From: Actinomadura alba
Lineage (GTDB): Bacteria > Actinomycetota > Actinomycetes > Streptosporangiales > Streptosporangiaceae
Length of the DNA stretch: 64,000 bases
Direction of reading: 5' to 3'
NCBI RefSeq assembly: GCF_039530285.1
Contig: NZ_BAAAOK010000005.1
Span: 289,961 to 353,960 of the forward strand
Below the pieces are notes generated by a model. It saw nothing but the letters and a program-made list of their open reading frames with translations. It did no database searches and had not been told where the DNA came from. Below are positions 1-64,000 of the stretch, piece by piece. Every line of letters starts with the position of its first letter. The first letter of the stretch is position 1. The position numbers and the translations under genes were made by a program.

Positions 1-659
1 ATCAGCGGGCGGCGCGAGATGTACCGCGCTCCCTCGACGATCGACCCCAGCACGGACCGCCGCTCCTCCGGCGGGCGCAGCGCCGGCACCCTGAGCATGG
101 CGAGCACCGCCACGAGCAGCCCGTACGTCACCGCGTCGACGGCGTACATCAGGCCGGGGCCGGCGAGCGTGATCAGCACGCCGGCCATCAGCGGCCCGAC
201 CAGGATCGCGAGTTCCCGTGACGGGTTGAGCAGGGCGATCGCCTGGGCGATCTGCCCCTTGGGCACCAGCGCCGGGATGAGCGCCTGCCGGGCGGGCTGG
301 TCGAACGTGGCCGCGGCGGTGGTGAGCACCACGGACACGACCACGTGCCACGCACGCGCGTTGCCGGTCAGCGTCAGCCAGGCGAGCGTCGCCGCCACGA
401 GCAGCGCCACCGCCTGCGCCGCCTGGAGCAGCCGGCGCCGGTCGACCCGGTCGGCGAGTGCCCCGCCCAGCGGGCTGAGCACCAGCAGCGCGACCGCCTG
501 GGCCGCCCCGACCAGCCCCGTGTAGGCGATCGAGCCGGTGAGCTGGTACAGGTGAAAGAGGTTGGCGGCCACGGTACCGCGGGTGCCGATCTGCGAGAAG
601 ACGACCCCGGCCCAGTAGAGACCGAAGTCGCGGTCGCGCAGGACCGCGGGCAGGCTCAT
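1..659 (-). CDS. MFS transporter, N-terminal portion (gene runs off window start)
   Basis: Own translation of minus strand from ATG (rc of cat 657-659): MSLPAVLRDRDFGLYWAGVVFSQIGTRGTVAANLFHLYQL..., typical MFS_1 N-terminus; open to position 1; absent from ORF track because incomplete. Confidence 0.55.
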   Translation of the reverse strand, partial: MSLPAVLRDRDFGLYWAGVVFSQIGTRGTVAANLFHLYQLTGSIAYTGLVGAAQAVALLVLSPLGGALADRVDRRRLLQAAQAVALLVAATLAWLTLTGNARAWHVVVSVVLTTAAATFDQPARQALIPALVPKGQIAQAIALLNPSRELAILVGPLMAGVLITLAGPGLMYAVDAVTYGLLVAVLAMLRVPALRPPEERRSVLGSIVEGARYISRRPL

Positions 660-668
660 CCGCCCCCC

Positions 669-1826
669 TCAGTCGACCGGTACCAGAGCCAGCTTGCCGG
701 GATCCAGGCGCAGGTAGACCTCGGTCCCCGGCTTGATCGACACCGCCGGGTTGCCCCGGGCGCGGATCTCGTGGCGGCCGACGCTGACGACATGGTCGAC
801 GGACTCCCCGAGGAACGCGCGGGTCGTCACGGTGCCCGTCCACTCGTTCGGCACCTCGCCCGCGCGGGAGCCCGTGCTGACCTCCACGGCCTCAGGGCGG
901 ATCGAGACGATGACGTCGCCGCCGATCGGGATCGCGGCGGCCGCGTCGAGTACGAGCAACCCGTCCGCCGTGTTGACGGTGTAACGGTCGCCCTCCTTGG
1001 ACACCACGTTGCCCGCGATGAAGTTCGACGTGCCGATGAACTCGGCGACGAACCGGCAGTTCGGGTTCTCGTAGATCTCCCTGGGACGCCCGAGCTGCAT
1101 GACGTCGCCGCTCTTCATGACGGCGATCGAGGTGCTGAGCACCAGCGCCTCGGTCTGGTCATGCGTGACGTACACCGAGGTGATCCCGAGGTCGCGCTGC
1201 AGCCGCTTGAGCTCGTAACGCAGGGACTCGCGGAGCTTCGCGTCGAGGTTGGACAGCGGCTCGTCCAGCAGCAGCAGCGGGGGCTCGATGACCAGCGCGC
1301 GGGCGAGGGCGAGCCGCTGCTGCTGCCCGCCGGAGAGCTTGGTCGCCTGCCGGTCGGCGAGCTCGGCCAGCTCCATGGTGTCCAGGACGCGCATCACCCG
1401 TTCGGCGATCTGTTTCTTGCCGAGCCGTTCGTTACGGCTCTTCACCTGCAGGGGGAAGGCGACGTTGTCGAACACCGACATGTGCGGCCAGATGGCGTAG
1501 GACTGGAAGACCATGCCCAGCCCCCGCTCGTTGGCGGGGACGTTCACCGGTTTGCGCCCCGCACCGCCGGAGAACAGGACCCGGTCCCCCACCTCGATGG
1601 TCCCCGAGTCGGGACGCTCGAGGCCGGCGATCGAGCGAAGGGTGGTGGTCTTGCCGCAGCCGGACGGGCCGAGCAGGGTGAACAGCTCGCCGTTCTCGAC
1701 GTTGAAGCTGATGTCGCTGACGGCGAACACCCTGGCCGGTTCGGTCTTGTCGGTCTTCGACCCGCGCGCGTGGCGCCGGCGGCGCTCGCCGTCGAAGGTC
1801 TTGACGAGGTTGTCTATGCGGAGCAC
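669..1826 (-). CDS. ABC transporter ATP-binding protein (PotA/FbpC-like, with C-terminal TOBE-like extension)
   Basis: 385 aa ORF; Walker A GPSGCGKTT, ABC signature LSGGQQQRLALARAL, Walker B LLLLDEP. Confidence 0.85.
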   Translation of the reverse strand: MLRIDNLVKTFDGERRRRHARGSKTDKTEPARVFAVSDISFNVENGELFTLLGPSGCGKTTTLRSIAGLERPDSGTIEVGDRVLFSGGAGRKPVNVPANERGLGMVFQSYAIWPHMSVFDNVAFPLQVKSRNERLGKKQIAERVMRVLDTMELAELADRQATKLSGGQQQRLALARALVIEPPLLLLDEPLSNLDAKLRESLRYELKRLQRDLGITSVYVTHDQTEALVLSTSIAVMKSGDVMQLGRPREIYENPNCRFVAEFIGTSNFIAGNVVSKEGDRYTVNTADGLLVLDAAAAIPIGGDVIVSIRPEAVEVSTGSRAGEVPNEWTGTVTTRAFLGESVDHVVSVGRHEIRARGNPAVSIKPGTEVYLRLDPGKLALVPVD

Positions 1827-1850
1827 TTGTCCTCCTGATTGGGCGTTGGC

Positions 1851-3578
1851 TCAGTCTTGCCGCAGCCCGACCTTGGCGCCGAGCTTGTAGGCGATGCTGA
1901 CGAGGACGACGAGGGTGAGCACCATGACGACGCCGAGCGCCGACAACACGGTGAACTGGCCGTTCTCGTACTGCTCGAAGATGAGGATGGAGAGGACCTC
2001 GTTGCCCGGGCTGTAGAGCAGGATCGAGCTGGACAGCTCCCGGAACGAGACGACGAGAATGTAGATCCATCCGGCCATGAGGCCCGGTGACAGCAGCGGC
2101 AGCAGCACCCGCCGGAACGTCTGCCACCAGCTGGCACCACTGACCTGCGCGGACTCCTCGAGCTCCGAGGAGATCTGGTGCATCGACGTGACCGCGTAGC
2201 GCATGCCGTACGGCATGTACCGCGTGCAGTAGGCGATCAGCAGGATGAAGATCGTCCCGTAGATCGGAATCGGGCTGCGCAGGTAGACGAACGAGAGCGC
2301 GAGCCCGAGGACGAGCCCGGGGATCACCAGCGGCACGAACGCGAACTGGTCGACGAGCTGCCGTCCGGGGATCCGGGAGCGGACGACGATCCAGGCGGCG
2401 ATCGCCATCCCCGCCATGACGAGGGTGGCCGAGCCGATGCCGAGGAAGAGAGAGTTCTTCAGCGCGGTCATCGCCTGGGACATCTCCAGCAGCTCGCGGT
2501 AGTTGTCCAGGGTCATCGACTTGATCGCGGCGAGCGACGGCGGCTGATAGTAGGGCAGGAACGACGTGTAGAGAAGGACGAGCAGCGGCCCGACCACCGT
2601 GCAGAAGAAGTACAGGACGATGGCGACCCCGATGACCGGCCGCCATTTGCCGAGCTCCATCGGACGGGGCCGGAAGCCCTTGCCGGTCACGGTCTGGAAG
2701 CTCTTCCCGGACCTGCCGACGATGTTGGAGATCGCGACACCGATCATCGCGAGCACCAGGAGGCCCACCGCCAGCGAGCCGGCCGCGCCGAGGTCCGGCG
2801 GATAGGTTCGCAGGACGAAGTAGATGCGGCTGGTGAAGACGTAGATCCCGTTCTGCAGGCCGAGCAGCGCCGGGACCTCGAAGCTCTCCAGGCTGCGGAC
2901 GACCATGATCAGCACGGCCGCGACGATGGCCGGGCGGGTCAGCGGCACCGTGATCTTCAGGAAGACCCGCCACCGGCTCGCCCCGCACATCAGCGCGGAC
3001 TCCTCCAGCGAGGGGTCCATCGACCGGAACGCCGCCACCATGAGCAGGAACACGATCGGCGACAGGTGCAGGCCCTCGACCCAGATCATCCCCCAGACCG
3101 TGAAGACGTCGAGGACGCCCGGGCCGAAGACCGGCTCCAGCAGCTTGTTGAGCAGGCCGATGTCCGGGCTGGCGAGGAAGATCCACGAGATCGTGTAGAG
3201 GATGCCCGGGATGATCAACGGAATGATCGACGCGGCGAAGAACAACGCCTTGAACGGAACGTTCGTACGGACGTTGAAGTAGGCCAGGGCGGTGCCGACG
3301 ACCAGCGACAGCACGGCCGACCCGATCGCGAACCACAGCGAGTTCACGACCAGCGCGCCGATCTCGTCGTCGCCGTACGCACGCGAGAAGCCGTCCAGGG
3401 TGAAGCCCTGGGCGTCGAAGAAGGTCCCCCAGAGCAGGTAGTAGAGCGGCACCAGCGCCAGGTAGCCGATCACACAGGCCACGGCGACGATGATGATCAG
3501 TTTCGGTTTCGGCCACCACCGGCGCCGTCGGCCGGCCGCCGCGTCGGTGGCCGGCACGGCAGTCGATGCCGTGGTCAT
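1851..3578 (-). CDS. ABC transporter permease, fused two-domain (FbpB/ThiP-like)
   Basis: 575 aa ORF, highly hydrophobic, two tandem BPD-transporter-like halves; adjacent to ATPase and SBPs on same strand. Confidence 0.8.
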   Translation of the reverse strand: MTTASTAVPATDAAAGRRRRWWPKPKLIIIVAVACVIGYLALVPLYYLLWGTFFDAQGFTLDGFSRAYGDDEIGALVVNSLWFAIGSAVLSLVVGTALAYFNVRTNVPFKALFFAASIIPLIIPGILYTISWIFLASPDIGLLNKLLEPVFGPGVLDVFTVWGMIWVEGLHLSPIVFLLMVAAFRSMDPSLEESALMCGASRWRVFLKITVPLTRPAIVAAVLIMVVRSLESFEVPALLGLQNGIYVFTSRIYFVLRTYPPDLGAAGSLAVGLLVLAMIGVAISNIVGRSGKSFQTVTGKGFRPRPMELGKWRPVIGVAIVLYFFCTVVGPLLVLLYTSFLPYYQPPSLAAIKSMTLDNYRELLEMSQAMTALKNSLFLGIGSATLVMAGMAIAAWIVVRSRIPGRQLVDQFAFVPLVIPGLVLGLALSFVYLRSPIPIYGTIFILLIAYCTRYMPYGMRYAVTSMHQISSELEESAQVSGASWWQTFRRVLLPLLSPGLMAGWIYILVVSFRELSSSILLYSPGNEVLSILIFEQYENGQFTVLSALGVVMVLTLVVLVSIAYKLGAKVGLRQD

Positions 3579-3669
3579 GCCCTCACCCCACTTCCGGACC
3601 GCTGTGCGGTGTATCGGGTGCAGGCGCGCGGCGCCGCCATCTCCGGCGGCGCCGCCGCGCGCTGGTCGT

Positions 3670-4818
3670 TCACTTTCCGTCGACCTGTTCGCCGGTGGAG
3701 ACGACCTGCTCGTAGCGCTTGCTCCACGTGCTGCTCTGTTCCACCATGGTCTTCACGTCGACCGGAATGATCTCCACGCCCTTGAGCGGGTCGTCGCCCT
3801 CGACGATGGCCGGGGTGAGCCCCTCGCCCACGAGGACCTTCTGGCCCTCATCGAGCATCCAGTCGGCGAACAGCATCGCCGCGGCCGGATGCTTGGCGCT
3901 CTTCATGAGCCCGAACCCGTTGGGCCGGGCGACGACGGGCTCCACGTACGGCTGGTACGCCACCGGAGCGCCCTTCGCCCTCGCGCGCTCCACGATGTAG
4001 GAGTAGTTGGAGGCCACGACCGAGAACTGGCCGGCCGAGAGCAGCTCACCCTGCACGGTGTGCCCCTTGGCGATCATCGCGCCATCGGCCATCCCGGCGA
4101 AGATCTTGTCGACCTCCGCCTCGGTCTTGCCCTGCTTCCTCCAGTAGCCGTGCAGCGTGAGGTACCAGTCGTAGTCGCTGATCTCCAAGGACAGCTTGCC
4201 GTCCCACTTGGGGTCGGCGAGGTCCTCCCACGACTTCGGCTCCTGGCCCTTCGGGACGAGCTTGGTGTTCCAGCTCGGCGCGAAGAGGTTGAACCGGGTG
4301 GCCGTCCAGCCCGCGAACCGGCCGGCCTCCGGCACGATCTGACGCCGCTCGCCGTCGTACTTCGCGAGGATGCGCTCCTTGTCGAGCGCGAACAGCTCGT
4401 TCGCGTTGGTCTCGACCACGTCGTTGCCCTGGTAGCGGGCCCCGTGCTCGGTCAGGATCCGCTGCAGCACGGTCTCGGACCCGGCCCGGTAGAGGTTCAC
4501 CTCAACGTCGAAGGCATCACCGAACGCCTCGGTGACCTTGCTCGCGACGTCACTGGTCATCGAGGTGTAGAGGTTGAGGGTGCCTTCCTGCTCGGCCAGC
4601 TTGACCAGCCGGTCGCGCCGCTCTTTGCCCTTGAGCCCGTTGATCTCGTTGTAGACCTTCTCCGCGGCGGTCGGCCCGCCACCGCCGGCGGCCCCCCCGC
4701 CCCCCGAGGTCGGAGAGCCGCCACAACCGCTCACGACCACCATGACCGCGACACCGGCGGCGAGCAGGCGCCTCGCCTGCGGCCCGGTACGCCGGGTGGG
4801 GGGTCTCATGGTCCTCAT
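3670..4818 (-). CDS. ABC transporter solute-binding lipoprotein (Fe3+/polyamine-type), paralog 1
   Basis: ORF 3670..4866; lipobox VVVSGCGG after signal peptide; probable start MRTMRPP at 4818 giving 4-nt overlap with upstream paralog. Confidence 0.75.
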   Translation of the reverse strand: MRTMRPPTRRTGPQARRLLAAGVAVMVVVSGCGGSPTSGGGGAAGGGGPTAAEKVYNEINGLKGKERRDRLVKLAEQEGTLNLYTSMTSDVASKVTEAFGDAFDVEVNLYRAGSETVLQRILTEHGARYQGNDVVETNANELFALDKERILAKYDGERRQIVPEAGRFAGWTATRFNLFAPSWNTKLVPKGQEPKSWEDLADPKWDGKLSLEISDYDWYLTLHGYWRKQGKTEAEVDKIFAGMADGAMIAKGHTVQGELLSAGQFSVVASNYSYIVERARAKGAPVAYQPYVEPVVARPNGFGLMKSAKHPAAAMLFADWMLDEGQKVLVGEGLTPAIVEGDDPLKGVEIIPVDVKTMVEQSSTWSKRYEQVVSTGEQVDGK

Positions 4819-5954
4819 TTGATCTCCTGACCTGCCTTGACGATGTCGGCGTAGAGGTTGTCCCACTTCTTCGGGTCGGCGAGCAGTTCCTGCTCCGGGG
4901 GCGCGATGATCTTGAGGCCGGCCACCGGGTCCTTCTCGGTCGGGATGGCGCCGATCCGGAACGCCTTCTCAAGGATCTTCTGACCCTCGGTGAGCTCCCA
5001 GTCCGCGAAGAGCATCGCCGCGGCGGGGTGGCTCGCGGTCTTCATGAGCGCCACGCCGTTGGGCCGCATCACGATGGGCTGGACGGGTTCTCCCGAAGCG
5101 GGGCGCCAGCTGACCGGGGCGCCCTTGTCCGCCGCCTTGTCGATGGTGTGGCTGTAGGAGGACACGGTCACCGCGAACTGACCGGCCGACAGCAGTTCGC
5201 CCTGTGTGGTGTGTCCTTTGGCGATCTTGGAGTTGCCAGCGATCTTGGTGAGCAGGTCGCGGACCTCCGCCTCGGGCCGGCCCTGCTTCAGGTAGTACTG
5301 GTAGATGCCGGCGAACCAGTCCACGTCGCCGACCTCCATGGAGACCTGGCCCTTCCACTTCGGGTCGGCCAGGTCCTCGAACGATTTCGGCTCCTGCCCC
5401 GGCTTCACCTTGTCGGTGTTCCAGCCGACGACGAAGACGTTGAACCGGGACGCGGTCCAGCCGTTCGCCTGGCCCTCCTTGCGAACCGAATCGCGCAGCT
5501 GACCCTTGTATTCGTGGAACATGCCCTCGGATTGCATGATGTTGAGCTCGCCGGCGTTCGTGTCGACGAAGTCGTTGCCGAGGTAACCGGCCTGCTGCTC
5601 CTGCCTGACGCGCTGGAGCACCGACTCGGAGTTGCCGCGGTAGACGCTCACTTCGATGTCGTAGGTCTCCTCGAACCCTTCGACCAGCTTGTCCATGTCG
5701 GTGTTCGAGGTGTAGATAGCGAGTTTTCCCTCCTTCTCGGCGAGTTCGACGAGCGTCTTGCGCCGCTCCTCACCGGTGAGCCCGTTGATCCGGTCATAGA
5801 CCGGCTGGGCCTTCGCGGCGGCCTGCGCGGCCGCCTTGTTGCCCGCGCCCTTGGCGGACGCGCCGCCCGAGGCGGTCGGCGAGGCGCCGCAGGCCGTGAG
5901 GAGGAGGGCGGTGGCCAGGAGTGCCACCGATCCGAGAGGTGTGTGGTGTCGCAT
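4815..5954 (-). CDS. ABC transporter solute-binding lipoprotein, paralog 2
   Basis: 379 aa ORF; lipobox LLTACGAS; clearly homologous to downstream SBP (e.g. ...TSNTDMDKLVEGFEETYDIEVSVYRGNSESVLQRV / ...TSMTSDVASKVTEAFGDAFDVEVNLYRAGSETVLQRI); GGGAG RBS before ATG. Confidence 0.8.
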   Translation of the reverse strand: MRHHTPLGSVALLATALLLTACGASPTASGGASAKGAGNKAAAQAAAKAQPVYDRINGLTGEERRKTLVELAEKEGKLAIYTSNTDMDKLVEGFEETYDIEVSVYRGNSESVLQRVRQEQQAGYLGNDFVDTNAGELNIMQSEGMFHEYKGQLRDSVRKEGQANGWTASRFNVFVVGWNTDKVKPGQEPKSFEDLADPKWKGQVSMEVGDVDWFAGIYQYYLKQGRPEAEVRDLLTKIAGNSKIAKGHTTQGELLSAGQFAVTVSSYSHTIDKAADKGAPVSWRPASGEPVQPIVMRPNGVALMKTASHPAAAMLFADWELTEGQKILEKAFRIGAIPTEKDPVAGLKIIAPPEQELLADPKKWDNLYADIVKAGQEIK

Positions 5955-6233
5955 TACTACTCTCCCGCGAGTTGCCTGGGCGGGCGTTCGCCGACCCGGC
6001 GCTGGGCTGATGTAGGGGGTTCCCCGCGAGGAACCGAGCGGTCAGGTCGGGTTCGGGTTCCGGACGGGCTCGACGACCGAACCGCTGTCACCGTGCGTGT
6101 GGCCCCTGTGGACGACGGTGCGATCTCGGACGCGCTGCGGTTCTGCTTCTCGCCGGCGAGCACGCCCGGCGGGTAGTCGCGCACAATACCTCCTGTGGCT
6201 TGAATCACGTTGAGTAGATAGCAACCTGGGACT

Positions 6234-6248
6234 AAAGGTCTAACCTTT
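6234..6248. promoter_or_regulatory. 15-bp palindrome AAAGGT-CTA-ACCTTT (GGT-N3-ACC operator-like) upstream of SBP operon
   Basis: Perfect 6-bp arms seen in sequence; same GGT-N3-ACC core as other sites in the island. Confidence 0.3.
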
Positions 6249-6270
6249 GGCCCAAAGTTTTACCAGACCG

Positions 6271-7107
6271 TTATCTCGCGGACAAGAGATGGAGCGGATC
6301 TCCGGCTAGAAGGCGGGCGACGTCCGCGACGGTGATCCCGCGCATCACGTCCCGCGCCGTCTCGGCGACCGGAATGCCGAGATCGACCCGCTCGGCCATC
6401 GCCGCCGTATTGGCCAGGTCCTTCGCATGCCAGGTGAGGCGCATCCGGTCCAGCTCGCGCAGCGTCCGCGAGTCGGTCGGGCCGTCCATCAGCGCCCGCC
6501 GCAGGACGGGCACCGACACCCCGGCCCGGCGGGCGAGCTCCAGCGCCTCGGTGATCGCGCAGATCTGCGCCCAGTGGATGAGGTTGTTCGCCGTCTTGCC
6601 GACCTGACCGGCGCCGAGCGGCCCGAGATGGTGTACCGCGCTCGTCCACGGTTCGAGCACGGGACGGATCCGCTCCAGCACCGCGGCGTCACCGCCGACG
6701 AGGAGATTGACCTCGCCCGCCTCCGCCCCGCGCACCCCGCCGGTGAGGGCGGTGTCGAGCACGTGCACGCCCGGCGGTGCCGCCGCGGCCACCCGCTCGC
6801 ACGTCTCCGGGCGCACCGATGAGCAGAGCAGCACGACCGACCCCGCCCGCGCACCGCCGAGCACACCATCCGGACCGAGACACACCTCGCAGACGTCCTC
6901 GTCGGTGGGCACGAACACCGCGACCACCTCGGACCTGGCGGCCAGATCGGCGGGGTCCGACGCGTCCCGCGCGCCGTTCGCGACCGCCGCGGCGACCGCC
7001 GCCCGGTCGACGTCCAGCACCACGACGTCCACCTCGGCCGCGAGGAGGTGGCCGACCACCGGAGACCCCATCGCCCCGAGGCCGATCACTCCCACCTTTG
7101 CTCCCAT
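6271..7107 (-). CDS. NAD(P)-dependent 3-hydroxyisobutyrate dehydrogenase-family oxidoreductase
   Basis: Rossmann motif GVIGLGAMGSPVVGHLL at proposed start MGAKVGV (ATG rc at 7105-7107, AAGGGGAGAAG SD); upstream part of 361-aa ORF is compositionally junk. Confidence 0.75.
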   Translation of the reverse strand: MGAKVGVIGLGAMGSPVVGHLLAAEVDVVVLDVDRAAVAAAVANGARDASDPADLAARSEVVAVFVPTDEDVCEVCLGPDGVLGGARAGSVVLLCSSVRPETCERVAAAAPPGVHVLDTALTGGVRGAEAGEVNLLVGGDAAVLERIRPVLEPWTSAVHHLGPLGAGQVGKTANNLIHWAQICAITEALELARRAGVSVPVLRRALMDGPTDSRTLRELDRMRLTWHAKDLANTAAMAERVDLGIPVAETARDVMRGITVADVARLLAGDPLHLLSAR

Positions 7108-7235
7108 GGCTTCTCCCCTTGTCGTCGCCGTCGGCCCGGCCCGCTCGCGGGCGCCGCGGCGTATGCGTGGCGGTGCCGGTCCCGCGGAGCGATGAGAACG
7201 CCGCGCGAAGCCTGACGCACTGCCCTGTAACCGTG

Positions 7236-7250
7236 AAAGGTAATACCATT
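7236..7250. promoter_or_regulatory. Operator-like motif AAAGGTAATACCATT in divergent promoter region
   Basis: GGT-AAT-ACC inverted repeat; 11-mer GTAATACCATT recurs exactly at 28379-28389. Confidence 0.3.
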
Positions 7251-7276
7251 CCCCAAAAATGAGGAGAGGGGAACTA

Positions 7277-8554
7277 GTGCGCCGAGCCGCGGGATCCTTC
7301 ATCGTCCGCGCCCGCGCCGCCCACCGGCGTGTCTTCCGCTCCCTCGCCGTGCCCAACTACCGGCGTTTCTTCCTCGGGCACGCGGTGAGCGTCGCGGGCA
7401 CCTGGATGCAGCGGGTGGCCCAGGACTGGCTGGTTCTCGACCTGTCCGACTCGGCGGTCGCGCTGGGTCTCGCGGCCTCGCTGCAGTTCCTGCCCACCCT
7501 CGTGTTCGGGCTGTGGGGCGGCGTGCTCGTCGACCGGCTCGACCGGCGCCGTACGATCATGGCGACCCAAGCGGTCAGCGCGCTACTCGCCGCGGTGCTC
7601 GCCGCGGTGGTGCTCGGCGGCGTCGTGCGGCTCTGGATGGTCTACGCGCTCGCGCTCTGCTTGGGCCTGGTCACCGTGCTCGACGTGCCCGCCCGGCACG
7701 CCTTCGTCACCGAGATGGTGGAGCCGGAGGACTACGTCAACGCCCAGGCGCTGAACTCGAGCGTGCACAACCTGGGCCGGCTCGCCGGCCCGGCGATCGC
7801 CGGGCTGCTGATCGCGGCCGTCGATGTCGGCGCGGCGTTCGCCGTCAACGCGCTGTCCTTCGCGGCGGTCCTGCTAGGGCTGGCGCGCATGGACACCGGC
7901 CAACTACGCCGGCTGCCCGCCACCCGCCGGGCGAGAGGCCAGGTGAGACAAGGCCTGCGGTACGTCTGGCGGCACCCTGAGCTGCGTGCCTGCATGTTCC
8001 TCGTTGCGGTGGTGGCCCTCCTGGGCCAGAACTTCCGGGTCGTCCTGCCGCTGCTCGCCCGGGACACGTTCGAAGGGACGGCCGAGGTCTACGGATGGCT
8101 CACCTCCGCACTGGGCGCGGGCGCGGTGCTCGGCGCCCTGGCCAGCGCCGCGCGCGAGAACGTGACCGCGTGGTCTCTGCTGACCTGGACATGGGCCTTC
8201 GCCGCCGTCAACGCGGTCGCCGCCGTGGCCCCCGGCCTCGGCATCGCGCTGGCGGTGATGGTCGGCGTCGGCGTCGCGAACATCTGCTTCAACACCCTCG
8301 CGCGCACCCTTCTGCAACTCGGTACGGACCCCGGGATGCAGGGCCGGGTCATCGCCCTGCACAGCTTCGTCTTCCTCGGCAGCACCCCGTTCGGCGGCCC
8401 GATCACCGGCTGGGTCTGCGAGCAGTGGGGACCCAGGGCCGGGCTCCTGCTCGCCGGCGTCTCCGCCGGGCTGGCCGGGATGGTGGTGCTTCCGCACCTG
8501 CGCCGGGCGCGTCCCCGCGACAGGCCGGACGGCCGGGACGGTTCGACCGCGTGA
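7277..8554 (+). CDS. MFS transporter
   Basis: ORF 7259..8554; GTG at 7277 preceded by GAGGAGAGGGG; 12 predicted TM segments, motif LWGGVLVDRLDRRR between TM2-3. Confidence 0.8.
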   Translation: MRRAAGSFIVRARAAHRRVFRSLAVPNYRRFFLGHAVSVAGTWMQRVAQDWLVLDLSDSAVALGLAASLQFLPTLVFGLWGGVLVDRLDRRRTIMATQAVSALLAAVLAAVVLGGVVRLWMVYALALCLGLVTVLDVPARHAFVTEMVEPEDYVNAQALNSSVHNLGRLAGPAIAGLLIAAVDVGAAFAVNALSFAAVLLGLARMDTGQLRRLPATRRARGQVRQGLRYVWRHPELRACMFLVAVVALLGQNFRVVLPLLARDTFEGTAEVYGWLTSALGAGAVLGALASAARENVTAWSLLTWTWAFAAVNAVAAVAPGLGIALAVMVGVGVANICFNTLARTLLQLGTDPGMQGRVIALHSFVFLGSTPFGGPITGWVCEQWGPRAGLLLAGVSAGLAGMVVLPHLRRARPRDRPDGRDGSTA

Positions 8555-8557
8555 CCG

Positions 8558-9301
8558 TCAGTCCAGGGCGAGCCCCGACAGCCGGAGCCGGGCCACATGA
8601 TGCCGCCAGATGTTCAGGTCGTTGAACGACGATCCGAGGTCCGGCAGTTCCGCAACGTCCTCCGGGGTGAGGTCGGCCGCGCGGTCACCCAGCCGCGCCC
8701 GTTCCACGCTGACGCGGGCGAGCACGTCCAGGGTCAGCGCGCGCACGACGGCCTGCTCGACGGCGTGCGGGCCGGACCCGACCGTGGTGATCCCGTGTCC
8801 CCGCATGACGCACACCGTGGACGCCCCCATCGCCTCGACGAGTTCGCGGCCGAGTTCCGGCCGGCGTACGAGGACGGCCCGCGGGTACACGGGGACCCCT
8901 TCGAGGGCCATGCGGGCGGCGGGGATGTTGTACGCGCCGAACACCGGACGCAGCGGCACCTCCTCCACGCCCGCCACCAGGACCGCGGGTGGATGACAGT
9001 GCACGACGGCGTCGACCTCGGGACGGGCTCTCAACACCTCGCCGTGGATCGGCAGTTCGTTCGGGACGGCCCAGCCCTCGAGCTCCCCCCGTCCGTCGAG
9101 GTCGACCTGACGCACGTCCTCGTCGAAGGTGAACAGCAGCCCCTGCTCCTGCGGGCCCCGGCAGCGGACGAGCATCCGGTCCGCTCCGACCCGTACGCTC
9201 ACGTGGCCGAGGATGTCCTCGGCCAGGCCGGCGTTCGCGAGGATGCGGCAGGCCAGCGCGATGGTCCGGCGCAGGTCGGTGAACTCGGTGGGGACGGTCA
9301 C
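8558..9301 (-). CDS. class II aldolase/adducin-family protein
   Basis: In-frame with ORF 8558..9538; proposed GTG start (rc cac 9299-9301) gives MTVPTEFTDLRRTIALACRILANAGLAEDILGHVSVRV..., typical family N-terminus; upstream 80 codons look like wrong-frame GC-rich translation. Confidence 0.7.
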   Translation of the reverse strand: MTVPTEFTDLRRTIALACRILANAGLAEDILGHVSVRVGADRMLVRCRGPQEQGLLFTFDEDVRQVDLDGRGELEGWAVPNELPIHGEVLRARPEVDAVVHCHPPAVLVAGVEEVPLRPVFGAYNIPAARMALEGVPVYPRAVLVRRPELGRELVEAMGASTVCVMRGHGITTVGSGPHAVEQAVVRALTLDVLARVSVERARLGDRAADLTPEDVAELPDLGSSFNDLNIWRHHVARLRLSGLALD

Positions 9302-9310
9302 GCTGGTCTC

Positions 9311-9540
9311 CGTTCGGCAGGATGCTGACGTGGATGGCGCCTGGGTCGGTCCGCGCGCCGGCGACGCGCAACGCGTGGTGCGCCGCGTCGAGCGGGAACC
9401 GGTGGGTGCACAGCAGGTCGAGCGGGTAACCCCGCGAACGGATGATCTCGATCGCCGGGTCCACACTGCGATGGCGAGCCGGAAGTCTCGGAAGTGGTCG
9501 TAGCCGGTGGTGGCGATGCTCAGGTGGAGATTGCCCATGG
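9311..9540 (-). pseudogene. 3' remnant of a Zn-dependent alcohol dehydrogenase (MDR) gene, frameshifted
   Basis: Frame A: ...SIATTGYDHFRDFRLAI; frame B: AIEIIRSRGYPLDLLCTHRFPLDAAHHALRV..., together matching the C-terminal ~75 aa of sorbitol/threonine dehydrogenases (…THRFPL…); no N-terminal coding part upstream. Confidence 0.35.
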
Positions 9541-9575
9541 GCGTCCTCTTTCGGGTGTCGGGGCCTGTAGGGTAA

Positions 9576-9588
9576 ATTGGTAAGACAG
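9576..9588. promoter_or_regulatory. Operator-like motif ATTGGTAAGACAG upstream of bicupin gene
   Basis: 3 mismatches to ATTGGTATGACCA consensus found at 16294 and 28689. Confidence 0.2.
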
Positions 9589-9702
9589 TTAGGCCTATGC
9601 CTAGCGTACTGTCGATCGGGCTGTCGGGTCAGAGCGGTCATCTGTGACCGGCGGAACCATCACACCGGCTGGCGCGGCGGCGCGCCGAGAAAGCGAGTGA
9701 AC

Positions 9703-10731
9703 ATGGGCAAGAAGGGACGCGTCTTCGTTCGTGGTCTGACGTCCGAGACCTACGGCTTGAACAAGTTCCGGCACGAGCAGCTGGCTGCCCCGAGGGTGCG
9801 CGACGACTCGGTCGTCGTCGACGACGCGAAGGTCGGCCACTCGGGCGACTCGGCCCAGTCGCGTACGTGGTGGCGCGTCGGGCCGGGCGATGATCCGTTT
9901 CTGACCCAGACGCTGCAGGTGCATTTCGTGGAGTTGCCGGCACAGACTTCGAACCACGGTCACGGGCATCAGAACGAGGCCGCGTTCTACATCCTTGAGG
10001 GCGCGGGCTACGAGATCCACGACGACCAGCGTTACGACTGGAAGCAGGGCGACCTGGTTTTCGTGCACACCGACTCGGTGCACCGGCATTTCAACCCGTA
10101 CGACGAAAAGGCCGTTGCATTGGTGATGAAGGCCAAATGCACGTGGATGTTCATGGGCCTGATCCAGCAGGGCCGCAGCGGTCCGATCGATCGGCCGGAG
10201 GACTTCGGCGAGCGCGAGGACTGGTCGCGGATCTGGACGCCGGGCGTGTTGGAGCGTAAGAAGGTCGTCACCCCATCGGACGGCGTGTGGGAGACGACAC
10301 CGATGGGGCGCCTGCGGGTGATGAACAGCGCGGCCATGACCGAGAACCGGCAGTTCGGCGTCGACGTGTTCGAGCTGACGATTCCGGCGGCGAGCAGGTC
10401 GGGCAAGCACTGGAAGATGGCCGATGAGATCCTCTACGTGCTCGACGGCGAGGGGTACTCGCTGCACTGGGAGGTGGAGGCCGAGATCGCGGAGAAGTAC
10501 TACGCCCGCATCGCCAAGGAGCCGACCCGGCACGAGATCAAGAAGGGCGACACGCTCTACGTCCCGCAGAACACGATCGCCCAGCACTTCGCCGCCGACG
10601 GCACCCCGCTGCACCTGTTGTCGGTCCAGAACCGGGTGTTCAAGCACCTCGGCTACGACGCGGTCCACTACTTCGAGGATGCCCCTGAGTACGCGTCGTC
10701 CTCGCTGACCGGAGCGACCGCGGGCCGCTGA
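9703..10731 (+). CDS. bicupin ring-cleavage dioxygenase (gentisate 1,2-dioxygenase-like)
   Basis: ATG at 9703 (MGKKGRVF) within ORF 9577..10731; two cupin halves with His-rich motifs (HGHGHQNEAAFYILEG..., HFNPYDE). Confidence 0.65.
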   Translation: MGKKGRVFVRGLTSETYGLNKFRHEQLAAPRVRDDSVVVDDAKVGHSGDSAQSRTWWRVGPGDDPFLTQTLQVHFVELPAQTSNHGHGHQNEAAFYILEGAGYEIHDDQRYDWKQGDLVFVHTDSVHRHFNPYDEKAVALVMKAKCTWMFMGLIQQGRSGPIDRPEDFGEREDWSRIWTPGVLERKKVVTPSDGVWETTPMGRLRVMNSAAMTENRQFGVDVFELTIPAASRSGKHWKMADEILYVLDGEGYSLHWEVEAEIAEKYYARIAKEPTRHEIKKGDTLYVPQNTIAQHFAADGTPLHLLSVQNRVFKHLGYDAVHYFEDAPEYASSSLTGATAGR

Positions 10732-10745
10732 GCCGCAGAACCGGT

Positions 10746-10773
10746 GGTTGCCCGGGCCTCGGCCCGGGCAACC
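10746..10773. terminator. Bidirectional terminator hairpin between convergent genes
   Basis: Perfect 12-bp stem GGTTGCCCGGGC / GCCCGGGCAACC with CTCG loop, 15 nt after stop of 9703..10731. Confidence 0.5.
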
Positions 10774-10802
10774 TTGCCGGCACGGCGCGGGCAGGTTGCG
10801 GG

Positions 10803-11261
10803 TCAGGTCAGAGGATCGCCACGCTCCAGCGCGGCGATCTGGTCCAGTCGTTGCTGGTGGCGGCCGCCCTTGAAGGGGGTGGCGAACCACAGATCAGTGA
10901 TCTCGTCGGCCAGTTCCGGGCTGAGAACCTTGGCGCCGATCACGAGCACGTTGGCGTCGTTGTGGGCACGGGAGATCTCCGTCGTGAACAGGTCGTGGCA
11001 CAGCCCGGCGCGGATACCGCGGATCTTGTTGCAGGCGATCAACTCGCCCATTCCGCTGCCACCCACCATGATTGCGCGGTCGGCGTGACCGTCGACGACC
11101 CGGCCGCAGACGTCTGCGCAGAGCGGCGGATAGTCCACCGTCTCCCCGTCGGCGCCGTATGCTCCGCGGTCGTCGGCGTCGTGCCCCTGTGCGGTGAGCC
11201 GGGCGATCAGGCGCGCCTTCAACGCAAAGCCATTGTGATCCGCCGCGATGGCGATCCGCAT
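10803..11261 (-). CDS. rpiB: ribose-5-phosphate isomerase B / RpiB-LacAB family sugar-phosphate isomerase
   Basis: MRIAIAADHNGFALKARL... GGSGMGELIACNKIRGIRAGL... HNDANVLVIGAKV: RpiB family signatures. Confidence 0.8.
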   Translation of the reverse strand: MRIAIAADHNGFALKARLIARLTAQGHDADDRGAYGADGETVDYPPLCADVCGRVVDGHADRAIMVGGSGMGELIACNKIRGIRAGLCHDLFTTEISRAHNDANVLVIGAKVLSPELADEITDLWFATPFKGGRHQQRLDQIAALERGDPLT

Positions 11262-11325
11262 GGCCATCATCCTCACAAACGGTTCGACTGGTGGGTTTGC
11301 GTACGTCGGGTGCCGACCGGCATGC

Positions 11326-12273
11326 TCAACCGGTCAGATCTCGAGTGCTCTCCGCGAACAGGGACTCCACGGCGGGCCGCCGGTCGAGGATGCCCTGGCT
11401 CGTCGCATGCTCGATGAGCTCCTCGATGACGGCGCGGTTCGGCGCTATGCCGTACGGCAGCGGGTCCGCACCGGTGATCTCCATGACGTGCCGGTAGATG
11501 AGATCCGTCGGTGTCGGCGCCTCGATCGCGTCGCGGCGCAGCCGGTCGACGTACAGGTTCTTGGCCTCGGCGAAGGCCTCGAACACGTCCGTGGCCAATT
11601 CGGGGTGCGCCGCGAGCAGGTCGTCCCGCACGACCACCAGGTGGTTGATGGGGTAGTGACCGCGTCGGCGCAGCGCCGCGAAGCCGGCCTCCGTGGCGTC
11701 GGGTATCAGCGGCACGAGGCCGGGAGGGCTGGGATCGACACCGATCGCGGCCGCCAGTTCGCCCCCGGCGACCAGATCGGCGAGGCGCCGTCCCGGTTGC
11801 ATCGGCACGACGTTGGCCGGTGGGCGGTACTCGGCGACGTGCTCGTCCCCGGAGAGCACCCAGGTCACCTTGCCCAAGTCGACACCGTACTCGTCCTGCA
11901 GGACGCCGCGCGCCCACACGCCGGTCGTCACGGTGTATCCGCGGTTGACCCCGACCTCCCGGCCCTCGAGATCCTTCGGATCCCGGATGCCGGCCTCCGG
12001 GCTGCGCACGATGGCGCCGTGATGGAACCCGCGCACCAGGAAGATCGGCAGTGCCGTGAACGGCTTGCCGTTGGCCTTGGCACAGAGGTAGGTCGTGATC
12101 GCCATCTCGCAGACGTCGAATTCGAGTCCTCGAACCATCCGGCGGAAGGCATCAACGAGAACCGGGACCTCCTCGAAGGCGAAGCCGAACCGTTTGGGGG
12201 TGACCGCGCCTTCCTTGAGGGCACGGTTGTTCCCCTGGGTCCGGGTCACCGTCCGCAGCCGCATGTCCGGCAT
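11326..12273 (-). CDS. 4,5-dihydroxyphthalate decarboxylase-like protein (PhtD family), paralog 1
   Basis: 315 aa; recalled family signature MRLRTVTRTQGNNRALKEG...FEEV...EFDVCEMAITTY; paralogous to 18533..19525. Confidence 0.55.
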   Translation of the reverse strand: MPDMRLRTVTRTQGNNRALKEGAVTPKRFGFAFEEVPVLVDAFRRMVRGLEFDVCEMAITTYLCAKANGKPFTALPIFLVRGFHHGAIVRSPEAGIRDPKDLEGREVGVNRGYTVTTGVWARGVLQDEYGVDLGKVTWVLSGDEHVAEYRPPANVVPMQPGRRLADLVAGGELAAAIGVDPSPPGLVPLIPDATEAGFAALRRRGHYPINHLVVVRDDLLAAHPELATDVFEAFAEAKNLYVDRLRRDAIEAPTPTDLIYRHVMEITGADPLPYGIAPNRAVIEELIEHATSQGILDRRPAVESLFAESTRDLTG

Positions 12274-12374
12274 GTTCCCTCCCGTTCGCTCGTGGCCGCC
12301 GACACGGCTCGGTCAAGAAGTTCTCGGGCGGATCCTGTCCATCGACCCGCGGTCCGCACCTTTGACAGGGTAGC

Positions 12375-12394
12375 AAACCATCAGACCATTAGAC
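12375..12394. promoter_or_regulatory. Direct repeat ACCAT-CAG-ACCAT-TAGAC upstream of GntR gene
   Basis: Seen in sequence; same ACCATnnnACCAT arrangement at 28384-28396. Confidence 0.25.
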
Positions 12395-12498
12395 TTATGG
12401 GCGGAACCCTGAAAACGGGCACCGGTACGGAAGTGGGCATCGCCTGGAAAGTGGGAGGAGCGTTATGGCACAGCCTGTACTGGCTCCGGTTACTGAGG

Positions 12499-12516
12499 GT
12501 ATTGGTTAGACCATTA
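12499..12516. promoter_or_regulatory. Operator-like site GTATTGGTTAGACCATTA (TGGT-N3-ACCA) about 60 nt upstream of GntR paralog 1
   Basis: Near-identical to 16292-16309 and 28686-28704. Confidence 0.4.
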
Positions 12517-12575
12517 CTGCTATGATGCAATGACGCAGGTACGGAGCACGACCGAGATCGCGGAGGGACGGCGGT

Positions 12576-13349
12576 ATGTCATCGGGTGGGACGCCGGGCG
12601 ACAGGAATACGGCGGACTTGTTCGGCCCGGTGAGCGTCGGTCGCATCTCTGATGTCATCGTGGCGCAGATGCAACTCCTGATAAGGGAGGGCAAGCTCGT
12701 CCCCGGCGACCGGCTGCCCAGCGAGCGCAGTCTGTGCGAGCGGTTCGGCGTCAGCAGGGTGACGATCCGCGAGGCTCTTCGGGTGCTGGAGGCCAGCGGA
12801 CTGGTGGGGATCCGCGTCGGGGCTCGGGGAGGCGCCTTCGTCACCCAGCCGTCCAGCGAACGCGTCGGGGAGAGTCTGGCCAACCTGATGACCCTGACCC
12901 CGATGACCGCCGGCGACGTCACCGAGGCCCGCATGGTCTTCGAACTCGGCATCCTGCCGCTGGTGGTGGAGCGTGCCACCGAAGAGGACATCGCGGACCT
13001 GCGGGCCCTCGTCGAGCAGGGCGTGAGCGCGCTGGAGAGCGGCTCTTACACCATGGCGATGTCGGCGGCATTCCATGTGCGGGTTGCCTCCTCCACCCAC
13101 AACCCGGCGATCGAGATGCTGGTGCACAGCTTCCACGGCCCCATGCTCATGTCGCTCCAGCAGGCCCGAGTCTCTGCGCCGTTGATGGGTCACCTGGGCG
13201 CGCAGGAACACTTCCAGCTCGTCGAGGCGATCGAGCAGCGGAACGTCGACCGGGCCCGCGCCATCATGACCCGTCACCTGCAGCGCACCGCCGCTCGCGT
13301 GGCGGAGAATCGGGATCCCAGTCTGGCGAATCTGGAGAGCGGCCACTGA
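12576..13349 (+). CDS. GntR-family transcriptional regulator (FadR/FCD subfamily), paralog 1
   Basis: 257 aa; N-terminal wHTH ...PGDRLPSERSLCERFGVSRVTIREALRVLEASGLV..., C-terminal FCD helical domain; GGAGGGA RBS. Confidence 0.85.
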   Translation: MSSGGTPGDRNTADLFGPVSVGRISDVIVAQMQLLIREGKLVPGDRLPSERSLCERFGVSRVTIREALRVLEASGLVGIRVGARGGAFVTQPSSERVGESLANLMTLTPMTAGDVTEARMVFELGILPLVVERATEEDIADLRALVEQGVSALESGSYTMAMSAAFHVRVASSTHNPAIEMLVHSFHGPMLMSLQQARVSAPLMGHLGAQEHFQLVEAIEQRNVDRARAIMTRHLQRTAARVAENRDPSLANLESGH

Positions 13350-13439
13350 GTTGCCGAGGCCGCGACAGCCACGTCGGCGTACCCCGCCAAGCCGTCGCCG
13401 ACCATGGTCGTCGATGGGTGTTCTGCGCCGTGGCCGCCG

Positions 13440-15080
13440 TTATTCGTCGGGTAGCCGGTCGTGTCGGGGGTCCTGGTTGAAGATGAGCGACTTGATCGTG
13501 ATCGGCACGGTGTTCGACGGGAAGCGTATCCGGCCGATATCGACGTAGTCGAAGTCCCGCAGGCTCAGGCCGTCGATGACCAGCAGTTCGCTGGTGACCG
13601 CGAGCTCTTCCCGGAGCAGTCTGCCGAGCGTCATGGCGACGTCCCCGTCGAGTATGACGTAGACCGGTCTGCCCTGCGCGATCCGGTCGGCGAGGCCGTC
13701 CCGGAGGCCGCACGCGAAGGGGAAGAGCCTGTCGTAGCTCGGCAGGCCATCCCATGACATGGCCAGGGCGACGTCGGCGTCGGTCTGGCCGATGTCGAGG
13801 GCGACGAGGTGGCGCCGGATCGCGGCTGCGACCGCCGCCGCGTCGACCGTCTCCCCGAGCTCGTAATTCGGCCGCACCACTTGCAGGTTGCGGCGCGGCA
13901 GCAGCGCGTCAGGGTCGGTGATACAGCCGGTGTTCCCGCTGAGCTGCACGCTGTACTCGGACGCGCCCAGCGCGGTGGCGCGGATGCACTCGCCCTCCGG
14001 CAGGAGCGGGAACGGCAGCGCGCCAGAGTCGACCCGGCGACGCAACGCCCGGCCGAGCGGCCGGCCGAGATCGCCGAACTGCCTGCTCTCCCGGTCGTAT
14101 ACGTACTCCGCGACCCCGCCCGAGAACATCACCCCGTCGATCGGGCCGACCTCCGCCAGCGGCTCGGTGAGGTACAGCCGCGCGACATCTTGGGGGAGCG
14201 GATCGGCGGTGAGCGCGGCGACGAGCGCGTCCGCCATCATCTCCGCCACCTTCTCGAGCTCCTCCGGGCGAGCGACGTCGCCGAGCTCCCAGGCGTACCC
14301 GGCGCGGGCGGCGTGACCACGGCCGGCCGGCTCGAGGCGGACGATACGGTCTTGATCGTCGACGACCTGGAGTCGGCCGCCAATGTGCACCGCGGCGGTC
14401 GTCATGACCTGACCGCGGTCCAGCACCGCGAGCTTCGTCGTCCCGCCCCCGATGTCGATGTTCAGGATGCGCAGCCCGGTGTCGTGCGACGCCTTCGCCG
14501 CGCCCGAGCCGTAGGAGGCGAGCATGGCCTCCATGTTGTGGCCCGCGGTCGCGTTGACCAACTCGCCCCCGCGCTCGGCCAGGACGCTCGCGATGGCCTC
14601 GGCGTTGCGGCGGCGCAGCGCCTCACCGGTGAGGATCACGACTCCGGTGTCGACGTCGGCAGGGTGGACGGCCGCCGCATGGTAGGCCCGGTCGATGATC
14701 GAGCCCAGAGCCTCAGCGTCGATGTGCTCGGCGCTCGCATACGGAGTGAGCGCGACCGGGGAACGGTACCCGGTCTGCCGGCGGACCACGATGTACCGGG
14801 TCGTCAGGTCCTCGCTGATCCGCCGCAGATGCAGACGGGAGAACACGACCTGCGTGCCGGACGACCCGATGTCCATCCCCACGCTGTGCAGCGTGACGTT
14901 GTCCTGCTGCCAGATCGGGTTGTCCTCGATCGGGCTCAGCGCCTCATCGTCGTGCACATGGTCGTGGTCCGGGACGTACGCCGAGTAGACCGTGGGCACT
15001 TCGGTGAGGTGCTCGAGGCCATGGCCGTCGCCATGGACGTGGTCGTGCGCACCGGCGTGCCTCACGGTCGTACTCCTCAC
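13440..15080 (-). CDS. EutA-like ASKHA-superfamily ATPase (ethanolamine ammonia-lyase reactivase family) with His/Asp-rich N-terminal extension
   Basis: Recalled E. coli EutA signatures align: LHSVGMDIGSSGTQVVFSRL, ILNIDIGGGTTKLAVLD, DYVDIGRIRFPSNTVPITIKSLIF; first ~60 aa HDHVHGDGHGLEH...PDHDHVHDDE; likely real start GTG 15065 after GAGGAG. Confidence 0.65.
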   Translation of the reverse strand: MRSTTVRHAGAHDHVHGDGHGLEHLTEVPTVYSAYVPDHDHVHDDEALSPIEDNPIWQQDNVTLHSVGMDIGSSGTQVVFSRLHLRRISEDLTTRYIVVRRQTGYRSPVALTPYASAEHIDAEALGSIIDRAYHAAAVHPADVDTGVVILTGEALRRRNAEAIASVLAERGGELVNATAGHNMEAMLASYGSGAAKASHDTGLRILNIDIGGGTTKLAVLDRGQVMTTAAVHIGGRLQVVDDQDRIVRLEPAGRGHAARAGYAWELGDVARPEELEKVAEMMADALVAALTADPLPQDVARLYLTEPLAEVGPIDGVMFSGGVAEYVYDRESRQFGDLGRPLGRALRRRVDSGALPFPLLPEGECIRATALGASEYSVQLSGNTGCITDPDALLPRRNLQVVRPNYELGETVDAAAVAAAIRRHLVALDIGQTDADVALAMSWDGLPSYDRLFPFACGLRDGLADRIAQGRPVYVILDGDVAMTLGRLLREELAVTSELLVIDGLSLRDFDYVDIGRIRFPSNTVPITIKSLIFNQDPRHDRLPDE

Positions 15081-15114
15081 GGGCGTCGGAGCCAGGCGGT
15101 GCCGGCTGTGCTGA

Positions 15115-16230
15115 CTACGGCTTGGGCGGCAGCGTCTTCAGCTCGATCGCGTACGCGTCGTCCATCTGCGGCTCTATGTCGTGCTTGGCCAGGGCCTCGC
15201 GGAAGGTCTCGCGCACGTACGGCGACTCGTCGGCGTAATCGATCTGGTCGCCGCCGACGCGCTGGCTGATCCATGCCTTCGGCACGCCCTGCGCGTTGCG
15301 GACCGATACCACCTCGTGTTTGAAGGCGAGGTAACGGGCGGGCTCGAGGCCGGTGTTGAAGTGTTGGTGGAACCACATGTTCGGGGGGACGATCAAGGTG
15401 CCGGGGCCCCACTCGTAGCGTCGCGGCTCCTCTCCCTCAGGCCACATCAGGCTGTAGCCCGTGCCCGTCAGCATGATGACGTGGGCGCCGGGGCCGTGGC
15501 GGTGTCCCTTCTTGTACGTCGCGATCGGGAACTGCGAGATGTGGCTGTTCATCGAGCCCTTGGCCATCGCGAAGCGGATGTGCCCGCCGCCCGCGCCGCG
15601 TTCCTTCGCTTCGATCAGCGGCAGGTTGGCCGCGTCGGCGACGAAGTTCGTGTCCAGGAGCAGGCCCTTCTGCTCACCCTTGGGCGAGAAGTAGCCGGGC
15701 TCGCCGTTGAAGCGGTTCGGGAAGTCCTTGGGGGTGCTGAACACGAAGTCGACGTCGTCGTAGAGGTTGATGACCGGAGGCATATTCGTCGAGGAGACGA
15801 AACGAGCCGCCTTCTGCCCTGAGCCGTTGAAGTGCTGGTGGTGGGCGTTGAGCGGGATGGCGAACAACGAGCCGGCCTGCCACTCGAATGTGACCTCGGC
15901 GCCGGCGTCGTTCCAGACCTTCGTGGACCCCTGCCCGTCGAGGACAAGGATCATCTCCTCGAACAGCTGCCGCTGCGGCGCCAGCTTGCCGCCCGCCGGG
16001 ATCTCGCAGACGTAGCAGTCGTTCGACGTGCGTGTTGCCTCGTGATTGATGAAGACGCCTCGCCCGCCGCGCCGCTCCCAGGGCTTGAGCTCGACCGTGC
16101 GCAGATCCGGCACATAGTGGGCGGCGATGATGTCCAGCCCCTCAGCGGCCACCCAACGGGTGTAGGGGGACTCCTTCTCGGTGACGAACTTCGCCGCGAG
16201 TTGGTCGTTGACGAGCGCGTCCCTGGCCAT
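15115..16230 (-). CDS. bicupin ring-cleavage dioxygenase (gentisate 1,2-dioxygenase-like), second copy
   Basis: 371 aa; two cupin halves (GVFINHEATRTSNDCYVCEIPAGG..., HRHGPGAHVIMLTGTGYSLMW...WFHQHFN). Confidence 0.65.
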   Translation of the reverse strand: MARDALVNDQLAAKFVTEKESPYTRWVAAEGLDIIAAHYVPDLRTVELKPWERRGGRGVFINHEATRTSNDCYVCEIPAGGKLAPQRQLFEEMILVLDGQGSTKVWNDAGAEVTFEWQAGSLFAIPLNAHHQHFNGSGQKAARFVSSTNMPPVINLYDDVDFVFSTPKDFPNRFNGEPGYFSPKGEQKGLLLDTNFVADAANLPLIEAKERGAGGGHIRFAMAKGSMNSHISQFPIATYKKGHRHGPGAHVIMLTGTGYSLMWPEGEEPRRYEWGPGTLIVPPNMWFHQHFNTGLEPARYLAFKHEVVSVRNAQGVPKAWISQRVGGDQIDYADESPYVRETFREALAKHDIEPQMDDAYAIELKTLPPKP

Positions 16231-16291
16231 GCAGAAGCCTTCCTGATATGCCGGACGTGACTTCCTGCCCAGATCGGGCTGGCGAAGTCAC

Positions 16292-16309
16292 GGTATTGGT
16301 ATGACCATA
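16292..16309. promoter_or_regulatory. Operator-like site GGTATTGGTATGACCATAA about 65 nt upstream of bicupin gene
   Basis: 16-mer TATTGGTATGACCATA identical to 28688-28703. Confidence 0.45.
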
Positions 16310-16371
16310 AGGCCAAAATTGCACAGGTGTCAATATCCAGGTGTCAATGCCTGCGCGACTCCGTCGCACCG

Positions 16372-17115
16372 CTAACGACCCTGGTTCGCCACCGCCTGGG
16401 CGCCCTCCGCGGCGGCTTCCGGGTCGAGGTAGCGGCCACCGCGCTCGACCGGGGTCAGATTCTCGTCGAGTTCGTAGCGCAGGGGAATACCCGTAGGGAT
16501 GTTCAGCGCCATGACCTCCTCACGGCTCAGGCCGTCGAGGTGCGCGACGAGCGCCCGCAGCGAGTTGCTGTGCGCCACGACCAGGACCGTCTGCCCGGCG
16601 AGCAGGTCGGGCGCGATGACGTCGTACCAGTAGGGCAGCAGGCGGGCGATGACGTCGGCGAGGGACTCGGTCCGCGGCATGAGGTCGCGGGTCAGCCCGG
16701 CGTATCGCGGGTCACTCGCAACCTGCCACTCGTCGTCGGGCCCGATCGGCGGCGGTGGTACGTCGTACGACCGGCGCCAGAGCTGGAACCGCTCCTCGCC
16801 GTACTCCTTCAAGGTCGCCTTCTTCTCCTTGCCCTGCAGCGCGCCGTAGTGCCGCTCGTTGAGCCGCCAGTGCCGGGTGGCCGGGATCCAGACCCGGTCG
16901 GCGGCCTCGAGCGCGAGGTTGCCGGTGCGCACCGCACGCGTCAGCAGGGAGGTGTGCACCACGGTCGGCAGCAGCCCGGCCTCACGCAGCAGTTGCCCGC
17001 CGCGCCGTGCCTGCTCCTCGCCGAACGGCGTGAGATCGACATCGACCCACCCGGTGAACAGGTTCTTCGAATTCCATTCGCTCTCGCCGTGGCGAAGGAG
17101 AATCAGCGTCTTCAT
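16372..17115 (-). CDS. gpmA: 2,3-bisphosphoglycerate-dependent phosphoglycerate mutase
   Basis: [29 protein letters not shown]... full-length GpmA signatures incl. RHGESEWN and catalytic His motif [11 protein letters not shown]. Confidence 0.9.
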
Positions 17116-17133
17116 CTGTTGCTGGCGCGGAGA

Positions 17134-17153
17134 CCCCGGCGTTCACGCCGGGG
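17134..17153. other. Perfect 8-bp stem / 4-nt loop hairpin CCCCGGCG-TTCA-CGCCGGGG
   Basis: Seen in sequence, 19 nt upstream of gpmA start and ~90 nt upstream of tnpB; candidate IS left-end hairpin or gpmA 5'UTR structure. Confidence 0.3.
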
Positions 17154-17243
17154 AGGAAGCGCCTCCTCCCAGGCTGGCAGAGCGGCCGGAAGACTGTCGG
17201 TGGCCGCATGTAGCCTCACGGTCACAGAAGCGTCCGATGTGGG

Positions 17244-18503
17244 ATGTTCTCGGGTTGGGAGGGATGGATGGCGTTGCGGAAGTCGGCGGTCAAGCAGGCC
17301 GGATGCGCCTCGGTCGTGCAGGTACGCCTGTTGCCCACACCGGCCGACGCCGAACGGCTGGCCACAGCCGTGACGATCTGCAACACCGCCGCCACCTATG
17401 CCTCCCGCATCGCTTGGGAACGGCGGGTGTTTGGGCAACTGGCGTTGCACCGGCTGATCTACCGGCACCTGCGAGACCATTTCGTCGGCCTGGGGGCCCA
17501 GGCGGCCGTACGGGCGATCGCCCGCGTGGCCGATGCCTACACCAACCGCCGCGCAACAAAGAAACGGGCGCATATCTTCCGGGCGCACGCCGCGGTGCCC
17601 TATGACGCCCGGATGATCACCTTCAACCGGGATGCCCGCATCGCCTCCCTCTGGACCCCCACCGGCCGCGTCCGTGCGGCCTACACCGGCCGGGACCAAG
17701 ACCTCAAGGCCATCGCCGAGCTGCCGATCGGCGAATGCGACCTTATCGAACGCAAAGGCACCTGGCTGCTGCAGATCGCCGTCGCGCTCCCCAGACCCGA
17801 GACCGCGGATCCGTTCAATGGGTTCCTCGGGGTCGATCAGGGGACGGCGAACCTTGCCGTTACCTGTGACGGCGAAGTGCTGCCCGGCAAAGCCCTCCCC
17901 GGAACGATCGAGAACAACGGTCACATCCGCGCTCTTCGCGACCGTCGGCACCGCCAGCGTAAGCGCCTGCAAGCCAAGGGCACTTCTTCGGCGCGGCGCC
18001 GGCTGCGTGTCCTGTCGGGGCGTGAGTCGCGGATGATGGCCGATATCAACCACCAAATATCCAAGCGTGTGGTGCGTGAGGCCGAACGCACCGGCCGAGG
18101 TGTTGCTATGGAAAAACTTTCCGGCATCCTCGGGCGGGTAAGGGCTCACCGGTCCCAGCGACGCACCCTGCATGGCTGGGCGTTCGCCCAGCAGATCGCC
18201 TTCACCCGGTACAAGGCCGAACGCGTCGGCATCGCCTTCATCCTGGTTGATGCGGCCTACACCAGCCAGACCTGCCCCAACTCCGATTGCGGGCATGTGT
18301 CGAGGCGGAACCGGCACGCACGCGGCATGTTCCGCTGCCAAGCCTGCGGCCTCGCTGGGCACGCAGACCACATCGCAGCCATCAACGTCGCCTACCGCGG
18401 CGCGGATGGCTGGGGCGCTGTCAACCGTCCGCACGCTACCGGTCTCCCTTCATCCAGACGGGCTCCGGAGAGCAAGCCACGGGCTTCAGCCCGTGGTCGT
18501 TGA
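17244..18503 (+). CDS. tnpB: TnpB (IS605 OrfB-family RNA-guided endonuclease / transposase accessory protein)
   Basis: 419 aa; RuvC-like GVDQGTANLAVTCDG, zinc finger CPNSDCGHVSRRNRHARGMFRCQACGLAGHADHIAAINV; probable start MALRK at 17268. Confidence 0.85.
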   Translation: MFSGWEGWMALRKSAVKQAGCASVVQVRLLPTPADAERLATAVTICNTAATYASRIAWERRVFGQLALHRLIYRHLRDHFVGLGAQAAVRAIARVADAYTNRRATKKRAHIFRAHAAVPYDARMITFNRDARIASLWTPTGRVRAAYTGRDQDLKAIAELPIGECDLIERKGTWLLQIAVALPRPETADPFNGFLGVDQGTANLAVTCDGEVLPGKALPGTIENNGHIRALRDRRHRQRKRLQAKGTSSARRRLRVLSGRESRMMADINHQISKRVVREAERTGRGVAMEKLSGILGRVRAHRSQRRTLHGWAFAQQIAFTRYKAERVGIAFILVDAAYTSQTCPNSDCGHVSRRNRHARGMFRCQACGLAGHADHIAAINVAYRGADGWGAVNRPHATGLPSSRRAPESKPRASARGR

Positions 18504-18532
18504 CGACTGCGCATCCCGAGCCGGCGGCGTGG

Positions 18533-19525
18533 TCAAATGACCGCAGACTCCGTCGACTCGGGGGCGAACAACTCCTCGGGTGTCCACAACCGCTTGGACA
18601 GCCCCTGCTCGTGGTGGTAACGCAGGAAGGTGGCCAGTGTCTCGTGGTTGCCCTCGATCCCGTAGGACCAGTAGTCCTTGCCCAGCAGGGCTCGTGCTTC
18701 CTCGAGTTGCGGGGTCAGCCAGGGAAGCATGAACCGCAGCGCCGAGGTGTCGTAGAGGTTCGCGTACGCCGCCTCCTTGGCCGCCAGCAGGGCCTTGTAG
18801 AGCGACTGGGCGACCCAGGGATGGCGGTCGTAGACATCGCGCCGGATCACGACCACGTGCATGATCGGGAAGATGCCTGTCGCCGCGTAGTACTCCTTCT
18901 CGCTGGCGACGACATCGGTGAACACCCGTCGCACACGGGGGTCGCCGGCGACGAACGGGCTCGGGACGCGCGGAGTGCACAGGGCGTCGATCTCGCCCTC
19001 GGCCAGCATGGCGGAGAGCGTCCTGTCCTCGGGAATGCGGCTGATCCGAACCGAGTCCGGCAGGTCGACGCTCGCCTTCTCGATGCGCCCGGCCGTCTCC
19101 TGCCCGCCCGTGAGGTAGGTGACCGAGTCGAACGGGACGCCGTGCCGGTCACCGAGGATGCCGCGCATCCACACGCAGGCGGTGAGCTGGTACTCCGGTG
19201 TGCCGACCACCTTGCCCCGCAGATCCTCCGGCGACGAGATGCCCGCGTCGGCGTGGCAGTAGAGCGATCCATGCCGGAACATGCGGGAAGTGAAGACCGG
19301 CAGGGCCACGAACGGCGAGGGGTCGGTGCGCAGCGAGACGACGTAGGAGGACAGCGACATCTCCGCCACCTCGAACTCCTGGTGCCGCATCATGCGGAAG
19401 AACGTCTCCTCGACGGGCAGCCGCAGATAGGTCAGGTCGATCCCGTCGGGGCGGATCGTCTCCTCGTTCAGGGCCCGCGTCCGGTCGTAGTCGCCGCAGG
19501 CGAAGGTGAGGTGCAGCCGGGGCAT
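18533..19525 (-). CDS. 4,5-dihydroxyphthalate decarboxylase-like protein (PhtD family), paralog 2
   Basis: 330 aa; MPRLHLTFACGDYDRTRALNEETIRPDGIDLTYLRLPVEETFFRMMRHQEFEVAEMSLSSY, same family signature as 11326..12273. Confidence 0.55.
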   Translation of the reverse strand: MPRLHLTFACGDYDRTRALNEETIRPDGIDLTYLRLPVEETFFRMMRHQEFEVAEMSLSSYVVSLRTDPSPFVALPVFTSRMFRHGSLYCHADAGISSPEDLRGKVVGTPEYQLTACVWMRGILGDRHGVPFDSVTYLTGGQETAGRIEKASVDLPDSVRISRIPEDRTLSAMLAEGEIDALCTPRVPSPFVAGDPRVRRVFTDVVASEKEYYAATGIFPIMHVVVIRRDVYDRHPWVAQSLYKALLAAKEAAYANLYDTSALRFMLPWLTPQLEEARALLGKDYWSYGIEGNHETLATFLRYHHEQGLSKRLWTPEELFAPESTESAVI

Positions 19526-19529
19526 GGTC

Positions 19530-20552
19530 TTACCTGCCTTGCGAAGTCAGTAGCGCGTGCAGACGGGGGTAGACGCGCCGGGTGTTGGCCTCGAAGACCT
19601 TGTGCCGCTGCTCGTCGGTGAGATAGGCGCGGTCGACATACTGCTTGGTGTCGTCCCAGGCGATGCCGGTCTCGGGGGCGACGCCGCGGACCGCGCCCAG
19701 CATCTCCGACGCGAACAGGATGTTGTCGGCGCCGACGACCCGGTGCAGCAGGTCGATGCCGGGTTGGTGATATACGCAGGTGTCGAAGAAGACGTTCTTC
19801 ATGACGTGCTCTGACGGGTCCGGACGGCCCATCCGGACGGCAAGGCCCCGGTAGCGCCCCCAGTGGTAGGGCACCGCTCCGCCGCCGTGCGGGATGACGA
19901 ACCGCAATGTGGGGAAGCGGCCGAACAGGTCTCCCTGGAGCAGCTGCATGAACACCGAGGTGTCGGCGTTGAGATAGTGCGCGCCGAGGGTGTGAAAGTT
20001 CGGGTTGCAGGACGTCGAGACGTGGATCATCGCCGGGACGTCCAACTCCACCATCGCCTCGTACAGGGGGAACCAGTACGCGTCGGTGAGCGGCGGCGAG
20101 GTCCAGTGGCCGCCGGACGGGTCGGGGTTGAGGTTGCACCCGACGAAGCCGAGGCTCTCCACACACCTGCGCAGTTCGGCTGTCGCGTCGTCGAGCGTGC
20201 CGCCGGGTGTCTGCGGCAGCTGGCACACGCCGGCGAAGTGCTGCGGGAACAGGCCGACCACCCGGTGGATAAGGTCGTTGCTCACCCTCGCCCATACGCG
20301 TGCGGTCTCCGGATCGGGCACGTGGTGCTCCATCCCGGAGGCCTTCGGCGAGAAGAGCATCAGGTCGCCGCCGCGCTCGCGCAACAGCTTCAGCTGGTTG
20401 TTCTCGACGCTCTCGCGGATCGCGTCGTCGCTGATGGCGACCGGCGCCAGCGCGGGCAGGGAGGCATCCGCAAGCCGGGCGAGCTGCGCGTCGCGGAACG
20501 CCTGATGCTGCGGCGGGGTCGTGGTGTAGTGCCCATGGCAGTCAATGATCAT
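19530..20552 (-). CDS. amidohydrolase-2 family protein (LigI/LigJ/ACMSD-like hydrolase/decarboxylase)
   Basis: 340 aa; MIIDCHGHY metal-binding N-terminus, HGGGAVPYHW, typical PF04909-like TIM-barrel. Confidence 0.7.
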   Translation of the reverse strand: MIIDCHGHYTTTPPQHQAFRDAQLARLADASLPALAPVAISDDAIRESVENNQLKLLRERGGDLMLFSPKASGMEHHVPDPETARVWARVSNDLIHRVVGLFPQHFAGVCQLPQTPGGTLDDATAELRRCVESLGFVGCNLNPDPSGGHWTSPPLTDAYWFPLYEAMVELDVPAMIHVSTSCNPNFHTLGAHYLNADTSVFMQLLQGDLFGRFPTLRFVIPHGGGAVPYHWGRYRGLAVRMGRPDPSEHVMKNVFFDTCVYHQPGIDLLHRVVGADNILFASEMLGAVRGVAPETGIAWDDTKQYVDRAYLTDEQRHKVFEANTRRVYPRLHALLTSQGR

Positions 20553-20596
20553 CGTACGTGTGGTCCTCGTTCCTGGTGGGATCGCCGCGGACCGGC

Positions 20597-21286
20597 TCAG
20601 TCGCCCGGCGCCCGGTCGACGTAGGTCAGACCCTTGCGCGCGAGCCGTTCACGCATGGAGTTGACGTCGAGACCGAGTTCACCGCGCGCGTAGCGCTCGC
20701 GGAGCACCGCCTCCCTCTCTTCCCGCGCTCGGGATGCCTCGAGCACCTGTGCCGCCCGGCGGCGCGGGACGACCACGACCCCGTCGTCGTCAGCGACGAT
20801 CACGTCACCCGGCTCGACCCACTGGCCGGCGCAGACCAGGCCGGTATTGACGTCGCCCAGGGTCTCCTTCACCGTCCCGAACGCGCAGATGTGCCGCGCC
20901 CACACGGGGAATCCCATCCGCTCGAGTTCCGCGATGTCGCGGCAGCCGGCGTCGATGACCAACCCGCGCACGCCGCGTGCGGCGACCGAGGTGGCGAGCA
21001 GTTCGCCGAAGTAGCCGGCCTCCGAGGGAGACGTGGGCGCGACCACGAGGACGTCACCCTCCTGGCACTGCTCCACCGCGACGTGGATCATCCAGTTGTC
21101 CGCCGGCGGCACGCTCACCGTCACCGCGGTCCCCGCGATGTGCGCGCCGGAGTAGACCGGGCGCAGGGCGGGCGCGAGCAGCCCGGTACGCCCCTGCGCC
21201 TCATGGATGGTGGCAACGCCGTACCGGCCGAGGGCGTCGACCGTCGTCCTGTCCGTACGGCGCGGGTTGCGGACGACGATGCTCAC
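20597..21286 (-). CDS. RraA-family 4-carboxy-4-hydroxy-2-oxoadipate aldolase / oxaloacetate decarboxylase (LigK/GalC-like)
   Basis: 229 aa; ...[41 protein letters not shown]... RraA fold signatures. Confidence 0.75.
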
Positions 21287-21350
21287 AGACCCTCCTTCGT
21301 CGGGCTGTTAGCAAAGCTGCTGTGCCTATTGACTCGCTCGCTCCGCTCGC

Positions 21351-22469
21351 TCACGCTTCCTCCGCCCACGGGAGCAGGGAGACATGGACGACGTCCTTGG
21401 CGCCTTCGCCGCCGACGGTCCGGATGGCGCGGTCGGTGTCCTTCAGACCGAACGTGTGGGTGCTCAGTTTCTCCAGCGGGAACCGTCCGGAGGCGAGCTG
21501 TTGGAGGGCGAGCTCGCAGGAGCGGTAGCTGTGGCCGCGGGCGCTCTTGATGCTGATGGACTTCTCGGTGATCTTCTTGAGCGGGAAGTCGGGGAAGGCG
21601 GCCAGTTCGCCCTGGACCACCATCGTGCCCTCGCGGCGCTTGAGCGCGTCGATGCCGAGCAGGATCGGGGCGGTGCCGGCGCCGGCCGTGCAGTCCAGCA
21701 CGACGTCGACCCCCTTGCCGCCAGTGATCTCCAGAACGCGGTGCAGGGCGTCTTCCCGCAGAATGTCGATGACGTGGTCGGCCCCCAGCTCCTTTGCCAG
21801 AGTCAGCCGCGCGGCGTCCCGCGTCGTCCCGGTGACGATGATGCAGGTGGCGCCCGCCTGCCTGCAGGCGACGACCTGGGAAAGCCCCTGCTGCCCGGGG
21901 CCCTGGATGAGGACCGTCGAGGCGTAGCCGACGCCCGCGGTGACCAGAGCCCACTCGATGCCGTTCGACAGCGGCGTCACGAGGCCCGCCAACTCGGCGG
22001 AAACACCGTCAGGAACGCGGTGCGTCACCGAGTTCCAGGGCAGGTAGAGGTACTGCGAGAAGCCGCCCCACAGGTGGAAGGGGTTATCCGCGGAGGTGTA
22101 ACCGTAGCGGCGGGCGTCGGGATTGGTGCGCCAGTCGGTCGCCTCGCAGTGGCGGTACTCGCCCTGGTGGCACCAGTCGCAGCGGAAGCAGCCGACGTAG
22201 TGCTCGACGAAGACGCGGTCGCCTTCCACCAGGCCCTTGCGCTCGGAGAACGTGCGTCCTGCCTTCGCGATGACACCGACGTTCTCGTGGCCCATGATCA
22301 CCGGCTCGGCGAACGGCGGCTTCGCGTACATCTTGACGTCAGTGCCGCAGATCCCGGCGACCTCGACCTTGAGCAGGGCGCCGTCATCAGGGATGTCCGG
22401 CATCGGGAACTCGCGTAGTTCGGTCGTGCCCGACCCGGTCCTGACCGCTGCCAGCACCTGCTCTGCCAT
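21351..22469 (-). CDS. Zn-dependent alcohol dehydrogenase (MDR family)
   Basis: 372 aa; GICGTDVKMY, GHENVGVI, structural Zn Cys cluster CFRCDWCHQGEYRHC, Rossmann LIQGPGQQG. Confidence 0.8.
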   Translation of the reverse strand: MAEQVLAAVRTGSGTTELREFPMPDIPDDGALLKVEVAGICGTDVKMYAKPPFAEPVIMGHENVGVIAKAGRTFSERKGLVEGDRVFVEHYVGCFRCDWCHQGEYRHCEATDWRTNPDARRYGYTSADNPFHLWGGFSQYLYLPWNSVTHRVPDGVSAELAGLVTPLSNGIEWALVTAGVGYASTVLIQGPGQQGLSQVVACRQAGATCIIVTGTTRDAARLTLAKELGADHVIDILREDALHRVLEITGGKGVDVVLDCTAGAGTAPILLGIDALKRREGTMVVQGELAAFPDFPLKKITEKSISIKSARGHSYRSCELALQQLASGRFPLEKLSTHTFGLKDTDRAIRTVGGEGAKDVVHVSLLPWAEEA

Positions 22470-22510
22470 GGCATCTCCTCATTCTCAAGCCTGTCCAGGG
22501 CACACTATAG

Positions 22511-22542
22511 TCAGTGGACTGATGGACTGACCAATCAGCCGG
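22511..22542. promoter_or_regulatory. Repeat cluster TCAGT-GG-ACTGA / TGGACTGA x2 / CTGACCAATCAG upstream of Zn-ADH
   Basis: Tandem 8-mer TGGACTGA at 22515-22530 plus flanking inverted repeats, in 145-nt intergenic. Confidence 0.25.
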
Positions 22543-22614
22543 CACCCGGTGCGCGCCCGCCGGCCGGTGTCCCCCCGCGGCGTGCCGCATCATGAGAGTC
22601 GCCCGTCTGACTCC

Positions 22615-23469
22615 CTATGCTCCGTCCAGGAACCGCAGCACCCTGGCGGGAGCCGTCGACTCGGTCTGCTCGGCCACCGGGACGTCCCAGTACTCGGATC
22701 GGGAGAGGCACTCCTGGAGGTAACGGGCGGCCGAGGGCGCGTGCGAATCGTCCTGCCCGGGGACCACGAGCGCGGGGATGTCGAGCGCCAGAAGGTCCTC
22801 GGGCTCCGGCCCGGGAACCGTGTCGCGGTCGAACATCAACCGTGCCATGCCGCTGACCAGGACGCGGTAGCGGTCCGCGTCGGCCCGCGCGTACACGTCG
22901 GCGAACGCCGGATCGCCGCGGAGCACGCTGGCCCAGGGACCCACGCGGGGGTCCGCGGGGAAACCCTTGTCCGAGCTCTTCGCGAGGGCCGCCACCTGCT
23001 CCAAGCCGTGCGCATCAGCGTAGGCCAGGTGCTGGGCGAACCGGGCGTGCTGCTTCATGCGATATTTCACCCCGCCCGCGGGCGAGTACAGCACCATGCT
23101 CAGGACCCGCTCGGGATGGGCCACCCCGACAGCTGCGACGGTGGAGCAGCCGACGCAGCCGCCGATCAAATGCGCCTGCGCAATGCCCAGATGGTCGAGC
23201 AGCCCCACGCCCTGCGCTACGTAGTCGGCCCAGGAGATCCGCTCCAGCCGGCCACCGGACCGGCCCGACTCCCGCCGGTCGAAGGAGACGCAGGTGTACT
23301 TCTCGCTGAGGTGGTCGAGCAGCCGCAGGCGCCGGTAGATCCCCACCGTCCGCCAGCTCTCCAGAGTCGAGTCGAAACCGCCGGGAGAGAACATCAGCAG
23401 CGGCGGCCCGGAGCCGGCCACCTCGTAGCGGGTGGAGATCCCGTCGACAACGGCGGTGGGCATGGACAT
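22615..23469 (-). CDS. alpha/beta-fold hydrolase
   Basis: Start MSMPTAVVDG at 23469 (GAGGAG SD); nucleophile elbow GGCVGC, abhydrolase core; upstream 75 codons of ORF are junk. Confidence 0.7.
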   Translation of the reverse strand: MSMPTAVVDGISTRYEVAGSGPPLLMFSPGGFDSTLESWRTVGIYRRLRLLDHLSEKYTCVSFDRRESGRSGGRLERISWADYVAQGVGLLDHLGIAQAHLIGGCVGCSTVAAVGVAHPERVLSMVLYSPAGGVKYRMKQHARFAQHLAYADAHGLEQVAALAKSSDKGFPADPRVGPWASVLRGDPAFADVYARADADRYRVLVSGMARLMFDRDTVPGPEPEDLLALDIPALVVPGQDDSHAPSAARYLQECLSRSEYWDVPVAEQTESTAPARVLRFLDGA

Positions 23470-23551
23470 TGCTCCTCGCGGTCGCCCGCCGCGGCGCCGG
23501 TTCGCGATGGTGCGGGGCGGGGCCGGGCGGTTGGAATGGTGGGATGGAGTG

Positions 23552-24385
23552 TCAGCTTGCGGGTGGGACGGGAATACCGCCGGCGACCTGACGTGCGGCA
23601 CGCACGTCCTCGGCATATGCCGTGATCGCGGCGAGCGTTGTCTGTGCAACGTTCGCGTAGGTGTTCGGAGGGTTGTCGATGGCCGATGCGGCATAGCCGA
23701 TGGCGGCGTGCGCCATGCGCATCCGGCCGTCGAGCCACGGGCCGCCGCCGAATCCTCCGACGACCGGAATGGAGACGGCCTGGGCGACGGCGGCCCCGAC
23801 GACCGGCCCGGAGTTGGTGAAGTTGAGCAGCACGGCGCCCGCGTCCTCCAGCCGCTTGGCCTCAGCGACCAGCGCGTCCTTCATCGCCACCGGCACCTGG
23901 TCGTCGCTGGACGGGATCGCGTTGTACTCGGCTCCGTAGCGCAGCGCGGTCTGCGGCGTGATCCCGAACTGCGCGAACACCGGGATGCCCGCACGCGTGA
24001 TCGCCGTGACGGAGTCGAGGAAGTCAGAGGCCGCGTCCAGTTTGACCATGTCTACGCCGGCCTCCTTGACGAACCGGATGGCCGCTCGCAAGGCGCTGTC
24101 CGTGCCCTCCTGGAGGGGGCCGAACGGGAAGTCGGCGCTGAGCAGGGCCCTGTTCACCCCCCGTCGAACCGCCTGCGTGACCACGAGCATCTGATCCATC
24201 GTGACCTCGAAGGGATTGGAGTGACCCCACAGGTTCACGCCGACCGTGTCGCCGACCGAGACGATGTCCACCCCGGCCCGGTCGACGATACGGGCGATCT
24301 GGTAGTCCCAGGCCACGACACCGACGATCTTGCGACCGTCGTCCTTCATCCGCTGCAGGGTGCGCAGGCTGATCTTGTCGGACAT
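23552..24385 (-). CDS. PanB-family protein (3-methyl-2-oxobutanoate hydroxymethyltransferase-like / PEP-mutase-ICL superfamily)
   Basis: 277 aa; KIVGVVAWDYQIARIVDRAGVDIVSVGDTVGVNLWGHSN...ADFPFGP: PanB-like signatures. Confidence 0.65.
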   Translation of the reverse strand: MSDKISLRTLQRMKDDGRKIVGVVAWDYQIARIVDRAGVDIVSVGDTVGVNLWGHSNPFEVTMDQMLVVTQAVRRGVNRALLSADFPFGPLQEGTDSALRAAIRFVKEAGVDMVKLDAASDFLDSVTAITRAGIPVFAQFGITPQTALRYGAEYNAIPSSDDQVPVAMKDALVAEAKRLEDAGAVLLNFTNSGPVVGAAVAQAVSIPVVGGFGGGPWLDGRMRMAHAAIGYAASAIDNPPNTYANVAQTTLAAITAYAEDVRAARQVAGGIPVPPAS

Positions 24386-24402
24386 CTCGCCTTCGGCTTC
24401 CT

Positions 24403-24426
24403 CTGTCGTCGTTGGGTGGACGACAG
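24403..24426. other. Hairpin CTGTCGTC-(8 nt)-GACGACAG between unknown gene and PanB-like gene
   Basis: 8-bp stem seen in sequence, 18 nt upstream of PanB-like start. Confidence 0.2.
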
Positions 24427-24476
24427 GGCCGCGCGGGCTGGCGCCCGGCGACCCTGTCCGGCTGTCTGCTCCCGTC

Positions 24477-24992
24477 CTAGACCCTCAGGGCCGTGAGCAG
24501 TTCGAAGACATCGCTCTCGTCCGCGGACAGCAGCAGCACCCGGGCGTGCGGCCGGAGGGCGGCGACGGCGTCCTCGGCCTCGAAGCCGTCGCCGAGTACC
24601 ACCCCTGCCGTCGTGATGGCGCTCGCGCTGCAGGCCCTGCCGATGGCCGCCGCGTAGGCCCGTCCCGAGTCATCCGTCGCGAGGACGACCACCACGTCGG
24701 TGCCGTTCAGCACGTCCCCTAGTGCGGCCGGCGAACCGTCGAGCCCGTACAGCGGGACCTCTCCCGCCGGCTCGTTGCTCCCACCGGCTCCACGCGTGAC
24801 CTCGCAGGTGTAGAACCTGGCGTTGGCCCACGGTCCGCCCGCGACGCGGCGGGTGACCGCCGCGGCTCTCGCGTCCAGCGCGATGACGCGTGCGGCCCTG
24901 GCGGGTGCGATCGGCACAGTGATCCGGTAGCGCGCCTCACTCGCGGAGGCCGCCCTGGCGCTTTCGCTCGCGTACATCGACGGCGCCGACAT
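24477..24992 (-). CDS. hypothetical protein (Ala-rich, weak FtsZ/tubulin-like nucleotide-binding fold resemblance), encoded immediately 3' of Rieske oxygenase
   Basis: 171 aa ORF, stop-start spacing 1 nt with upstream oxygenase; ...GTDVVVVLATDDSGRAYAAAIGRACSASAITTAGVVLGDGF...; no recognised motif. Confidence 0.4.
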   Translation of the reverse strand: MSAPSMYASESARAASASEARYRITVPIAPARAARVIALDARAAAVTRRVAGGPWANARFYTCEVTRGAGGSNEPAGEVPLYGLDGSPAALGDVLNGTDVVVVLATDDSGRAYAAAIGRACSASAITTAGVVLGDGFEAEDAVAALRPHARVLLLSADESDVFELLTALRV

Positions 24993-24993
24993 C

Positions 24994-26280
24994 TCAGACC
25001 GACGACTGCGGGACGCCGGGAATGGCCGTGACCGCGTCGCGGCAGGAGTCCAGGAAGGACTCGGCCTGCGGCAACACGACCGCCGCCGAGCGCACTCGGT
25101 GGTGCGCCGGGTTCACCCCTGGAGGCGTCACGCCTTCGTCCCGCAGCGCGATCGCGGCCTTGCGCAGCTTCTGGCGGGCCTTGATGATCCCGCTGTCGGC
25201 CGGGACCAGCCGCTCCTTCGTGCGGTCCACGATCGGCCCCATGCTCTCCTGGAGCGAGGCGTCCTGCATGGCGATGCCCGCCACGCCGGAGTAGGTGTCG
25301 CCGCGCTTTTGCGCCTCGCGGTCCATCAGGTAGTCGTTGTCCATGTTGGCCGCGGGCCGGTAGGTCCCCGGGATGTTCTTGCTGTGGACCCCGTGACCGT
25401 CGATCATGGCCTGGCGTTCCGCGGTCGTCAGCGGACGGACCGGATGGTAGTCGAAGGAGTACGTCCAGCAGTTCTCGTCGTCGATCGGCACCCAGAAGTG
25501 GCCGTGCACCGGGTGGTCACCGCGTGGCGGCACCATCGTGAAGGCCGGCATCACCCACGGCGTGATCCGCCAGTAGTAGCTGCCCTCCTCCGCGTTGCGG
25601 CGTGCGCCGACGAACAGCCCGCCCTCGCTGTCGGCGACCTCGAAGAACGGCTTGGTGTCCTTCATGTTGTACTCGTTGCCCTTGGCGCCCTTGAACAACG
25701 GGTCGTTCTTGAGGCCGCCGGAGTGCAGGAACGTGACGTGACTGGAGTCGATGCCGCCCTCGAACGCCTGCAGCCAATTGCACTGCTGCCACCGCTTGGA
25801 GGTGTAGGTCTGCTCCGGCGGGACGTGCGCGAACTCGAACTCCGGCAAGCCCGGCTGCTTGGCCGGGTCACCCATGTAGGTCCACAGCACGTCACCGACC
25901 CTGACCAGCGGGTACGCGGTGAGCTTCACGTTCTGGCAGAAGCTGCTGTTGTCCGCCTCCGACGGCACCTCCACGCACTGGCCGGTGACGTCGTACTTCC
26001 AGCCGTGGTAGGCGCACCGCAGACCGGACCCCTCGTTGCGGCCGAACCACAGCGAAGCGCCCCGGTGCGCACAGAACTCGTCGACCAGGCCATACCGCCC
26101 TTCGCTGTCACGGAAGGCGAGCATGCGCTCCGACAGGAGCTTCACACGCACCGGCGGCGAGTCCTTCTCCGGAAGCTCCTCGGCGAGCAGCGCGGGAATC
26201 CAGTACTGCCGGAACAAGTCGCCCATCGGCGTCCCAGGACCGGTCTGTGTCAAAAGCTCGTTGATGTCCTGCCTTAGCAC
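24994..26280 (-). CDS. Rieske non-heme iron aromatic-ring-hydroxylating oxygenase, alpha subunit (phthalate dioxygenase family)
   Basis: 428 aa; Rieske CAHRGASLWFGRNEGSGLRCAYHGWKY; mononuclear Fe His motifs; no beta subunit nearby; GTG start after AAGGGAAAC. Confidence 0.85.
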   Translation of the reverse strand: MLRQDINELLTQTGPGTPMGDLFRQYWIPALLAEELPEKDSPPVRVKLLSERMLAFRDSEGRYGLVDEFCAHRGASLWFGRNEGSGLRCAYHGWKYDVTGQCVEVPSEADNSSFCQNVKLTAYPLVRVGDVLWTYMGDPAKQPGLPEFEFAHVPPEQTYTSKRWQQCNWLQAFEGGIDSSHVTFLHSGGLKNDPLFKGAKGNEYNMKDTKPFFEVADSEGGLFVGARRNAEEGSYYWRITPWVMPAFTMVPPRGDHPVHGHFWVPIDDENCWTYSFDYHPVRPLTTAERQAMIDGHGVHSKNIPGTYRPAANMDNDYLMDREAQKRGDTYSGVAGIAMQDASLQESMGPIVDRTKERLVPADSGIIKARQKLRKAAIALRDEGVTPPGVNPAHHRVRSAAVVLPQAESFLDSCRDAVTAIPGVPQSSV

Positions 26281-26420
26281 GGCCGTTTCCCTTCAAGTGA
26301 TGGACCGTCATCGGGGTGGCGATATCGATAGGTTCGCGATGGTGGTCTGCAGTCCCACCGGGCGACCAACATGCCTCCAACTGGTGCGTCCGTGGCTGGG
26401 CATCGCGTACGGATGGGAGG

Positions 26421-26744
26421 TCAGGGCTGCTCCGGAGGGATCTCCACCGTCAGACCATCGAGGGCCTTCGTGATGCGTATCTGGCATGCGAGACGACTGG
26501 TGCTGCGCCGCTCCGAGACCGCCATGTCGAGCAGATCCTCCTCCATATCATTGGGGGGTCCGACGATTGGTGCGAACTCCTCGCTCACCCAGACGTGACA
26601 GGTAGCGCAGGAGCAGTTCCCGCCGCACTCCGCGACGATCCCGGGGACGCCGTTCTTGACCGCGGCTGCCATGACCGTGTCACCGACCGCCGCGTCGACG
26701 GCGTATTCGCGACCGGCGCTGCCGATGTAGATCACTTTGGACAA
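26421..26744 (-). CDS. [2Fe-2S] ferredoxin (adrenodoxin/putidaredoxin type)
   Basis: 107 aa; CGGNCSCATCHV ... LACQ cysteine pattern. Confidence 0.85.
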   Translation of the reverse strand: MSKVIYIGSAGREYAVDAAVGDTVMAAAVKNGVPGIVAECGGNCSCATCHVWVSEEFAPIVGPPNDMEEDLLDMAVSERRSTSRLACQIRITKALDGLTVEIPPEQP

Positions 26745-26812
26745 GATCCGCCATGTCCTCTCACGGTCGTTCCCCCCAAGTGACGGACGCGCGCTCCGGT
26801 GAAGTGTCGTCC

Positions 26813-26837
26813 TATGGTATGTCCATTAGACCAGATA
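26813..26837. promoter_or_regulatory. Composite operator-like site TGGTATGTCCA / CCATTAGACCA about 75 nt upstream of ferredoxin gene
   Basis: Each half one mismatch from TGGTATGACCA (16296) and TGGTTAGACCA (12504). Confidence 0.4.
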
Positions 26838-26968
26838 CTTGGGTGGCCGCACAAGCGACTTCTGGTCAGCGGCCGCAAAGCCGGGGCCAATCGCAACCCT
26901 CGTGGCACCGAGGTGTGTTGAGGGCATGGCGCAGGATGCGGAGGCATGGCGGCGCTTCCTGTTCGCGC

Positions 26969-28252
26969 TCACGCGTCCGCTCGCTGAACCGCCGGCGCCG
27001 CGGTGGTGGAAGCGGCGAGGAGGGACTTCAGGGGAATGGCGGCGTCGCCGGCGCGGTCCGGGGCGATGGTCACTCCCTGGCCGAGCGCCTTACGTACGGC
27101 CATGTAGTCGGCCGGGCGGTTGACGGCGTCGATGGCCAGCAGCCGGTTCTGCCGGTAGTAAAGGACCGAGAAGCGCTCGTCATCCGGCTCACCGCGCACG
27201 ACGTAGTCGTCGTAGCCGGCGGCAAGGCCGGCGATCTGCAGCTTGAGGTCACCCTGGTAGGACCAGAACCACGGCACCGATTTCACGTCGTCAAGCCGGC
27301 CGAGGAGCGTCGCGGCCGCCACTCGGGCCTGGGCCACGGCGTTCTGGACCGACTCCAGCCGTACCCTCCCCTGCCCGGTCATCGGGTGCGGCTGCACGGT
27401 GCAGTCGCCGGCGGCGACCACCGAGGGGTCGCTGGTGCGGGCGTGGGCATCGACGACGATGCCCTGGTCGCACACGAGCCCCAGCTGCTCGGCCAGCTCG
27501 GTGCGCGGGAGGACGCCGACCCCGACCAGGACCAGATCGGTCGGCAGGTGCGTGCTGTCGGAGAGTTCGACGCCGGTCACCCGGCCCCTTTCACCGTCGA
27601 AGCCGGACACGCCCGAGGACAGCCGTACGTCGATGCCGCGGCGCAGGTGCGCCTGACGGTAGAACTCCGAGACGACGGGTCCCACGGCTCGGGCCATCAG
27701 CCGCTCCGCGGCCTCGACCACCGTGACGGACCTGCCAAGAGCGCGGGCCTCCGAAGCCACCTCCAGGCCGATGAATCCGCCGCCGACGACGACGACCTTT
27801 GAGGCGGTCGCGAGCCGCGCCCGCAGGTCCGCGGCATCGTTGTGGTCGCGCAGGTAGCAGATCCCGTCAAGGTCCGCCCCGGGCAGGGCAAGCCGCCTGG
27901 GGCCGGCTCCCACGGTCAACGCCAGCCGATCGAAGGGCAGTTCGCGCCCGTTCGCTGTCGCCGCGACTCCAGAGCCCGGGGGGCCCGATGGGGACAGGCC
28001 CAACTCGCTGACCCGCTCACCGCACACCAGGTCGATCCCGGAGTCGGCATAGAAGGCGGGCGCACGAAAGGCCAGCGAGTCGAGCTCCGCCTGGCCGGCG
28101 AGGAACTCCTTGGAAAGGGGCGGCCGCTGGTAGGGCGGATGCGTCTCCTCGCCGACCAAGATGATCGGTGAGGTGTCGCCGAGCTGCCGCAGTGACACGG
28201 CCAGTTGCAGGCCGGCCTGGCTGCCGCCAACGATCAGTGTCCCGTTACTCAT
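26969..28252 (-). CDS. FAD-dependent ferredoxin--NAD(P)+ reductase (putidaredoxin reductase-like)
   Basis: 427 aa; FAD motif LIVGGSQAG, NAD motif VVVVGGGFIGLE, pyridine nucleotide-disulfide oxidoreductase architecture. Confidence 0.85.
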   Translation of the reverse strand: MSNGTLIVGGSQAGLQLAVSLRQLGDTSPIILVGEETHPPYQRPPLSKEFLAGQAELDSLAFRAPAFYADSGIDLVCGERVSELGLSPSGPPGSGVAATANGRELPFDRLALTVGAGPRRLALPGADLDGICYLRDHNDAADLRARLATASKVVVVGGGFIGLEVASEARALGRSVTVVEAAERLMARAVGPVVSEFYRQAHLRRGIDVRLSSGVSGFDGERGRVTGVELSDSTHLPTDLVLVGVGVLPRTELAEQLGLVCDQGIVVDAHARTSDPSVVAAGDCTVQPHPMTGQGRVRLESVQNAVAQARVAAATLLGRLDDVKSVPWFWSYQGDLKLQIAGLAAGYDDYVVRGEPDDERFSVLYYRQNRLLAIDAVNRPADYMAVRKALGQGVTIAPDRAGDAAIPLKSLLAASTTAAPAVQRADA

Positions 28253-28375
28253 CCCGGCCCCCGGAAGTCGGGCCGGGACGACCGCCTAAGTGGAGGCCGC
28301 CTGGCCGCCGGAGCCCGCCATGGGCAACACCGCTGGTCCCTGCGTGACATGGAAACCTCTCATCTGAGGGCTTAA

Positions 28376-28398
28376 TGTAATACCATTAAACCATCGTT
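28376..28398. promoter_or_regulatory. Operator-like AATGTAATACCATTAAACCATCG (direct repeat ACCAT-TAA-ACCAT) in divergent reductase/GntR promoter region
   Basis: Shares exact 11-mer GTAATACCATT with 7240-7250. Confidence 0.3.
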
Positions 28399-28685
28399 CG
28401 GCGAAGTGCTCCCGTCCACCACCACCCCGGGCGCGGGGTCGCCGGATGGTGAGACCCGAACCTGGCCGAGGCCGTCGACGCGGCCGCCGAGGCAGGGCTG
28501 CCGCGCGTGCGTGGTGAAGGCCCAGCGGCTGGACCTGGTGGCGGAGGCGCTGCCGCACTTCCTCTCGCCGCCGTCGTACGCCCGCGTCCGCGACGAGCAG
28601 GGTCGTCCCCGGATACGCACCCTGCTGCTCGCGCGCGAGGGCGAGACCGACGCCCGACACCTTGGGCCACCCCTGAAGGCCTAGG

Positions 28686-28704
28686 ACTATTGGTATGACC
28701 ATAC
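28686..28704. promoter_or_regulatory. Operator-like site ACTATTGGTATGACCATAC about 65 nt upstream of GntR paralog 2
   Basis: 16-mer identical to 16294-16309. Confidence 0.45.
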
Positions 28705-28769
28705 TTCTGCTTAGGCCGTAGAGTGTCAACGAGAACTCCATCGGTCGCGCGATGCGGGAGGATGGGCCC

Positions 28770-29522
28770 ATGGGCGTCGGCGAGAAGAGTGAGGCGACGG
28801 GCACCTCCCCGTCCTCGGTTTCGGATCTGTTCAGTCCCGTCAGCCTGGGCCGCGTGTCACAGGTCATCGTCGACCAGGTCCGGTTGCTGATGCATCAGGG
28901 CCGGCTCAAGCCCGGAGATCGCCTTCCGAGCGAACGTGACCTGTGCGACCGGTTCGGGGTCAGTCGCGTCACGGTGCGTGAGGCGCTCCGGGTCCTGGAG
29001 GCCGGTGGGCTGGTCGAGATCCGTGTCGGGGCCCGCGGCGGGGCCTTCGTCACCACCCCCTCGCGCGCCCGGCTCGGTGAGGGTCTCGCGGATCTGCTCA
29101 AGCTCAGTCCCCTCACGGCGACCGAGGTCACCGAGGCACGCATGGTCTTCGAACTCGGCATCGTTCCGCTCGTGGTCGAACGCGCGACCGCCGACGACAT
29201 CGCCGAACTCAAGGAGATATGCGCACGGCAGCAGGAGGCGCTGAAGGATTCCTCCTACTCGATGACGCTGTCCGCCGAGTTCCACGTCCGGGTGGCCGCG
29301 TGCACGCACAACGCGGCGATCGAGATGCTGGTGCAGAGCTTCCACGGCCCGCTGCTCATGTCGCTTCAGGAGGCCCAGATCGTCGCCCCGCTGATGGGTC
29401 ACCGCGGCACCGCCGAGCACGGCGAATTCGTCGATGCGGTCGAGCGGGGCGATGTCGAGGCCGCCACCGCCATCATGCGCACGCACCTCCAGCGGACCGC
29501 GGATCGGGTCGCCCAGACGTAG
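28770..29522 (+). CDS. GntR-family transcriptional regulator (FCD), paralog 2
   Basis: ORF 28752..29522; ATG 28770 after GGGAGGATGGG; high identity to 12576..13349 (LFSPVSLGRVSQVIVDQVRLLMHQGRLKPGDRLPSERDLCDRFGVSRVTVREALRVLEAGGLV). Confidence 0.85.
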   Translation: MGVGEKSEATGTSPSSVSDLFSPVSLGRVSQVIVDQVRLLMHQGRLKPGDRLPSERDLCDRFGVSRVTVREALRVLEAGGLVEIRVGARGGAFVTTPSRARLGEGLADLLKLSPLTATEVTEARMVFELGIVPLVVERATADDIAELKEICARQQEALKDSSYSMTLSAEFHVRVAACTHNAAIEMLVQSFHGPLLMSLQEAQIVAPLMGHRGTAEHGEFVDAVERGDVEAATAIMRTHLQRTADRVAQT

Positions 29523-29791
29523 GCGACACCGGCTCGAGGGATCCGGCCGCGGAGCCCGCGAGGACGATCGGCTACGCCTGCGCGACCTGCTCGCCCGCCT
29601 CCAGGCCGGCCCCGCGCATTGAGCACCCGAGGTGGTGTTTCAACGTGGGGTCATGAATCGGTCATGTTCCTGCAAAACTCACCCACGGATGTCTCTAGCA
29701 ATCCAGACAAATGCCAATAAAACGTATTATCGGGATCTATGCATCCTAAGCACCAGGCGACAGTCGCGGCGAGCGAGAGGGAGGCGGTGGG

Positions 29792-31225
29792 ATGCTGCCT
29801 TTAGGCCGGCGCTCCGTACGAGTGCGCTCCACGCTCGTCCTTGCCGCGATGGCGTTGATGTCCACCCTCGCGATCGGCGTCATACTCGACACGCTGATCC
29901 GTACCAACGCGCACGACACCGCTCTCGAGGAGACTCAGCGAGCCGCGATCCAGTGGATCGCCAGAGCACGGGCCGGGAGCGCGCCTCACCCGATCCCCAC
30001 ACCCGGTCCGGTCAAGCTGATCCAGCTCGTGGACAACCAGGGCCGGGTCATCGACGCCAGCGCAGCGGCCGACCACATGCCACCGTTGAGCACCATCCGG
30101 CCCCCGGACGACGACCGGATCGAGAACGTGACCGTGTGCCGGTCCGCGGAAGGTTGCGGCATCGTCACGGCGATCCGCTTCGCGTTGACCGACAAACCCG
30201 GGGACGCCGACCCGCATTACGTCTACGCCGGTGTGGAGGCTCCAAAGCTTCTCGCCTCACACGAACTCGAGCTGTTCATCGGCGCCGGTGTCATCGGCCT
30301 GACCGCGCTCGCGGCCGGGATCAACTGGCGGGTGTCCGGCCGCTGGCTCAACGCGGTGGAGTCGGTCCGGATGCAGGTGTCCACGCTGTCGATGAACAAC
30401 CTGGGCACCCGGTTCGGCCAACCGCGTCAACACGAGCTCGCGATGCTGACCGATACCGCCAACCAGGCCCTCGACCGGCTGGAGAAGGCCGTGCGGCAGG
30501 AACAGCAGTTCGCCTCCGAGGCCTCGCACGAGCTCAGATCACCGGTCGCCGGCCTGCATACCCAGCTGGAAGAAGCCCTGCTGTATCCCGACGACGTCGA
30601 TCCGCGCGAGACCATCCGCACAGCACTCTCAGCGACCGACCGGCTCACTCAGATCATCAACGACCTGCTGGTGCTCGCCCGGCTCCGGGCCGATCCGGCG
30701 CCGCAAGAGACCATCGACCTGGGTGAGCTCGTCATCCAGGAGGCCACGGCCAGGTCCCGGGACGTGCCGGTGACCGCCCATGCCACGTCCAAAGTGCCCG
30801 TCCGCGGCCGGCCGATACAGCTGATCCGAGTGATCGGCAACCTGCTGGACAACGCGCAGCGTCACGCGAACTCCCGGGTGGAGATCACGGCGTACCGGCA
30901 GGACGACCTGGCCGTGGTGGCCGTCACCGACGACGGCCCCGGCATCGCACCTGAGGACCGAGAACGCGTCTTCGAACGCTTCACCCGACTGCCCGACGGA
31001 CAGCGCCGCGATCCAGGCGGCAGCGGACTCGGCCTGGCGATCTCGGCCGACATCGCGCACGCCCACCAGGGATCCCTGACCGTGGAGGACTCACCGCTGG
31101 GTGCCCGATTCGTCCTGCGCCTTCCGCTTGTCGAGTCGGCCGACGGACCCGCCCACCCGGCGACCGACCCGGTCTGTTCCGGCGAGCGGTCGTCCAGCGG
31201 ACGGCCGGCTCAGCGGCGGCCCTGA
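29792..31225 (+). CDS. sensor histidine kinase (two-TM periplasmic-sensing, HAMP-HisKA-HATPase), no adjacent response regulator
   Basis: 477 aa; H-box SHELRSPVAGLHTQLE, N-box LLDNAQRHA, G1 DDGPGI, G2 GGSGLGLAI; preceded by a ~150-nt AT-rich stretch (see findings). Confidence 0.8.
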   Translation: MLPLGRRSVRVRSTLVLAAMALMSTLAIGVILDTLIRTNAHDTALEETQRAAIQWIARARAGSAPHPIPTPGPVKLIQLVDNQGRVIDASAAADHMPPLSTIRPPDDDRIENVTVCRSAEGCGIVTAIRFALTDKPGDADPHYVYAGVEAPKLLASHELELFIGAGVIGLTALAAGINWRVSGRWLNAVESVRMQVSTLSMNNLGTRFGQPRQHELAMLTDTANQALDRLEKAVRQEQQFASEASHELRSPVAGLHTQLEEALLYPDDVDPRETIRTALSATDRLTQIINDLLVLARLRADPAPQETIDLGELVIQEATARSRDVPVTAHATSKVPVRGRPIQLIRVIGNLLDNAQRHANSRVEITAYRQDDLAVVAVTDDGPGIAPEDRERVFERFTRLPDGQRRDPGGSGLGLAISADIAHAHQGSLTVEDSPLGARFVLRLPLVESADGPAHPATDPVCSGERSSSGRPAQRRP

Positions 31226-31228
31226 CGC

Positions 31229-32773
31229 TCACAGCCGGTCGCGCAGATCTTCGCCGGCTGATTCGATCAGGTCGCCGACCTTTGTCGCGGCGGTCGTCCC
31301 GGCGGTCTCCGTTCGCCTGCCGAGCAGCCGGAGCAGCAGATCCTGGGCGGAAGGCCGGCGCTCGGGGTCTTTACTGAGGCACGAGTCGACGAGTTCACGC
31401 AGCGGTGACGCCAGGTCGCCCAGGTCGGGCGGTTCGTGCAGGATGCGATGGAAGATGGCCGGGATGCGATCGGTTCCGAAGGGCGGCCGCCCGGTCGCCG
31501 CATAGACCATGACGCAACCCCAGGCGAAGACGTCGGCGGCCGGTTCGACCCGTTTCTCACTGACCTGCTCGGGCGCCATATACGCCGGTGTCCCGATCGC
31601 ACCGATGGTGAGCGTCGAGGTCGCCTCCTCGAACGCCCGGGCGATGCCGAAGTCGATGACGCGCGGCCCATCGGGCCCGAGCAGCACGTTGCCGGGCTTG
31701 AGATCTCTGTGCACGACGCCCGCTTCGTGAATGGCCGCGAGCGCGGCGGCCGTCGCCACCGCCAGCCGGTGCAGGGCGGGCCCCTGCCGTGCCCCCGTCT
31801 GGGCCACCGTCTGCTGCAGCGACAGGCCGGTCACGTACTCGCTGGCGATGTACGGCGGATTGGCGGACAGATCGGCGTCGACCACCTGGGCGATGCAGAA
31901 GGGGGTCACCCGGCGAGCCGCCGAGAGCTCTCGCGCGAAGCGTTCCAGTACCTGGGACTCAGCGGCCAGTTCATCCCGGAGGACCTTCACCGCCACCCGC
32001 TCGTTCGAGTCGTTCTCACCGAGGTACACGACTCCCTGACCGCCCATGCCCAGGCGCTCGATCAGGCGATAGGGCCCCACGCGTTCCGGATCCCCGATTC
32101 GCAAGGGAGTCCCTGCGGTCACCTCGCCGCGCTGGACGTCGTCTCCCCGTGGCTCACGCCTGCCGTCCAGCAGCATCTTCGCGCGTCTGTCCGCCTCGGA
32201 GCGCATCGTCGCCGCGCGCTGGTCGATCTGGGCGCTGAGCAGCCGCTCACTCGCGCTTTGGATGGCCGCCGGCGGATCGAGCGCCTTCAGCTCCGCCCGG
32301 TTCACCTGGACGCCCCATTTGCCGCCGGCCTGGTCGAGCACGTCCCTCAGCCGGACGTCGATGTCCTCCCGTGAGGACAGCATGCGTTGCAGGTCCATGG
32401 CACCGCCGATCTTCCGCAGGGTGACGATGGTGAGCTGCTCGAGCGCGGCGACGTGGTTGGCGACCTCGTACACCGCGGCCGTGGGGTCGACCACCTGGAA
32501 GTAGACGACCGTTTCGGTGTTCACGACCACGTTGTCCGATGTGGTGACCGGCTGAGGGGGAAAGGCGATGACCTGCTCGCGCAGGTCGACGCGGTAGTAG
32601 ATCTGGTCGGCGAACGGGATGACCATCGAGAGGCCCGCGGTCAGGGTGCGGTGATGCCGTCCGAAGCGCTCGACGATGTGGGCTTTGCTCTGCGGCACGA
32701 CGCGTACGGACCTGTAGAGCAGGAGCGCCCCGAGCGCGGCGACGACCGAGGCGATGACGAGCCCGAGCTCCAT
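31229..32773 (-). CDS. SPFH (stomatin/band-7) domain fused to Hanks-type Ser/Thr protein kinase domain, membrane-anchored
   Basis: 514 aa single frame: N-terminal TM helix, SPFH core (IVERFGRHHRTLTAGLSMVIPFADQIYYRVDLRE...VVYFQVVDP...WGVQVNRAELKALDPP), then kinase subdomains GMGGQGVVY, VAVKVL, HRDLKPGNVLL, DFGIA, GTPAYMAPE, DVFAWG. Confidence 0.75.
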   Translation of the reverse strand: MELGLVIASVVAALGALLLYRSVRVVPQSKAHIVERFGRHHRTLTAGLSMVIPFADQIYYRVDLREQVIAFPPQPVTTSDNVVVNTETVVYFQVVDPTAAVYEVANHVAALEQLTIVTLRKIGGAMDLQRMLSSREDIDVRLRDVLDQAGGKWGVQVNRAELKALDPPAAIQSASERLLSAQIDQRAATMRSEADRRAKMLLDGRREPRGDDVQRGEVTAGTPLRIGDPERVGPYRLIERLGMGGQGVVYLGENDSNERVAVKVLRDELAAESQVLERFARELSAARRVTPFCIAQVVDADLSANPPYIASEYVTGLSLQQTVAQTGARQGPALHRLAVATAAALAAIHEAGVVHRDLKPGNVLLGPDGPRVIDFGIARAFEEATSTLTIGAIGTPAYMAPEQVSEKRVEPAADVFAWGCVMVYAATGRPPFGTDRIPAIFHRILHEPPDLGDLASPLRELVDSCLSKDPERRPSAQDLLLRLLGRRTETAGTTAATKVGDLIESAGEDLRDRL

Positions 32774-32997
32774 GAGCGAGCCCTCCCAGTTCCATGATCA
32801 TGATGCCCTGTGGTTCCATCCAACCAAGGGAGGGCCGGCAAAGCAGCGCTTCGCCGATTCGGACACCACCGCTTCATCCGATCCCGGTGAAGGATGCAAG
32901 GAGTATCATTCTGCAACCTCGCCTATTCGGGTGATGTTCAGCGGTCCGCCGGGCCACATTTCACTCTGGCGATACCACCGCTTTCCACCCTGAGCGG

Positions 32998-33840
32998 GTG
33001 ACTCACCACTTCAGAAAACGCGGGATCGGCCTGACCCGCCTCTGCGCCATTGCCGCCACTGTCGTCGCGCTTGCCGCATCCGGCGTGGCGACGACCGTCG
33101 TTTCCCCGCAGCAGCCTGCGCGAGCCGCCGAATCGTCGGGCGGCGGCGCGGTCAGGATGAATCAAATACAGTTCTTGGGCGCCCACAACGCCTATCACCG
33201 GGAAATGCAAGGCGTCGAACTGGCTGAATCGATCAAAATCGACCCCGGCTACCCTTCATGGGGGTTCTATTCGCACGCCTCCATTCCGGACCTGCTCGGC
33301 CGGCAGAACATCCGCTCCGTCGAGCTGGATCTGTTGCCCGACCCGAAAGGCGGGCTCTACCGGCATCCGCTCGCCCGCAAGCGGGCCGGGCTGGGTCCGA
33401 TCGACGATCCGGCCATGGCCGCACCCGGCATGAAGGTGCTTCACGTCGCCGACCAGGACTACAACTCGACCTGCCGGACGCTGGTCTCCTGCATGCAGCA
33501 GGTACGGACGTGGTCGCGCGCCAACCGGCAGCACGTGCCGATCATCTTCCAGCTCGAACTGAAGCAGACGGACGACCGGTGGGAGCGGCTGGGCGGCGCC
33601 GAGAGCCCGCCGTGGGACCCGGCGCTGCTGGACGACATCGACCGTGAGATCCGGTCGGTCTTCAGCGAGACCGAGCTCATCACCGCGGACGACCTACGCC
33701 GGCCCGGCCTCACGCTGGAACAGTCGGTTCTGACGCGCGGCTGGCCGACCCTCGACTCGGCGCGCGGCAAGGTGATGTTCTTCTTCGACAATGGCGGACC
33801 GGGCGCGATCCGTGACAACGACCGCAAGCTGGAACGATAG
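32998..33840 (+). CDS. secreted phospholipase-C-like phosphodiesterase (Ca-dependent PI-PLC-like domain)
   Basis: 280 aa; signal peptide RKRGIGLTRLCAIAATVVALAASGVA; QIQFLGAHNAYH motif; weak SD, GTG start. Confidence 0.45.
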   Translation: MTHHFRKRGIGLTRLCAIAATVVALAASGVATTVVSPQQPARAAESSGGGAVRMNQIQFLGAHNAYHREMQGVELAESIKIDPGYPSWGFYSHASIPDLLGRQNIRSVELDLLPDPKGGLYRHPLARKRAGLGPIDDPAMAAPGMKVLHVADQDYNSTCRTLVSCMQQVRTWSRANRQHVPIIFQLELKQTDDRWERLGGAESPPWDPALLDDIDREIRSVFSETELITADDLRRPGLTLEQSVLTRGWPTLDSARGKVMFFFDNGGPGAIRDNDRKLER

Positions 33841-33864
33841 GCCTCCGCTCGAAGACGAGAACTC

Positions 33865-33905
33865 CCACGGAAGGTGCGGCCCGTCGCGGGCCGCACCTTC
33901 CGTGG
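33865..33905. terminator. Intrinsic-terminator-like hairpin, perfect 19-bp stem, 3-nt loop
   Basis: CCACGGAAGGTGCGGCCCG-TCG-CGGGCCGCACCTTCCGTGG, 25 nt after stop of 32998..33840; no U-tract. Confidence 0.5.
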
Positions 33906-34126
33906 TCCCACTCGACCACGGGGACTGACGGCCCGCCGATCGCTCGGTCGCCATGCCCCGAGGTCGTGGCCACGGCAGCGTGCCTTCAGCGCGAGCCCCG
34001 AGCCCCGGCCTCCCGGTCACGAACAGCCGGTCACGACAGATCGCCGGCCCGTCCAGGCAACCTGACGGGCCGGTCGAGGCGTGAGAAGAAGAGCATGCCG
34101 GGATCGATCCGTCGAAGGGGCTGGGT

Positions 34127-34633
34127 GTGGCAGATCGCGCGGATTATCAGGACTTCGTCGCCGCAGGGTGGCCCCGCCTGCTGCGGCTGGCGTTCCTGCT
34201 GACCCAGGACTGGGCGGCGGCTGAGGATCTCGTGCAGACCGGCCTGGTCAAGGCCTGGTTCGCCTGGCCGCGCATCCGGGGTGAGCCGGAACCCTATGTC
34301 CGGAAGATCATCGTCAATACCCAGACGTCGTGGCTCCGGCGCACTTGGCGCAGCAGGGAGATCACCTCCGCCGCCGTACCCGATCAGGCGGAGGGCCCCG
34401 ACGTCTTCGGCGAGACGAACGACCGGGACGCGGTGTGGGCGGCGTTGCGGCGGCTGCCGCCTCGCCAGCGGGCCGTCCTGGTACTGCGGTACTTCGAGGA
34501 TCTCTCTGAGGCGCAGGTCGCCAAGCTGCTCGGCTGCTCGGTCGGAACGGTCAAGAGCCAGTCCAGCAAGGCGCTGGCGACTCTCCGCATCGACGAGGTC
34601 TTCGTGACCACGATGACGCACGGAAGGGACTGA
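34127..34633 (+). CDS. ECF (sigma-70 family, SigE-like) RNA polymerase sigma factor
   Basis: 168 aa; region 2 AEDLVQTGLVKAW, region 4 HTH VLVLRYFEDLSEAQVAKLLGCSVGTVKSQ; GTG start after GAAGGGG. Confidence 0.85.
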   Translation: MADRADYQDFVAAGWPRLLRLAFLLTQDWAAAEDLVQTGLVKAWFAWPRIRGEPEPYVRKIIVNTQTSWLRRTWRSREITSAAVPDQAEGPDVFGETNDRDAVWAALRRLPPRQRAVLVLRYFEDLSEAQVAKLLGCSVGTVKSQSSKALATLRIDEVFVTTMTHGRD

Positions 34634-34639
34634 CCACAG

Positions 34640-35479
34640 ATGAACACCGATGAGTTCCGGAACCTGCTGAACGACCGCACCGAGCGGGCGCACCTGCGCC
34701 CCGTGCCGCACGACGACCTGCGCGATCGGATCCGGGTGGCCCGGATGCGCAGATTCGTCGCGGTGACGGGCTCGGGGGTGGCGGTGGCCGTCGGTACGGC
34801 GGTCATCATGTCGGTTCCCGAAAGTGATCACGCCGCCACCGTGGCGACCGGACGGACCACGCCGACGGCCGAGCGGACGCTGTCGCCACAGGAGATGCGA
34901 GACATCGTCGCCGAGGTCCAGGCGAACCAGGACCGCCTCGCCCTCGAGAGCAGGTACCGCTGGAACCGCCTGCCGGGAAGAAGCGATCTCGCCTGGCCGG
35001 ACGAGCGCAACGCCCGGCTCGAGATTCGCCCCGGACAGCGGAGACTCGGTCTCTACGCCACCTGCGACGGCTTCGAATCCAATGTCAACGTGACCATCAC
35101 GCTGACCGGCGCCACCTTCCCTCCGGAGTTCAGCGACGGCGACGGCAGAAGCACCGGCTTCAACTGCTTCAAAGGCGGCCTGTACGAACTGACGATCCCC
35201 CGGTCCACGAAAAAGATAACGGTGACGGTCGTCGCAAAGCAGTACGCCGCCCAGTCGCACCCCGAATGGCCCCCGAGCCGGCCACGGACCTGGTCCTTCG
35301 GCTTCTACGAGAAGGGCGCGAAAGTACCGGCCGATCATCCGGCGACCGATGGCCGCTCCGGCCTGCCCGGCCAGGTCGTCAGCGTTGACCACCGCGAGGC
35401 CACGGAGGCCACCAGGCGTCTCACCCGGCGGCTCCAGGAACGGGCCGCGGCCTCCCGACCGAGCGGGACACCGAACTGA
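34640..35479 (+). CDS. putative anti-sigma factor (single-pass membrane protein)
   Basis: 279 aa immediately downstream of ECF sigma; TM helix VAVTGSGVAVAVGTAVIM at ~aa 40-58; GGAAGGGA SD. Confidence 0.45.
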   Translation: MNTDEFRNLLNDRTERAHLRPVPHDDLRDRIRVARMRRFVAVTGSGVAVAVGTAVIMSVPESDHAATVATGRTTPTAERTLSPQEMRDIVAEVQANQDRLALESRYRWNRLPGRSDLAWPDERNARLEIRPGQRRLGLYATCDGFESNVNVTITLTGATFPPEFSDGDGRSTGFNCFKGGLYELTIPRSTKKITVTVVAKQYAAQSHPEWPPSRPRTWSFGFYEKGAKVPADHPATDGRSGLPGQVVSVDHREATEATRRLTRRLQERAAASRPSGTPN

Positions 35480-35966
35480 CCGCACTGGGTGTGCGCATGG
35501 CGGCCCGCCCAGCCGCCGGGGACGTCCCGAGTGACGTGCCCGCCCAGCCTGGGCCCGCTCCCCCGCCACCGGAGTCCTCGGTGACGGGGGACACGGTGGG
35601 CGGGAGGTCAGTCCGCCACGAGGCGTGCCCTCTGCCCCTCGTGCTCGCGCTGCCGCCGCCAGCCTGTCGGAGTCCGACACGCCGGTCGTCCACCGGCAGG
35701 TGCCCGGGTCTGCGACGAGCGTGTGCGGGTTGCCCCCGGCCGCACCACGGAGGAGTTCGACCCCTTCGGGTGGCACCTCCGCCCAGTCGGCGTGGGACGA
35801 GACCCGCACGGACGGCGCGATGACGGAGAGCGGAACGAGGATGAGGTCGCCCTGGGCCTGGAGCCCGTCGACGACGGGGACGCTGACCGACCGCTCGAGG
35901 TGGTCGAGCACGGCGAGTCCGGTCTGGTGGGAGAGCGAAGCAAGGGTCACTGTCATGGTGGTCACC

Positions 35967-37049
35967 TCAGGTTCGGCGGACGAGAAGGGAGTACTGCTCG
36001 GCGGACAGCCCGTAGGTCCAACCGGCGGCGGCGATCGGATCTTCGAAGAAGCCCGGCACGGTCAGCCCGTACCGGCGGCGACGCCCATCACGTTCGACGG
36101 ACCCGTTGACCGCGAGGAGCACTCTGGTCTCCTTGCGCATGTCGTAGAGCAGCAGTTCCGAGCCGGGGTTGCCCGGGTCCGGCGCGGAGGCGACCAGCCG
36201 CAGCCCGGCCTGGTCGATGTAGGAGGCCCAGCCGATGTTCTCGATCGCGCATCGCCTGACCTCGACGTTCACCTCCCGCGCGATCCGCCGCGCACTCGGA
36301 TCCGTGACCACCCAGGAGGGCACCCGTGTCCCGTGCCAGGCGTACACGTCCCAACCGTCCGCGTAACGCACCGCCGGGCCGTCCGCACAGTGCAGCCGCA
36401 CTTCGCCGTCATCGCCCCACACCTCGATGCGCACGGCGACGGGCCGCTCGGAGACGACGCACACGCCTTCTCGCGGCCACCACGGGCCGGCCGACCGGGC
36501 CACCTGCGCCCACAGTTCGAACTGCCGGGTCTGCGCGGCGGTGAAGACCACACCGGCCGCCCTGCGTAGGGCGTCATAGTGGGCCACCCAGGAGACGCAC
36601 TGCGTCGCGTACCAGGCCATCGCCCGATGGAACTGCGAGTCGTGCGCGCCCTCGAGCGACAGAAGCAGTGACCTGTCGGAGGAACTCCGCAGCCATCCGT
36701 GTACCTCCCGGGTGACCAGCTGTTCCATCGGCCGATGGCCCCATCTGAGCCCGGTGTCGATCTGTCTGCACAGGTCTCTCATCAGCGCGCTGAACCGACG
36801 CGGCAACGGCCATTCGGCCATCCGCTCGACCGTCTCGGAGGGTCGTAGGCGCACCCCCGGCGGGACGGTCGTCAGGGCGGCGACCGGTGACGAGACCCAG
36901 TGGAAACGCGGTGGCGCAAGCCCGATCAGGCGGTACAGGCCCGAGATGGCGGCTTCGGCGGATCTGCGATCGGCGGGCAGCGTCGACAACGCCCGGCCCA
37001 GCCATTCTTCGCGGATTTCGGCAGCTTCCCGCTGCGCGAGAGCGCTCAC
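35967..37049 (-). CDS. hypothetical protein (conserved actinobacterial DUF-type, Trp-rich)
   Basis: 360 aa ORF with protein-like composition (…VEVRRCAIENIGWASYIDQAGLRLVASAPDPGNPGSELLLYDMRKETRVLLAVNGSVERDGRRRRYGLTVP…); no motif recognised. Confidence 0.5.
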   Translation of the reverse strand: MSALAQREAAEIREEWLGRALSTLPADRRSAEAAISGLYRLIGLAPPRFHWVSSPVAALTTVPPGVRLRPSETVERMAEWPLPRRFSALMRDLCRQIDTGLRWGHRPMEQLVTREVHGWLRSSSDRSLLLSLEGAHDSQFHRAMAWYATQCVSWVAHYDALRRAAGVVFTAAQTRQFELWAQVARSAGPWWPREGVCVVSERPVAVRIEVWGDDGEVRLHCADGPAVRYADGWDVYAWHGTRVPSWVVTDPSARRIAREVNVEVRRCAIENIGWASYIDQAGLRLVASAPDPGNPGSELLLYDMRKETRVLLAVNGSVERDGRRRRYGLTVPGFFEDPIAAAGWTYGLSAEQYSLLVRRT

Positions 37050-37200
37050 CGGATGAGGGTGGCGTCGTCCTTTCTAACGATCACGTCCAGATGGTGACAG
37101 ATCGACACGGCCCCTGTCCACCACGGCGTCCCGGCGGTCGCTCCGGGTCGATGATCGTTTGGGTGTTAGATTGCCGTGACTCCAATTAAGGTGGGCGGAA

Positions 37201-38400
37201 GTGGCAATCTCACGACGCGACGCGCTATTCGCAGGAGCCGTGCTCACAGGGGCCTCGTTGACCGGACCCGTATCCGCCGCCAATGCGTCCGCCACCCCGC
37301 CGGCCACGTCGCCGGGAGCGGGCGGGAAGCGCATGCGCGCCAGGGAGTTCGGCGTCACCCCCGGCGGCCTCCCCACCGGGAAGCACAACGCGATCACGGA
37401 CGTGACCGGCGTACGAGTCGGCCACGTGACCCTGAACCGCGGCAAGAACGTACGGACCGGAGTGACGGCGATCCTCCCGCACACCGGCAACCTGTTCCAG
37501 GAGAAAGTGCCAGGAGCGGTGTTCATCGGCAACGCGTTCGGGAAGCTTGCAGGTTCCACTCAGGTCCAGGAGCTCGGCACGATCGAGACGCCCATCGTGC
37601 TCACCAACACGCTCAGCGTGGGACGTGCTGTGGACGCCGTGGTCGGCTGGACACTCGAGCAGCCGGGCAACGAGGGCGTCCGCTCGGTCAACGCACTGGT
37701 CGGCGAGACCAACGACGGGACCTTGAACGACATCCGGGGCCGTCATGTCAGCGCACAAGACGTCGAGAAGGCGATCGAGAACGCCACCGAGGGACCGGTG
37801 ACCGAAGGAGCGGTCGGCGCGGGGACCGGGACGATCTGTTTCGGCTGGAAGGGCGGCGTCGGCACCGCGTCACGTGTGCTTCCCAGCGGCTACACCGTCG
37901 GCGTCCTCGTCCAGACCAACTACGGCGGCACGCTGATGATCGAAGGCGTGCCGGTCGGCGAGGAGCTCAAGCCACCGGCCGCCGCTGCGGCCGAGCCGGA
38001 CACCGGCTCGTCGGCGGACGGCTCCTGCATGATGGTGATCGCCACCGACGCGCCCCTCGGCGAGCGCAATCTCGAGCGGCTGGCCGCGAGAGCCAACTTC
38101 GGGCTGGCCCGGACGGGGTCGGCGTACTCCAACGGCAGCGGCGACTTCGCCATCGCGTTCTCGGCCGCACCAGGGCTGCGGGTGCGGCACGGGGAGACGG
38201 CCGCACGTCCGTACACCCTGCTGCCGAACGACGCGATGTCCCCCTTCTTCCAGGCGGCGCTGGAGGCCACGGAGGAGGCCGTCTACAACTCGCTCTTCAT
38301 GGCCACCACGACGACCGGCAACGGCAGGACCATCGAGGCACTCCCCCTCGACGGGGTCCGCGCGCTGTTCGAGAAGTACGGCAGGAACCCCGCGGGCTGA
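37201..38400 (+). CDS. Tat-secreted DmpA/OAT (S58) family aminopeptidase/amidase
   Basis: 399 aa; Tat motif SRRDALFAGAV; GVTAILPHTGN and GSGDFAIAFS autoproteolytic-site signatures; GTG start after AAGGTGGGCGG. Confidence 0.7.
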   Translation: MAISRRDALFAGAVLTGASLTGPVSAANASATPPATSPGAGGKRMRAREFGVTPGGLPTGKHNAITDVTGVRVGHVTLNRGKNVRTGVTAILPHTGNLFQEKVPGAVFIGNAFGKLAGSTQVQELGTIETPIVLTNTLSVGRAVDAVVGWTLEQPGNEGVRSVNALVGETNDGTLNDIRGRHVSAQDVEKAIENATEGPVTEGAVGAGTGTICFGWKGGVGTASRVLPSGYTVGVLVQTNYGGTLMIEGVPVGEELKPPAAAAAEPDTGSSADGSCMMVIATDAPLGERNLERLAARANFGLARTGSAYSNGSGDFAIAFSAAPGLRVRHGETAARPYTLLPNDAMSPFFQAALEATEEAVYNSLFMATTTTGNGRTIEALPLDGVRALFEKYGRNPAG

Positions 38401-38592
38401 CCCGCGGGGTGTCTTCGACGGCGGCCCGGCGTGGCTCCGGTCGACTCATGGTTCGCCGGAACCACGCCGAGCAACCGTTCGAACGCGCCGGAATGATCGG
38501 CACAGGCGTCTACATGCGCATGACACCGACCATGTCCGGACTCCGCCCCGCGGGAGCGCGGGGCCGGCCGACGACGTGGAGATGGCGCGGCA

Positions 38593-39330
38593 CTATGACG
38601 CGGCGGGCCGTCCGTGGTGGTGATGTTGCGGCCGCACGACCGGACGCGACAACCCGGGGTGGTGCTGATGGTGATGTTGCGGCCGGACGATCGGGCGCGA
38701 CCATCCGGGGTGGTGATGGTGATGGTGGTACGGGGGTCCGATCGGACGCGACCATCCCGGGTGCGGCAGCACGACGACCGGACGCGTCACGCCAGGCTGG
38801 TACTGCGGTACGACCATCAGCGTCTCGGCCACCGGGCGTGGGAGGCGCGGCACGCACTGCACGGTGACATCGCCGGTGACCGGGGTGTTCACGTTGAGCG
38901 TGATGCTGTTGACACTCAGCAGATCGGTTCCGGGTGCGGCCGGCGCCCAGTCGCCGGTGAGGTCACCAGAGATCGGCTGTCGTGCCGGCACGAACCCTCC
39001 AGAGCCGGTCAGCTGGAACGACGTGCTCTCCGCGCCACTGACGTCGACCCACGCGGACGCGTTCCAGGAGCCGATGGCGACCGGTGAGCCCAGGTTCAGG
39101 CGGGAGATGTGCAGCCGGAAGCCGGCCGGGCTGCCGGCGGCCGTCTGCCCCGGTGAGGTCAGCCAGCCGTCGAGGCCGACGATTCGCGATCCCAGTACCG
39201 GAACGGTGCACGTGTAGGCCGCGGAGAAGCTACCGGCGTGTGCGGGTTTCTGAGCGGCGATGGCCATGAGGCCACCGAGTGCGGCGACCGTGGCGGCGAC
39301 CACGGCGTGCTTGCCGAGCGAGGTGATCAT
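38593..39330 (-). CDS. secreted protein with C-terminal His-rich tandem repeats (PGWSRPxxxPxHHHH)
   Basis: 245 aa; signal peptide MITSLGKHAVVAATVAALGGLMAIAAQKPAHA (GAAGGAG SD); C-terminus PHPGWSRPIGPPYHHHHHHPGWSRPIVRPQHHHQHHPGLSRPVVRPQHHHHGRP. Confidence 0.55.
   Translation of the reverse strand: MITSLGKHAVVAATVAALGGLMAIAAQKPAHAGSFSAAYTCTVPVLGSRIVGLDGWLTSPGQTAAGSPAGFRLHISRLNLGSPVAIGSWNASAWVDVSGAESTSFQLTGSGGFVPARQPISGDLTGDWAPAAPGTDLLSVNSITLNVNTPVTGDVTVQCVPRLPRPVAETLMVVPQYQPGVTRPVVVLPHPGWSRPIGPPYHHHHHHPGWSRPIVRPQHHHQHHPGLSRPVVRPQHHHHGRPAAS
38617..38810. repeat. Imperfect ~45-51-bp tandem repeats (about 4 units) encoding the His-rich repeats
   Basis: Units …GGTGGTGATGTTGCGGCCG(C/G)ACGA(C/T)CGG(A/G)CGCGAC(A/C)A(C/T)CCGG… seen directly. 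Confidence 0.55.
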
Positions 39331-39555
39331 CTGAGCTCCTTCGGAGTTCCGTCTCAGAGATCGACGTCATCATGAGCGCACGGTCGGGCGCGGGCTTGGC
39401 ACGGCCCCTTTTGCCGGTGCTGTTGACGATCAGTACCGACCGGTGATCGAACCATGACATGCCGCATCGAGAATCCGGCTAGGTGGACGGCACGACCGGC
39501 GGCCGGGCCGGATCGTCCAGCGGCGGGCGTGCGGGTGCTTCGGGCCGACCGACGG

Positions 39556-40101
39556 TCAGGCTCGCGCGCGCAGTACGCGCATGGCCGCCAGAACCTCGTC
39601 GCGGTTGCCGGCGGCCTTCATCCAGGCCGGCAGCCGCTCGAGCATGCTGCCCGAACCCGTCCACGGGTGGCGCTCACGCAGACGTGCGGTCACGTACCGC
39701 TCAAGAAGCTCCAGATGAGCGGCGTTGTAGGCCCACAGCACCCGCCCGCCACAGCACGGACGCCGTAGCCACAGCGGCAGCCCGAAGAACGGATCGTCCG
39801 GCCCCGTCAGGCGGGGAACGGCCACCGAACCGCCGCCGAAGAAGTACACGTCGCGGTCGCCGGGACGCATTGGGCGGGGCGACCATTCGTCGGTGTGCCC
39901 GCAACCCGGGCAGCTCAGCCGGTGCGGCGCGGTGAGCAGGGCGACGGCGTACCGCTGATCTTCACGATGGTCGGGATGGACGACGACCACCGCCCGGCCG
40001 GCGCAACGAGGGCAGCGTACGAGGATCTCCTGGGCGAACCGCCACAACCGCGACCCGGGATCGCGGAAGCGGTCGTCGCCCGTCTCCCCTGCCTCGCCCA
40101 T
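39556..40101 (-). CDS. hypothetical zinc-ribbon protein
   Basis: 181 aa; CxxC...CxxC (CPRCAG...CPGCGH) plus RPCCGGR; no further assignment. Confidence 0.45.
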   Translation of the reverse strand: MGEAGETGDDRFRDPGSRLWRFAQEILVRCPRCAGRAVVVVHPDHREDQRYAVALLTAPHRLSCPGCGHTDEWSPRPMRPGDRDVYFFGGGSVAVPRLTGPDDPFFGLPLWLRRPCCGGRVLWAYNAAHLELLERYVTARLRERHPWTGSGSMLERLPAWMKAAGNRDEVLAAMRVLRARA

Positions 40102-40486
40102 GCCTCATGATCGTAGCCTCGGCCGCCCGCACTGCCAGCGGCAAGTCGATGCCCAGCCGCTCTTTCGTGCGGATACAAGACAGTCCCACTCAGGCGATCA
40201 TCACAGCACGGCGTCAACTGGACACAATCGGCAATGAACGGTCGGTCAAGCCCTTGGTTTGTGCAGTGAGGCGCCGGTACGCTCTGAGGCGCTGTAAATC
40301 TAAATGCCGCACGTTGTGAGGGAAGTCGGCTGACACCGGTCCGCCGGATCCCACTCTGTGCAATGGGCGCCGGACTCGTACACGTTAGGTGACCTGGGTT
40401 TATTCGCAATTGGCGCCACCGTGGCGGCCCTGCGGCCACGACCCTAGGTCCTTGCCTTTCACCGGCGCGGGGTGAGGAGGAGACCA

Positions 40487-40618
40487 GTGACCGAACCTGA
40501 GCCCGAGATCGAGGGTGTCGAGGAGATCGACGTGCCCGAGGTTCCGGAGCCCGAGGACCCCGAGGAGGGCGTCATCGATCCCGGCGACACCCATGTCGAG
40601 GGGGTCGACGCGAAATGA
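40487..40618 (+). CDS. small acidic peptide (43 aa, pI very low)
   Basis: GTG after GGTGAGGAGGAG SD: MTEPEPEIEGVEEIDVPEVPEPEDPEEGVIDPGDTHVEGVDAK; stop TGA overlaps next ATG (ATGA); below ORF-track size cutoff. Confidence 0.3.
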   Translation: MTEPEPEIEGVEEIDVPEVPEPEDPEEGVIDPGDTHVEGVDAK

Positions 40619-40719
40619 AACTGGAGAAGCACTCGGTGTTCGGCTGGCCCACGAGCGGCGCGGGTTCCACCTCGCCGCGCAACGGAATCGCCGTTCAGCA
40701 CAATTCCCAGGGTAAATCA
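40615..40719 (+). pseudogene. 5' fragment (~35 codons) of a PGRP/amidase_2 peptidoglycan amidase gene, truncated by the downstream Endo VII gene
   Basis: MKLEKHSVFGWPTSGAGSTSPRNGIAVQHNSQG matches N-terminus of intact amidase at 41293 (MKIEKRSVFGWPSSGAGHAAPKNGIAIHYDGSNQG); frame then degenerates. Confidence 0.4.
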
Positions 40720-40733
40720 ACTAAAATTGAGCC

Positions 40734-41303
40734 ATGGAAATGCCCCTCACAACTAAGCGTTGTGTCGCGTGTGAATCAGAGAAGCCCCTCTCTGATTTCC
40801 ATCGCAGGTCGGTCTCTCCTGACGGCAGGCACTATTACTGCAAGTCGTGCCGCAGGGACATGCGGTTAAAGCGCTATGAGCCACACCGGAAGAAGCCGAT
40901 CCTGCCGGACGGTCTGCGGCGCTGTGGCGGGTGCATGACCGTGAAGCCGATCGCCGAGTTCGCAAACGGTGGGCGCGGCGGCTGCAAGGACTGCGCCGCC
41001 GCCCGGCAGCTCAAGTATCTGTACGGAATCACCGTCGCGGAGTACGAGGCGCTGCTGGCTGCGCAAGGTGGCCAGTGTGGGATCTGCGGCGTGGGTGAAT
41101 GCCTGAGCGGCCAGAGGTTCTCGGTTGACCACGATCATTCGTGTTGCCCCAAGCGCTCGTGCGGCAAGTGCGTTCGAGGGCTCCTGTGTCGGCACTGCAA
41201 CGCCGCCCTTGGCCTGTTCCGAGACTCGCCAGAACTGCTGGCGCGCGCGCAATCGTGGCTCCGGCCCAATGGAGTTATGAAGGGACCGGGTAATGAAGAT
41301 TGA
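40734..41303 (+). CDS. phage T4 endonuclease VII-family nuclease (free-standing HNH-like/homing-type)
   Basis: 189 aa; Endo VII signature FSVDHDHSCCPKRSCGKCVRGLLCRHCNAALGLF plus N-terminal Cys4 (CVACE...CKSCR); local GC drops to ~55%. Confidence 0.75.
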   Translation: MEMPLTTKRCVACESEKPLSDFHRRSVSPDGRHYYCKSCRRDMRLKRYEPHRKKPILPDGLRRCGGCMTVKPIAEFANGGRGGCKDCAAARQLKYLYGITVAEYEALLAAQGGQCGICGVGECLSGQRFSVDHDHSCCPKRSCGKCVRGLLCRHCNAALGLFRDSPELLARAQSWLRPNGVMKGPGNED

Positions 41304-42033
41304 GAAGCGGTCGGTGTTTGGTTGGCCATCCAGCGGTGCTGGCCATGCTGCGCCGAAGAATGGGATTGCCATTCACTACGACGGGTCGAATCAGGGGCTG
41401 GCGAAGAAGAGTCATTCCGCGTGCCGTACCTACTGGGCCCGAACCCGCAAGTTCCACATGGGCCCGAGCCGGAGATGGGCCGATGTCGGATACAGCTTTG
41501 CGGTCTGTCCACATGGAATCGTCCTCGAGGGCCGCGGGCTCAACAAGGTCCAGGCCGCGCAGCCCGGCGGAAATGCCACCTGGTACTCGGTGACGTTCAT
41601 GAGCGGCCCGTCCGAGTCGCCGACGGCCGCTCAGATCAACGCGTTCCGGGAGTTGCGGGCCTGGCTCAGAGGCAAGGGCGTCAAGGCGGCACTGAAACCG
41701 CACAGTGCTTTCATCTCGACGTCGTGCTGCGGGGACATCCTCCGCCGTCTGATCAGCAACGGAACCCTCGCCTCGACCAAACCTTTCGAAGAGGAGCTGG
41801 ACATGGATGCCCAGGACGTGTTCAAGGCCGTATGGGAGCGGGACTCCATCCCCGCCCCTCCCGGTGGCCCGAGCGGCCCGAACTGGAAGGGCGCGTCCTT
41901 CTTGACGAACACCTACCGCGACATGGCGAAGGCCTCCGAGGTCAAGGCCCTACGCACCGAGGTCAGCGAGTTGAAGTCCGAGCTCGCCGAAATCAAGGAA
42001 CTGCTCAGCGCCGCCCTGCCCCCCAAGGAGTGA
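41293..42033 (+). CDS. N-acetylmuramoyl-L-alanine amidase (PGRP/amidase_2 domain) with C-terminal coiled coil
   Basis: 246 aa; Zn-ligand/conserved positions IAIHYDGS, WADVGYSFAV, KPHSAFISTSCCGD align with T7 lysozyme motifs; C-terminal EVKALRTEVSELKSELAEIKELL. Confidence 0.7.
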   Translation: MKIEKRSVFGWPSSGAGHAAPKNGIAIHYDGSNQGLAKKSHSACRTYWARTRKFHMGPSRRWADVGYSFAVCPHGIVLEGRGLNKVQAAQPGGNATWYSVTFMSGPSESPTAAQINAFRELRAWLRGKGVKAALKPHSAFISTSCCGDILRRLISNGTLASTKPFEEELDMDAQDVFKAVWERDSIPAPPGGPSGPNWKGASFLTNTYRDMAKASEVKALRTEVSELKSELAEIKELLSAALPPKE

Positions 42034-42377
42034 CGAGTCCCGGCGGCGGCGTTGTCGAGCTGATCCGCACCAGCGTGCCGCACACGGCATCGCGGCGTGC
42101 CGGCCTCGCCGCCGCCTGACACCTCTCGGGCCCGATCCACGCCGACGCCTTGAGGCGCCAGGGGCCCGGACTCGGTGAAATACATGCGCGATTCTCAGGA
42201 CATCTCGAATCACTGTTTACTGTGGCCCCAAATAAGACAATCAATAAGAGTGACCGTTCATCCACAGGACGCACGGCCTCAAGGGTCTATCGTGAAAGCG
42301 GGTCGATTGTCCTGAGTGGAACAGGGGCTGCTCGGTATAAGCGGTGAGCCTGCCCAGTACCGGTGAGGAGGCGCCCG

Positions 42378-43163
42378 GTGCGCCCGGAGATCGTTATTGG
42401 GATTCTGTCCGTCATCGCCACCATCTCAGCGGCGCTGATCCAGCGCAGTTGGAACTGGCGGTCCAGGCGATTTCCGCGCAGCCGTGAGGCGCTGACCTTC
42501 GGTGCGATTCAGGAGAGCGGATCGTTCAGCCTCGACGAGGTCGCGAAAGTTCTCGATCTGCGGAACAGTCCGGGATCGCCGGGGCAGGCCGTGCTGAACG
42601 ACACCTACCTCGTCCGGCGCCAGTCCGAGAAGGGAAACGGACTGGTCTCGATCTACAGCACCAGCGGGGAACTGGAGGGCGACTGCCTCAGCCATCCGCA
42701 CAATCACACCTGGGGCCCGTACGGTTCTGCGCACATGAGGGTCAACCGCGCGATGGCCGTCGACCTCTCCCATCTCGCCGATCAGAGCGTCACGCGAGTC
42801 GTCCACCAGGTCGTCTTCACGGGCGCCTACGACAACACGCCGACGGAGAACTTCGAGACCCATATCGAGCGGCCGACCCGCGCGCTGGTGTTCATCCTGC
42901 TGTTCTCGGCGGACCGTCCGTGCACCAGCGTCACCGGGCACCTTCAGGTCGGCAGGCGGCAACGAACGCCGACGGATCGGGAGAGAGGCCCCGTCCTGCT
43001 TCGACAGGGCACGATCGCCTATTGGCGCATCGTTCCCAACAAAGGTGAGTGGCTTCCGGAGGAGGCCAATTATCGGATCGAATGGAACTGGCGGTCAAGG
43101 CGGCTCGGCTCCGAAGACGATACCGGAGAATCGGCGGCCGACGGTGTGCAGGGGGCGCAGTGA
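42378..43163 (+). CDS. hypothetical membrane-anchored protein
   Basis: GTG 42378 after GGTGAGGAGG; N-terminal TM IVIGILSVIATISAALI; motif WNWRSRR occurs near both termini. Confidence 0.45.
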   Translation: MRPEIVIGILSVIATISAALIQRSWNWRSRRFPRSREALTFGAIQESGSFSLDEVAKVLDLRNSPGSPGQAVLNDTYLVRRQSEKGNGLVSIYSTSGELEGDCLSHPHNHTWGPYGSAHMRVNRAMAVDLSHLADQSVTRVVHQVVFTGAYDNTPTENFETHIERPTRALVFILLFSADRPCTSVTGHLQVGRRQRTPTDRERGPVLLRQGTIAYWRIVPNKGEWLPEEANYRIEWNWRSRRLGSEDDTGESAADGVQGAQ

Positions 43164-44191
43164 TCGGATCGTCGACAGCGGGGCGAGCGGACGGCGTGGC
43201 ATCAGCCGATCAGATCGATTTCTGGCGGCCGGCTCGGAAATTCCCGGAGCACTACCCGGGCGAATGCCCGCTTGCGGACTACCTTTTGTGGAATCGGCAC
43301 GTTCACCCGCTCGAGTACAGCGACACGGCCGGATTCGTCATCGGCGGCAACGAGCATCGGTCACTGGACGACCTGCTGGCCGCACTGGAACTTCCCGGCC
43401 TGGCGGAACGCACTCCCGTCCTCGCCTATGGGGCCAACCGGAATCCGGCGACGCTGCATGTCAAGCTCCTGAACTACGGTTACCGATCACCCAACGGCAC
43501 GGATTGGTGCGTCCCGGTGTTGCGTGGAGAACTGCACGGTGCGGACGTCGCCGTCGCGGGGCTGCACGGTCACGGCTATCTCTACGGAGAACTACTGCTG
43601 AACACCGAGTACAGCCGTGACGCGGTGCTACAGGCGCGCATCTGCCTGGTCGACGCCGACCAACTCCGGGTTCTCAATGACAGCGAGGAGATCAGAGAAG
43701 GCAGCTACCATCTGGCGCGGATCCCCCGGACCCGGCTCGTCAGCACGGGAGCGCCGGTGCAGACGCTGGGATACGTCGCCAACGCCCACACCTGGTCGTC
43801 GCCCGTCCACGGGACACCGATCGGATACACCTCCGTCCAGGCCACCGGCCGCAGGTACCCGTCGATGACCGCGACCGACGGCCTGGCCCATGCGCTCGAC
43901 GCGCTCGACATCCGGAGGCAGGTCAGCGCACTGTCCGGCATCGCCGACGACGACCGGATGGCGGCCGAGCTGGCAAAGTACCTGAACGGCCAGTGGTGGT
44001 ACCGGTTCCAGACCGGTCAGGCACCCATCGCCGGCTACGAGAGCATCCTGGAAATCTTCCGCGCCGCGATGGCCGACAGCAGCCTGCCCGTCCGCACCTA
44101 TGACCACCTCGCCGAACTGGGTCAGATCATTCCTGTCGAAGCCGCCTACTCCCCCGACAACCTGCTTGGCCGGGTCCAGCCGAACGACTAG
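43160..44191 (+). CDS. hypothetical protein with N-terminal gamma-glutamylcyclotransferase-like (AIG2/GGCT) domain
   Basis: GTG overlapping upstream stop (GTGA); VLAYGANRNPATLHVKL resembles YGSN motif of GGCT fold; C-terminal ~170 aa unknown. Confidence 0.45.
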   Translation: MIGSSTAGRADGVASADQIDFWRPARKFPEHYPGECPLADYLLWNRHVHPLEYSDTAGFVIGGNEHRSLDDLLAALELPGLAERTPVLAYGANRNPATLHVKLLNYGYRSPNGTDWCVPVLRGELHGADVAVAGLHGHGYLYGELLLNTEYSRDAVLQARICLVDADQLRVLNDSEEIREGSYHLARIPRTRLVSTGAPVQTLGYVANAHTWSSPVHGTPIGYTSVQATGRRYPSMTATDGLAHALDALDIRRQVSALSGIADDDRMAAELAKYLNGQWWYRFQTGQAPIAGYESILEIFRAAMADSSLPVRTYDHLAELGQIIPVEAAYSPDNLLGRVQPND

Positions 44192-44355
44192 CGGCTGGCC
44201 CTCAGCCTGCTCAAGGTCGGCTAACGATCGATCGGCGCGCCCTTCCCGGGTGCCGTCGTGTCGTCACATGCCCAGTGATCCTTCAGCTACTTGACACTGC
44301 ACGACAAGTACTGGACGATCGCCGTCAAGTGGCGACAGGGCGAAGGGGATGCAAG

Positions 44356-44847
44356 GTGACGAACTGGCCGCCTGACCGGGACGAGCTCACCCGGCAACTG
44401 ATCCGCATCGTGGAGATCAGGCTGCTCGACCCCATCGAGATCCTGCTCGAAGACGGTGCGACGACCGGGGCGCTCCAGCGCATGGTCCAGGCCAAGGCCA
44501 CCAGCTGGGCCGCTCTGCTGCTCGGCGAGGACGACCAGGCGGCGGCGCTGACGGCGGCACGGCTCATAGCGGCCCTGTATCCCGGCGACACGGCGCTGGA
44601 ACCGCCCGCGGACTGGTGGCGGACCCCGTTCGGCCGGGTCGTGGCACACCGGCTGGGCCATCCGAGCACGCAGGCCGTCTCGTACTCGGTCGCCGGCGCG
44701 ATGCTGGGCATCACCCGGCAAGGCGTCCACGACCTCGTTTCGAGAGGCAAGCTGGCCCGTCACCCGGACGGCGGCGTGCTCGTCACCTCCATCCGCTCCC
44801 GCCTCAACCGTGACGACAGCCGAACCACCAGCGGAGGGAAATCATGA
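44356..44847 (+). CDS. helix-turn-helix DNA-binding protein (excisionase/MerR-like C-terminal HTH)
   Basis: GTG 44356 after GAAGGGGA; C-terminal VSYSVAGAMLGITRQGVHDLVSRGKLARHPDGGVLV. Confidence 0.4.
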   Translation: MTNWPPDRDELTRQLIRIVEIRLLDPIEILLEDGATTGALQRMVQAKATSWAALLLGEDDQAAALTAARLIAALYPGDTALEPPADWWRTPFGRVVAHRLGHPSTQAVSYSVAGAMLGITRQGVHDLVSRGKLARHPDGGVLVTSIRSRLNRDDSRTTSGGKS

Positions 44848-45863
44848 AGCTGCTCATCATCGGAGGGACGTCGTTCGTCGGTCGCGCGGTCGCGACCGAG
44901 GCCGTCCGGCGCGGTCATGAGGTCGCCACCTTCAACCGGGGCCGTACCGGACCGGACGTGCCGGGCGTCACGGCGATCCGCGGGGACCGGTCCACGGATG
45001 AGGGGGTGCGGCCACTGGCCGGCCGCTCCTTCGATGCCGCGCTCGACCCGGGCGGGCTCGTCCCCGCCCACGTCCGCCGCACCGCCCAAGCCCTGACCGG
45101 CACGGTCCCCTACTACGCCTACGTGTCGACGACCGCGGTGTACCGCGACTGGACGAACCTGCCGTGGGACGAGGACTCCCCCCTGCACGACGGCGCGCCG
45201 GACGATGACGGCGACCCGGCGGACCTGCGTCTCCTCGCGCCGCGAAAGGCCGGTTGCGAGCGTGCGGTCCGCGAGGCTTACGGTACGGACGCCTCGCTGA
45301 TCCTGCGGCCGGGACTGATCGTCGGGCCGTACGACAACGTCGGCATGCTCCCGTGGTGGCTCACCCGGATCCAGCGGGGCGGCCGGGTGCTCGCCCCGGG
45401 CGACCCCGGCCGGCCGCTGCAGGTCACCGACGCCCGCGACATCGCGGTCTTCCTGCTCGACCAGATCGAGACCGGCCGGGCCGGGGTGTTCAACACGGTG
45501 CCTGACGAACCGGACACGACGATCGGCGGCTGCCTCGCCGCATGTGCGGCGGCGACGAGTTCCGGCGCCGAACTCGTCTGGACGCCCGACGAGTTCCTCA
45601 TGGAACAGGGCGCGCAGCCCTGGACGGAAGTGCCCTTCTGGCTGCCCTCGGCAGCCAATCCGGCCGCCGGTTGGCCGGCGTCCGGTGCCGCCGCGTCGGC
45701 CGCCGGTCTGAAATGCCGCCCGATCGGCGACACGGTCGAGGCGACCTGGGCGTGGCTGAGGGACGGCGGTGTCGTGCGGCGAATGGCGGGCATGCCGGTC
45801 CCGGGCATCGACGGCGGCAAAGAGGCCCGCATCCTCGACGCCTGGACCGAGGCGTCTCGCTGA
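44844..45863 (+). CDS. NAD-dependent epimerase/dehydratase-family (extended SDR) protein
   Basis: 339 aa; MKLLIIGGTSFVGRAVATEAVRRGHEV Rossmann N-terminus; ATGA overlap with upstream gene. Confidence 0.8.
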   Translation: MKLLIIGGTSFVGRAVATEAVRRGHEVATFNRGRTGPDVPGVTAIRGDRSTDEGVRPLAGRSFDAALDPGGLVPAHVRRTAQALTGTVPYYAYVSTTAVYRDWTNLPWDEDSPLHDGAPDDDGDPADLRLLAPRKAGCERAVREAYGTDASLILRPGLIVGPYDNVGMLPWWLTRIQRGGRVLAPGDPGRPLQVTDARDIAVFLLDQIETGRAGVFNTVPDEPDTTIGGCLAACAAATSSGAELVWTPDEFLMEQGAQPWTEVPFWLPSAANPAAGWPASGAAASAAGLKCRPIGDTVEATWAWLRDGGVVRRMAGMPVPGIDGGKEARILDAWTEASR

Positions 45864-46005
45864 TCCGTACCCATGAGGGCCCGGCGGCAGGACGAGCAAA
45901 CCCGTGGCGACGCCCGCCTTCGCGGCGCCGACGGCCGCACTGGCCGCGCCGGGGAGCGATTGCTGTAATGAAGGTGTGCCGAGCTCCGCTCCGCCGGTGA
46001 CCCGT

Positions 46006-46854
46006 GTGCTGCTCATGGTCCTCACGATCATGGCCGTGCTGCTGGTCGTGCTGTGGGCGGGCCAGCGCAAACTGATCTACTTCCCGGACGGCGGGCCGCT
46101 TCCGCCGCCTGAGATCCTGCTGCCGGGTGGTCGGGAGGTCACCTTCCGGACCGCCGACGGCGTCCGGCTGAGCGCTTGGTACGTTCCGGCGGCGAAGGCG
46201 CCCGCCGCGAGCGCGCCCGTCGTCCTGGTCGCACCCGGCAACGCCGGCAACCGCGGCGCCCGGGCCCCACTCGCCGCGGCGCTGGCCGGCCGTGGCCTCG
46301 CGGTCCTGCTCGTCGACTACCGGGGTTACGGCGGCAACCCCGGCCACCCCGGCGAAGCGGGGCTGGCCCGAGACGTCGACGCCGCCTACCGGTATCTCAC
46401 CGAGGAACTCGGGGTGCCGCCGAGCCGGCTGCTCTACTTCGGCGAGAGTCTGGGAGCCGCGGTCGTCACCGGGCTCGCCCTCAGGCATCCACCGGCCGGG
46501 CTGGTCCTGCGCTCCCCGTTCACCGACCTGGCCGCCGTCGGACGGCGGCACTACCCGTACCTTCCGGTCGGCGCCCTGCTCAAGGACCGCTTTCCGGTCG
46601 CCGAACGGATCGGGTCTCTGCGGGTGCCGACCGCCGTGGTGTACGGGACGGAAGACTCGATCGTGGTTCCGGCCGAGAGCCGGGAGGTGGCCCGCCGGGC
46701 GGCCGGCCCGGTCCGCCTCGTCGCGGTCCGGGGAGCGGACCACAACGACCGGGTCCTGCTCGACGGCCCGCAGCTCATCGACGCGGTCGTCGATCTCGCC
46801 GCGCGTCCGGCGGACCCGCCGGGCACCACGGCCGATTCCCCGCGCCCTCGGTGA
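46006..46854 (+). CDS. membrane-anchored alpha/beta hydrolase
   Basis: ORF 45904..46854; likely start GTG 46006 or ATG 46015 before TM helix LLMVLTIMAVLLVVLW; nucleophile elbow GESLGA, HND-type C-terminal region. Confidence 0.6.
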   Translation: MLLMVLTIMAVLLVVLWAGQRKLIYFPDGGPLPPPEILLPGGREVTFRTADGVRLSAWYVPAAKAPAASAPVVLVAPGNAGNRGARAPLAAALAGRGLAVLLVDYRGYGGNPGHPGEAGLARDVDAAYRYLTEELGVPPSRLLYFGESLGAAVVTGLALRHPPAGLVLRSPFTDLAAVGRRHYPYLPVGALLKDRFPVAERIGSLRVPTAVVYGTEDSIVVPAESREVARRAAGPVRLVAVRGADHNDRVLLDGPQLIDAVVDLAARPADPPGTTADSPRPR

Positions 46855-46863
46855 ACCGCCCTC

Positions 46864-47736
46864 TCAGGCGACGCTCGCGCCGACCCGCTCCGTCAAGGCC
46901 CGCAGCCTCCGCTCCGTCTCCGAACCCTTCGGCGCCGTGAACGTGCACAGCCGCTGGCCGGCGTCGTTGGGCAGCGGGAACGCCTCGTAGGTCAGCACCA
47001 GCTCGCCGACCTCGGGGTTGAGGATGCGCTTCGTGCCGTGGTTGCGGTCCAGCACGCCCTGCGCCTCCCAGTAGCGCCGGAACTCCTCGCTCCGCTCCCG
47101 CAGCTCACAGATGACGCGATGCACCCGGGCCTGATCGGGGTGGCGCCCGATCTCCGCGCGCAGGCTCGCCACGGTCTCTTCCGCCATCTCCTCCCACGCG
47201 GGATAGAGCGCCCTGGCCCCAGGGTGCAGGAAGATCAACCAGGCCGCGTTGAGCTCCGTCTCCGGGAGCGCGTCGAAGTCGAACGAGAGCCGGCCGGCGA
47301 TCCGGTTCCAGGCCAGCATGTCCGTGGCCGGGCCGTAGACGATGGCCGGGACGGTGTCGTCCATCGCGTCGAGCAGTTCCTGGATCTCCGGACGCACCCG
47401 CGGCCGGGCCTCCGTGCCCTCCGTGCACACGAGCGCACCGTCGCCGGCCCGCCGCCGCGGCAGTGTGATGTTGCGCAGGTACGCGTGCTCGACGGGCGTC
47501 AGGCGCAGCGCCCGCGCGACCGCGTCGAGCACGGAGTCGGAGATGGCGGGCGCGCGGCCCTGCTCGATGCGCGTGTAGTAGTCGACGCTGACCCCGGCGA
47601 GCTGGGCGACCTCCTCACGGCGCAGCCCTCGTACCCGCCGCCGGGCCACCCCCTCCGGCAGGCCGAGCTCGGCCGGGTCGAGTGCGGCCCGCCGTGCCTT
47701 CAGAAATGGAGTGATCTCATTCTCGACATGCCCCAT
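46864..47736 (-). CDS. XRE-family helix-turn-helix transcriptional regulator
   Basis: Start MGHVENEI at 47736; HTH LRGLRREEVAQLAGVSVDYYTRIEQGRA; divergent from aldo/keto reductase, a common pairing. Confidence 0.7.
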   Translation of the reverse strand: MGHVENEITPFLKARRAALDPAELGLPEGVARRRVRGLRREEVAQLAGVSVDYYTRIEQGRAPAISDSVLDAVARALRLTPVEHAYLRNITLPRRRAGDGALVCTEGTEARPRVRPEIQELLDAMDDTVPAIVYGPATDMLAWNRIAGRLSFDFDALPETELNAAWLIFLHPGARALYPAWEEMAEETVASLRAEIGRHPDQARVHRVICELRERSEEFRRYWEAQGVLDRNHGTKRILNPEVGELVLTYEAFPLPNDAGQRLCTFTAPKGSETERRLRALTERVGASVA

Positions 47737-47879
47737 ATCCCTATTATCCGGCGTGCGGTGGCGTGGGTGGTTCTGCCAGACCCAGGTTGAGCCAGGCCTG
47801 GTGACGATCCGAGGCGAAGTGGAGGCTGTCTCCATAACCACGAGACGACCCGCGACGAAGGCGGGTGGAGGGCATACCC

Positions 47880-48908
47880 ATGAAACGCAGGATCCTCGGC
47901 GGTACCGGTATCTCCGTGAGCGAGTTCGCGCTCGGCGCGATGATGTTCGGCGCCATCGGCAACAAGGACCACGACGAGAGCGTGCGGATCATCCACCGCG
48001 CCCTCGACGCCGGGATCAACTTCATCGACACCGCCGACATCTACTCGGCGGGAGAGTCAGAGGAGATCGTCGGCAAGGCCCTCAAGGGCCGGCGCGACGA
48101 CGTCGTCCTGGCGACCAAGGCCCACGGCTCGATGGGGCCGGACGCCAACCACGGCGGGAACTCCCGGCGCTGGCTCGTCCGCGAGGTGGAGAACAGCCTG
48201 CGCCGCCTTGGCACCGACCACATCGATCTCTACCAGATCCACCGCCCCGACCCGGCAACGGACATCGACGAGACACTCTCCGCTCTCACCGACCTGGTGC
48301 GGGCGGGCAAGGTGCGGGCCGTGGGCAGTTCCACCTTCCCGGCCGAGCAGATCGTCGAGGCCCAGTGGGTGTCGGAACGGCGCGGCCACGTGCGCTTCCG
48401 CACCGAGCAGCCGCCGTACTCCATCCTGGCGCGCGGGGTCGAGGCCGCGGTGCTGCCGACCACGCTGAAGTACGGGATGGGCGTGCTGACCTGGGGCCCG
48501 CTGTCGGCGGGCTGGCTCTCCGGCCGTTACACGCAAGCGGCCGACATCGACCTGACCGGCTCCGGTCGCGCGGCGGCGGAGCGGCACAAGTTCGACCTCT
48601 CGCTACCCGAGAACGAGCGGAAGCTCCGGACCGTCGGCGAGCTGGCGAAACTCGCGGAGGAGGCCGGTCTGCCGCTGCCGCACCTGGCGATCGGATTCGT
48701 CCTGGCCCACCCGGCCGTCACCTCGGTGATCATCGGGCCGCGCACCATGGAGCATCTCGACGGCCTGCTGGCCGGCGCCGGCGCGGTGCTGAGCGAGGAC
48801 GTCCTGGACCGGATCGACGAGATCGTGCCGCCGGGCACCGACCTCAACGCGGCGGACAGCTACTACGTGCCGCCGGCGCTGAGCGACAAGGCGCTGCGGC
48901 GGCGGTAG
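47880..48908 (+). CDS. aldo/keto reductase
   Basis: ATG 47880 after GGTGGAGGG; ...GINFIDTADIYSAGESEEIVGKAL...LGTDHIDLYQIHRPD... AKR signatures. Confidence 0.85.
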   Translation: MKRRILGGTGISVSEFALGAMMFGAIGNKDHDESVRIIHRALDAGINFIDTADIYSAGESEEIVGKALKGRRDDVVLATKAHGSMGPDANHGGNSRRWLVREVENSLRRLGTDHIDLYQIHRPDPATDIDETLSALTDLVRAGKVRAVGSSTFPAEQIVEAQWVSERRGHVRFRTEQPPYSILARGVEAAVLPTTLKYGMGVLTWGPLSAGWLSGRYTQAADIDLTGSGRAAAERHKFDLSLPENERKLRTVGELAKLAEEAGLPLPHLAIGFVLAHPAVTSVIIGPRTMEHLDGLLAGAGAVLSEDVLDRIDEIVPPGTDLNAADSYYVPPALSDKALRRR

Positions 48909-49003
48909 CCGGGGTCACGTGGAGGGGCGAGAGGCGGACCACCGGGACCGGCCCGGTGCCCGCCTCTCCCCTCGTCCGTCGTCCGGCTCAGGTGCCGTCC
49001 GGC

Positions 49004-49726
49004 TCAGTGGGTTCGTGGGACGCGCGGTGCGTGCGCGGGTGCCGCGGGCCGCAGGAAGCTCAGCACCGTGCGCGTGTACGCGTCCGGCTCAGCGTCATGG
49101 ATCAGGTGCCCGGCCGGAATGGTCTCCTGGCGGCTGCGCGGGATCCGCCGGGCCAGCTCGGCGACCCGGTCCTGTGGGATGTGGCTTCGCGGACCGCCGC
49201 CGATGACGAGCGTCTCGGCGGTGATGTCGCCGAGCCGCTCCAGCCAGGCCGGGTCGGGATCGTCGATCTGGCTCCGGATGGCCGGCACCATCTCCCAGTC
49301 GTACGGCAGTTCCCCGTCCGGCCTGGTGAGCACGGTCCGCGGGCGGGGAAGCGGCGCCGGGACGTCCTCCAGGACCAGGCGGCCCACGCGGCCCGGGTGC
49401 TCCTCGGCGAGCAGGTAGGCCACGATCCCGCCCATCGAGTGCCCGATCAGATCCACCCGGCCGAGCGCCAGGGCGTCCATGACACCGAGCACGTCCTCCC
49501 GCATGAGCTCGAGTGAGTACTCGCCGGTCCGATCGCTGCGCCCGTGGCCGCGCAGGTCGATCGCATGCACCCGCCAATGGTGGGCGAACGCGGGGGCCAC
49601 CCGCTCCCAGTCCTGCGCGTCCTCGCCCAGCGCGTGCAACAGGACGAGCGGCGGCGCGTCGGGGGCTCCCCACATCCGACAGGCGATCCGGACGCCCCCG
49701 ACCTCGATCATGTGACGATCATCCAT
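49004..49726 (-). CDS. alpha/beta-fold hydrolase
   Basis: 240 aa; HG oxyanion LVLLHALG, nucleophile elbow GHSMGG. Confidence 0.8.
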   Translation of the reverse strand: MDDRHMIEVGGVRIACRMWGAPDAPPLVLLHALGEDAQDWERVAPAFAHHWRVHAIDLRGHGRSDRTGEYSLELMREDVLGVMDALALGRVDLIGHSMGGIVAYLLAEEHPGRVGRLVLEDVPAPLPRPRTVLTRPDGELPYDWEMVPAIRSQIDDPDPAWLERLGDITAETLVIGGGPRSHIPQDRVAELARRIPRSRQETIPAGHLIHDAEPDAYTRTVLSFLRPAAPAHAPRVPRTH

Positions 49727-49750
49727 GCGCGGGTCATCCCCATCCGATGG

Positions 49751-50428
49751 TCAGCCGGCGCTCTTGCGGCTACGCCCGTGAGCGTCGTGCGGCAGCGCCG
49801 CGTAGTGCCACTGGTGATCCCTGGCATGCTTGCACGCCGCCTCGAGTTCCCCACTCTCGATCGACGCGAGCAGTTCCGCGTGATCCTGAACGATCTCGTG
49901 GAGATCGACCCCCGCGGCGACCACTGTCACCGACGTCCGGGCCTCGATCTGCAGCGCCTCCCAGGACAGCTTGAGCAGTTCGTTCTGCGCGGCGTCGACG
50001 ATGTGGCGGTGGAACGCCACGCTGGCCCGCACCGCGGCCTCGGCGTCGCCATCGCGGGCCGCCGCTCGCATCGCCTCGATCTCCGCCCGCAGCGCCGCCA
50101 CCGGCACGGTTCCGCCCAGTATGGCGAGCCGCGTGGCCGTCTCTTCCAGGGCGGCGCGCACCACGTAGCTCTCCCGCAGAGTCTGCTGGACGAAGTGCCG
50201 TACGAACGTGCCTCGACGCGGCCGGGTCTCGACCATCCGCATGGCCTCGAGTTCGCGCAGCGCCTCGCGGACCGGGGCCTGACTGGTGCCGTAGGTCGCG
50301 GCGAGCCGGGTCTCGATGAGCCGTTCACCGGGCGCGATCTCGCCAGAGACGATCCGGCCGACGAGTGAGTCGCGGATCTGCTGAGACAGCGTCAGGCGGG
50401 ACAGCTTCCCCGGCTCGTCGGACCTCAT
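49751..50428 (-). CDS. GntR-family transcriptional regulator (FCD), third copy
   Basis: 225 aa; wHTH ...PGERLIETRLAATYGTSQAPVREALRELEAMRMV...; divergent from Mo-hydroxylase operon. Confidence 0.85.
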   Translation of the reverse strand: MRSDEPGKLSRLTLSQQIRDSLVGRIVSGEIAPGERLIETRLAATYGTSQAPVREALRELEAMRMVETRPRRGTFVRHFVQQTLRESYVVRAALEETATRLAILGGTVPVAALRAEIEAMRAAARDGDAEAAVRASVAFHRHIVDAAQNELLKLSWEALQIEARTSVTVVAAGVDLHEIVQDHAELLASIESGELEAACKHARDHQWHYAALPHDAHGRSRKSAG

Positions 50429-50457
50429 GTGGACATCGTAGTCACGAGCCCGTCAGT

Positions 50458-50529
50458 GATCGATCATCGATCTCGGATCCGGTCTTGCCCGCGAATTCAT
50501 GCGAGCGTTACGTTGAATCGATTATCGAT
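50458..50529. promoter_or_regulatory. Two related palindromes GATCGAT-C-ATCGATC (50458-50472) and ATCGAT-T-ATCGAT (50517-50529) in divergent GntR/Mo-hydroxylase promoter region
   Basis: Seen in sequence; 7- and 6-bp perfect arms, ~60 nt apart. Confidence 0.35.
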
Positions 50530-50590
50530 CGTTACCCGGAGGCCCTCCCCCTGAGCGGCTGCACGGCACAGTCGCGAGAAACGGACGGAC

Positions 50591-51391
50591 ATGATCACAG
50601 CGGTCCGCGTGCCCGACTCCGTAGCGGCCGCAGCGACCTACGCGGCCGCCGGCGGACGCGTCATGGGCGGCGGCACGATCGTCATGGCCCAGGTCAACAG
50701 CGGGTCGCTGGCGGAAACGGAACTCATCAGCCTGCGCAAGGCCGGCGTCTCGGGGATCCGGGTCGATGGGCGGGTGGTTCGCATCGGCGCGGCGACGACG
50801 TTCGCCGACATCGAGAGGTCGCCGGAACTCGCCTTCCTCCATGCCGCGATGCGCACCATCGCCTCACCGCCGATCCGCAACCTCGCGACGGTCGGTGGCA
50901 ACCTCTTCGTGCCGCAGCCCTACGGCGACTTCGCCGTGTGCCTGCTCGCGCTCGGCGCCACCGTCGAGATCGCCGGTCCGGGCGGGCCACGTCGGGCGCC
51001 GGTCGAGGACGTGCTCACCGCCGGCGTCGCCCAGGGCGAGTTCGTCACGGCCGTTGCGCTGTCCCTGCCCGCCGCGGGGACCTGGTTCCACCACAAGGCC
51101 ATGCGCCGCAAGCTCAACTCCGCCGCCATCGTCGCGGTGGCCGCGGTCGTCGACACCGCCGACGGGGTCGTGACCTCCGCCCGGATCGCCCTGGGCGGCG
51201 TCGCGCCCCGTCCAGTGCGCGCCGTGTCGGCCGAGCGGCTCCTGACCGGCCGCCCCCTCGAACACGACGTCCTCAACGAGGCGGGCCGGGCCGCCCGCGC
51301 GGACATCGCCCCGTTCGACGACGCCTACGCCAGCGCGTGGTACCGCAGACGCGTCCTTCCGGTCCACCTCCGCCGGGCCCTGCTCGGCTGA
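50591..51391 (+). CDS. molybdenum hydroxylase FAD-binding subunit (CoxM/XdhB-like)
   Basis: 266 aa; FAD_binding_5-type ...GGGTIVMAQVN..., ATVGGNLF. Confidence 0.85.
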   Translation: MITAVRVPDSVAAAATYAAAGGRVMGGGTIVMAQVNSGSLAETELISLRKAGVSGIRVDGRVVRIGAATTFADIERSPELAFLHAAMRTIASPPIRNLATVGGNLFVPQPYGDFAVCLLALGATVEIAGPGGPRRAPVEDVLTAGVAQGEFVTAVALSLPAAGTWFHHKAMRRKLNSAAIVAVAAVVDTADGVVTSARIALGGVAPRPVRAVSAERLLTGRPLEHDVLNEAGRAARADIAPFDDAYASAWYRRRVLPVHLRRALLG

Positions 51392-51421
51392 ACCGCCCCG
51401 GCGCCTCGGAAAGGTCTGATC

Positions 51422-51967
51422 ATGGGTTCACAGATCGTCTCGCTGGTCGTCAACGACCAGCGACGCGAGTTCATCGCCAGGCCGGGCACCTCTCTGCTGT
51501 CCGCGCTGCGCGAATCGCTGGGGTTGATGGCGGCCAAACGCGGCTGCGGCCAGGGAACATGCGGCACCTGCACCGTGCTGGTCGACGACCGGCCCGTGAT
51601 GTCCTGCCTGGTCGCGGTCGAGACCATCGAGGGCGCCTCGGTCCGCACGCTCGAGGGCGTGGCGCGCGGCGGCGAGCTCGACGAGGTACAGAGCGCCTTC
51701 GTGGACGGCTTCGCCACCCAGTGCGGCTTCTGCACGGCTGGAATGATCATGTCGGCCGAGGCACTGCTCGAGCGCGACCCCGACCCGAGCCGGGAGGACG
51801 TCGTCGAGGCCATCTCCGGCAACGTCTGCCGCTGTACGGGCTACGCGTCGATCGTGGCCGCGATCCTGGACGCCGCGCGCCGGAGGAGGGACGCCGCGTC
51901 CAGCGGAGGCGACGCGCCCGCCGTGCCCGCCGGCTCCGAGGCCGCCGACGGGGCGGGGGTCCGATGA
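51422..51967 (+). CDS. molybdenum hydroxylase (2Fe-2S) small subunit (CoxS-like)
   Basis: 181 aa; CGQGTCGTCTV and CGFCTAGMIM...CRCTGY cysteine clusters. Confidence 0.9.
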   Translation: MGSQIVSLVVNDQRREFIARPGTSLLSALRESLGLMAAKRGCGQGTCGTCTVLVDDRPVMSCLVAVETIEGASVRTLEGVARGGELDEVQSAFVDGFATQCGFCTAGMIMSAEALLERDPDPSREDVVEAISGNVCRCTGYASIVAAILDAARRRRDAASSGGDAPAVPAGSEAADGAGVR

Positions 51968-53352
51968 ACCACCGGGTGAACCCCATCGACAAGAGCTACT
52001 TCGCGGGCGAACGCCGCGACGGCGACTTCACCGTCATCGGTTCGGTGGTGCAGCGTTCGGACGTGCTGGGACACGTCACCGGCCGGACCGAGTTCTTCGA
52101 GGACCTCGCGCTGCCGGACATGCTGCACCTGAAGATGTACCGCTCGGAGCGGCACCACGCCAGGATCAGCGGTCTCGACGTGACGGAGGCCCTGGCGGTG
52201 CCGGGCGTCGTACGCGTCCTGACCCACGCCGACATTCCCAACAACCTGTACACGCCGCTGAAGCTGATCGGGGTCGGTCCGGACGACGAGCCGATCCTGG
52301 CGGAGGACACCGTCCGCTATCTGGGCGACCCGATCTGCGCGGTGATCGCCGAGACCGAGGCCGCGGCCTACGAGGGCGTCTCCAGGGTCAGGGTCGACTA
52401 CACGGACCTGCCGGCCGTCTTCGACGTCGAGGAGGCGCTCGCCGAGGGCGCCCCGCTCGTCAACGAGTACCAGGGCCAGAACCACTTCATCTACGAGGGC
52501 CACCACTGCCGTCGAATCCGGTTCGGCGACGTCGACAAGGCGTTCGCGGAGGCCGACCACGTCTTCGAGTGGCGCTACCAGTCCGCCCCGATCGAGCAGG
52601 CGCCGGCCGAGACCACCGGGTGCGTCGTCGTCCCGCAGGCCGACGGCCGGCTCCGCGTCCACTCCGACACCCAGGCGTGCTTCTTCACCCTCGACAACAC
52701 GGCCCTGATCCTGGAGACCCCGTTCAACAAGCTGCGCGTCGTCGGCGGCACGGTCGGCGGCGGCTTCGGTGGCAAGGTGGACGTCGTCGTCGAGCCGGTC
52801 GCGTGCGTCGGGGCCATGCTGACGGGCCGGCCGGTCAAGTTCGTCTACACCCGCTACGAGGAGATGCAGGTCTCCTCACCGCGCGCCGCCGAACGGATCT
52901 ACATCAAGGACGCGGTGATGAACGACGGCCGCATCACCGGTCGCAAGGTCACCCTCTACGTCGACGCCGGCGCGTACGCCCGGCACAGCCCGTACGGCAC
53001 CACGAAGGCGGCGGCGCACCTGCCGGGGCCGTACAGCATTCCGAACGTCTGGGCCGACTGCCACTGCGTGTTCACCAACCGCACCCCGTCGAGCGCCATG
53101 CGCGGCTTCGGCGTCACCATCGGCGACTTCGCACTGGAGACGCAGATGGACCGGATCGCCCGGGAACTGGGGATGGACCCCCTGCGACTGCGGCTGATCA
53201 ACGCCTACCGGGACGGCGACATGAAGGCCCACCGCAAGATCGCCGAGGGAACGGCACTGGTCGAAGTGATCCAGAAGGCGGCGGAGATGGTCGGGCACGA
53301 ACTGCCGGACGCCTACCGGCGCATGTCGTCCACGCACCGGGAAGGGCGCTGA
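51964..53352 (+). CDS. molybdopterin-binding subunit, N-terminal polypeptide (nicotinate dehydrogenase NdhL-like)
   Basis: ATG 51964 overlapping upstream stop; 463 aa; contains GGGFGGK motif; terminates at TGA 53350-53352 in frame with next ORF. Confidence 0.75.
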   Translation: MNHRVNPIDKSYFAGERRDGDFTVIGSVVQRSDVLGHVTGRTEFFEDLALPDMLHLKMYRSERHHARISGLDVTEALAVPGVVRVLTHADIPNNLYTPLKLIGVGPDDEPILAEDTVRYLGDPICAVIAETEAAAYEGVSRVRVDYTDLPAVFDVEEALAEGAPLVNEYQGQNHFIYEGHHCRRIRFGDVDKAFAEADHVFEWRYQSAPIEQAPAETTGCVVVPQADGRLRVHSDTQACFFTLDNTALILETPFNKLRVVGGTVGGGFGGKVDVVVEPVACVGAMLTGRPVKFVYTRYEEMQVSSPRAAERIYIKDAVMNDGRITGRKVTLYVDAGAYARHSPYGTTKAAAHLPGPYSIPNVWADCHCVFTNRTPSSAMRGFGVTIGDFALETQMDRIARELGMDPLRLRLINAYRDGDMKAHRKIAEGTALVEVIQKAAEMVGHELPDAYRRMSSTHREGR

Positions 53353-53355
53353 GTC

Positions 53356-54420
53356 ATGGCGAAGCTGCGCGGCCGGGGATACGCCTCGGTGAACTACCCC
53401 ACCGGCATGAACCTGGGCGGAGATCCCTCCCAGGCCCTGATCCACTCCACGACGACCGGCACTTTCGTGGTGTCGCTGTCCTCCGTCGACCTCGGTCAGG
53501 GCATCAAGACGATCGCCGCCCAGTGCGCGGCGGAGACCCTCGGGCTGCCGTACGGGAACATCATCGTCGACACCGCGGACACCGACACCGGACCGCACTG
53601 CATGGGCACCTTCGCCAGCCGCGGCACCCACCGCGTCGGCAACGCGGTCATCATGGCGGCCGCCGAGGCGCGTGAGGTGATGCTGGAGGTCGCCGCCGAG
53701 GAGCTGGAGGTCGACGCCGCCGACCTCGAGACCGACGGCACCGGTTTCATCCAGGTGAGGGGGGCGGACGAGAAGCGGATCCACATCACCGACCTGGCGC
53801 TGGCCGCGCACTTCGAGCATGGGCGCACGATCTCGGGCCGCGGCATCTTCCTGAAGGAGAAGAACGAGCCCGTACCCGAGACCGGCGAGATGGACCCCGA
53901 CTCCTGCCAGGCGCACGCCTGCACGGTCGCCGTCGTCGAGGTCGACGACGAGACCGGCGTGGTCGAGGTGCTGGAACTGCACAACGCGTACGAGATGGGG
54001 CGCGCCCTCAACCCGGCCATGGCCGCCCAGCAGGTCGAGGGAGGAGCCTGGATGGGCATGTCCCATGCCCTGTTCGAGGCCACCGAGCCCTACTACCCGG
54101 CGCGCGACCACGGGCCGCGGGACTTCAGCGAGTACCTGATGCCGACCGCCGCCGACATTCCCGTGCAGCGCAGCGTCATCCTCGAACGCCCCGCCGCCAA
54201 CGGCCCCTTCGGTGCCAAGGGCATCGGCGAGATGACGGCCAACGCCCCGATCCCCGCCATCGGCAACGCGATCTTCGACGCGTGCGGCGTACGGCTGGAT
54301 TCCATGCCGTTCACCCCGGAGAAGGTGCTGCGCGGCCTGGACGAGCTGCGGGGCCTGGACGAGCTGGGCGACGCGTCCGAACGGGCCCACGCACCGGCCA
54401 CCGGACACGAGCGGCCGTGA
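53356..54420 (+). CDS. molybdopterin-binding subunit, C-terminal polypeptide (NdhM-like)
   Basis: 354 aa with own SD GGGAAGGG; contains active-site Glu region PFGAKGIGEMTANAPIPAIGNAIFDACG. Confidence 0.75.
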   Translation: MAKLRGRGYASVNYPTGMNLGGDPSQALIHSTTTGTFVVSLSSVDLGQGIKTIAAQCAAETLGLPYGNIIVDTADTDTGPHCMGTFASRGTHRVGNAVIMAAAEAREVMLEVAAEELEVDAADLETDGTGFIQVRGADEKRIHITDLALAAHFEHGRTISGRGIFLKEKNEPVPETGEMDPDSCQAHACTVAVVEVDDETGVVEVLELHNAYEMGRALNPAMAAQQVEGGAWMGMSHALFEATEPYYPARDHGPRDFSEYLMPTAADIPVQRSVILERPAANGPFGAKGIGEMTANAPIPAIGNAIFDACGVRLDSMPFTPEKVLRGLDELRGLDELGDASERAHAPATGHERP

Positions 54421-54422
54421 CG

Positions 54423-55313
54423 ATGACCGGCCACCCCGGTCCCGCGGTGGGCGGCCTCCTCGACGAGGAGCGGCTCGCCACCGCACTGGGGCGGGAGGGG
54501 TACTTCGCCGACGAGGGCCTGCTCACCGCGGTGCACCTCGCGCTGCGGCTGGGCCGGCCGCTCCTGCTGGAGGGCGAGCCGGGCGTCGGCAAGACCGAGA
54601 TCGCCGCGGTGCTCTCGCGCGTGCTCGATCGAGAGCTCATCCGCCTGCAGTGCTTCGAGGGGCTCGACTCCGGCCAGGCGCTGTACGAATGGGACTACCC
54701 CAAGCAGTTGCTGAAGGCTCGGGCGGCCGAGACCCACGGCCAGGACATCGCCGACCTCTACGCCGAGGAGTTCCTCCTGCAGCGTCCCCTGCTGCGCGCG
54801 GTCAGGTCCGAGCACGGGGCGGTCCTGCTGATCGACGAGATCGACCGGGCCGACAGCGAGTTCGAGGCGTTCCTCCTGGAGTTCCTCAGCGACTTCCAGA
54901 TCACCATCCCCGAGCTCGGCACCCTGCGGGCACGGTGGACGCCGGTCGTCGTCCTGACCTCCAACCGGACCAGGGAACTGCACGACGCGCTCAAACGACG
55001 CTGCCTCTACCACTGGATCGCCTTCCCCGACGCCGAGCGCGAACGCGCGATCCTGCGCGCGCACGTGCCGGGACTCGAGGAGGTGGCGGCCGACCGGCTG
55101 GTCCGCGCCGTACAGGAGATCCGCACCCTGCCGCTGGTCAAACGGCCGGGCATCGCCGAGTCGGTGGAATGGGCTCGCGGAGCGCTGGCCCTGGTCGACG
55201 GCGGCCGCGCTTGGCCGCAGGCGCTGCGGCGCGCACTGGGACTGCTGATCAAGGACGAGGAGGACACCCGCCTGCTCCACGGCCGCGCGAACGAGATGTT
55301 CGGCCATGACTGA
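54423..55313 (+). CDS. MoxR/CoxD-like AAA+ ATPase (molybdoenzyme maturation)
   Basis: Start M at 54423; Walker A EGEPGVGKTEIA, Walker B LLIDEIDRA. Confidence 0.8.
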   Translation: MTGHPGPAVGGLLDEERLATALGREGYFADEGLLTAVHLALRLGRPLLLEGEPGVGKTEIAAVLSRVLDRELIRLQCFEGLDSGQALYEWDYPKQLLKARAAETHGQDIADLYAEEFLLQRPLLRAVRSEHGAVLLIDEIDRADSEFEAFLLEFLSDFQITIPELGTLRARWTPVVVLTSNRTRELHDALKRRCLYHWIAFPDAERERAILRAHVPGLEEVAADRLVRAVQEIRTLPLVKRPGIAESVEWARGALALVDGGRAWPQALRRALGLLIKDEEDTRLLHGRANEMFGHD

Positions 55314-56502
55314 GCGGCCGGACCGGCGGTCGCTGCGGCTCGCCGCGGACCATCTCTGGGGGTTCATGTCCGCCCTGCGCCGGGCGGGCGTGCGCCCAGC
55401 ACCTCCGAAACAGGCCGACTTCCTGCGCGCCATCGCGGAATCAGCGCCCCGTGACGTCACCTCGCTCTACTGGTATGCGCGGGTCACTCTGCTGGACGGC
55501 GTCGCCGACCTCGAGACGTTCGACCGCGTCTTCGACACCTGGTTCCGGCGCGACGACATCGAGACCGCCGTCACTCCCCCGCCCGACGAGCGAGGCAACG
55601 CGCCGGCACCGCACGGGGGCGACGACGGCGGGCCGCCGCCACCGGACGCGGTCCAGGGCAACGGCGTCGAGGCGAGCGCGCTGGCCACCACGGGGCGGCG
55701 GGCCTTCGGCCGGTCGGATGCCCGGCAGCGCGATCTCATGCGGTCGCTCCAGGCGACGTGGCCGGCCTGCCTTCCCACGATCTCCTCGCGGAGGAGGCAC
55801 CCGGCCCGATCCGGGCGCCGGCTGGACATGCGGCGCGTCTGGCGCCAGGCCCGGCGCGACGGCGGGGAGATCGTCCGGCTCCGGTGGACCACCCGGCCAC
55901 CCCGTACGCGCCGGCTCCTGCTTCTCGTGGACGTGTCCGGATCGCTGCGAAAGCACACCTCCGACCTGTTGCGACTCGCGCACACCGCGATCCAGGCCGC
56001 ACCCGCCCGCACCGAGGTCTTCACCTTCGGCACGCGCCTCACCCGGGTCACCGCCGCGCTGTCGTGCCCGCAGGTGGACCGGGCACTGGACGCCCTCTCC
56101 CACGAGGTCCTCGACGCCCACGGGGGCACCGCGATCGGCGCGGCGCTGGAGCGGTTCCTGGACACCCCCCGCTTCCTCGCACTCGCCCGCGGCGCGCTGG
56201 TGATCGTGATCTCGGACGGGTTGGAGCGAGGCGACTGCGCGGCGATGGTCCGCTCGACCGAGCGCCTGTCCCGGCTCGGGCACCGGCTCGTCTGGTGGTC
56301 GCCGCTGGCCTGCTCACCCACCTACCGTCCGATCACGCGCGGCATGGCCGGCCAGCTGGGCAGCCTCGACCGCCTCGGCGGCGTGCGCGACCTCGAGACC
56401 GGCCTGGCCGAGATCCGGCGCCTCCCCACGGTGCTGGCCGGACCCCGCCGCGCGGCAGCCCGCCACTGGCCCGAACCCACGCCGACTGGACCGCCCACAT
56501 GA
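55306..56502 (+). CDS. CoxE-like von Willebrand factor A domain protein
   Basis: 398 aa; ATGA overlap; vWA MIDAS-like LLLVDVSGSL; follows CoxD as in cox/xdh clusters. Confidence 0.7.
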   Translation: MTERPDRRSLRLAADHLWGFMSALRRAGVRPAPPKQADFLRAIAESAPRDVTSLYWYARVTLLDGVADLETFDRVFDTWFRRDDIETAVTPPPDERGNAPAPHGGDDGGPPPPDAVQGNGVEASALATTGRRAFGRSDARQRDLMRSLQATWPACLPTISSRRRHPARSGRRLDMRRVWRQARRDGGEIVRLRWTTRPPRTRRLLLLVDVSGSLRKHTSDLLRLAHTAIQAAPARTEVFTFGTRLTRVTAALSCPQVDRALDALSHEVLDAHGGTAIGAALERFLDTPRFLALARGALVIVISDGLERGDCAAMVRSTERLSRLGHRLVWWSPLACSPTYRPITRGMAGQLGSLDRLGGVRDLETGLAEIRRLPTVLAGPRRAAARHWPEPTPTGPPT

Positions 56503-57458
56503 CGAACACCGAACGCGCCCGGAACCCCGAGATCCCCGAGATCCCCGACGACGCTGAGATCGAGCTGGTCGACGCCCACCACCACATCTGGCGGAGGGCG
56601 GACCTGCCGTGGCTGGACGGTGCGATGGTGCCGCGCATCTTCGGCCCCTACGAGCCGATCCGCCGGGACTACCTCGCCGACGAGTACGTCGGCGAGGCCA
56701 CCGCCTGCGGCATCTCCTCGTCGGTCTACGTCCAGACGAACTGGCCGCTCGAACGGTCCATCGACGAGGTCCGCTGGCTGCGTGACGTTCACGCGCACAC
56801 CGGATGGCCCATGGCCGTGATCGGCTCGGCGGACCTGTTCGACCCCGGCGCCGCCGAGGTGATGCGCCGGCAGGCCGAGCTCACCCCGCTCATGCGCGGG
56901 ACCCGCTTGCAGCTGCACTGGCACGACCGCCCCGAGTTCCGGTTCGCGTCGGCCCCGGACCGGATGAACGATCCGGTGTTCCGCAGCGGCATCGCCGCGC
57001 TGGCCGAGCTCGGCTGGCTCTTCGAGCTGCAGGTCTTCGCGCCGCAGATGGCCGACGCGGCCGAGTTCGTGGCCGCCTTCCCCGGCACCACGTTCGTGCT
57101 GGTGCACGCCGGGATGCTGGACGGCACGGAGCCGGCCCGCATCGCCGAGTGGACGCGGGGCATGCGGCTCCTGGCCGAGCTGCCCAACGTCGTGGTGAAG
57201 CTCACCGGCCAGGGCACCTTCGTCCACCGGGTCGATCAGACGCTGATCGACCTGGTCACCGCGACCTGTCTGGAGCTGTTCGGATCACGGCGTTGCATGT
57301 GGGGCAGCAACTTCCCGGTCGAGAAGATCTGGACCGATCTGCCCACCCTCGTCACGGCCTGGCGGCGGGCCCTCGGCCGGTACGCCCCCGGCGTCCGGCG
57401 CGATGTCTTCGCCGAGACCGCGCGGAGGATCTACACGCTCACCGATCACACAGCGTGA
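56499..57458 (+). CDS. amidohydrolase-2 family protein
   Basis: ATGA overlap; ELVDAHHHIW metal-binding N-terminus, VLVHAGM; 319 aa. Confidence 0.7.
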   Translation: MTNTERARNPEIPEIPDDAEIELVDAHHHIWRRADLPWLDGAMVPRIFGPYEPIRRDYLADEYVGEATACGISSSVYVQTNWPLERSIDEVRWLRDVHAHTGWPMAVIGSADLFDPGAAEVMRRQAELTPLMRGTRLQLHWHDRPEFRFASAPDRMNDPVFRSGIAALAELGWLFELQVFAPQMADAAEFVAAFPGTTFVLVHAGMLDGTEPARIAEWTRGMRLLAELPNVVVKLTGQGTFVHRVDQTLIDLVTATCLELFGSRRCMWGSNFPVEKIWTDLPTLVTAWRRALGRYAPGVRRDVFAETARRIYTLTDHTA

Positions 57459-57498
57459 CGGCCTGGTTCAAGCAGGAGAGCCCGGGTAGGGCAGCGTC

Positions 57499-57993
57499 AT
57501 GGCGGAGATCACTGTTCGGGTGAACGGCACGGAGCACTCGCTGATCGTCGACACCCGGCTTTCGCTGCTGGACCTGCTGCGTGAGCGGCTCGGCCTGACC
57601 GGCTCGAAGAAGGGCTGCGATCATGGCCAGTGCGGCGCGTGCACCGTGTTGATCGACGGTCGCCGGTCCAACGCCTGCCTGGCGCTGGCGGTCACGTGCG
57701 ACGGCCTCGACGTCACGACCGTCGAGGGCCTGGGCGACGGCGACGGCGGGCTGCACCCGTTGCAGGCCGCGTTCATCGAGCACGACGCGTTCCAGTGCGG
57801 TTACTGCACGCCCGGGCAGCTGTGCTCGGCCGCCGGGATGCTCACCGAGCCCGGGCCGAGCGCCGTCACCGAGGACCTCATGGAAGACCCGCCACTGACG
57901 CCCGCCGAGATCCGCGAGCGCATGAGCGGCAACCTGTGCCGGTGCGGCGCCTACGTCAACATCGTCACCGCGATCGAGGGAGTGCGGCGATGA
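57499..57993 (+). CDS. molybdenum hydroxylase (2Fe-2S) small subunit, second set
   Basis: 164 aa; CDHGQCGACTV, CGYCTPGQ...CRCGAY. Confidence 0.9.
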   Translation: MAEITVRVNGTEHSLIVDTRLSLLDLLRERLGLTGSKKGCDHGQCGACTVLIDGRRSNACLALAVTCDGLDVTTVEGLGDGDGGLHPLQAAFIEHDAFQCGYCTPGQLCSAAGMLTEPGPSAVTEDLMEDPPLTPAEIRERMSGNLCRCGAYVNIVTAIEGVRR

Positions 57994-58961
57994 GGCCCTT
58001 CGAGTACGCGCGGGCGCTCGACGGGCCTGACGCCGTGGCCCGCTTCCGGCCCGGCACGATGTACCTCGGCGGAGGCACCAACCTCGTCGACCTCATGCGG
58101 CTGGGCGTCGCGGAACCCGATCATCTCGTGGACGTCAGCCGCCTTCCGTTCGACCGCGTCGAGGCGAGCGACGGCGGCCTGCGGATCGGCGCGGCGGTGC
58201 GCAACAGCGACCTGGCCGCGCACCCGCTGGTGCGCGAGCGGTACCCGATGCTGGCACGGGCGCTGCTGGCCGGGGCATCCGGCCAGGTGCGCAACATGGC
58301 GACGGTCGCGGGCAACCTGCTGCAGCGGACCCGCTGCCCTTACTTCCAGGACGTCACCAAGGCCTGCAACAAGCGCGTTCCGGGCTCCGGCTGCCCGGCC
58401 ATCCCGGGCGACCATCGCAACCACGCCATCATCGGCCACTCCGAGGCGTGCGTGGCCGTCCATCCCTCCGACATGGCGGTGGCGCTGGCCGCTCTGGAGG
58501 CCCGGGTGCACGTCACCGGCCCAGACGGCGACCGGGTCGTGCCGATCCCGGGCCTGCACCGGCTGCCCGGTACCGAACCCCACCGTGACACCGTGCTGGA
58601 GCCCGGCGAACTGATCACCACCGTGGAGCTGCCTTCCCCGCCCGCCGGCTCCTCCCAGTACCGGAAGGTGCGCGAGCGCGCGTCGTTCGCCTTCGCGCTC
58701 GTCTCCGTCGCCGCCGTGCTCGACGTCGGCGGCGACGGAACCGTGCGCGGCTGCCGGCTGGCACTCGGCGGTGTGGCGCACGTGCCATGGCGCGCCGAGC
58801 GGGCCGAGCGGGCGCTGCTCGGCGCGCCGGCGACCGAAGAGGAGTTCGTCCGGGCGGCGGACGCCGAACTCGACCAGGCCCGGCCGCTGCCCCGGAACGG
58901 CTACAAGGTGCCGCTGTCCCGCAACCTGATCGTCCGCACGCTACGGGAGCTGACGCCTTGA
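57990..58961 (+). CDS. molybdenum hydroxylase FAD-binding subunit, second set
   Basis: ATGA overlap; 323 aa; YLGGGTNLVDLMRLG, ATVAGNLLQRTRCPYF. Confidence 0.85.
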   Translation: MRPFEYARALDGPDAVARFRPGTMYLGGGTNLVDLMRLGVAEPDHLVDVSRLPFDRVEASDGGLRIGAAVRNSDLAAHPLVRERYPMLARALLAGASGQVRNMATVAGNLLQRTRCPYFQDVTKACNKRVPGSGCPAIPGDHRNHAIIGHSEACVAVHPSDMAVALAALEARVHVTGPDGDRVVPIPGLHRLPGTEPHRDTVLEPGELITTVELPSPPAGSSQYRKVRERASFAFALVSVAAVLDVGGDGTVRGCRLALGGVAHVPWRAERAERALLGAPATEEEFVRAADAELDQARPLPRNGYKVPLSRNLIVRTLRELTP

Positions 58962-60976
58962 ACCGCGTCGAGGCCTACGACAAGGTCACCGGGCGTGCGA
59001 AGTACGCCTACGAGTACGGCGTGGGCGAGGTCGCGTACGCCCATCTCGTCCAGTCGACGATCGCACGCGGGCGGATCCGGTCCATCGACCCGGGTCAGGC
59101 GCTGGCCATGCCCGGCGTGATCGCCGTCCTGTCCAGCGACGACCCGCCCGAGCTCGGCTCGCTCGACGACGCCGAACTCGCCCTGCTCCAGAGCCGCGCC
59201 ATCGCCTACCGTGGCCAGATCGTGGCCGTGGTCGTCGCCGAGACGCCGGAGATCGCGCGCGCCGCCGAGCGGGCCGTGCGGGTCGAGTACGACGCCGAGC
59301 CGCACGACGTGCTCCTCCGGCCGGACCACCCAGGCCTCTACCCGCCCGAGAAGGTCAACCCGGGGCTGCCGACCGACACCGAGCGGGGGGATGTGGCGGG
59401 TGGGCTCGCCGACGCGGCGGTGACCGTGGACGCGACGTACACGACCCCGACCCAGCACAACAATCCGATGGAGCCGCACGCCGCGCTCGCCGTCTGGGCG
59501 GACGGCGGCCTGACGCTCTACGACTCGTCGCAGGGCGTGTCCGCCGAGCGCGCCACGGCCGCGAAGGTCCTGGGCCTTCCGCCGGAGCGGGTGCGGGTGA
59601 TCTCCCGGCACGTCGGCGGCGGATTCGGGTCGAAGGGCACCATACGGCCGCATGCGGTCGCGGCGGCGCTCGCGGCGCGGGCCACCGGTCGCCCGGTGAA
59701 GATCGCAGTCACGCGGCAGCAGATGTTCGAGGTCACCGGGTATCGCACCCCGACCATCCAGCGGCTCCGGCTCGGCGCCGACGCCGACGGGCGGCTGACC
59801 GCGATCGCCCACGACGTCGTCGAGCAGACCTCGACGATCGTCGAGTTCGCCGAGCAGACCGCCACCCCGACTCGCGTCATGTACGCGACTCCGGCACTGC
59901 GCACCACGCACCGGCTGCTCCGGCTCGACCTGCCGACGCCGTCGTGGATGCGGGCGCCCGGTGAATGCCCGGGCATGTACGCGCTCGAGTCCGCGATGGA
60001 CGAACTCGCGGTCGCCGCCGGCATCGACCCGATCGAGCTGCGCGTCATGAACGAGCCCCTGACCGAGCCCGAGAGCGGCCTGCCGTTCAGCTCCCGCAAT
60101 CTCGTCGCCTGCCTGCGTGAGGGCGCCCGCCGCTTCGGATGGGAACGCCGCGACCCCGAGCCCGGGATCCGCCTCGACGGGCGGTGGCTCGTCGGCACGG
60201 GCGTCGCCTCCTCCACGTACCCGGCCAGGCGCATGGCCTCACGGGCCACGGCGACCGCCGAGGACGGCGGATTCATCGTCCGCATCGCCGCCGCCGACAT
60301 CGGCACCGGAGCCCGTACGGCGCTGACCCGGATCGCGGCGCAGACCCTGGGCACCTCCACCGAACGGGTGCGCGTCGAGATCGGGGACAGCGCCCTGCCG
60401 CAGGCCTCGCTCGCGGGGGGCTCCATGGGCACCGCCTCGTGGGGCTCGGCGGTCGTGAAGGCGTGCGAGGCGATGCTGAAGAACGGCGCAGTGGGCAGCG
60501 CCGACACCACCGAGGACGTCGAGGCCGACTCCGGCTTCGCCCGGCACGCGTTCGGCGCGCAGTTCGCCGAGGTCCGCGTCGACATCGACACCGGTGAGCT
60601 GCGCGTACCGAGGCTGCTCGGCGTGTTCGCCGCCGGCCGGATCATCGACGACTCGCTCGCCCGATCGCAGTTCATCGGCGGCATGACCATGGGCATGGGA
60701 ATGGCCCTGATGGAGGAGACCGTCGTCGACGAGGAGTTCGGCGACTTCCTCAACCACGACCTCGCGCAGTATCACGTCGCCGCCTGCGCCGACGTACTGG
60801 ACATCGATGCCGTGTGGATCGAGGAGGAGGACCCGTACCTCAACCCGATGGGCAGCAAGGGCATCGGCGAGATCGGCATCGTCGGTACCGCCGCCGCCAT
60901 CGCCAACGCCGTCTACCACGCGACCGGGCGGCGTATCCGCGACCTGCCCATCACCCCCGACAAGCTGGTGAGCTGA
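58958..60976 (+). CDS. xanthine dehydrogenase-family molybdopterin-binding large subunit, second set (intact)
   Basis: TTG start overlapping upstream stop (TTGA), no in-frame ATG/GTG downstream before conserved N-terminus; HVGGGFGSKG; active-site region MGSKGIGEIGIVGTAAAIANAVYHATG. Confidence 0.8.
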   Translation: MNRVEAYDKVTGRAKYAYEYGVGEVAYAHLVQSTIARGRIRSIDPGQALAMPGVIAVLSSDDPPELGSLDDAELALLQSRAIAYRGQIVAVVVAETPEIARAAERAVRVEYDAEPHDVLLRPDHPGLYPPEKVNPGLPTDTERGDVAGGLADAAVTVDATYTTPTQHNNPMEPHAALAVWADGGLTLYDSSQGVSAERATAAKVLGLPPERVRVISRHVGGGFGSKGTIRPHAVAAALAARATGRPVKIAVTRQQMFEVTGYRTPTIQRLRLGADADGRLTAIAHDVVEQTSTIVEFAEQTATPTRVMYATPALRTTHRLLRLDLPTPSWMRAPGECPGMYALESAMDELAVAAGIDPIELRVMNEPLTEPESGLPFSSRNLVACLREGARRFGWERRDPEPGIRLDGRWLVGTGVASSTYPARRMASRATATAEDGGFIVRIAAADIGTGARTALTRIAAQTLGTSTERVRVEIGDSALPQASLAGGSMGTASWGSAVVKACEAMLKNGAVGSADTTEDVEADSGFARHAFGAQFAEVRVDIDTGELRVPRLLGVFAAGRIIDDSLARSQFIGGMTMGMGMALMEETVVDEEFGDFLNHDLAQYHVAACADVLDIDAVWIEEEDPYLNPMGSKGIGEIGIVGTAAAIANAVYHATGRRIRDLPITPDKLVS

Positions 60977-61147
60977 GCCGGGTCGACGGTCCCCCCGACC
61001 GTTCGCACGAGTCGACGTCGAAAGCCGCGCGTTGCACGTCCAGGTCGGCGGGGTGAGCATGATCGGCGTCCATGCCGCCACTGGTCATCACCGCGCGCTG
61101 ACGCTGCACATTCAAACTCGGACAAATCCACGCTATCGTGACGAAGC

Positions 61148-61642
61148 ATGAAATTCCGGCTCAAACCATCTAGTCGGGCGCAGCACCCCAACGTCGACAT
61201 CGCGGTGTCCGATCTCATTCGGCCCCTCGACCGACTGAGGAAGACGTTCAACCGTCATGACCTCGACGGGCTGGCGACAAGCTTCCATCAGCGCGCCGTG
61301 CTCGTCGCGCCGGACGGCGTGGGGCAGGACCGGGACGAGATCGCTTCCTACTACGGCGTCTTCATGGAAGCGTTCCCCGACTCGATGTGCACCCCCAAGG
61401 CGGTGACCACGTCCGGCGACACCGTGGTGGCGGAGTACACGCTCACCGGCACCCACAAGGGGCTCTATCTGGCGCCAGGAGGAGAGCTGGTCGAGCCGAC
61501 CGGCCGTCCCATCACCGTCCGCGCGTGCAGCGTATCGATCGTGGAGGACGGCGTCATCGTCAATCACCGCATCTTCTACGATCAGCTCGAAGTGATCAGC
61601 CAGATCGGCGGTTCGCCCCGCTTCGGAGCCGGCGAGGAGTGA
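61148..61642 (+). CDS. SnoaL-like / NTF2-fold ester-cyclase family protein
   Basis: 164 aa; pattern ...DGLATSFHQRAVLVAPDG...VVAEYTLTGTHKG... typical of SnoaL_2. Confidence 0.55.
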   Translation: MKFRLKPSSRAQHPNVDIAVSDLIRPLDRLRKTFNRHDLDGLATSFHQRAVLVAPDGVGQDRDEIASYYGVFMEAFPDSMCTPKAVTTSGDTVVAEYTLTGTHKGLYLAPGGELVEPTGRPITVRACSVSIVEDGVIVNHRIFYDQLEVISQIGGSPRFGAGEE

Positions 61643-61756
61643 ACCGCACGCAGGTCCGGTCGGACTCCGACGGCTCCTGAGGACGGCGAGGAAAGGCGAG
61701 GGCCGGTGACCCGGGCCCCACGGCCCGGGTCACCGGCCCTCCCGGTCGCTCGCCGA

Positions 61757-62605
61757 TCACCCCGCCACTACCGGATTCCGCAGCGTCCCAACGCCGTCGA
61801 TGCGGCATTCGGCGACGTCGCCGGGGCTCAGGACCACGGCTCCCGGCGTCCCGGTGCAGATGATGTCACCGGGGAAGAGCGGCATGACCTTGCTGTGAAA
61901 GCTCACCAGGAACGCCGGGGCGAAGCGCATGTGCGCGACGGTGTCGCGGCGACGCACCTCACCGTTCAGCACCGTCGAGACCTCGATGTCGGCGAGGCCA
62001 CCGAAGGCGGACATGACCTCTGGCAGCGCGACGATCGCCGGGCCGAAGGAGAGGAACCCGGGGAAGTTCTTCGAGCGGGTGAGGAAGCGCGGGTTCCGGG
62101 CGAGGATGTCCTCGGCCGTCTGGTCCAGCACCGGGAAGACGCCGAAGACGTGGTCGAGGGCGTCCTCGGGCTCGACGTTCCGGCAGAGCCGGCCGATCAC
62201 GAGCCCGAGTTCCGCCTCGGCGGTGACCCGCTCGCTCTGCGGCGGGAGCGGTATCGGGTCGCCGGGACCGATGATGGTGTGGTCGCCCTTCATGAACGAC
62301 GCCGGTTCCTCGGGTACCGACTCGGTCAGGTCGCCGGCGTGGGCCACGTAGTTCAGCCCGATTCCCCAGATCTTGCGGGGACGACGGTAAGGAGCGGCGA
62401 ACCGCACCGACTCCTCCGGCCGGAACACGGCGGCGGGCGCGGTCTCGGCGAGCGCGGCGAGGCGCCGGGCCCGGCCGTCGCCGAGGAGCGCCATCACGTC
62501 ACCGGAGTGGTCGGGCATCAGCTCGGCCACGTCGGCGACGCCGCGCCCGGGATGCACGAGGACGGGGGTCTCGCCGCGAGCGTCGTGGACGGTCGCAAGT
62601 CGCAT
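61757..62605 (-). CDS. fumarylacetoacetate hydrolase (FAH)-family hydratase/decarboxylase
   Basis: 282 aa; IWGIGLNYVAHAGD, metal-binding EAELGLVIG, C-terminal GDIICTGTPGAV. Confidence 0.8.
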   Translation of the reverse strand: MRLATVHDARGETPVLVHPGRGVADVAELMPDHSGDVMALLGDGRARRLAALAETAPAAVFRPEESVRFAAPYRRPRKIWGIGLNYVAHAGDLTESVPEEPASFMKGDHTIIGPGDPIPLPPQSERVTAEAELGLVIGRLCRNVEPEDALDHVFGVFPVLDQTAEDILARNPRFLTRSKNFPGFLSFGPAIVALPEVMSAFGGLADIEVSTVLNGEVRRRDTVAHMRFAPAFLVSFHSKVMPLFPGDIICTGTPGAVVLSPGDVAECRIDGVGTLRNPVVAG

Positions 62606-62640
62606 CGGTTCTCCGTAAGTTGTCAGGCGGGAGGCCGTGG

Positions 62641-63414
62641 TCAGAGGGACCCGACGAGACCTCCGTCGCAGCGGATCTGCGCTCCGGTCACGTAGGACGC
62701 CGGTTCGCCGCAGAGGAAGGCGACGACGGCGGCGAACTCCTCCGGCGTGCCGTAGCGGCCCATGGGGATGGCCGCCTGTGAGCGCCGGCGCGCCTCCTCG
62801 GCCGAGACGCCCTCGCGCTTGGCGCGACCGGCGTCGAGCTCCGCCACCCGCGCCGTGTCGATCCGTCCGGGCAGCACCATGTTGACGGTGACGCCCTGAG
62901 CGGCGACCTCACGAGAGAGCGTCTTGAGATACGCCGCGAGCCCGGCGCGCGCCACGTTGGACAGGGCAAGGTTCTCGATGGGCTGCTGTACGCCGCTGGA
63001 GCCGATCGCGACGATGCGACCCCAGCCGCGCTCGCACATGCCGGGCAGGACGAGGGAGGCCAGCCGGATCTGCTGCGTGAGCAGCTGGTGGACGGCCTTG
63101 TCCAGCTGGTCGGGCGACATGTCCCTGGCGGTGGAGGGCGGCGGCCCGCCGCTGTTCAGCACGAGCACGTCGATCCGGCCGTAGTGGTCGAGCGCCGTCC
63201 CGACCAGCCGGTCGGGGGCGTCCGGCGTACCGAGGTCGACCTCCAGTCCGAGCCCGCCGGAAAGCCGTTCGGCTTCTTTTTCGGCGAGGTGCCCGCGCCG
63301 TCCGCTGATGACGACGTTCGCGCCCTCGGCGTCGAGGGCACGGCCGACGGCCAGCCCCAGACCCGAGGTGGATCCGGCGACGATCGCGGTCTTGCCGCTC
63401 AGCCCGATGTCCAT
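62641..63414 (-). CDS. SDR-family oxidoreductase
   Basis: Start MDIGLSGK at 63414 (GAAGGAGAC SD); TAIVAGSTSGLG cofactor motif, catalytic YxxxK region (AAYLK). Confidence 0.8.
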   Translation of the reverse strand: MDIGLSGKTAIVAGSTSGLGLAVGRALDAEGANVVISGRRGHLAEKEAERLSGGLGLEVDLGTPDAPDRLVGTALDHYGRIDVLVLNSGGPPPSTARDMSPDQLDKAVHQLLTQQIRLASLVLPGMCERGWGRIVAIGSSGVQQPIENLALSNVARAGLAAYLKTLSREVAAQGVTVNMVLPGRIDTARVAELDAGRAKREGVSAEEARRRSQAAIPMGRYGTPEEFAAVVAFLCGEPASYVTGAQIRCDGGLVGSL

Positions 63415-63538
63415 CAGATTCCGGTCTCCTTCAACGCGCGCAGCGCCTCGATCAGCTCGGCCCAGAGCACGGGTCTCAGGGGAACGGCGGTTTCTGCCAT
63501 CTGGTCGCTCTCTTTCGCATCGCATGCGGAAACTACGA

Positions 63539-64000
63539 TCAGGAACGTCGGTCCAGGGCCGTGCGGACGATGTGCTCGGCGATGGCGAGGGCGGACGTCG
63601 CGGCGGGCGACGGCGCGTTGCGCACCGACACCACGCGTCCATTGCGGGTGATCCGGAAGTCGTCGACCAGTGCGCCGTCGGCCCCCAGGGCCTGCGCCCG
63701 TACCCCGCTGGGCCCGGGCAGGACGTCGTCGACGGTGAGCTCGGGAACGTACCTGCGGGCCCGGGCGATGAAGACTCGTCTGCTCAGCGAACCCGCCACC
63801 TCGGCCGCTCCGGTGCGCCAGTGCCTGCGGGCGAAGCGGCGGAAGCCGGGCCAGCCGAAGGTCTCGCGCACGTCGGCGAGGCGGACGTCGGGGCGCCGAT
63901 AGCCTTCGCGGGCCAGGGCGAGCACCGCGTTGGGCCCGATCAGGACCTCGCCGTCCACCCGCGGGGTGATGTGGACTCCGAGGAAGGGATAGCGGGGGTC
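63539..64000 (-). CDS. L-2-hydroxyglutarate oxidase/dehydrogenase-like FAD-dependent oxidoreductase, C-terminal part (gene continues past window end)
   Basis: C-terminal 139 aa ...GEVLIGPNAVLALAREGY...SALAIAEHIV; N-terminus beyond 64000. Confidence 0.5.
   Translation of the reverse strand, partial: DPRYPFLGVHITPRVDGEVLIGPNAVLALAREGYRRPDVRLADVRETFGWPGFRRFARRHWRTGAAEVAGSLSRRVFIARARRYVPELTVDDVLPGPSGVRAQALGADGALVDDFRITRNGRVVSVRNAPSPAATSALAIAEHIVRTALDRRS

Follow-up and report, generated by a model that had tools for sequence, protein, structure and literature searches.

A probable fossil of a homing event: an Endo VII-motif nuclease gene in an orphan lysin module of Actinomadura alba

How does a nuclease gene come to lie between two copies of the start of one amidase gene? 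This question is raised by a locus in the chromosome of Actinomadura alba, which we analysed within a window of 64,000 nucleotides (the whole stretch of DNA, to which all positions refer). A gene for an acidic peptide is followed by an 83-nt copy of an amidase 5' end, a nuclease gene (40734-41303) and the intact amidase gene (41293-42033), in that order. A first, sequence-only reading had proposed that a homing-type Endo VII nuclease entered a lysin gene of phage type at its 5' end, within DNA of phage origin, and this proposal is supported by our analysis. The locus is probably the fossil of a homing event, in which a free-standing Endo VII-motif (DHHRN) endonuclease gene was copied into an orphan lysin module; that the module (leader, 43-aa acidic peptide gene and amidase gene) is derived from a prophage belongs to the same probable reading. 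The inserted cassette comprises 36 AT-rich nucleotides upstream, the nuclease ORF of 570 nt and a putative substitute for roughly the first 70-84 nt of the amidase. The features of the region are as follows.

38593-39330, minus strand: neighbouring ORF without a Pfam, PHROG or NCBIfam family
39556-40101, minus strand: neighbouring ORF without a Pfam, PHROG or NCBIfam family
40164-40486, plus strand: conserved non-coding leader of the lysin module, recognised by homology to Actinomadura sp. HBU206391
40487-40618, plus strand: gene of the 43-aa highly acidic peptide, GTG start, annotated by NCBI
40615-40697, plus strand: 83-nt amidase 5' pseudogene fragment; no close relative shows homology past 40697
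40698-40733, plus strand: AT-rich (38% GC) 5' edge of the inserted cassette, without homology to any amidase locus
40734-41303, plus strand: free-standing Endo VII-motif (DHHRN / beta-beta-alpha-Me) endonuclease gene, 189 aa, PF02945
41293-41376, plus strand: putative replacement amidase 5' end (nt 1-84), from GC3, private substitutions and changepoint
41293-42033, plus strand: intact PGRP / Amidase_2-type N-acetylmuramoyl-L-alanine amidase gene, 246 aa, PHROG 1493
42034-42052, plus strand: stretch after the amidase stop, still common to the module of HBU206391; right end of the shared module
42363-43163 and 43049-44191: neighbouring ORFs without a Pfam, PHROG or NCBIfam family
44275-44847: neighbouring ORF with only a weak, sub-threshold match to Pfam TetR_C_14

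The chromosomal context of the lysin module is ordinary and the module is not a prophage. No other phage genes were found within 10 kb on either side of the amidase locus. A search of 38000-46000 for attachment-site-like repeats around the module gave only short repeats at chance level, and the only tRNA gene lies 9 kb away. No small membrane-protein gene (holin) was found after 42033, so the locus does not present a lysis cassette with a holin in a phage genome. Membership in a defence system was rejected, since the sole PADLOC match was a weak similarity of the nuclease core to a type II restriction enzyme (E = 0.002). The locus had initially been taken for either a phage-derived remnant or a toxin/lysis module. 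The former stands in the shape of an orphan phage-type lysin module, but the latter found no backing in a holin or a PADLOC defence match.

The consensus scan detected no promoters or terminators in 39900-42500, and an Rfam E-value search of the same region, group I and II introns included, gave no match at E <= 1. A group I intron, a riboswitch or an sRNA in or around the insert was rejected on this empty result and on the ordinary fold of the leader. An intron-encoded nuclease is also unneeded as an explanation, because the downstream amidase gene is complete with its own start and no splicing is required. In 300-nt windows the GC content is 0.58-0.69 across 40050-44400 versus 0.70-0.77 in the flanks. 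The drop to 50-55% GC described from ~40690 onwards is correct locally, as 100-nt windows dip to 0.46-0.59 only from ~40700 to ~40900, but it does not extend further: overall the nuclease gene has 62.5% GC and the amidase gene 63.7%.

The intact amidase has a 100% identical counterpart among the NCBI proteins of Actinomadura alba. It matches the PHROG 1493 endolysin at 4.5e-35 and shares 57% identity with the annotated amidases of the Thermobifida phages P318 and P1312, which confirms the initial call of a PGRP-amidase or lysin. The score against Pfam Amidase_2 (PF01510) is 25.6 bits, marginally under the cut-off of 26.0; against PGRP structures the match has E = 1.5e-6, with H28, H137 and C145 at the zinc-ligand positions. 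The C-terminus forms a coiled-coil-like tail. By these matches the amidase is of the phage endolysin type.

The module is shared with Actinomadura sp. HBU206391 (locus L002), where it contains no nuclease gene. The leader and most of the peptide gene (40164-40611) are 74% identical to positions 7460-7897 of that locus, while the flanking genes differ, and its positions 8002-8760 align with 41294-42052 (blastn), the sequences diverging after ~42052. The outer ends of the module (40164 and 42052) coincide with those of the nuclease-free module, and therefore the insertion occurred inside a pre-existing module. The leader holds an invariant 26-mer at 40274-40299. It shows no Rfam match and no consensus promoter, and its fold is no more stable than that of shuffled sequences (z = 0.11). 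Viral contigs lack the 26-mer, and metagenome contigs lack its 24-nt core.

The 43-aa acidic peptide gene, for which a strong Shine-Dalgarno sequence had been claimed, is real: it is called by NCBI and carries the Shine-Dalgarno-like GGTGAGGAGGAG upstream of its GTG start. Homologues directly 5' of the amidase were found by tblastn in L001, L002, L008, L009, L012, L015, L017, L018, L100, L101 and L103, thus in at least 11 amidase loci besides the one studied here. The peptide has no Pfam, PHROG or NCBIfam family match; by this recurrent position it is a conserved upstream partner of this amidase family. In L008, L012 and L101 the junction between peptide and amidase gene carries unrelated small genes, and this junction appears as a recurrent entry point for extra genes.

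At the studied locus the first thing found at this junction is the amidase fragment, whose ATG overlaps the stop of the acidic peptide gene (ATGA). The significance of the similarity was checked by BLASTP: 40615-40719 and the N-terminus of the ORF at 41293 share 19 of 30 residues (E = 4e-14). The copy had been described as ~35 codons long. The similarity holds but not the length, as the true homology comprises 83 nt (27 codons and 2 nt, 40615-40697), and the residues of the fragment ORF past it (..QHNSQGKSTKIE) are read-through into the inserted DNA, where this ORF runs across the nuclease start in another frame. The fragment DNA is 80-85% identical to homologous amidase genes elsewhere (E = 1e-18 to 1e-53), and its GC3 of 0.85 is like that of the relatives. 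Its distances to the amidases of L001 and L002 are 0.15 and 0.17 (nt 4-84), those of nt 85-477 of the intact gene are 0.13 and 0.17. By these measures the fragment seems to be the start that the resident amidase gene originally had.

The break at nt 83 falls inside the codon of His28, a predicted zinc ligand, and the homology stops there against every close relative. The sequence around nt 83 of the amidase gene reads ..GCCGTnCAC/TACGACGG.. and the 11 nt after the break (CACTACGACGG), which encode His28-Tyr-Asp-Gly, are nearly invariant across the relatives. The break adjoins the stretch that is most conserved among them.

The inserted gene was first read as an Endo VII-family nuclease with a DHDH and RGLLC..CN..G signature. 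This is confirmed by the match to Pfam PF02945 Endonuclease_7 (E = 8e-22, 77.3 bits against a cut-off of 23.6, residues 92-177) and by matches to PHROG endonuclease VII families of up to 9e-34. The signature aligns with residues 12-69 of T4 Endo VII. C115/C118, D132, H133, D134 and H135 correspond to T4 C23/C26, D40, H41, D42 and H43, and R148, C152/C155 and N156 to T4 R54, C58/C61 and N62, so that a check of the catalytic residues found all family-defining positions present. In 60 homologues the motif residues are invariant or at least 90% conserved. The protein also fits the published DHHRN pattern CX2-4C ... D-H-(D)-H ... R ... CX2C-N (PMC6083498). A leucine at the position of T4 E65 could suggest an inactive enzyme; this was rejected, because all 120 proteins listed, the nuclease included, have L, I, V, M or A at this position (L in 77, I in 36), and the leucine is thus no defect.

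The gene is, by its layout, free-standing, an ORF of its own outside any intron or intein. It begins with its own ATG in a frame other than that of the fragment, and homologues cover the protein from residue 2-8 onward. Its GC3 is 0.74 versus 0.82-0.89 in host genes. The consensus scan found no promoter for it, and no good Shine-Dalgarno sequence was found. A -10-like TAAAAT is present at 40723-40728 in the cassette edge, where the consensus scan was empty; if it acts as a promoter, it predicts a leaderless start at 40734.

T4 Endo VII resolves Holliday junctions, and the same role has been suggested for the Endo VII genes of some prophages (PMC6083498). The gene could accordingly have served a now decayed prophage as its resolvase and have stayed next to the lysin gene when everything else was deleted, with the amidase duplication an unrelated event. 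The architecture of the protein speaks against this. The T4 resolvase arrangement of an N-terminal catalytic motif and a C-terminal dimerisation domain is not found: the N-terminus carries two CxxC...CxxC zinc-ribbon repeats, the nuclease core follows them at the C-terminus (residues 92-177 of 189), and only T4 residues 12-69 align, so the C-terminal dimerisation half of the T4 enzyme has no counterpart. A C-terminal motif characterises the endonuclease clade of F-CphI and not the resolvase clade (PMC6083498). In the AlphaFold2 model (pLDDT 87.2) the core is predicted to have the beta-beta-alpha-metal fold. Foldseek retrieved T4 Endo VII (probability 1.00, 81-100 aligned columns) and Hpy99I (probability 0.99), and the latter, a sequence-specific restriction enzyme, is the best full-length structural match. 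The C-terminal motif, the zinc-ribbon repeats and the Hpy99I-like fold together make the protein look like a site-specific endonuclease rather than a resolvase. Furthermore, no Endo VII-type gene lies near the lysin gene in the related prophages L001 (16.7 kb), L008 and L103. A leftover resolvase gene is hardly credible for this locus.

The second copy of the amidase start, that of the intact gene, is of a different character. Nt 1-84 have a GC3 of 0.59 versus 0.85-1.00 in 11 relatives, the AT3-rich 5' end reading MKIEKRSVFGWPSSGAGHAAPK. There are 13 private substitutions in nt 1-84 and 13 in the next 393 nt, a 4.7-fold excess (Fisher p = 1e-4). The maximum-likelihood changepoint lies after nt 69, an estimate from one sequence and 84 nt which places the replacement boundary between nt 69 and ~nt 93. 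Several blastn alignments of relatives to the intact amidase begin only at 41350-41374. From these signals we infer that the first ~70-84 nt of the intact amidase came in together with the nuclease gene. Private changes with an AT bias are, however, also present farther in (12 of 13 within nt 85-477), so that the outlying 5' end, a signal from one sequence, may instead reflect relaxed or locally accelerated evolution.

Since the insert has a copy of the same 83 nt on either side, a local tandem duplication of the amidase 5' region is another conceivable origin, followed by nuclease insertion between the copies and fast divergence of one of them, perhaps under selection for a new translation start. 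5' ends of genes are often lower in GC, which would fit a diverged copy, but a low GC3 at the amidase 5' end occurs in none of the 11 relatives. The two copies are only 68% identical over nt 1-84, each being nearer to the genes of other genomes, and this origin calls for two rare events, independent of each other, in the same place. We regard this course of events as very improbable. The plain duplication beside a lysin gene that had also been considered is not borne out, as the insert consists of the nuclease gene and a replacement amidase 5' end.

A chance event without any contribution of the nuclease has to be weighed more seriously, although it is still rather unlikely. Illegitimate recombination could have joined a phage or prophage segment, which started shortly before its Endo VII gene and carried a complete amidase gene of its own, to a resident amidase that had been cut short at codon 28. 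In that case all of the intact amidase would be of foreign origin, with the nuclease a mere passenger. The non-homologous left junction agrees with this, as do the AT-biased private substitutions, which continue along the whole intact amidase beyond its start, but their density falls sharply about where the fragment ends. The peptide-amidase junction moreover is a general hotspot for unrelated small genes (L008, L012, L101). However, the module's right end, with the 19 nt past the stop, matches the nuclease-free module of HBU206391, which suggests a resident 3' part, and nt 4-84 of the fragment and nt 85-477 of the intact gene show near-equal distances to L001 and L002, as if they had once been one gene. 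A position right next to the amidase gene's most conserved 11-mer, such as that of the break, is also typical of homing sites.

The homing event could have proceeded as follows. The donor would be a related phage carrying the nuclease gene followed by an amidase gene with a resistant site, whose opening 28 codons are expected to specify MKIEKRSVFGWPSSGAGHAAPKNGIAIH and to be AT-rich at their third positions; the nuclease would be made from this donor. Its cut in the resident amidase gene would fall on or close to nt 83, within the almost invariant CACTACGACGG, where His28 is the predicted first zinc ligand. The right-hand broken end would invade the donor amidase gene, and repair synthesis would copy leftward through the donor amidase 5' end and then the nuclease gene. 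The left side, having no usable homology, would be sealed to the broken end by an illegitimate join. The original 83 nt of the resident gene would stay upstream as a dead fragment, and because a replacement 5' end is supplied, the amidase would stay complete and be translated from the new ATG at 41293. Cleavage at the nt-83 site, the direction and mechanism of the transfer and a present activity of the nuclease are what we infer from sequence data.

The related amidase loci compared were L001, L002, L008-L019 and L100-L103, and the nuclease gene is absent from all 17 related loci examined, so that its distribution is sporadic. The comparison with actinophages, proposed at the outset, gave phage relatives for both genes; 1799 phage records carry relatives of the nuclease, and the Endo VII of Manuelvirus is 36% identical to it. 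No close relative was found among 5.8 billion proteins, the next best being 57% identical over 47% of the query, and the best matches in viral contigs are 50-53% identical over partial length and ~40% over full length. Neither a donor nor recent mobility can thus be demonstrated. Near-identical nuclease copies at homologous sites in different genomes, the sign of recent spread, were not found either.

The same Actinomadura alba genome contains an 87%-identical amidase in a complete-looking prophage (L001). There the amidase is directly preceded by the gene of a 41-aa homologue of the acidic peptide, and no nuclease gene occurs in the 16.7 kb examined. Small ORFs lie directly 3' of the amidase in L001 and L008 (that of L008 resembles a membrane protein), and tail genes lie upstream. 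The nuclease-free allele of L001 keeps the conserved CACTACGACGG. Since both reside in one genome, the nuclease would be silent, inactive or in need of left-half bases which are absent from L001. The locus might also be a domesticated exclusion device, whose chromosomal nuclease attacks incoming Streptosporangiales phages by cutting their lysin genes at the invariant His28-Tyr-Asp-Gly codons while the own amidase is protected by its recoded 5' end, and the leader, common to another Actinomadura species in a different context, would then be a regulatory region. We hold such a function to be quite improbable.

Free-standing homing endonucleases next to actinophage lysin genes are of an already known kind. 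The Manuelvirus phages of Streptomyces have an Endo VII gene beside the Amidase_2-type endolysin gene in Manuel and WRightOn, which is absent in Kumquat, Zeigle and Abafar. Common to both cases are the nuclease family, the presence/absence polymorphism beside an actinophage endolysin gene and a minimal cassette of ORF size, overlapping an end of the lysin gene. In Manuel, however, a 388-nt cassette sits in the last endolysin codons with a 5-nt overlap, whereas in Actinomadura alba the insertion is 83 nt into the 5' end with a putative 84-nt replacement segment; and the cassette is carried by a phage in Manuel and by a chromosomal remnant here.

F-CphI of cyanophage S-PM2 is the experimental reference, as its activity and its cut site in psbA were shown (PMC6083498). 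Like F-CphI the nuclease is a free-standing ORF with a C-terminal Endo VII motif and all DHHRN residues, its gene lies beside the presumed target, and the inferred target is in a highly conserved coding stretch. In contrast to the experimentally shown cleavage by F-CphI, that by our nuclease is predicted, the link between the two is the shared motif only, and the predicted N-terminal DNA-binding part with two CxxC...CxxC zinc ribbons is its own. In phage T4 one-sided homology leads to illegitimate double-strand-break repair, as seen for the td intron with one exon homology, and the free-standing endonucleases SegF, SegG and MobE co-convert flanking markers (PMC2988022). The present locus resembles this intronless homing by a free-standing endonuclease beside its target, by a co-converted donor flank that would carry resistance (putative here), and by one-sided homology with the other junction illegitimate. 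The T4 events were observed in crosses, while the event in Actinomadura alba is reconstructed from a single fossil.

In mitochondria free-standing endonuclease ORFs, for example in atp6 of Allomyces, insert together with a replacement gene end, and the displaced end persists as a fragment. There the 3' end is exchanged, frequently in frame with the endonuclease, which belongs to the GIY-YIG or LAGLIDADG family. Here as well the mobile unit would be an endonuclease ORF plus a substitute terminal piece, which leaves the host gene functional and the old end as a pseudogene piece. In Actinomadura alba, however, it is the 5' end that is replaced, the nuclease is a separate upstream ORF, and the nuclease family is different.

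On this reading the locus keeps both products of homing-type insertion, the original start that was displaced and the one that came in. Because both are preserved, a cleavage site can be predicted at ~nt 83 of the amidase, in the codon of the zinc ligand. The endolysin genes of Streptosporangiales phages would thereby join the target list of the Endo VII-motif nuclease family; the event is of an expected kind and opens no new question beyond the predicted site and this list.

We also looked for a remnant of the peptide gene 3' end in the last nuclease codons, as expected if the donor nuclease gene lay at a peptide-amidase junction. No homology exists upstream of the ATG at 41293, where 45 nt compared with 12 relatives and the fragment score no better than shuffled sequences, and this candidate was rejected. 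The intact amidase starts 11 nt inside the nuclease 3' end, as originally read (ATG at 41293, nuclease stop at 41301-41303). This overlap was rejected as a special feature, since upstream ORFs overlap the amidase alike in L001 and L008; it arises because amidase codons 3-4 (xTT GAG) form a conserved TGA.

On sequence, motif and predicted fold, we place the 189-aa nuclease (40734-41303) in the Endo VII-motif (DHHRN) family. The Pfam match is clear (77.3 bits at a cut-off of 23.6) and PHROG families match up to 9e-34, in agreement with the sequence-only reading. The catalytic residues are present: C115/C118, D132, H133, D134, H135, C152/C155 and N156 align with C23/C26, D40, H41, D42, H43, C58/C61 and N62 of T4 Endo VII in an alignment spanning T4 residues 12-69, and R148 aligns with T4 R54. 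The same residues define the DHHRN family and are needed in T4 Endo VII and F-CphI, as revealed by mutagenesis (PMC6083498). In an alignment of 60 homologues these residues and the N-terminal zinc-ribbon cysteines C10, C13, C36 and C39 are invariant or nearly so; the window protein contains a second zinc-ribbon repeat (C64, C67, C84, C87). Leu stands where T4 has E65; all 120 proteins listed have a hydrophobic residue there, which makes Leu a subfamily trait.

Along its full length the AlphaFold2 model (pLDDT 87.2) resembles Hpy99I (probability 0.99), with a TM-score that is low because of domain placement; T4 Endo VII is matched in the nuclease core only. The catalytic motif is C-terminal, which in the published tree marks the endonuclease clade of homing and restriction enzymes and not the resolvase clade (PMC6083498). 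Given this domain layout, a function as resolvase is unlikely. The search for phage relatives, suggested earlier, yielded 1799 phage records, mostly from actinophages and T7-like phages, as well as viral contigs. No close relative was found, the best being 57% identical over half the protein, and evidence of recent spread was likewise not found. The nuclease is free-standing and sporadically distributed, as expected for the homing class. With the family motif intact in an ORF of its own, the idea of a free-standing homing-type nuclease stands, cleavage being presumed.

The amidase encoded downstream (41293-42033, 246 aa) is 100% identical to an A. alba NCBI protein, and its ATG does fall 11 nt within the nuclease ORF, as had been read. 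The locus is located on contig JABVEC010000044.1 (GCA_014323705.1), where a 43-aa peptide, a 189-aa Endonuclease_7 protein and the 246-aa amidase are annotated consecutively. The acidic peptide gene (40487-40618) is thus annotated by NCBI and proved to be real and conserved, with homologues directly upstream of the amidase in 11 loci. These peptides of about 40 aa are very acidic, share the core EEIDVP.VPEPE.PEEGVIDP.DT.VEGVD and have no Pfam, PHROG or NCBIfam family; lysis control, or partnership with tail or lysin, are candidate roles. The gene lies directly 5' of the amidase in prophages of Streptosporangiales and relatives. In a prophage of the same A. alba genome (L001), the amidase gene (87% identical) comes after tail genes, a gene for a collagen-like protein and one for a 41-aa acidic peptide, in this order, and before two 72-aa ORFs; an integrase gene follows about 6 kb further on, after a block of small ORFs. 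Similar contexts occur in a Streptomyces sp. MAG prophage (L008), in L103 and in Thermobifida phage P318.

In Actinomadura sp. HBU206391 the gene pair for peptide and amidase is isolated amid metabolic genes, with a leader of about 320 nt in front. Leader and peptide gene are 74% identical to 40164-40611, and the similarity stops 19 nt past the amidase stop codon. The window thus contains the HBU206391 orphan module with identical outer ends (40164 and 42052), other flanking genes and about 680 extra bases inside. The non-coding leader (40164-40486) includes an invariant 26-mer, CCGGTACGCTCTGAGGCGCTGTAAAT (40274-40299), which is shared with HBU206391. An Rfam match, an unusually stable fold or a consensus promoter were not found in the leader; the 26-mer does not occur in the viral contigs, nor does its 24-nt core in the metagenome contigs. 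One minimal lysin module with leader is present at two unrelated chromosomal places.

The extra bases are preceded by a copy of the amidase gene start. The short ORF from 40615 does resemble the amidase N-terminus (19/30 identical, E = 4e-14), and 40511-40697 matches the peptide and amidase-start region of L001 (84% DNA identity, E = 2e-52) and of other relatives (71-85%). In every close relative the homology stops at 40697, nt 83 of the gene, within the codon of His28. The previously claimed match of about 35 codons therefore holds up to this point, and the residues listed past it are read-through into foreign DNA. The fragment frame stays open for 84 codons (40615-40869) and crosses the nuclease start codon in a different frame. 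Its ATG overlaps the stop codon of the peptide gene (ATGA), so that ribosomes coupled from the latter may pass across the start codon of the nuclease and thereby lower nuclease translation.

The fragment (nt 4-84) shows distances of 0.15 and 0.17 to L001 and HBU206391, and the intact gene (nt 85-477) of 0.13 and 0.17. The first 28 codons of the intact gene deviate: their GC3 is 0.59, versus 0.85 in the fragment and 0.85-1.00 in 11 relatives, and their mean distance to the relatives is 0.36 versus 0.25-0.32 for other sequences. Nt 1-84 and nt 85-477 each contain 13 bases that none of seven close relatives has (Fisher p = 1e-4), a rate ratio of 4.7 compared to 0.4-2.1 in the relatives. The maximum-likelihood changepoint lies after nt 69, the blastn alignments of several relatives start only at 41350-41374, and upstream of the ATG at 41293 no homology to the upstream region of any relative is detectable. 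Read most simply, these comparisons suggest that fragment nt 1-83 was formerly joined to intact nt ~85-741 in a single gene, and that the incoming piece would extend from 40698 to about 41376, comprising an AT-rich edge (40698-40733, 38% GC), the nuclease ORF and a substitute amidase start, the last of these a candidate co-conversion tract. It is unlikely that a tandem duplication preceded insertion and divergence, since both copies resemble genes of other genomes more closely than they resemble one another. An illegitimate join of two phage segments, independent of the nuclease, appears rather improbable to us; it fits less well with the right module end shared with HBU206391, the matching distances of fragment and intact gene, and the drop in private substitutions that coincides with the fragment end. 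Within the reach of Rfam, which gave no match, a group I intron is excluded.

We therefore favor the homing reading, in which the locus behaves, judged from its sequence, like that of a free-standing endonuclease of the DHHRN family. A related phage carrying the nuclease gene and an amidase gene with resistant site would have met the resident module, and the nuclease would have cut the resident amidase gene near nt 83. The right end would then have paired with the donor amidase gene and primed synthesis that ran leftward across the amidase start of the donor and its nuclease gene; the left end would have been sealed without homology. Fungal mitochondria offer cases in which a replacement gene end came in with a nuclease gene and the original end persists as a fragment, a layout mirrored by this locus. 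The same layout matches illegitimate repair products of T4, a phage in which one-sided homology can lead to illegitimate repair and free-standing endonucleases co-convert flanking markers (PMC2988022). That the amidase stays intact would explain why the insertion is tolerated.

Two points speak against present nuclease activity: a nuclease-free amidase allele persists in L001 of the same genome, and neither a recognisable promoter nor a strong ribosome-binding site was found for the nuclease gene. A TAAAAT at 40723-40728, 6 nt 5' of the nuclease ATG, might speculatively serve a leaderless transcript.

The 11 nt after the break, CAC/T TAC GAC GG (His-Tyr-Asp-Gly), are almost invariant in the DNA of 12 relatives, while nearby third positions vary. 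Homing endonucleases typically recognise conserved catalytic-site codons. From alignment to PGRP structures His28 is the predicted first zinc ligand, besides H137 and C145; the His-to-Cys spacing of 8 is the same as in T7 lysozyme (H122/C130). The intact copy retains CACTACGACGG, and the 20 nt left of it deviate from the consensus at several positions, differences that could confer resistance to the nuclease. As a finding, the locus provides a cut-site prediction that is useful and testable, and little surprise.

A comparable case is known from the Manuelvirus pair Manuel and Kumquat. Manuel, a Streptomyces phage, carries an endonuclease VII gene between its endolysin and portal genes; its relative Kumquat lacks this gene. 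The insertion (3268-3654 of L004; 388 nt) is ORF-sized, sits in the last endolysin codons with a 5-nt overlap (CAGCC), and the nuclease ORF terminates on the original last codons of the endolysin. Actinophages thus already display Endo VII genes sporadically inserted next to lysin genes of the Amidase_2 type.

The peptide-amidase junction also differs among the other loci (coordinates of each locus). The genes abut in L001, L009, L015, L017 and L103, and elsewhere are separated as follows:

L012, 1907-2146: 79-aa ORF
L101, 1935-2501: 78-aa ORF, and a protein of 94 aa that matches Pfam Acb5 (PF26761)
L002 (HBU206391), 7898-8001: spacer of about 100 nt
L018, 3816-4001: gap of about 185 nt

These sequences give the junction the appearance of an accessory-gene hotspot. 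In L008 the two genes enclose a 113-aa ORF (5558-6011), on whose flanks the 3' end of the peptide gene occurs as a diverged direct duplication (22/28 nt). By its sequence this is an insert bracketed by a diverged target copy, the signature also seen in the window; a nuclease gene is absent from the L008 insert.

The genes around the module are ordinary chromosomal ones (sigma factor, S58 peptidase, epimerase, hydrolases, regulators). Integrase, tail or holin genes were not found within +/-10 kb, and the sole tRNA gene of the window is 9 kb off. GC is 0.58-0.69 at ~40050-44400 versus 0.70-0.77 in the flanks (300-nt windows), and GC3 of the nuclease gene (0.74) is below that of host genes (0.82-0.89). 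The reported drop to 50-55% GC from ~40690 is found locally (0.46-0.59 in 100-nt windows) and is confined to 40700-40900. The module is flanked by these ORFs:

39556-40101, minus strand: 181-aa protein with CxxC pairs
within 42363-44847: proteins of about 261, 331 and 163 aa (NCBI annotation)

None of them has a Pfam, PHROG, NCBIfam or PADLOC match, except a weak, sub-threshold TetR_C_14 match at 44275-44847. The three downstream ORFs share the lower-GC stretch, and ~40050-44400 may be a larger acquired island. Further upstream (38593-39330, minus strand), a 245-aa ORF, for which no family match was found, combines a signal-peptide-like N-terminus with C-terminal histidine-rich repeats (PGWSRP...HHHHHH), encoded at 38615-38803 in a tandem array of three to four 51-nt units with 61-86% identity.

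Follow-up and report, generated by a model that had tools for sequence, protein, structure and literature searches.

The window, that is, the whole stretch of 64,000 nucleotides of Actinomadura alba DNA that we analysed, carries a compact run of seven genes in the order FAD-FeS-L-M-AAA-VWA-Amidohydro_2 and a divergently transcribed regulator gene (Table 1). The FeS stop codon and the L start codon overlap as ATGA (51964-51967), the AAA and VWA genes overlap by 8 nt, and the VWA stop and the Amidohydro_2 ATG again form an ATGA; overlaps or very short spacers thus make up all of the FeS/L, L/M, M/AAA, AAA/VWA and VWA/amidohydrolase boundaries. For the AAA ATPase, an alternative GTG start at 54417 is possible. 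This protein matched the NCBIfam MadB-family AAA ATPase model (5.5e-82) below its curated cut-off, and the match to the MadC family likewise stayed under its own cut-off; a literature search on the names MadB and MadC returned nothing relevant. The nearest solved structure of the Amidohydro_2 protein was L-fucono-1,5-lactonase (4DLF, E 1.3e-15).

Table 1. Genes of the module and the L/M junction, with positions in the window
Feature	Position	Strand	Description
GntR-family regulator with FCD ligand domain, divergent, likely regulator of the operon	49751..50428	-	Pfam GntR 1.5e-17, FCD 1.1e-18
FAD-binding subunit	50591..51391	+	266 aa; Pfam FAD_binding_5 2.3e-27, CO_deh_flav_C 1.1e-24
Two-[2Fe-2S] subunit (FeS)	51422..51967	+	181 aa; Pfam Fer2 3.1e-10, Fer2_2 4.9e-29
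L, N-terminal part of the Mo-cofactor subunit	51964..53352	+	462 aa, 51.1 kDa; hammerhead and MoCoBD_1; GGGFGGK, AMRGFG
L/M junction	53339..53358	+	Shine-Dalgarno GGGAAGGG, L stop TGA, spacer GTC, M start ATG
M, C-terminal part of the Mo-cofactor subunit	53356..54420	+	354 aa, 37.5 kDa; MoCoBD_2; GAKGIGE catalytic Glu loop
MoxR/CoxD-like AAA+ ATPase, putative Mo-site maturation factor	54423..55313	+	Pfam AAA_5 2.1e-13
CoxE-like VWA-domain protein, partner of the AAA ATPase	55306..56502	+	Pfam VWA_CoxE 2e-41
Amidohydro_2 (COG3618-like) hydrolase, last conserved gene of the module	56499..57458	+	Pfam Amidohydro_2 2.1e-36

Between them, L and M contain the hammerhead, MoCoBD_1 and MoCoBD_2 domains of the xanthine dehydrogenase/Mo-hydroxylase family, and the domain content divides cleanly at the gene boundary, with MoCoBD_1 in L (Pfam Ald_Xan_dh_C 8.6e-27, MoCoBD_1 1.8e-74) and MoCoBD_2 in M (5.6e-59). 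The family motifs are present as well: L has GGGFGGK and, as SSAMRGFGV, the A-x-R-G-x-G loop, while M has the catalytic Glu in the C-terminal G-x-G-E loop, as GAKGIGEM, and all of these aligned with the matching motifs of NdhL and NdhM of Eubacterium barkeri nicotinate dehydrogenase. The two-[2Fe-2S] and FAD partner subunits of a Mo hydroxylase are encoded directly upstream of L. When concatenated, L and M aligned collinearly and over the whole length with the fused large subunits of 4-hydroxybenzoyl-CoA reductase alpha (1RM6), CoxL (8UEM), KdhL (7DQX) and QorL (1T3Q), with E values from 1.5e-83 to 1.3e-70. The columns at the junction contained 50-90% gaps and showed at most 30% conservation, and the conserved RGxG strand follows directly after them. 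On this alignment the L/M break sits in a variable, indel-rich linker between domains, a position that the original prediction had considered.

The junction itself reads cgg gaa ggg cgc TGA gtc ATG gcg, with the L stop TGA at 53350-53352, GTC at 53353-53355 and the M start ATG at 53356-53358. The original prediction had placed both ORFs in one frame with only TGA-GTC before the ATG, had assigned GGGFGGK to the first ORF and the active-site Glu loop to the second, and had given the second ORF a Shine-Dalgarno sequence of its own. The coordinates confirm the frame (the starts at 51964 and 53356 are both 1 mod 3), both motifs are seen in the translations, and the Shine-Dalgarno GGGAAGGG was located at 53339-53346, ending 9 nt upstream of the M ATG. 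The worry that had been attached to the exact conservation of the frame turned out to concern an incidental property. We surveyed 79 orthologous loci with L/M junctions in Actinomycetota and Chloroflexota, and in 25 of them (32%) L and M were in frame (binomial p = 0.81 against 1/3), so that the shared frame is no more frequent than expected by chance. That TGA and ATG stand in one frame here is a coincidence of the 3-nt spacer.

The same survey, a comparison for which the original prediction had called, showed the split in 79 of 79 orthologous loci of the two phyla and a fused L-M ortholog in none. The L stop codon was TGA in 53 loci, TAG in 24 and TAA in 2, the frame offset of M relative to L was 0 in 25, +1 in 7 and +2 in 47, ATGA or TGATG overlaps occurred at many junctions, and a motif resembling a Shine-Dalgarno sequence preceded the M start in 78 loci. 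With a median identity of 83% across the orthologous loci, M was better conserved than any other gene of the module, a sign that it is under strong purifying selection. The best 120 database relatives of each protein, which come from many genera, were all stand-alone: those of L had 441-471 aa and no MoCoBD_2, and those of M had 332-348 aa and MoCoBD_2 only. L/M-split gene pairs at 34-42% identity to M were also found in other gene orders and contexts, and of the nearest sequence clusters at 50% identity, about one in three was a stand-alone M protein. Nine of the 11 representatives of intermediate length (395-681 aa) were 5'-truncated fused proteins that also matched the C-terminal part of L. 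Another, P0241, was considered as an alternative fusion and rejected, being a stand-alone M whose N-terminal extension is an out-of-frame overcall, and P0328 carries ~300 N-terminal residues without similarity to L. As judged from these gene comparisons, the two-gene split is old and has been inherited across Actinomycetota and Chloroflexota. A catalytic subunit made from two genes is common to many bacteria and had been described before in nicotinate dehydrogenase.

A recent, strain-specific nonsense mutation that broke a single gene for a ~88 kDa protein, leaving a pseudogene or a crippled enzyme, had been kept as a formal alternative in the original prediction. It would agree with the common frame of L and M and with the presence of only a stop and one codon between them, but neither the 79 loci nor the best 120 relatives of each half include a fused ortholog, the orthologous junctions fall in all three frames and use differing stop codons, and M has its own conserved start and Shine-Dalgarno, exceeds all other genes of the module in conservation and has a GC3 of 0.94. 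We rejected the pseudogene reading on the ortholog survey and give a recent mutation practically no credence. Recoding of the in-frame UGA, as selenocysteine or by programmed read-through, would yield a fused L-M protein, either alongside the two parts or in their place. In its favour, the UGA stands in frame here and TGA-NNN-ATG recurs in the closest relatives (L001 and L007); selenium is also required by some relatives in the family, but there it is a labile Mo ligand, not selenocysteine (PMC11448449). Yet in-frame relatives in Streptosporangium and Sphaerisporangium have TAG, two thirds of the orthologs are out of frame or overlapping, and the junction aligns to the non-conserved linker instead of a catalytic position. 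No SECIS-like fold was found after the TGA (the 76 nt spanning the UGA, 53345-53420, gave z = 0.15 against shuffles), and the tRNA scan of the window gave only one tRNA-Ser call and no tRNA-Sec. Neither of the two marks of a selenoprotein, an in-frame UGA conserved among the 79 orthologs and a SECIS hairpin in the 53345-53420 fold, was thus found. The orthologs with TAG and TAA, and the fact that most are out of frame, argue for excluding UGA recoding, which had been thought unlikely from the outset and which we regard as very improbable. Low-level read-through may occur at the in-frame UGA.

The resemblance to nicotinate dehydrogenase raises the further reading that the enzyme is a functional ortholog of the E. 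barkeri protein and converts nicotinate to 6-hydroxynicotinate. The two enzymes agree in their four-subunit architecture, in the gene order F-S-L-M and in the break point, and the best solved-structure matches of L and M were NdhL (E 1.2e-70; 35.5% identity, L 21-442 against NdhL 4-414) and NdhM (E 2.1e-46; 36.1% identity, M 3-326 against NdhM 2-323), with M residue 3 opposite NdhM residue 2. However, these identities are at about the level of fused relatives with other or unknown substrates. The neighbours of L and M are AAA, VWA, Amidohydro_2 and GntR genes; nicotinate-catabolic genes (6-hydroxynicotinate reductase, enamidase) are absent from the flanking genes, where neither an Amidohydro_1 enamidase nor a Fer4 reductase was present. 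It was at the distant loci L082 and L083 that a Fer4 gene and an Amidohydro_1 gene resembling an enamidase were seen. In a neighbour-joining tree of 81 M-type or M-equivalent regions, calculated without bootstrap, the window M lay outside the clade of NdhM and in another all-split clade. The tree was star-like with short internal branches, and it speaks neither for nor against descent of this split and the E. barkeri split from one event, a possibility that we considered. The likeness to Ndh does not go beyond architecture: neither the ~36% identity nor the gene context supports nicotinate as the substrate, and we consider functional orthology unlikely.

Our preferred reading, with a probability of about 0.92, is that two separate genes, L and M, together encode the Mo-cofactor subunit of a hydroxylase of the xanthine dehydrogenase family. 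As this is an old two-gene arrangement common to many bacteria, the in-frame stop would be neither a mutation nor a recoding signal. L carries the hammerhead and the first cofactor-binding domains (51 kDa), and M the second, with the catalytic glutamate (37 kDa). Ribosomes would stop at the L stop codon and, guided by the Shine-Dalgarno embedded in the last codons of L, begin again at the M ATG after 3 nt. By analogy with the E. barkeri NdhFSLM structure (~36% identity), L and M would join the FAD and [2Fe-2S] subunits in a four-subunit enzyme, and the Mo active site would be formed between L and M. For annotation, this means that adjacent in-frame ORFs of ~460 and ~335 aa of the Mo-hydroxylase family should be kept as two genes; merging such a pair, or labelling it a pseudogene or a selenoprotein, would be a mistake.

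Family membership and gene linkage also suggest what the module might do. The module with its GntR gene was kept in 68-80 of 80 orthologous loci, depending on the gene: the FAD gene in 76, the AAA gene in 77, the VWA gene in 73, the Amidohydro_2 gene in 71, and the regulator, at its divergent position, in 68. A second Mo-hydroxylase set (57499-60976) was considered as a part of the module and lies outside it in the 80-locus comparison. No accessory genes of the XdhC, CoxF or CoxG type were found among the window ORFs scanned (from ~20,600 on). The enzyme would hydroxylate a heteroaromatic compound, which probably has a carboxylate group. Maturation of the Mo site would fall to the MoxR-type ATPase and the VWA protein, and opening of the lactam or lactone so formed to the Amidohydro_2 enzyme. 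We tentatively propose, at somewhat less than even odds, that the seven-gene operon and the divergent GntR/FCD regulator form a catabolic unit for a heteroaromatic carboxylate in Actinomycetota and Chloroflexota. In such a unit, a CoxD/CoxE-like pair would take the place of XdhC in maturing a non-copper Mo site of the XDH type, ring opening after hydroxylation would be hydrolytic, and the substrate would be unlike those of all characterised Mo hydroxylases. The tightly conserved module is a reasonable target for enzyme discovery.

CoxD and CoxE are the maturation pair of aerobic CO dehydrogenase, a role known from O. carboxidovorans, and the active-site loop of CO dehydrogenase binds Cu and contains a Cys. 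The likeness here is that the structural genes are immediately followed by a gene for a MoxR-type AAA+ ATPase and then by a VWA_CoxE gene. Unlike in CO dehydrogenase, the partner enzyme does not have the Cu-binding loop; its active-site loop (AMRGFG) is of the XDH type. The three-subunit Mo hydroxylases (1RM6, 8UEM, 7DQX and QorL 1T3Q) have the same domain order and the same FAD and FeS partners, but their large subunit is a single polypeptide of ~770-800 aa, whereas the subunit described here is cut in the linker before the RGxG strand.

The closest architectural parallel is the four-subunit nicotinate dehydrogenase NdhF/NdhS/NdhL/NdhM of E. barkeri (PDB 3HRD), as presented in those parts of PMC10331938 and PMC8305194 that cite Alhapel 2006 and Wagener 2009. 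Its subunits have 23, 33, 37 and 50 kDa (PMC10331938), and an AFRGFG loop is given for both Ndh and XDH (PMC8305194). The gene order FAD, FeS, L, M is the same in both systems and the sizes of the two Mo-subunit parts (~50 and 37 kDa) are similar, and the A. alba locus has the NdhFSLM-type arrangement, with separate genes for L (~420-470 aa) and M (~330-350 aa) and the break between MoCoBD_1 and MoCoBD_2. Both enzymes share GGGFGGK followed by a hydrophobic residue (not Glu), the A(F/M)RGFG loop and the GAKG(V/I)GE loop. The original prediction of a real L/M split like that of NdhFSLM, which had been drawn from gene order and part sizes, therefore holds, with the break point and the 79 split loci as further evidence. 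A literature search found no characterised actinobacterial four-subunit enzyme of this type. In contrast to E. barkeri Ndh, the genes described here are accompanied by those for a MoxR-type AAA protein, a VWA protein and an Amidohydro_2 enzyme, and the host is an aerobic high-GC actinomycete whereas E. barkeri is an anaerobic Firmicute. A labile selenium ligand on Mo belongs to the E. barkeri type of enzyme, and no sign of a dependence on selenium was noticed here in the analyses described. According to the survey, a split of the NdhL/NdhM type occurs widely among aerobic soil bacteria and is not peculiar to one anaerobe.

The window sequence bears out the description of a catalytic subunit encoded in two pieces: the ORFs starting at 51964 (L) and 53356 (M) share one reading frame, and the junction reads CGG GAA GGG CGC TGA GTC ATG GCG, with GGGAAGGG 9 nt upstream of the M ATG. 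L (462 aa, computed 51.1 kDa; Pfam domains Ald_Xan_dh_C and MoCoBD_1) carries GGGFGGK and the AMRGFG loop, and M (354 aa, 37.5 kDa; MoCoBD_2) carries the GAKGIGE loop, which holds the catalytic glutamate. The FeS gene stop overlaps the L start as ATGA.

Features of the window discussed in the text
Feature	Position	Strand	Source
LigXa-like Rieske oxygenase	24994-26280
Ferredoxin-reductase-type flavoprotein	26969-28252
Second GntR/FCD regulator	28752-29522
Histidine-kinase ORF	29792-31225
tRNA-Ser(GGA), 93 nt	30955-31047	-	ARAGORN
SPFH/Band 7-kinase protein, 514 aa	31229-32773	-
FAD subunit gene, upstream of L	50591-51391	+	Pfam
FeS subunit gene, two [2Fe-2S] clusters, upstream of L	51422-51967	+	Pfam
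L stop TGA	53350-53352	+	Window sequence
M start ATG	53356-53358	+	Window sequence
18-bp tandem repeat, 2.4 copies	54327-54370
FeS gene, second set	57499-57993		Pfam/NCBIfam scan
FAD gene, second set	about 57990-58961
Undivided Mo subunit ORF, second set	58787-60976

The exact conservation of frame had left a recent nonsense mutation as a formal alternative to a genuine split. Among the best 120 database relatives of each half, however, those of L are all 441-471 aa long and lack MoCoBD_2, and those of M are all 332-348 aa long with MoCoBD_2 as the only domain; they include Actinomadura, Nonomuraea, Actinoplanes, Virgisporangium, Actinophytocola, Saccharomonospora, Prauserella, Nocardioides, Mycobacterium and Solirubrobacter, as well as Thermomicrobiales. 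Of 80 orthologous genomic loci that we retrieved, 79 contain the junction; in none of them are L and M fused. As L stop codon, 53 loci have TGA, 24 TAG and 2 TAA, and Streptosporangium and Sphaerisporangium use TAG even though L and M are in frame there. Relative to the L stop, the M start is at offset 0 (in frame) in 25 loci, +1 in 7 and +2 in 47, with ATGA or TGATG overlaps at many junctions; the in-frame share (32%) is that expected by chance (binomial p = 0.81). A Shine-Dalgarno-like purine run precedes the M start in 78/79 loci, 76 of which use ATG. Because no ortholog is fused, the stops vary and the frame is at chance level, both a pseudogene and UGA-specific recoding are excluded. In support of excluding recoding, which the original prediction had considered unlikely as Sec insertion, a 76-nt stretch across the UGA (53345-53420) showed no more folding than its shuffled versions (z = 0.15) and a tRNA scan of the window found no tRNA-Sec. 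The proposed split is thereby supported, and the shared frame, which had prompted the nonsense-mutation alternative, is a by-product of the 3-nt spacer and carries no significance.

Concatenated L+M gave one uninterrupted alignment to four fused large subunits (4-hydroxybenzoyl-CoA reductase alpha, residues 19-763; CoxL, 34-790; KdhL, 26-784; QorL, 14-784), with no missing or duplicated segment. When 43 fused relatives were aligned, gaps made up 50-90% of the 20 columns ahead of the junction and conservation there did not exceed 30%; a conserved RGxG strand starts 5-6 residues past the junction. The cut thus falls in a variable inter-domain linker.

We then compared M with a database reduced to a single representative for each 50%-identity cluster. 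Every full-length relative above ~45% identity was a stand-alone M; at 34-43%, stand-alone M proteins (325-370 aa) were interleaved with fused ones (750-800 aa). The representatives comprised 24 split versus 44 fused and 9 truncated-fused proteins, with one intermediate (P0328) left unclassified. Another representative, P0241 (483 aa), has an Arg/Ala-rich stretch of 143 residues at its start without similarity to L, which looks like a gene call that was extended too far, over the 3' end of the upstream L gene in a different frame, and not like a fusion. We also located the contigs that encode four distant stand-alone M proteins. On three of them an L-type gene (419-429 aa) lies immediately before M; in the fourth (L085), M sits at a contig end beside a truncated upstream ORF without Pfam annotation, and an FeS gene comes after M. 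The complete loci are ordered F-S-L-M or L-M-F-S (F, FAD; S, FeS), and the L/M spacing varies between an overlap of 4 nt and a gap of 19 nt. The F-S-L-M locus L084 (7037-9686) continues with LarA-like (Lar_N) and YqeC plus nucleotidyltransferase genes, of a kind that typically accompanies Mo hydroxylases dependent on selenium. Metagenome contigs L082 and L083 (4737-11098) encode a distant split pair (L 419 aa, M 335 aa) in the order L-M-FAD-FeS, followed by genes for an Amidohydro_1 protein and a Fer4 protein of 499 aa and preceded by those for an aldehyde dehydrogenase and a sigma-54 activator, a layout that resembles an E. barkeri-type nicotinate fermentation cluster. In a neighbour-joining tree their M groups with NdhM, and the window M falls in a different, all-split clade; with its short internal branches, the tree is compatible with one origin of the split or with several.

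Across the 80 loci, the module consists of a divergent GntR/FCD regulator (68/80), FAD (76/80) and FeS (78/80) subunits, L (78/80), M (80/80), a MoxR-type AAA ATPase (77/80), a VWA_CoxE protein (73/80) and an Amidohydro_2 enzyme (71/80); outside it no gene is conserved across the loci. In the window its genes are joined throughout by overlaps or very short spacers, as translational coupling would predict. A ~90-aa ORF, judged by eye to be YCII-like and absent from the window, follows the Amidohydro_2 gene in 14 loci (within L043-L078, ~9800-10300 in locus coordinates), mostly from Actinoplanes and Asanoa and some from Nonomuraea. Between M and the AAA gene, 15 loci (the closest relatives L001 and L007 among them) have a ~100-aa ORF, judged EthD-like by eye, that is absent from the window boundary (54420-54423); tblastn gave no match to it in any part of the window. 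The window M has a C-terminal extension of ~20 aa relative to its orthologs (354 versus 332-348 aa), and the tandem repeat at its 3' end duplicates LRGLDE. A local deletion or rearrangement at this boundary seems likely.

The AMRGFG loop belongs to the XDH/Ndh type and differs from that of CODH. GGGFGGK is followed by Val in the window L and by Leu in Ndh; xanthine dehydrogenases have Glu there, so the Val argues against xanthine as substrate. The amidohydrolase comes closest to COG3618 lactonases (4DLF, E 1.3e-15) and scores 95 bits against the NCBIfam fuconolactonase model (cut-off 400). From gene linkage we infer a scheme in which a carboxylate-sensing FCD regulator would control the operon, the Mo enzyme would hydroxylate a heteroaromatic substrate adjacent to the heteroatom, and the amidohydrolase may open the resulting lactam or lactone. 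CoxD and CoxE are a Mo-site maturation pair, and by analogy the AAA and VWA proteins may mature the Mo site. We give slightly less than even odds (about 0.45) to a reading in which the module has a novel substrate specificity and its non-copper Mo site is matured in the CoxD/CoxE manner.

Outside the conserved module, the window holds a second Mo-hydroxylase set (57499-60976; order FeS, FAD, undivided Mo subunit, the latter probably starting near 58958). It is PaoABC-like yet below NCBIfam cut-offs, and its FeS subunit aligns only from PaoA model position 51, without a counterpart of the PaoA N-terminal region. The Rieske oxygenase, flavoprotein and second GntR/FCD regulator suggest another aromatic-catabolic unit (24994-29522). 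The tRNA-Ser(GGA) call lies opposite the HATPase_c region (nt about 30809-31130) of the histidine-kinase ORF and is either a false positive or a real overlap. In the 514-aa protein an SPFH/Band 7 domain at the N-terminus is joined to a Ser/Thr protein kinase domain at the C-terminus.

The E. barkeri nicotinate dehydrogenase has four subunits of 23, 33, 37 and 50 kDa, encoded by ndhF, ndhS, ndhL and ndhM (PMC10331938). Since sequence identity is low (L versus NdhL, 35.5%; M versus NdhM, 36.1%) and no nicotinate-pathway genes are linked to the window's L/M operon, we rejected filing the enzyme as a nicotinate dehydrogenase; by function it is an uncharacterised member of the NdhFSLM-type kind. 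The resemblance noted in the original prediction nevertheless stands: NdhL (E 1.2e-70) and NdhM (E 2.1e-46) are the best solved-structure matches of L and M, and by architecture the enzyme would be an NdhFSLM-type four-subunit Mo hydroxylase, with the same break point as NdhL/NdhM (M residue 3 aligned to NdhM residue 2).
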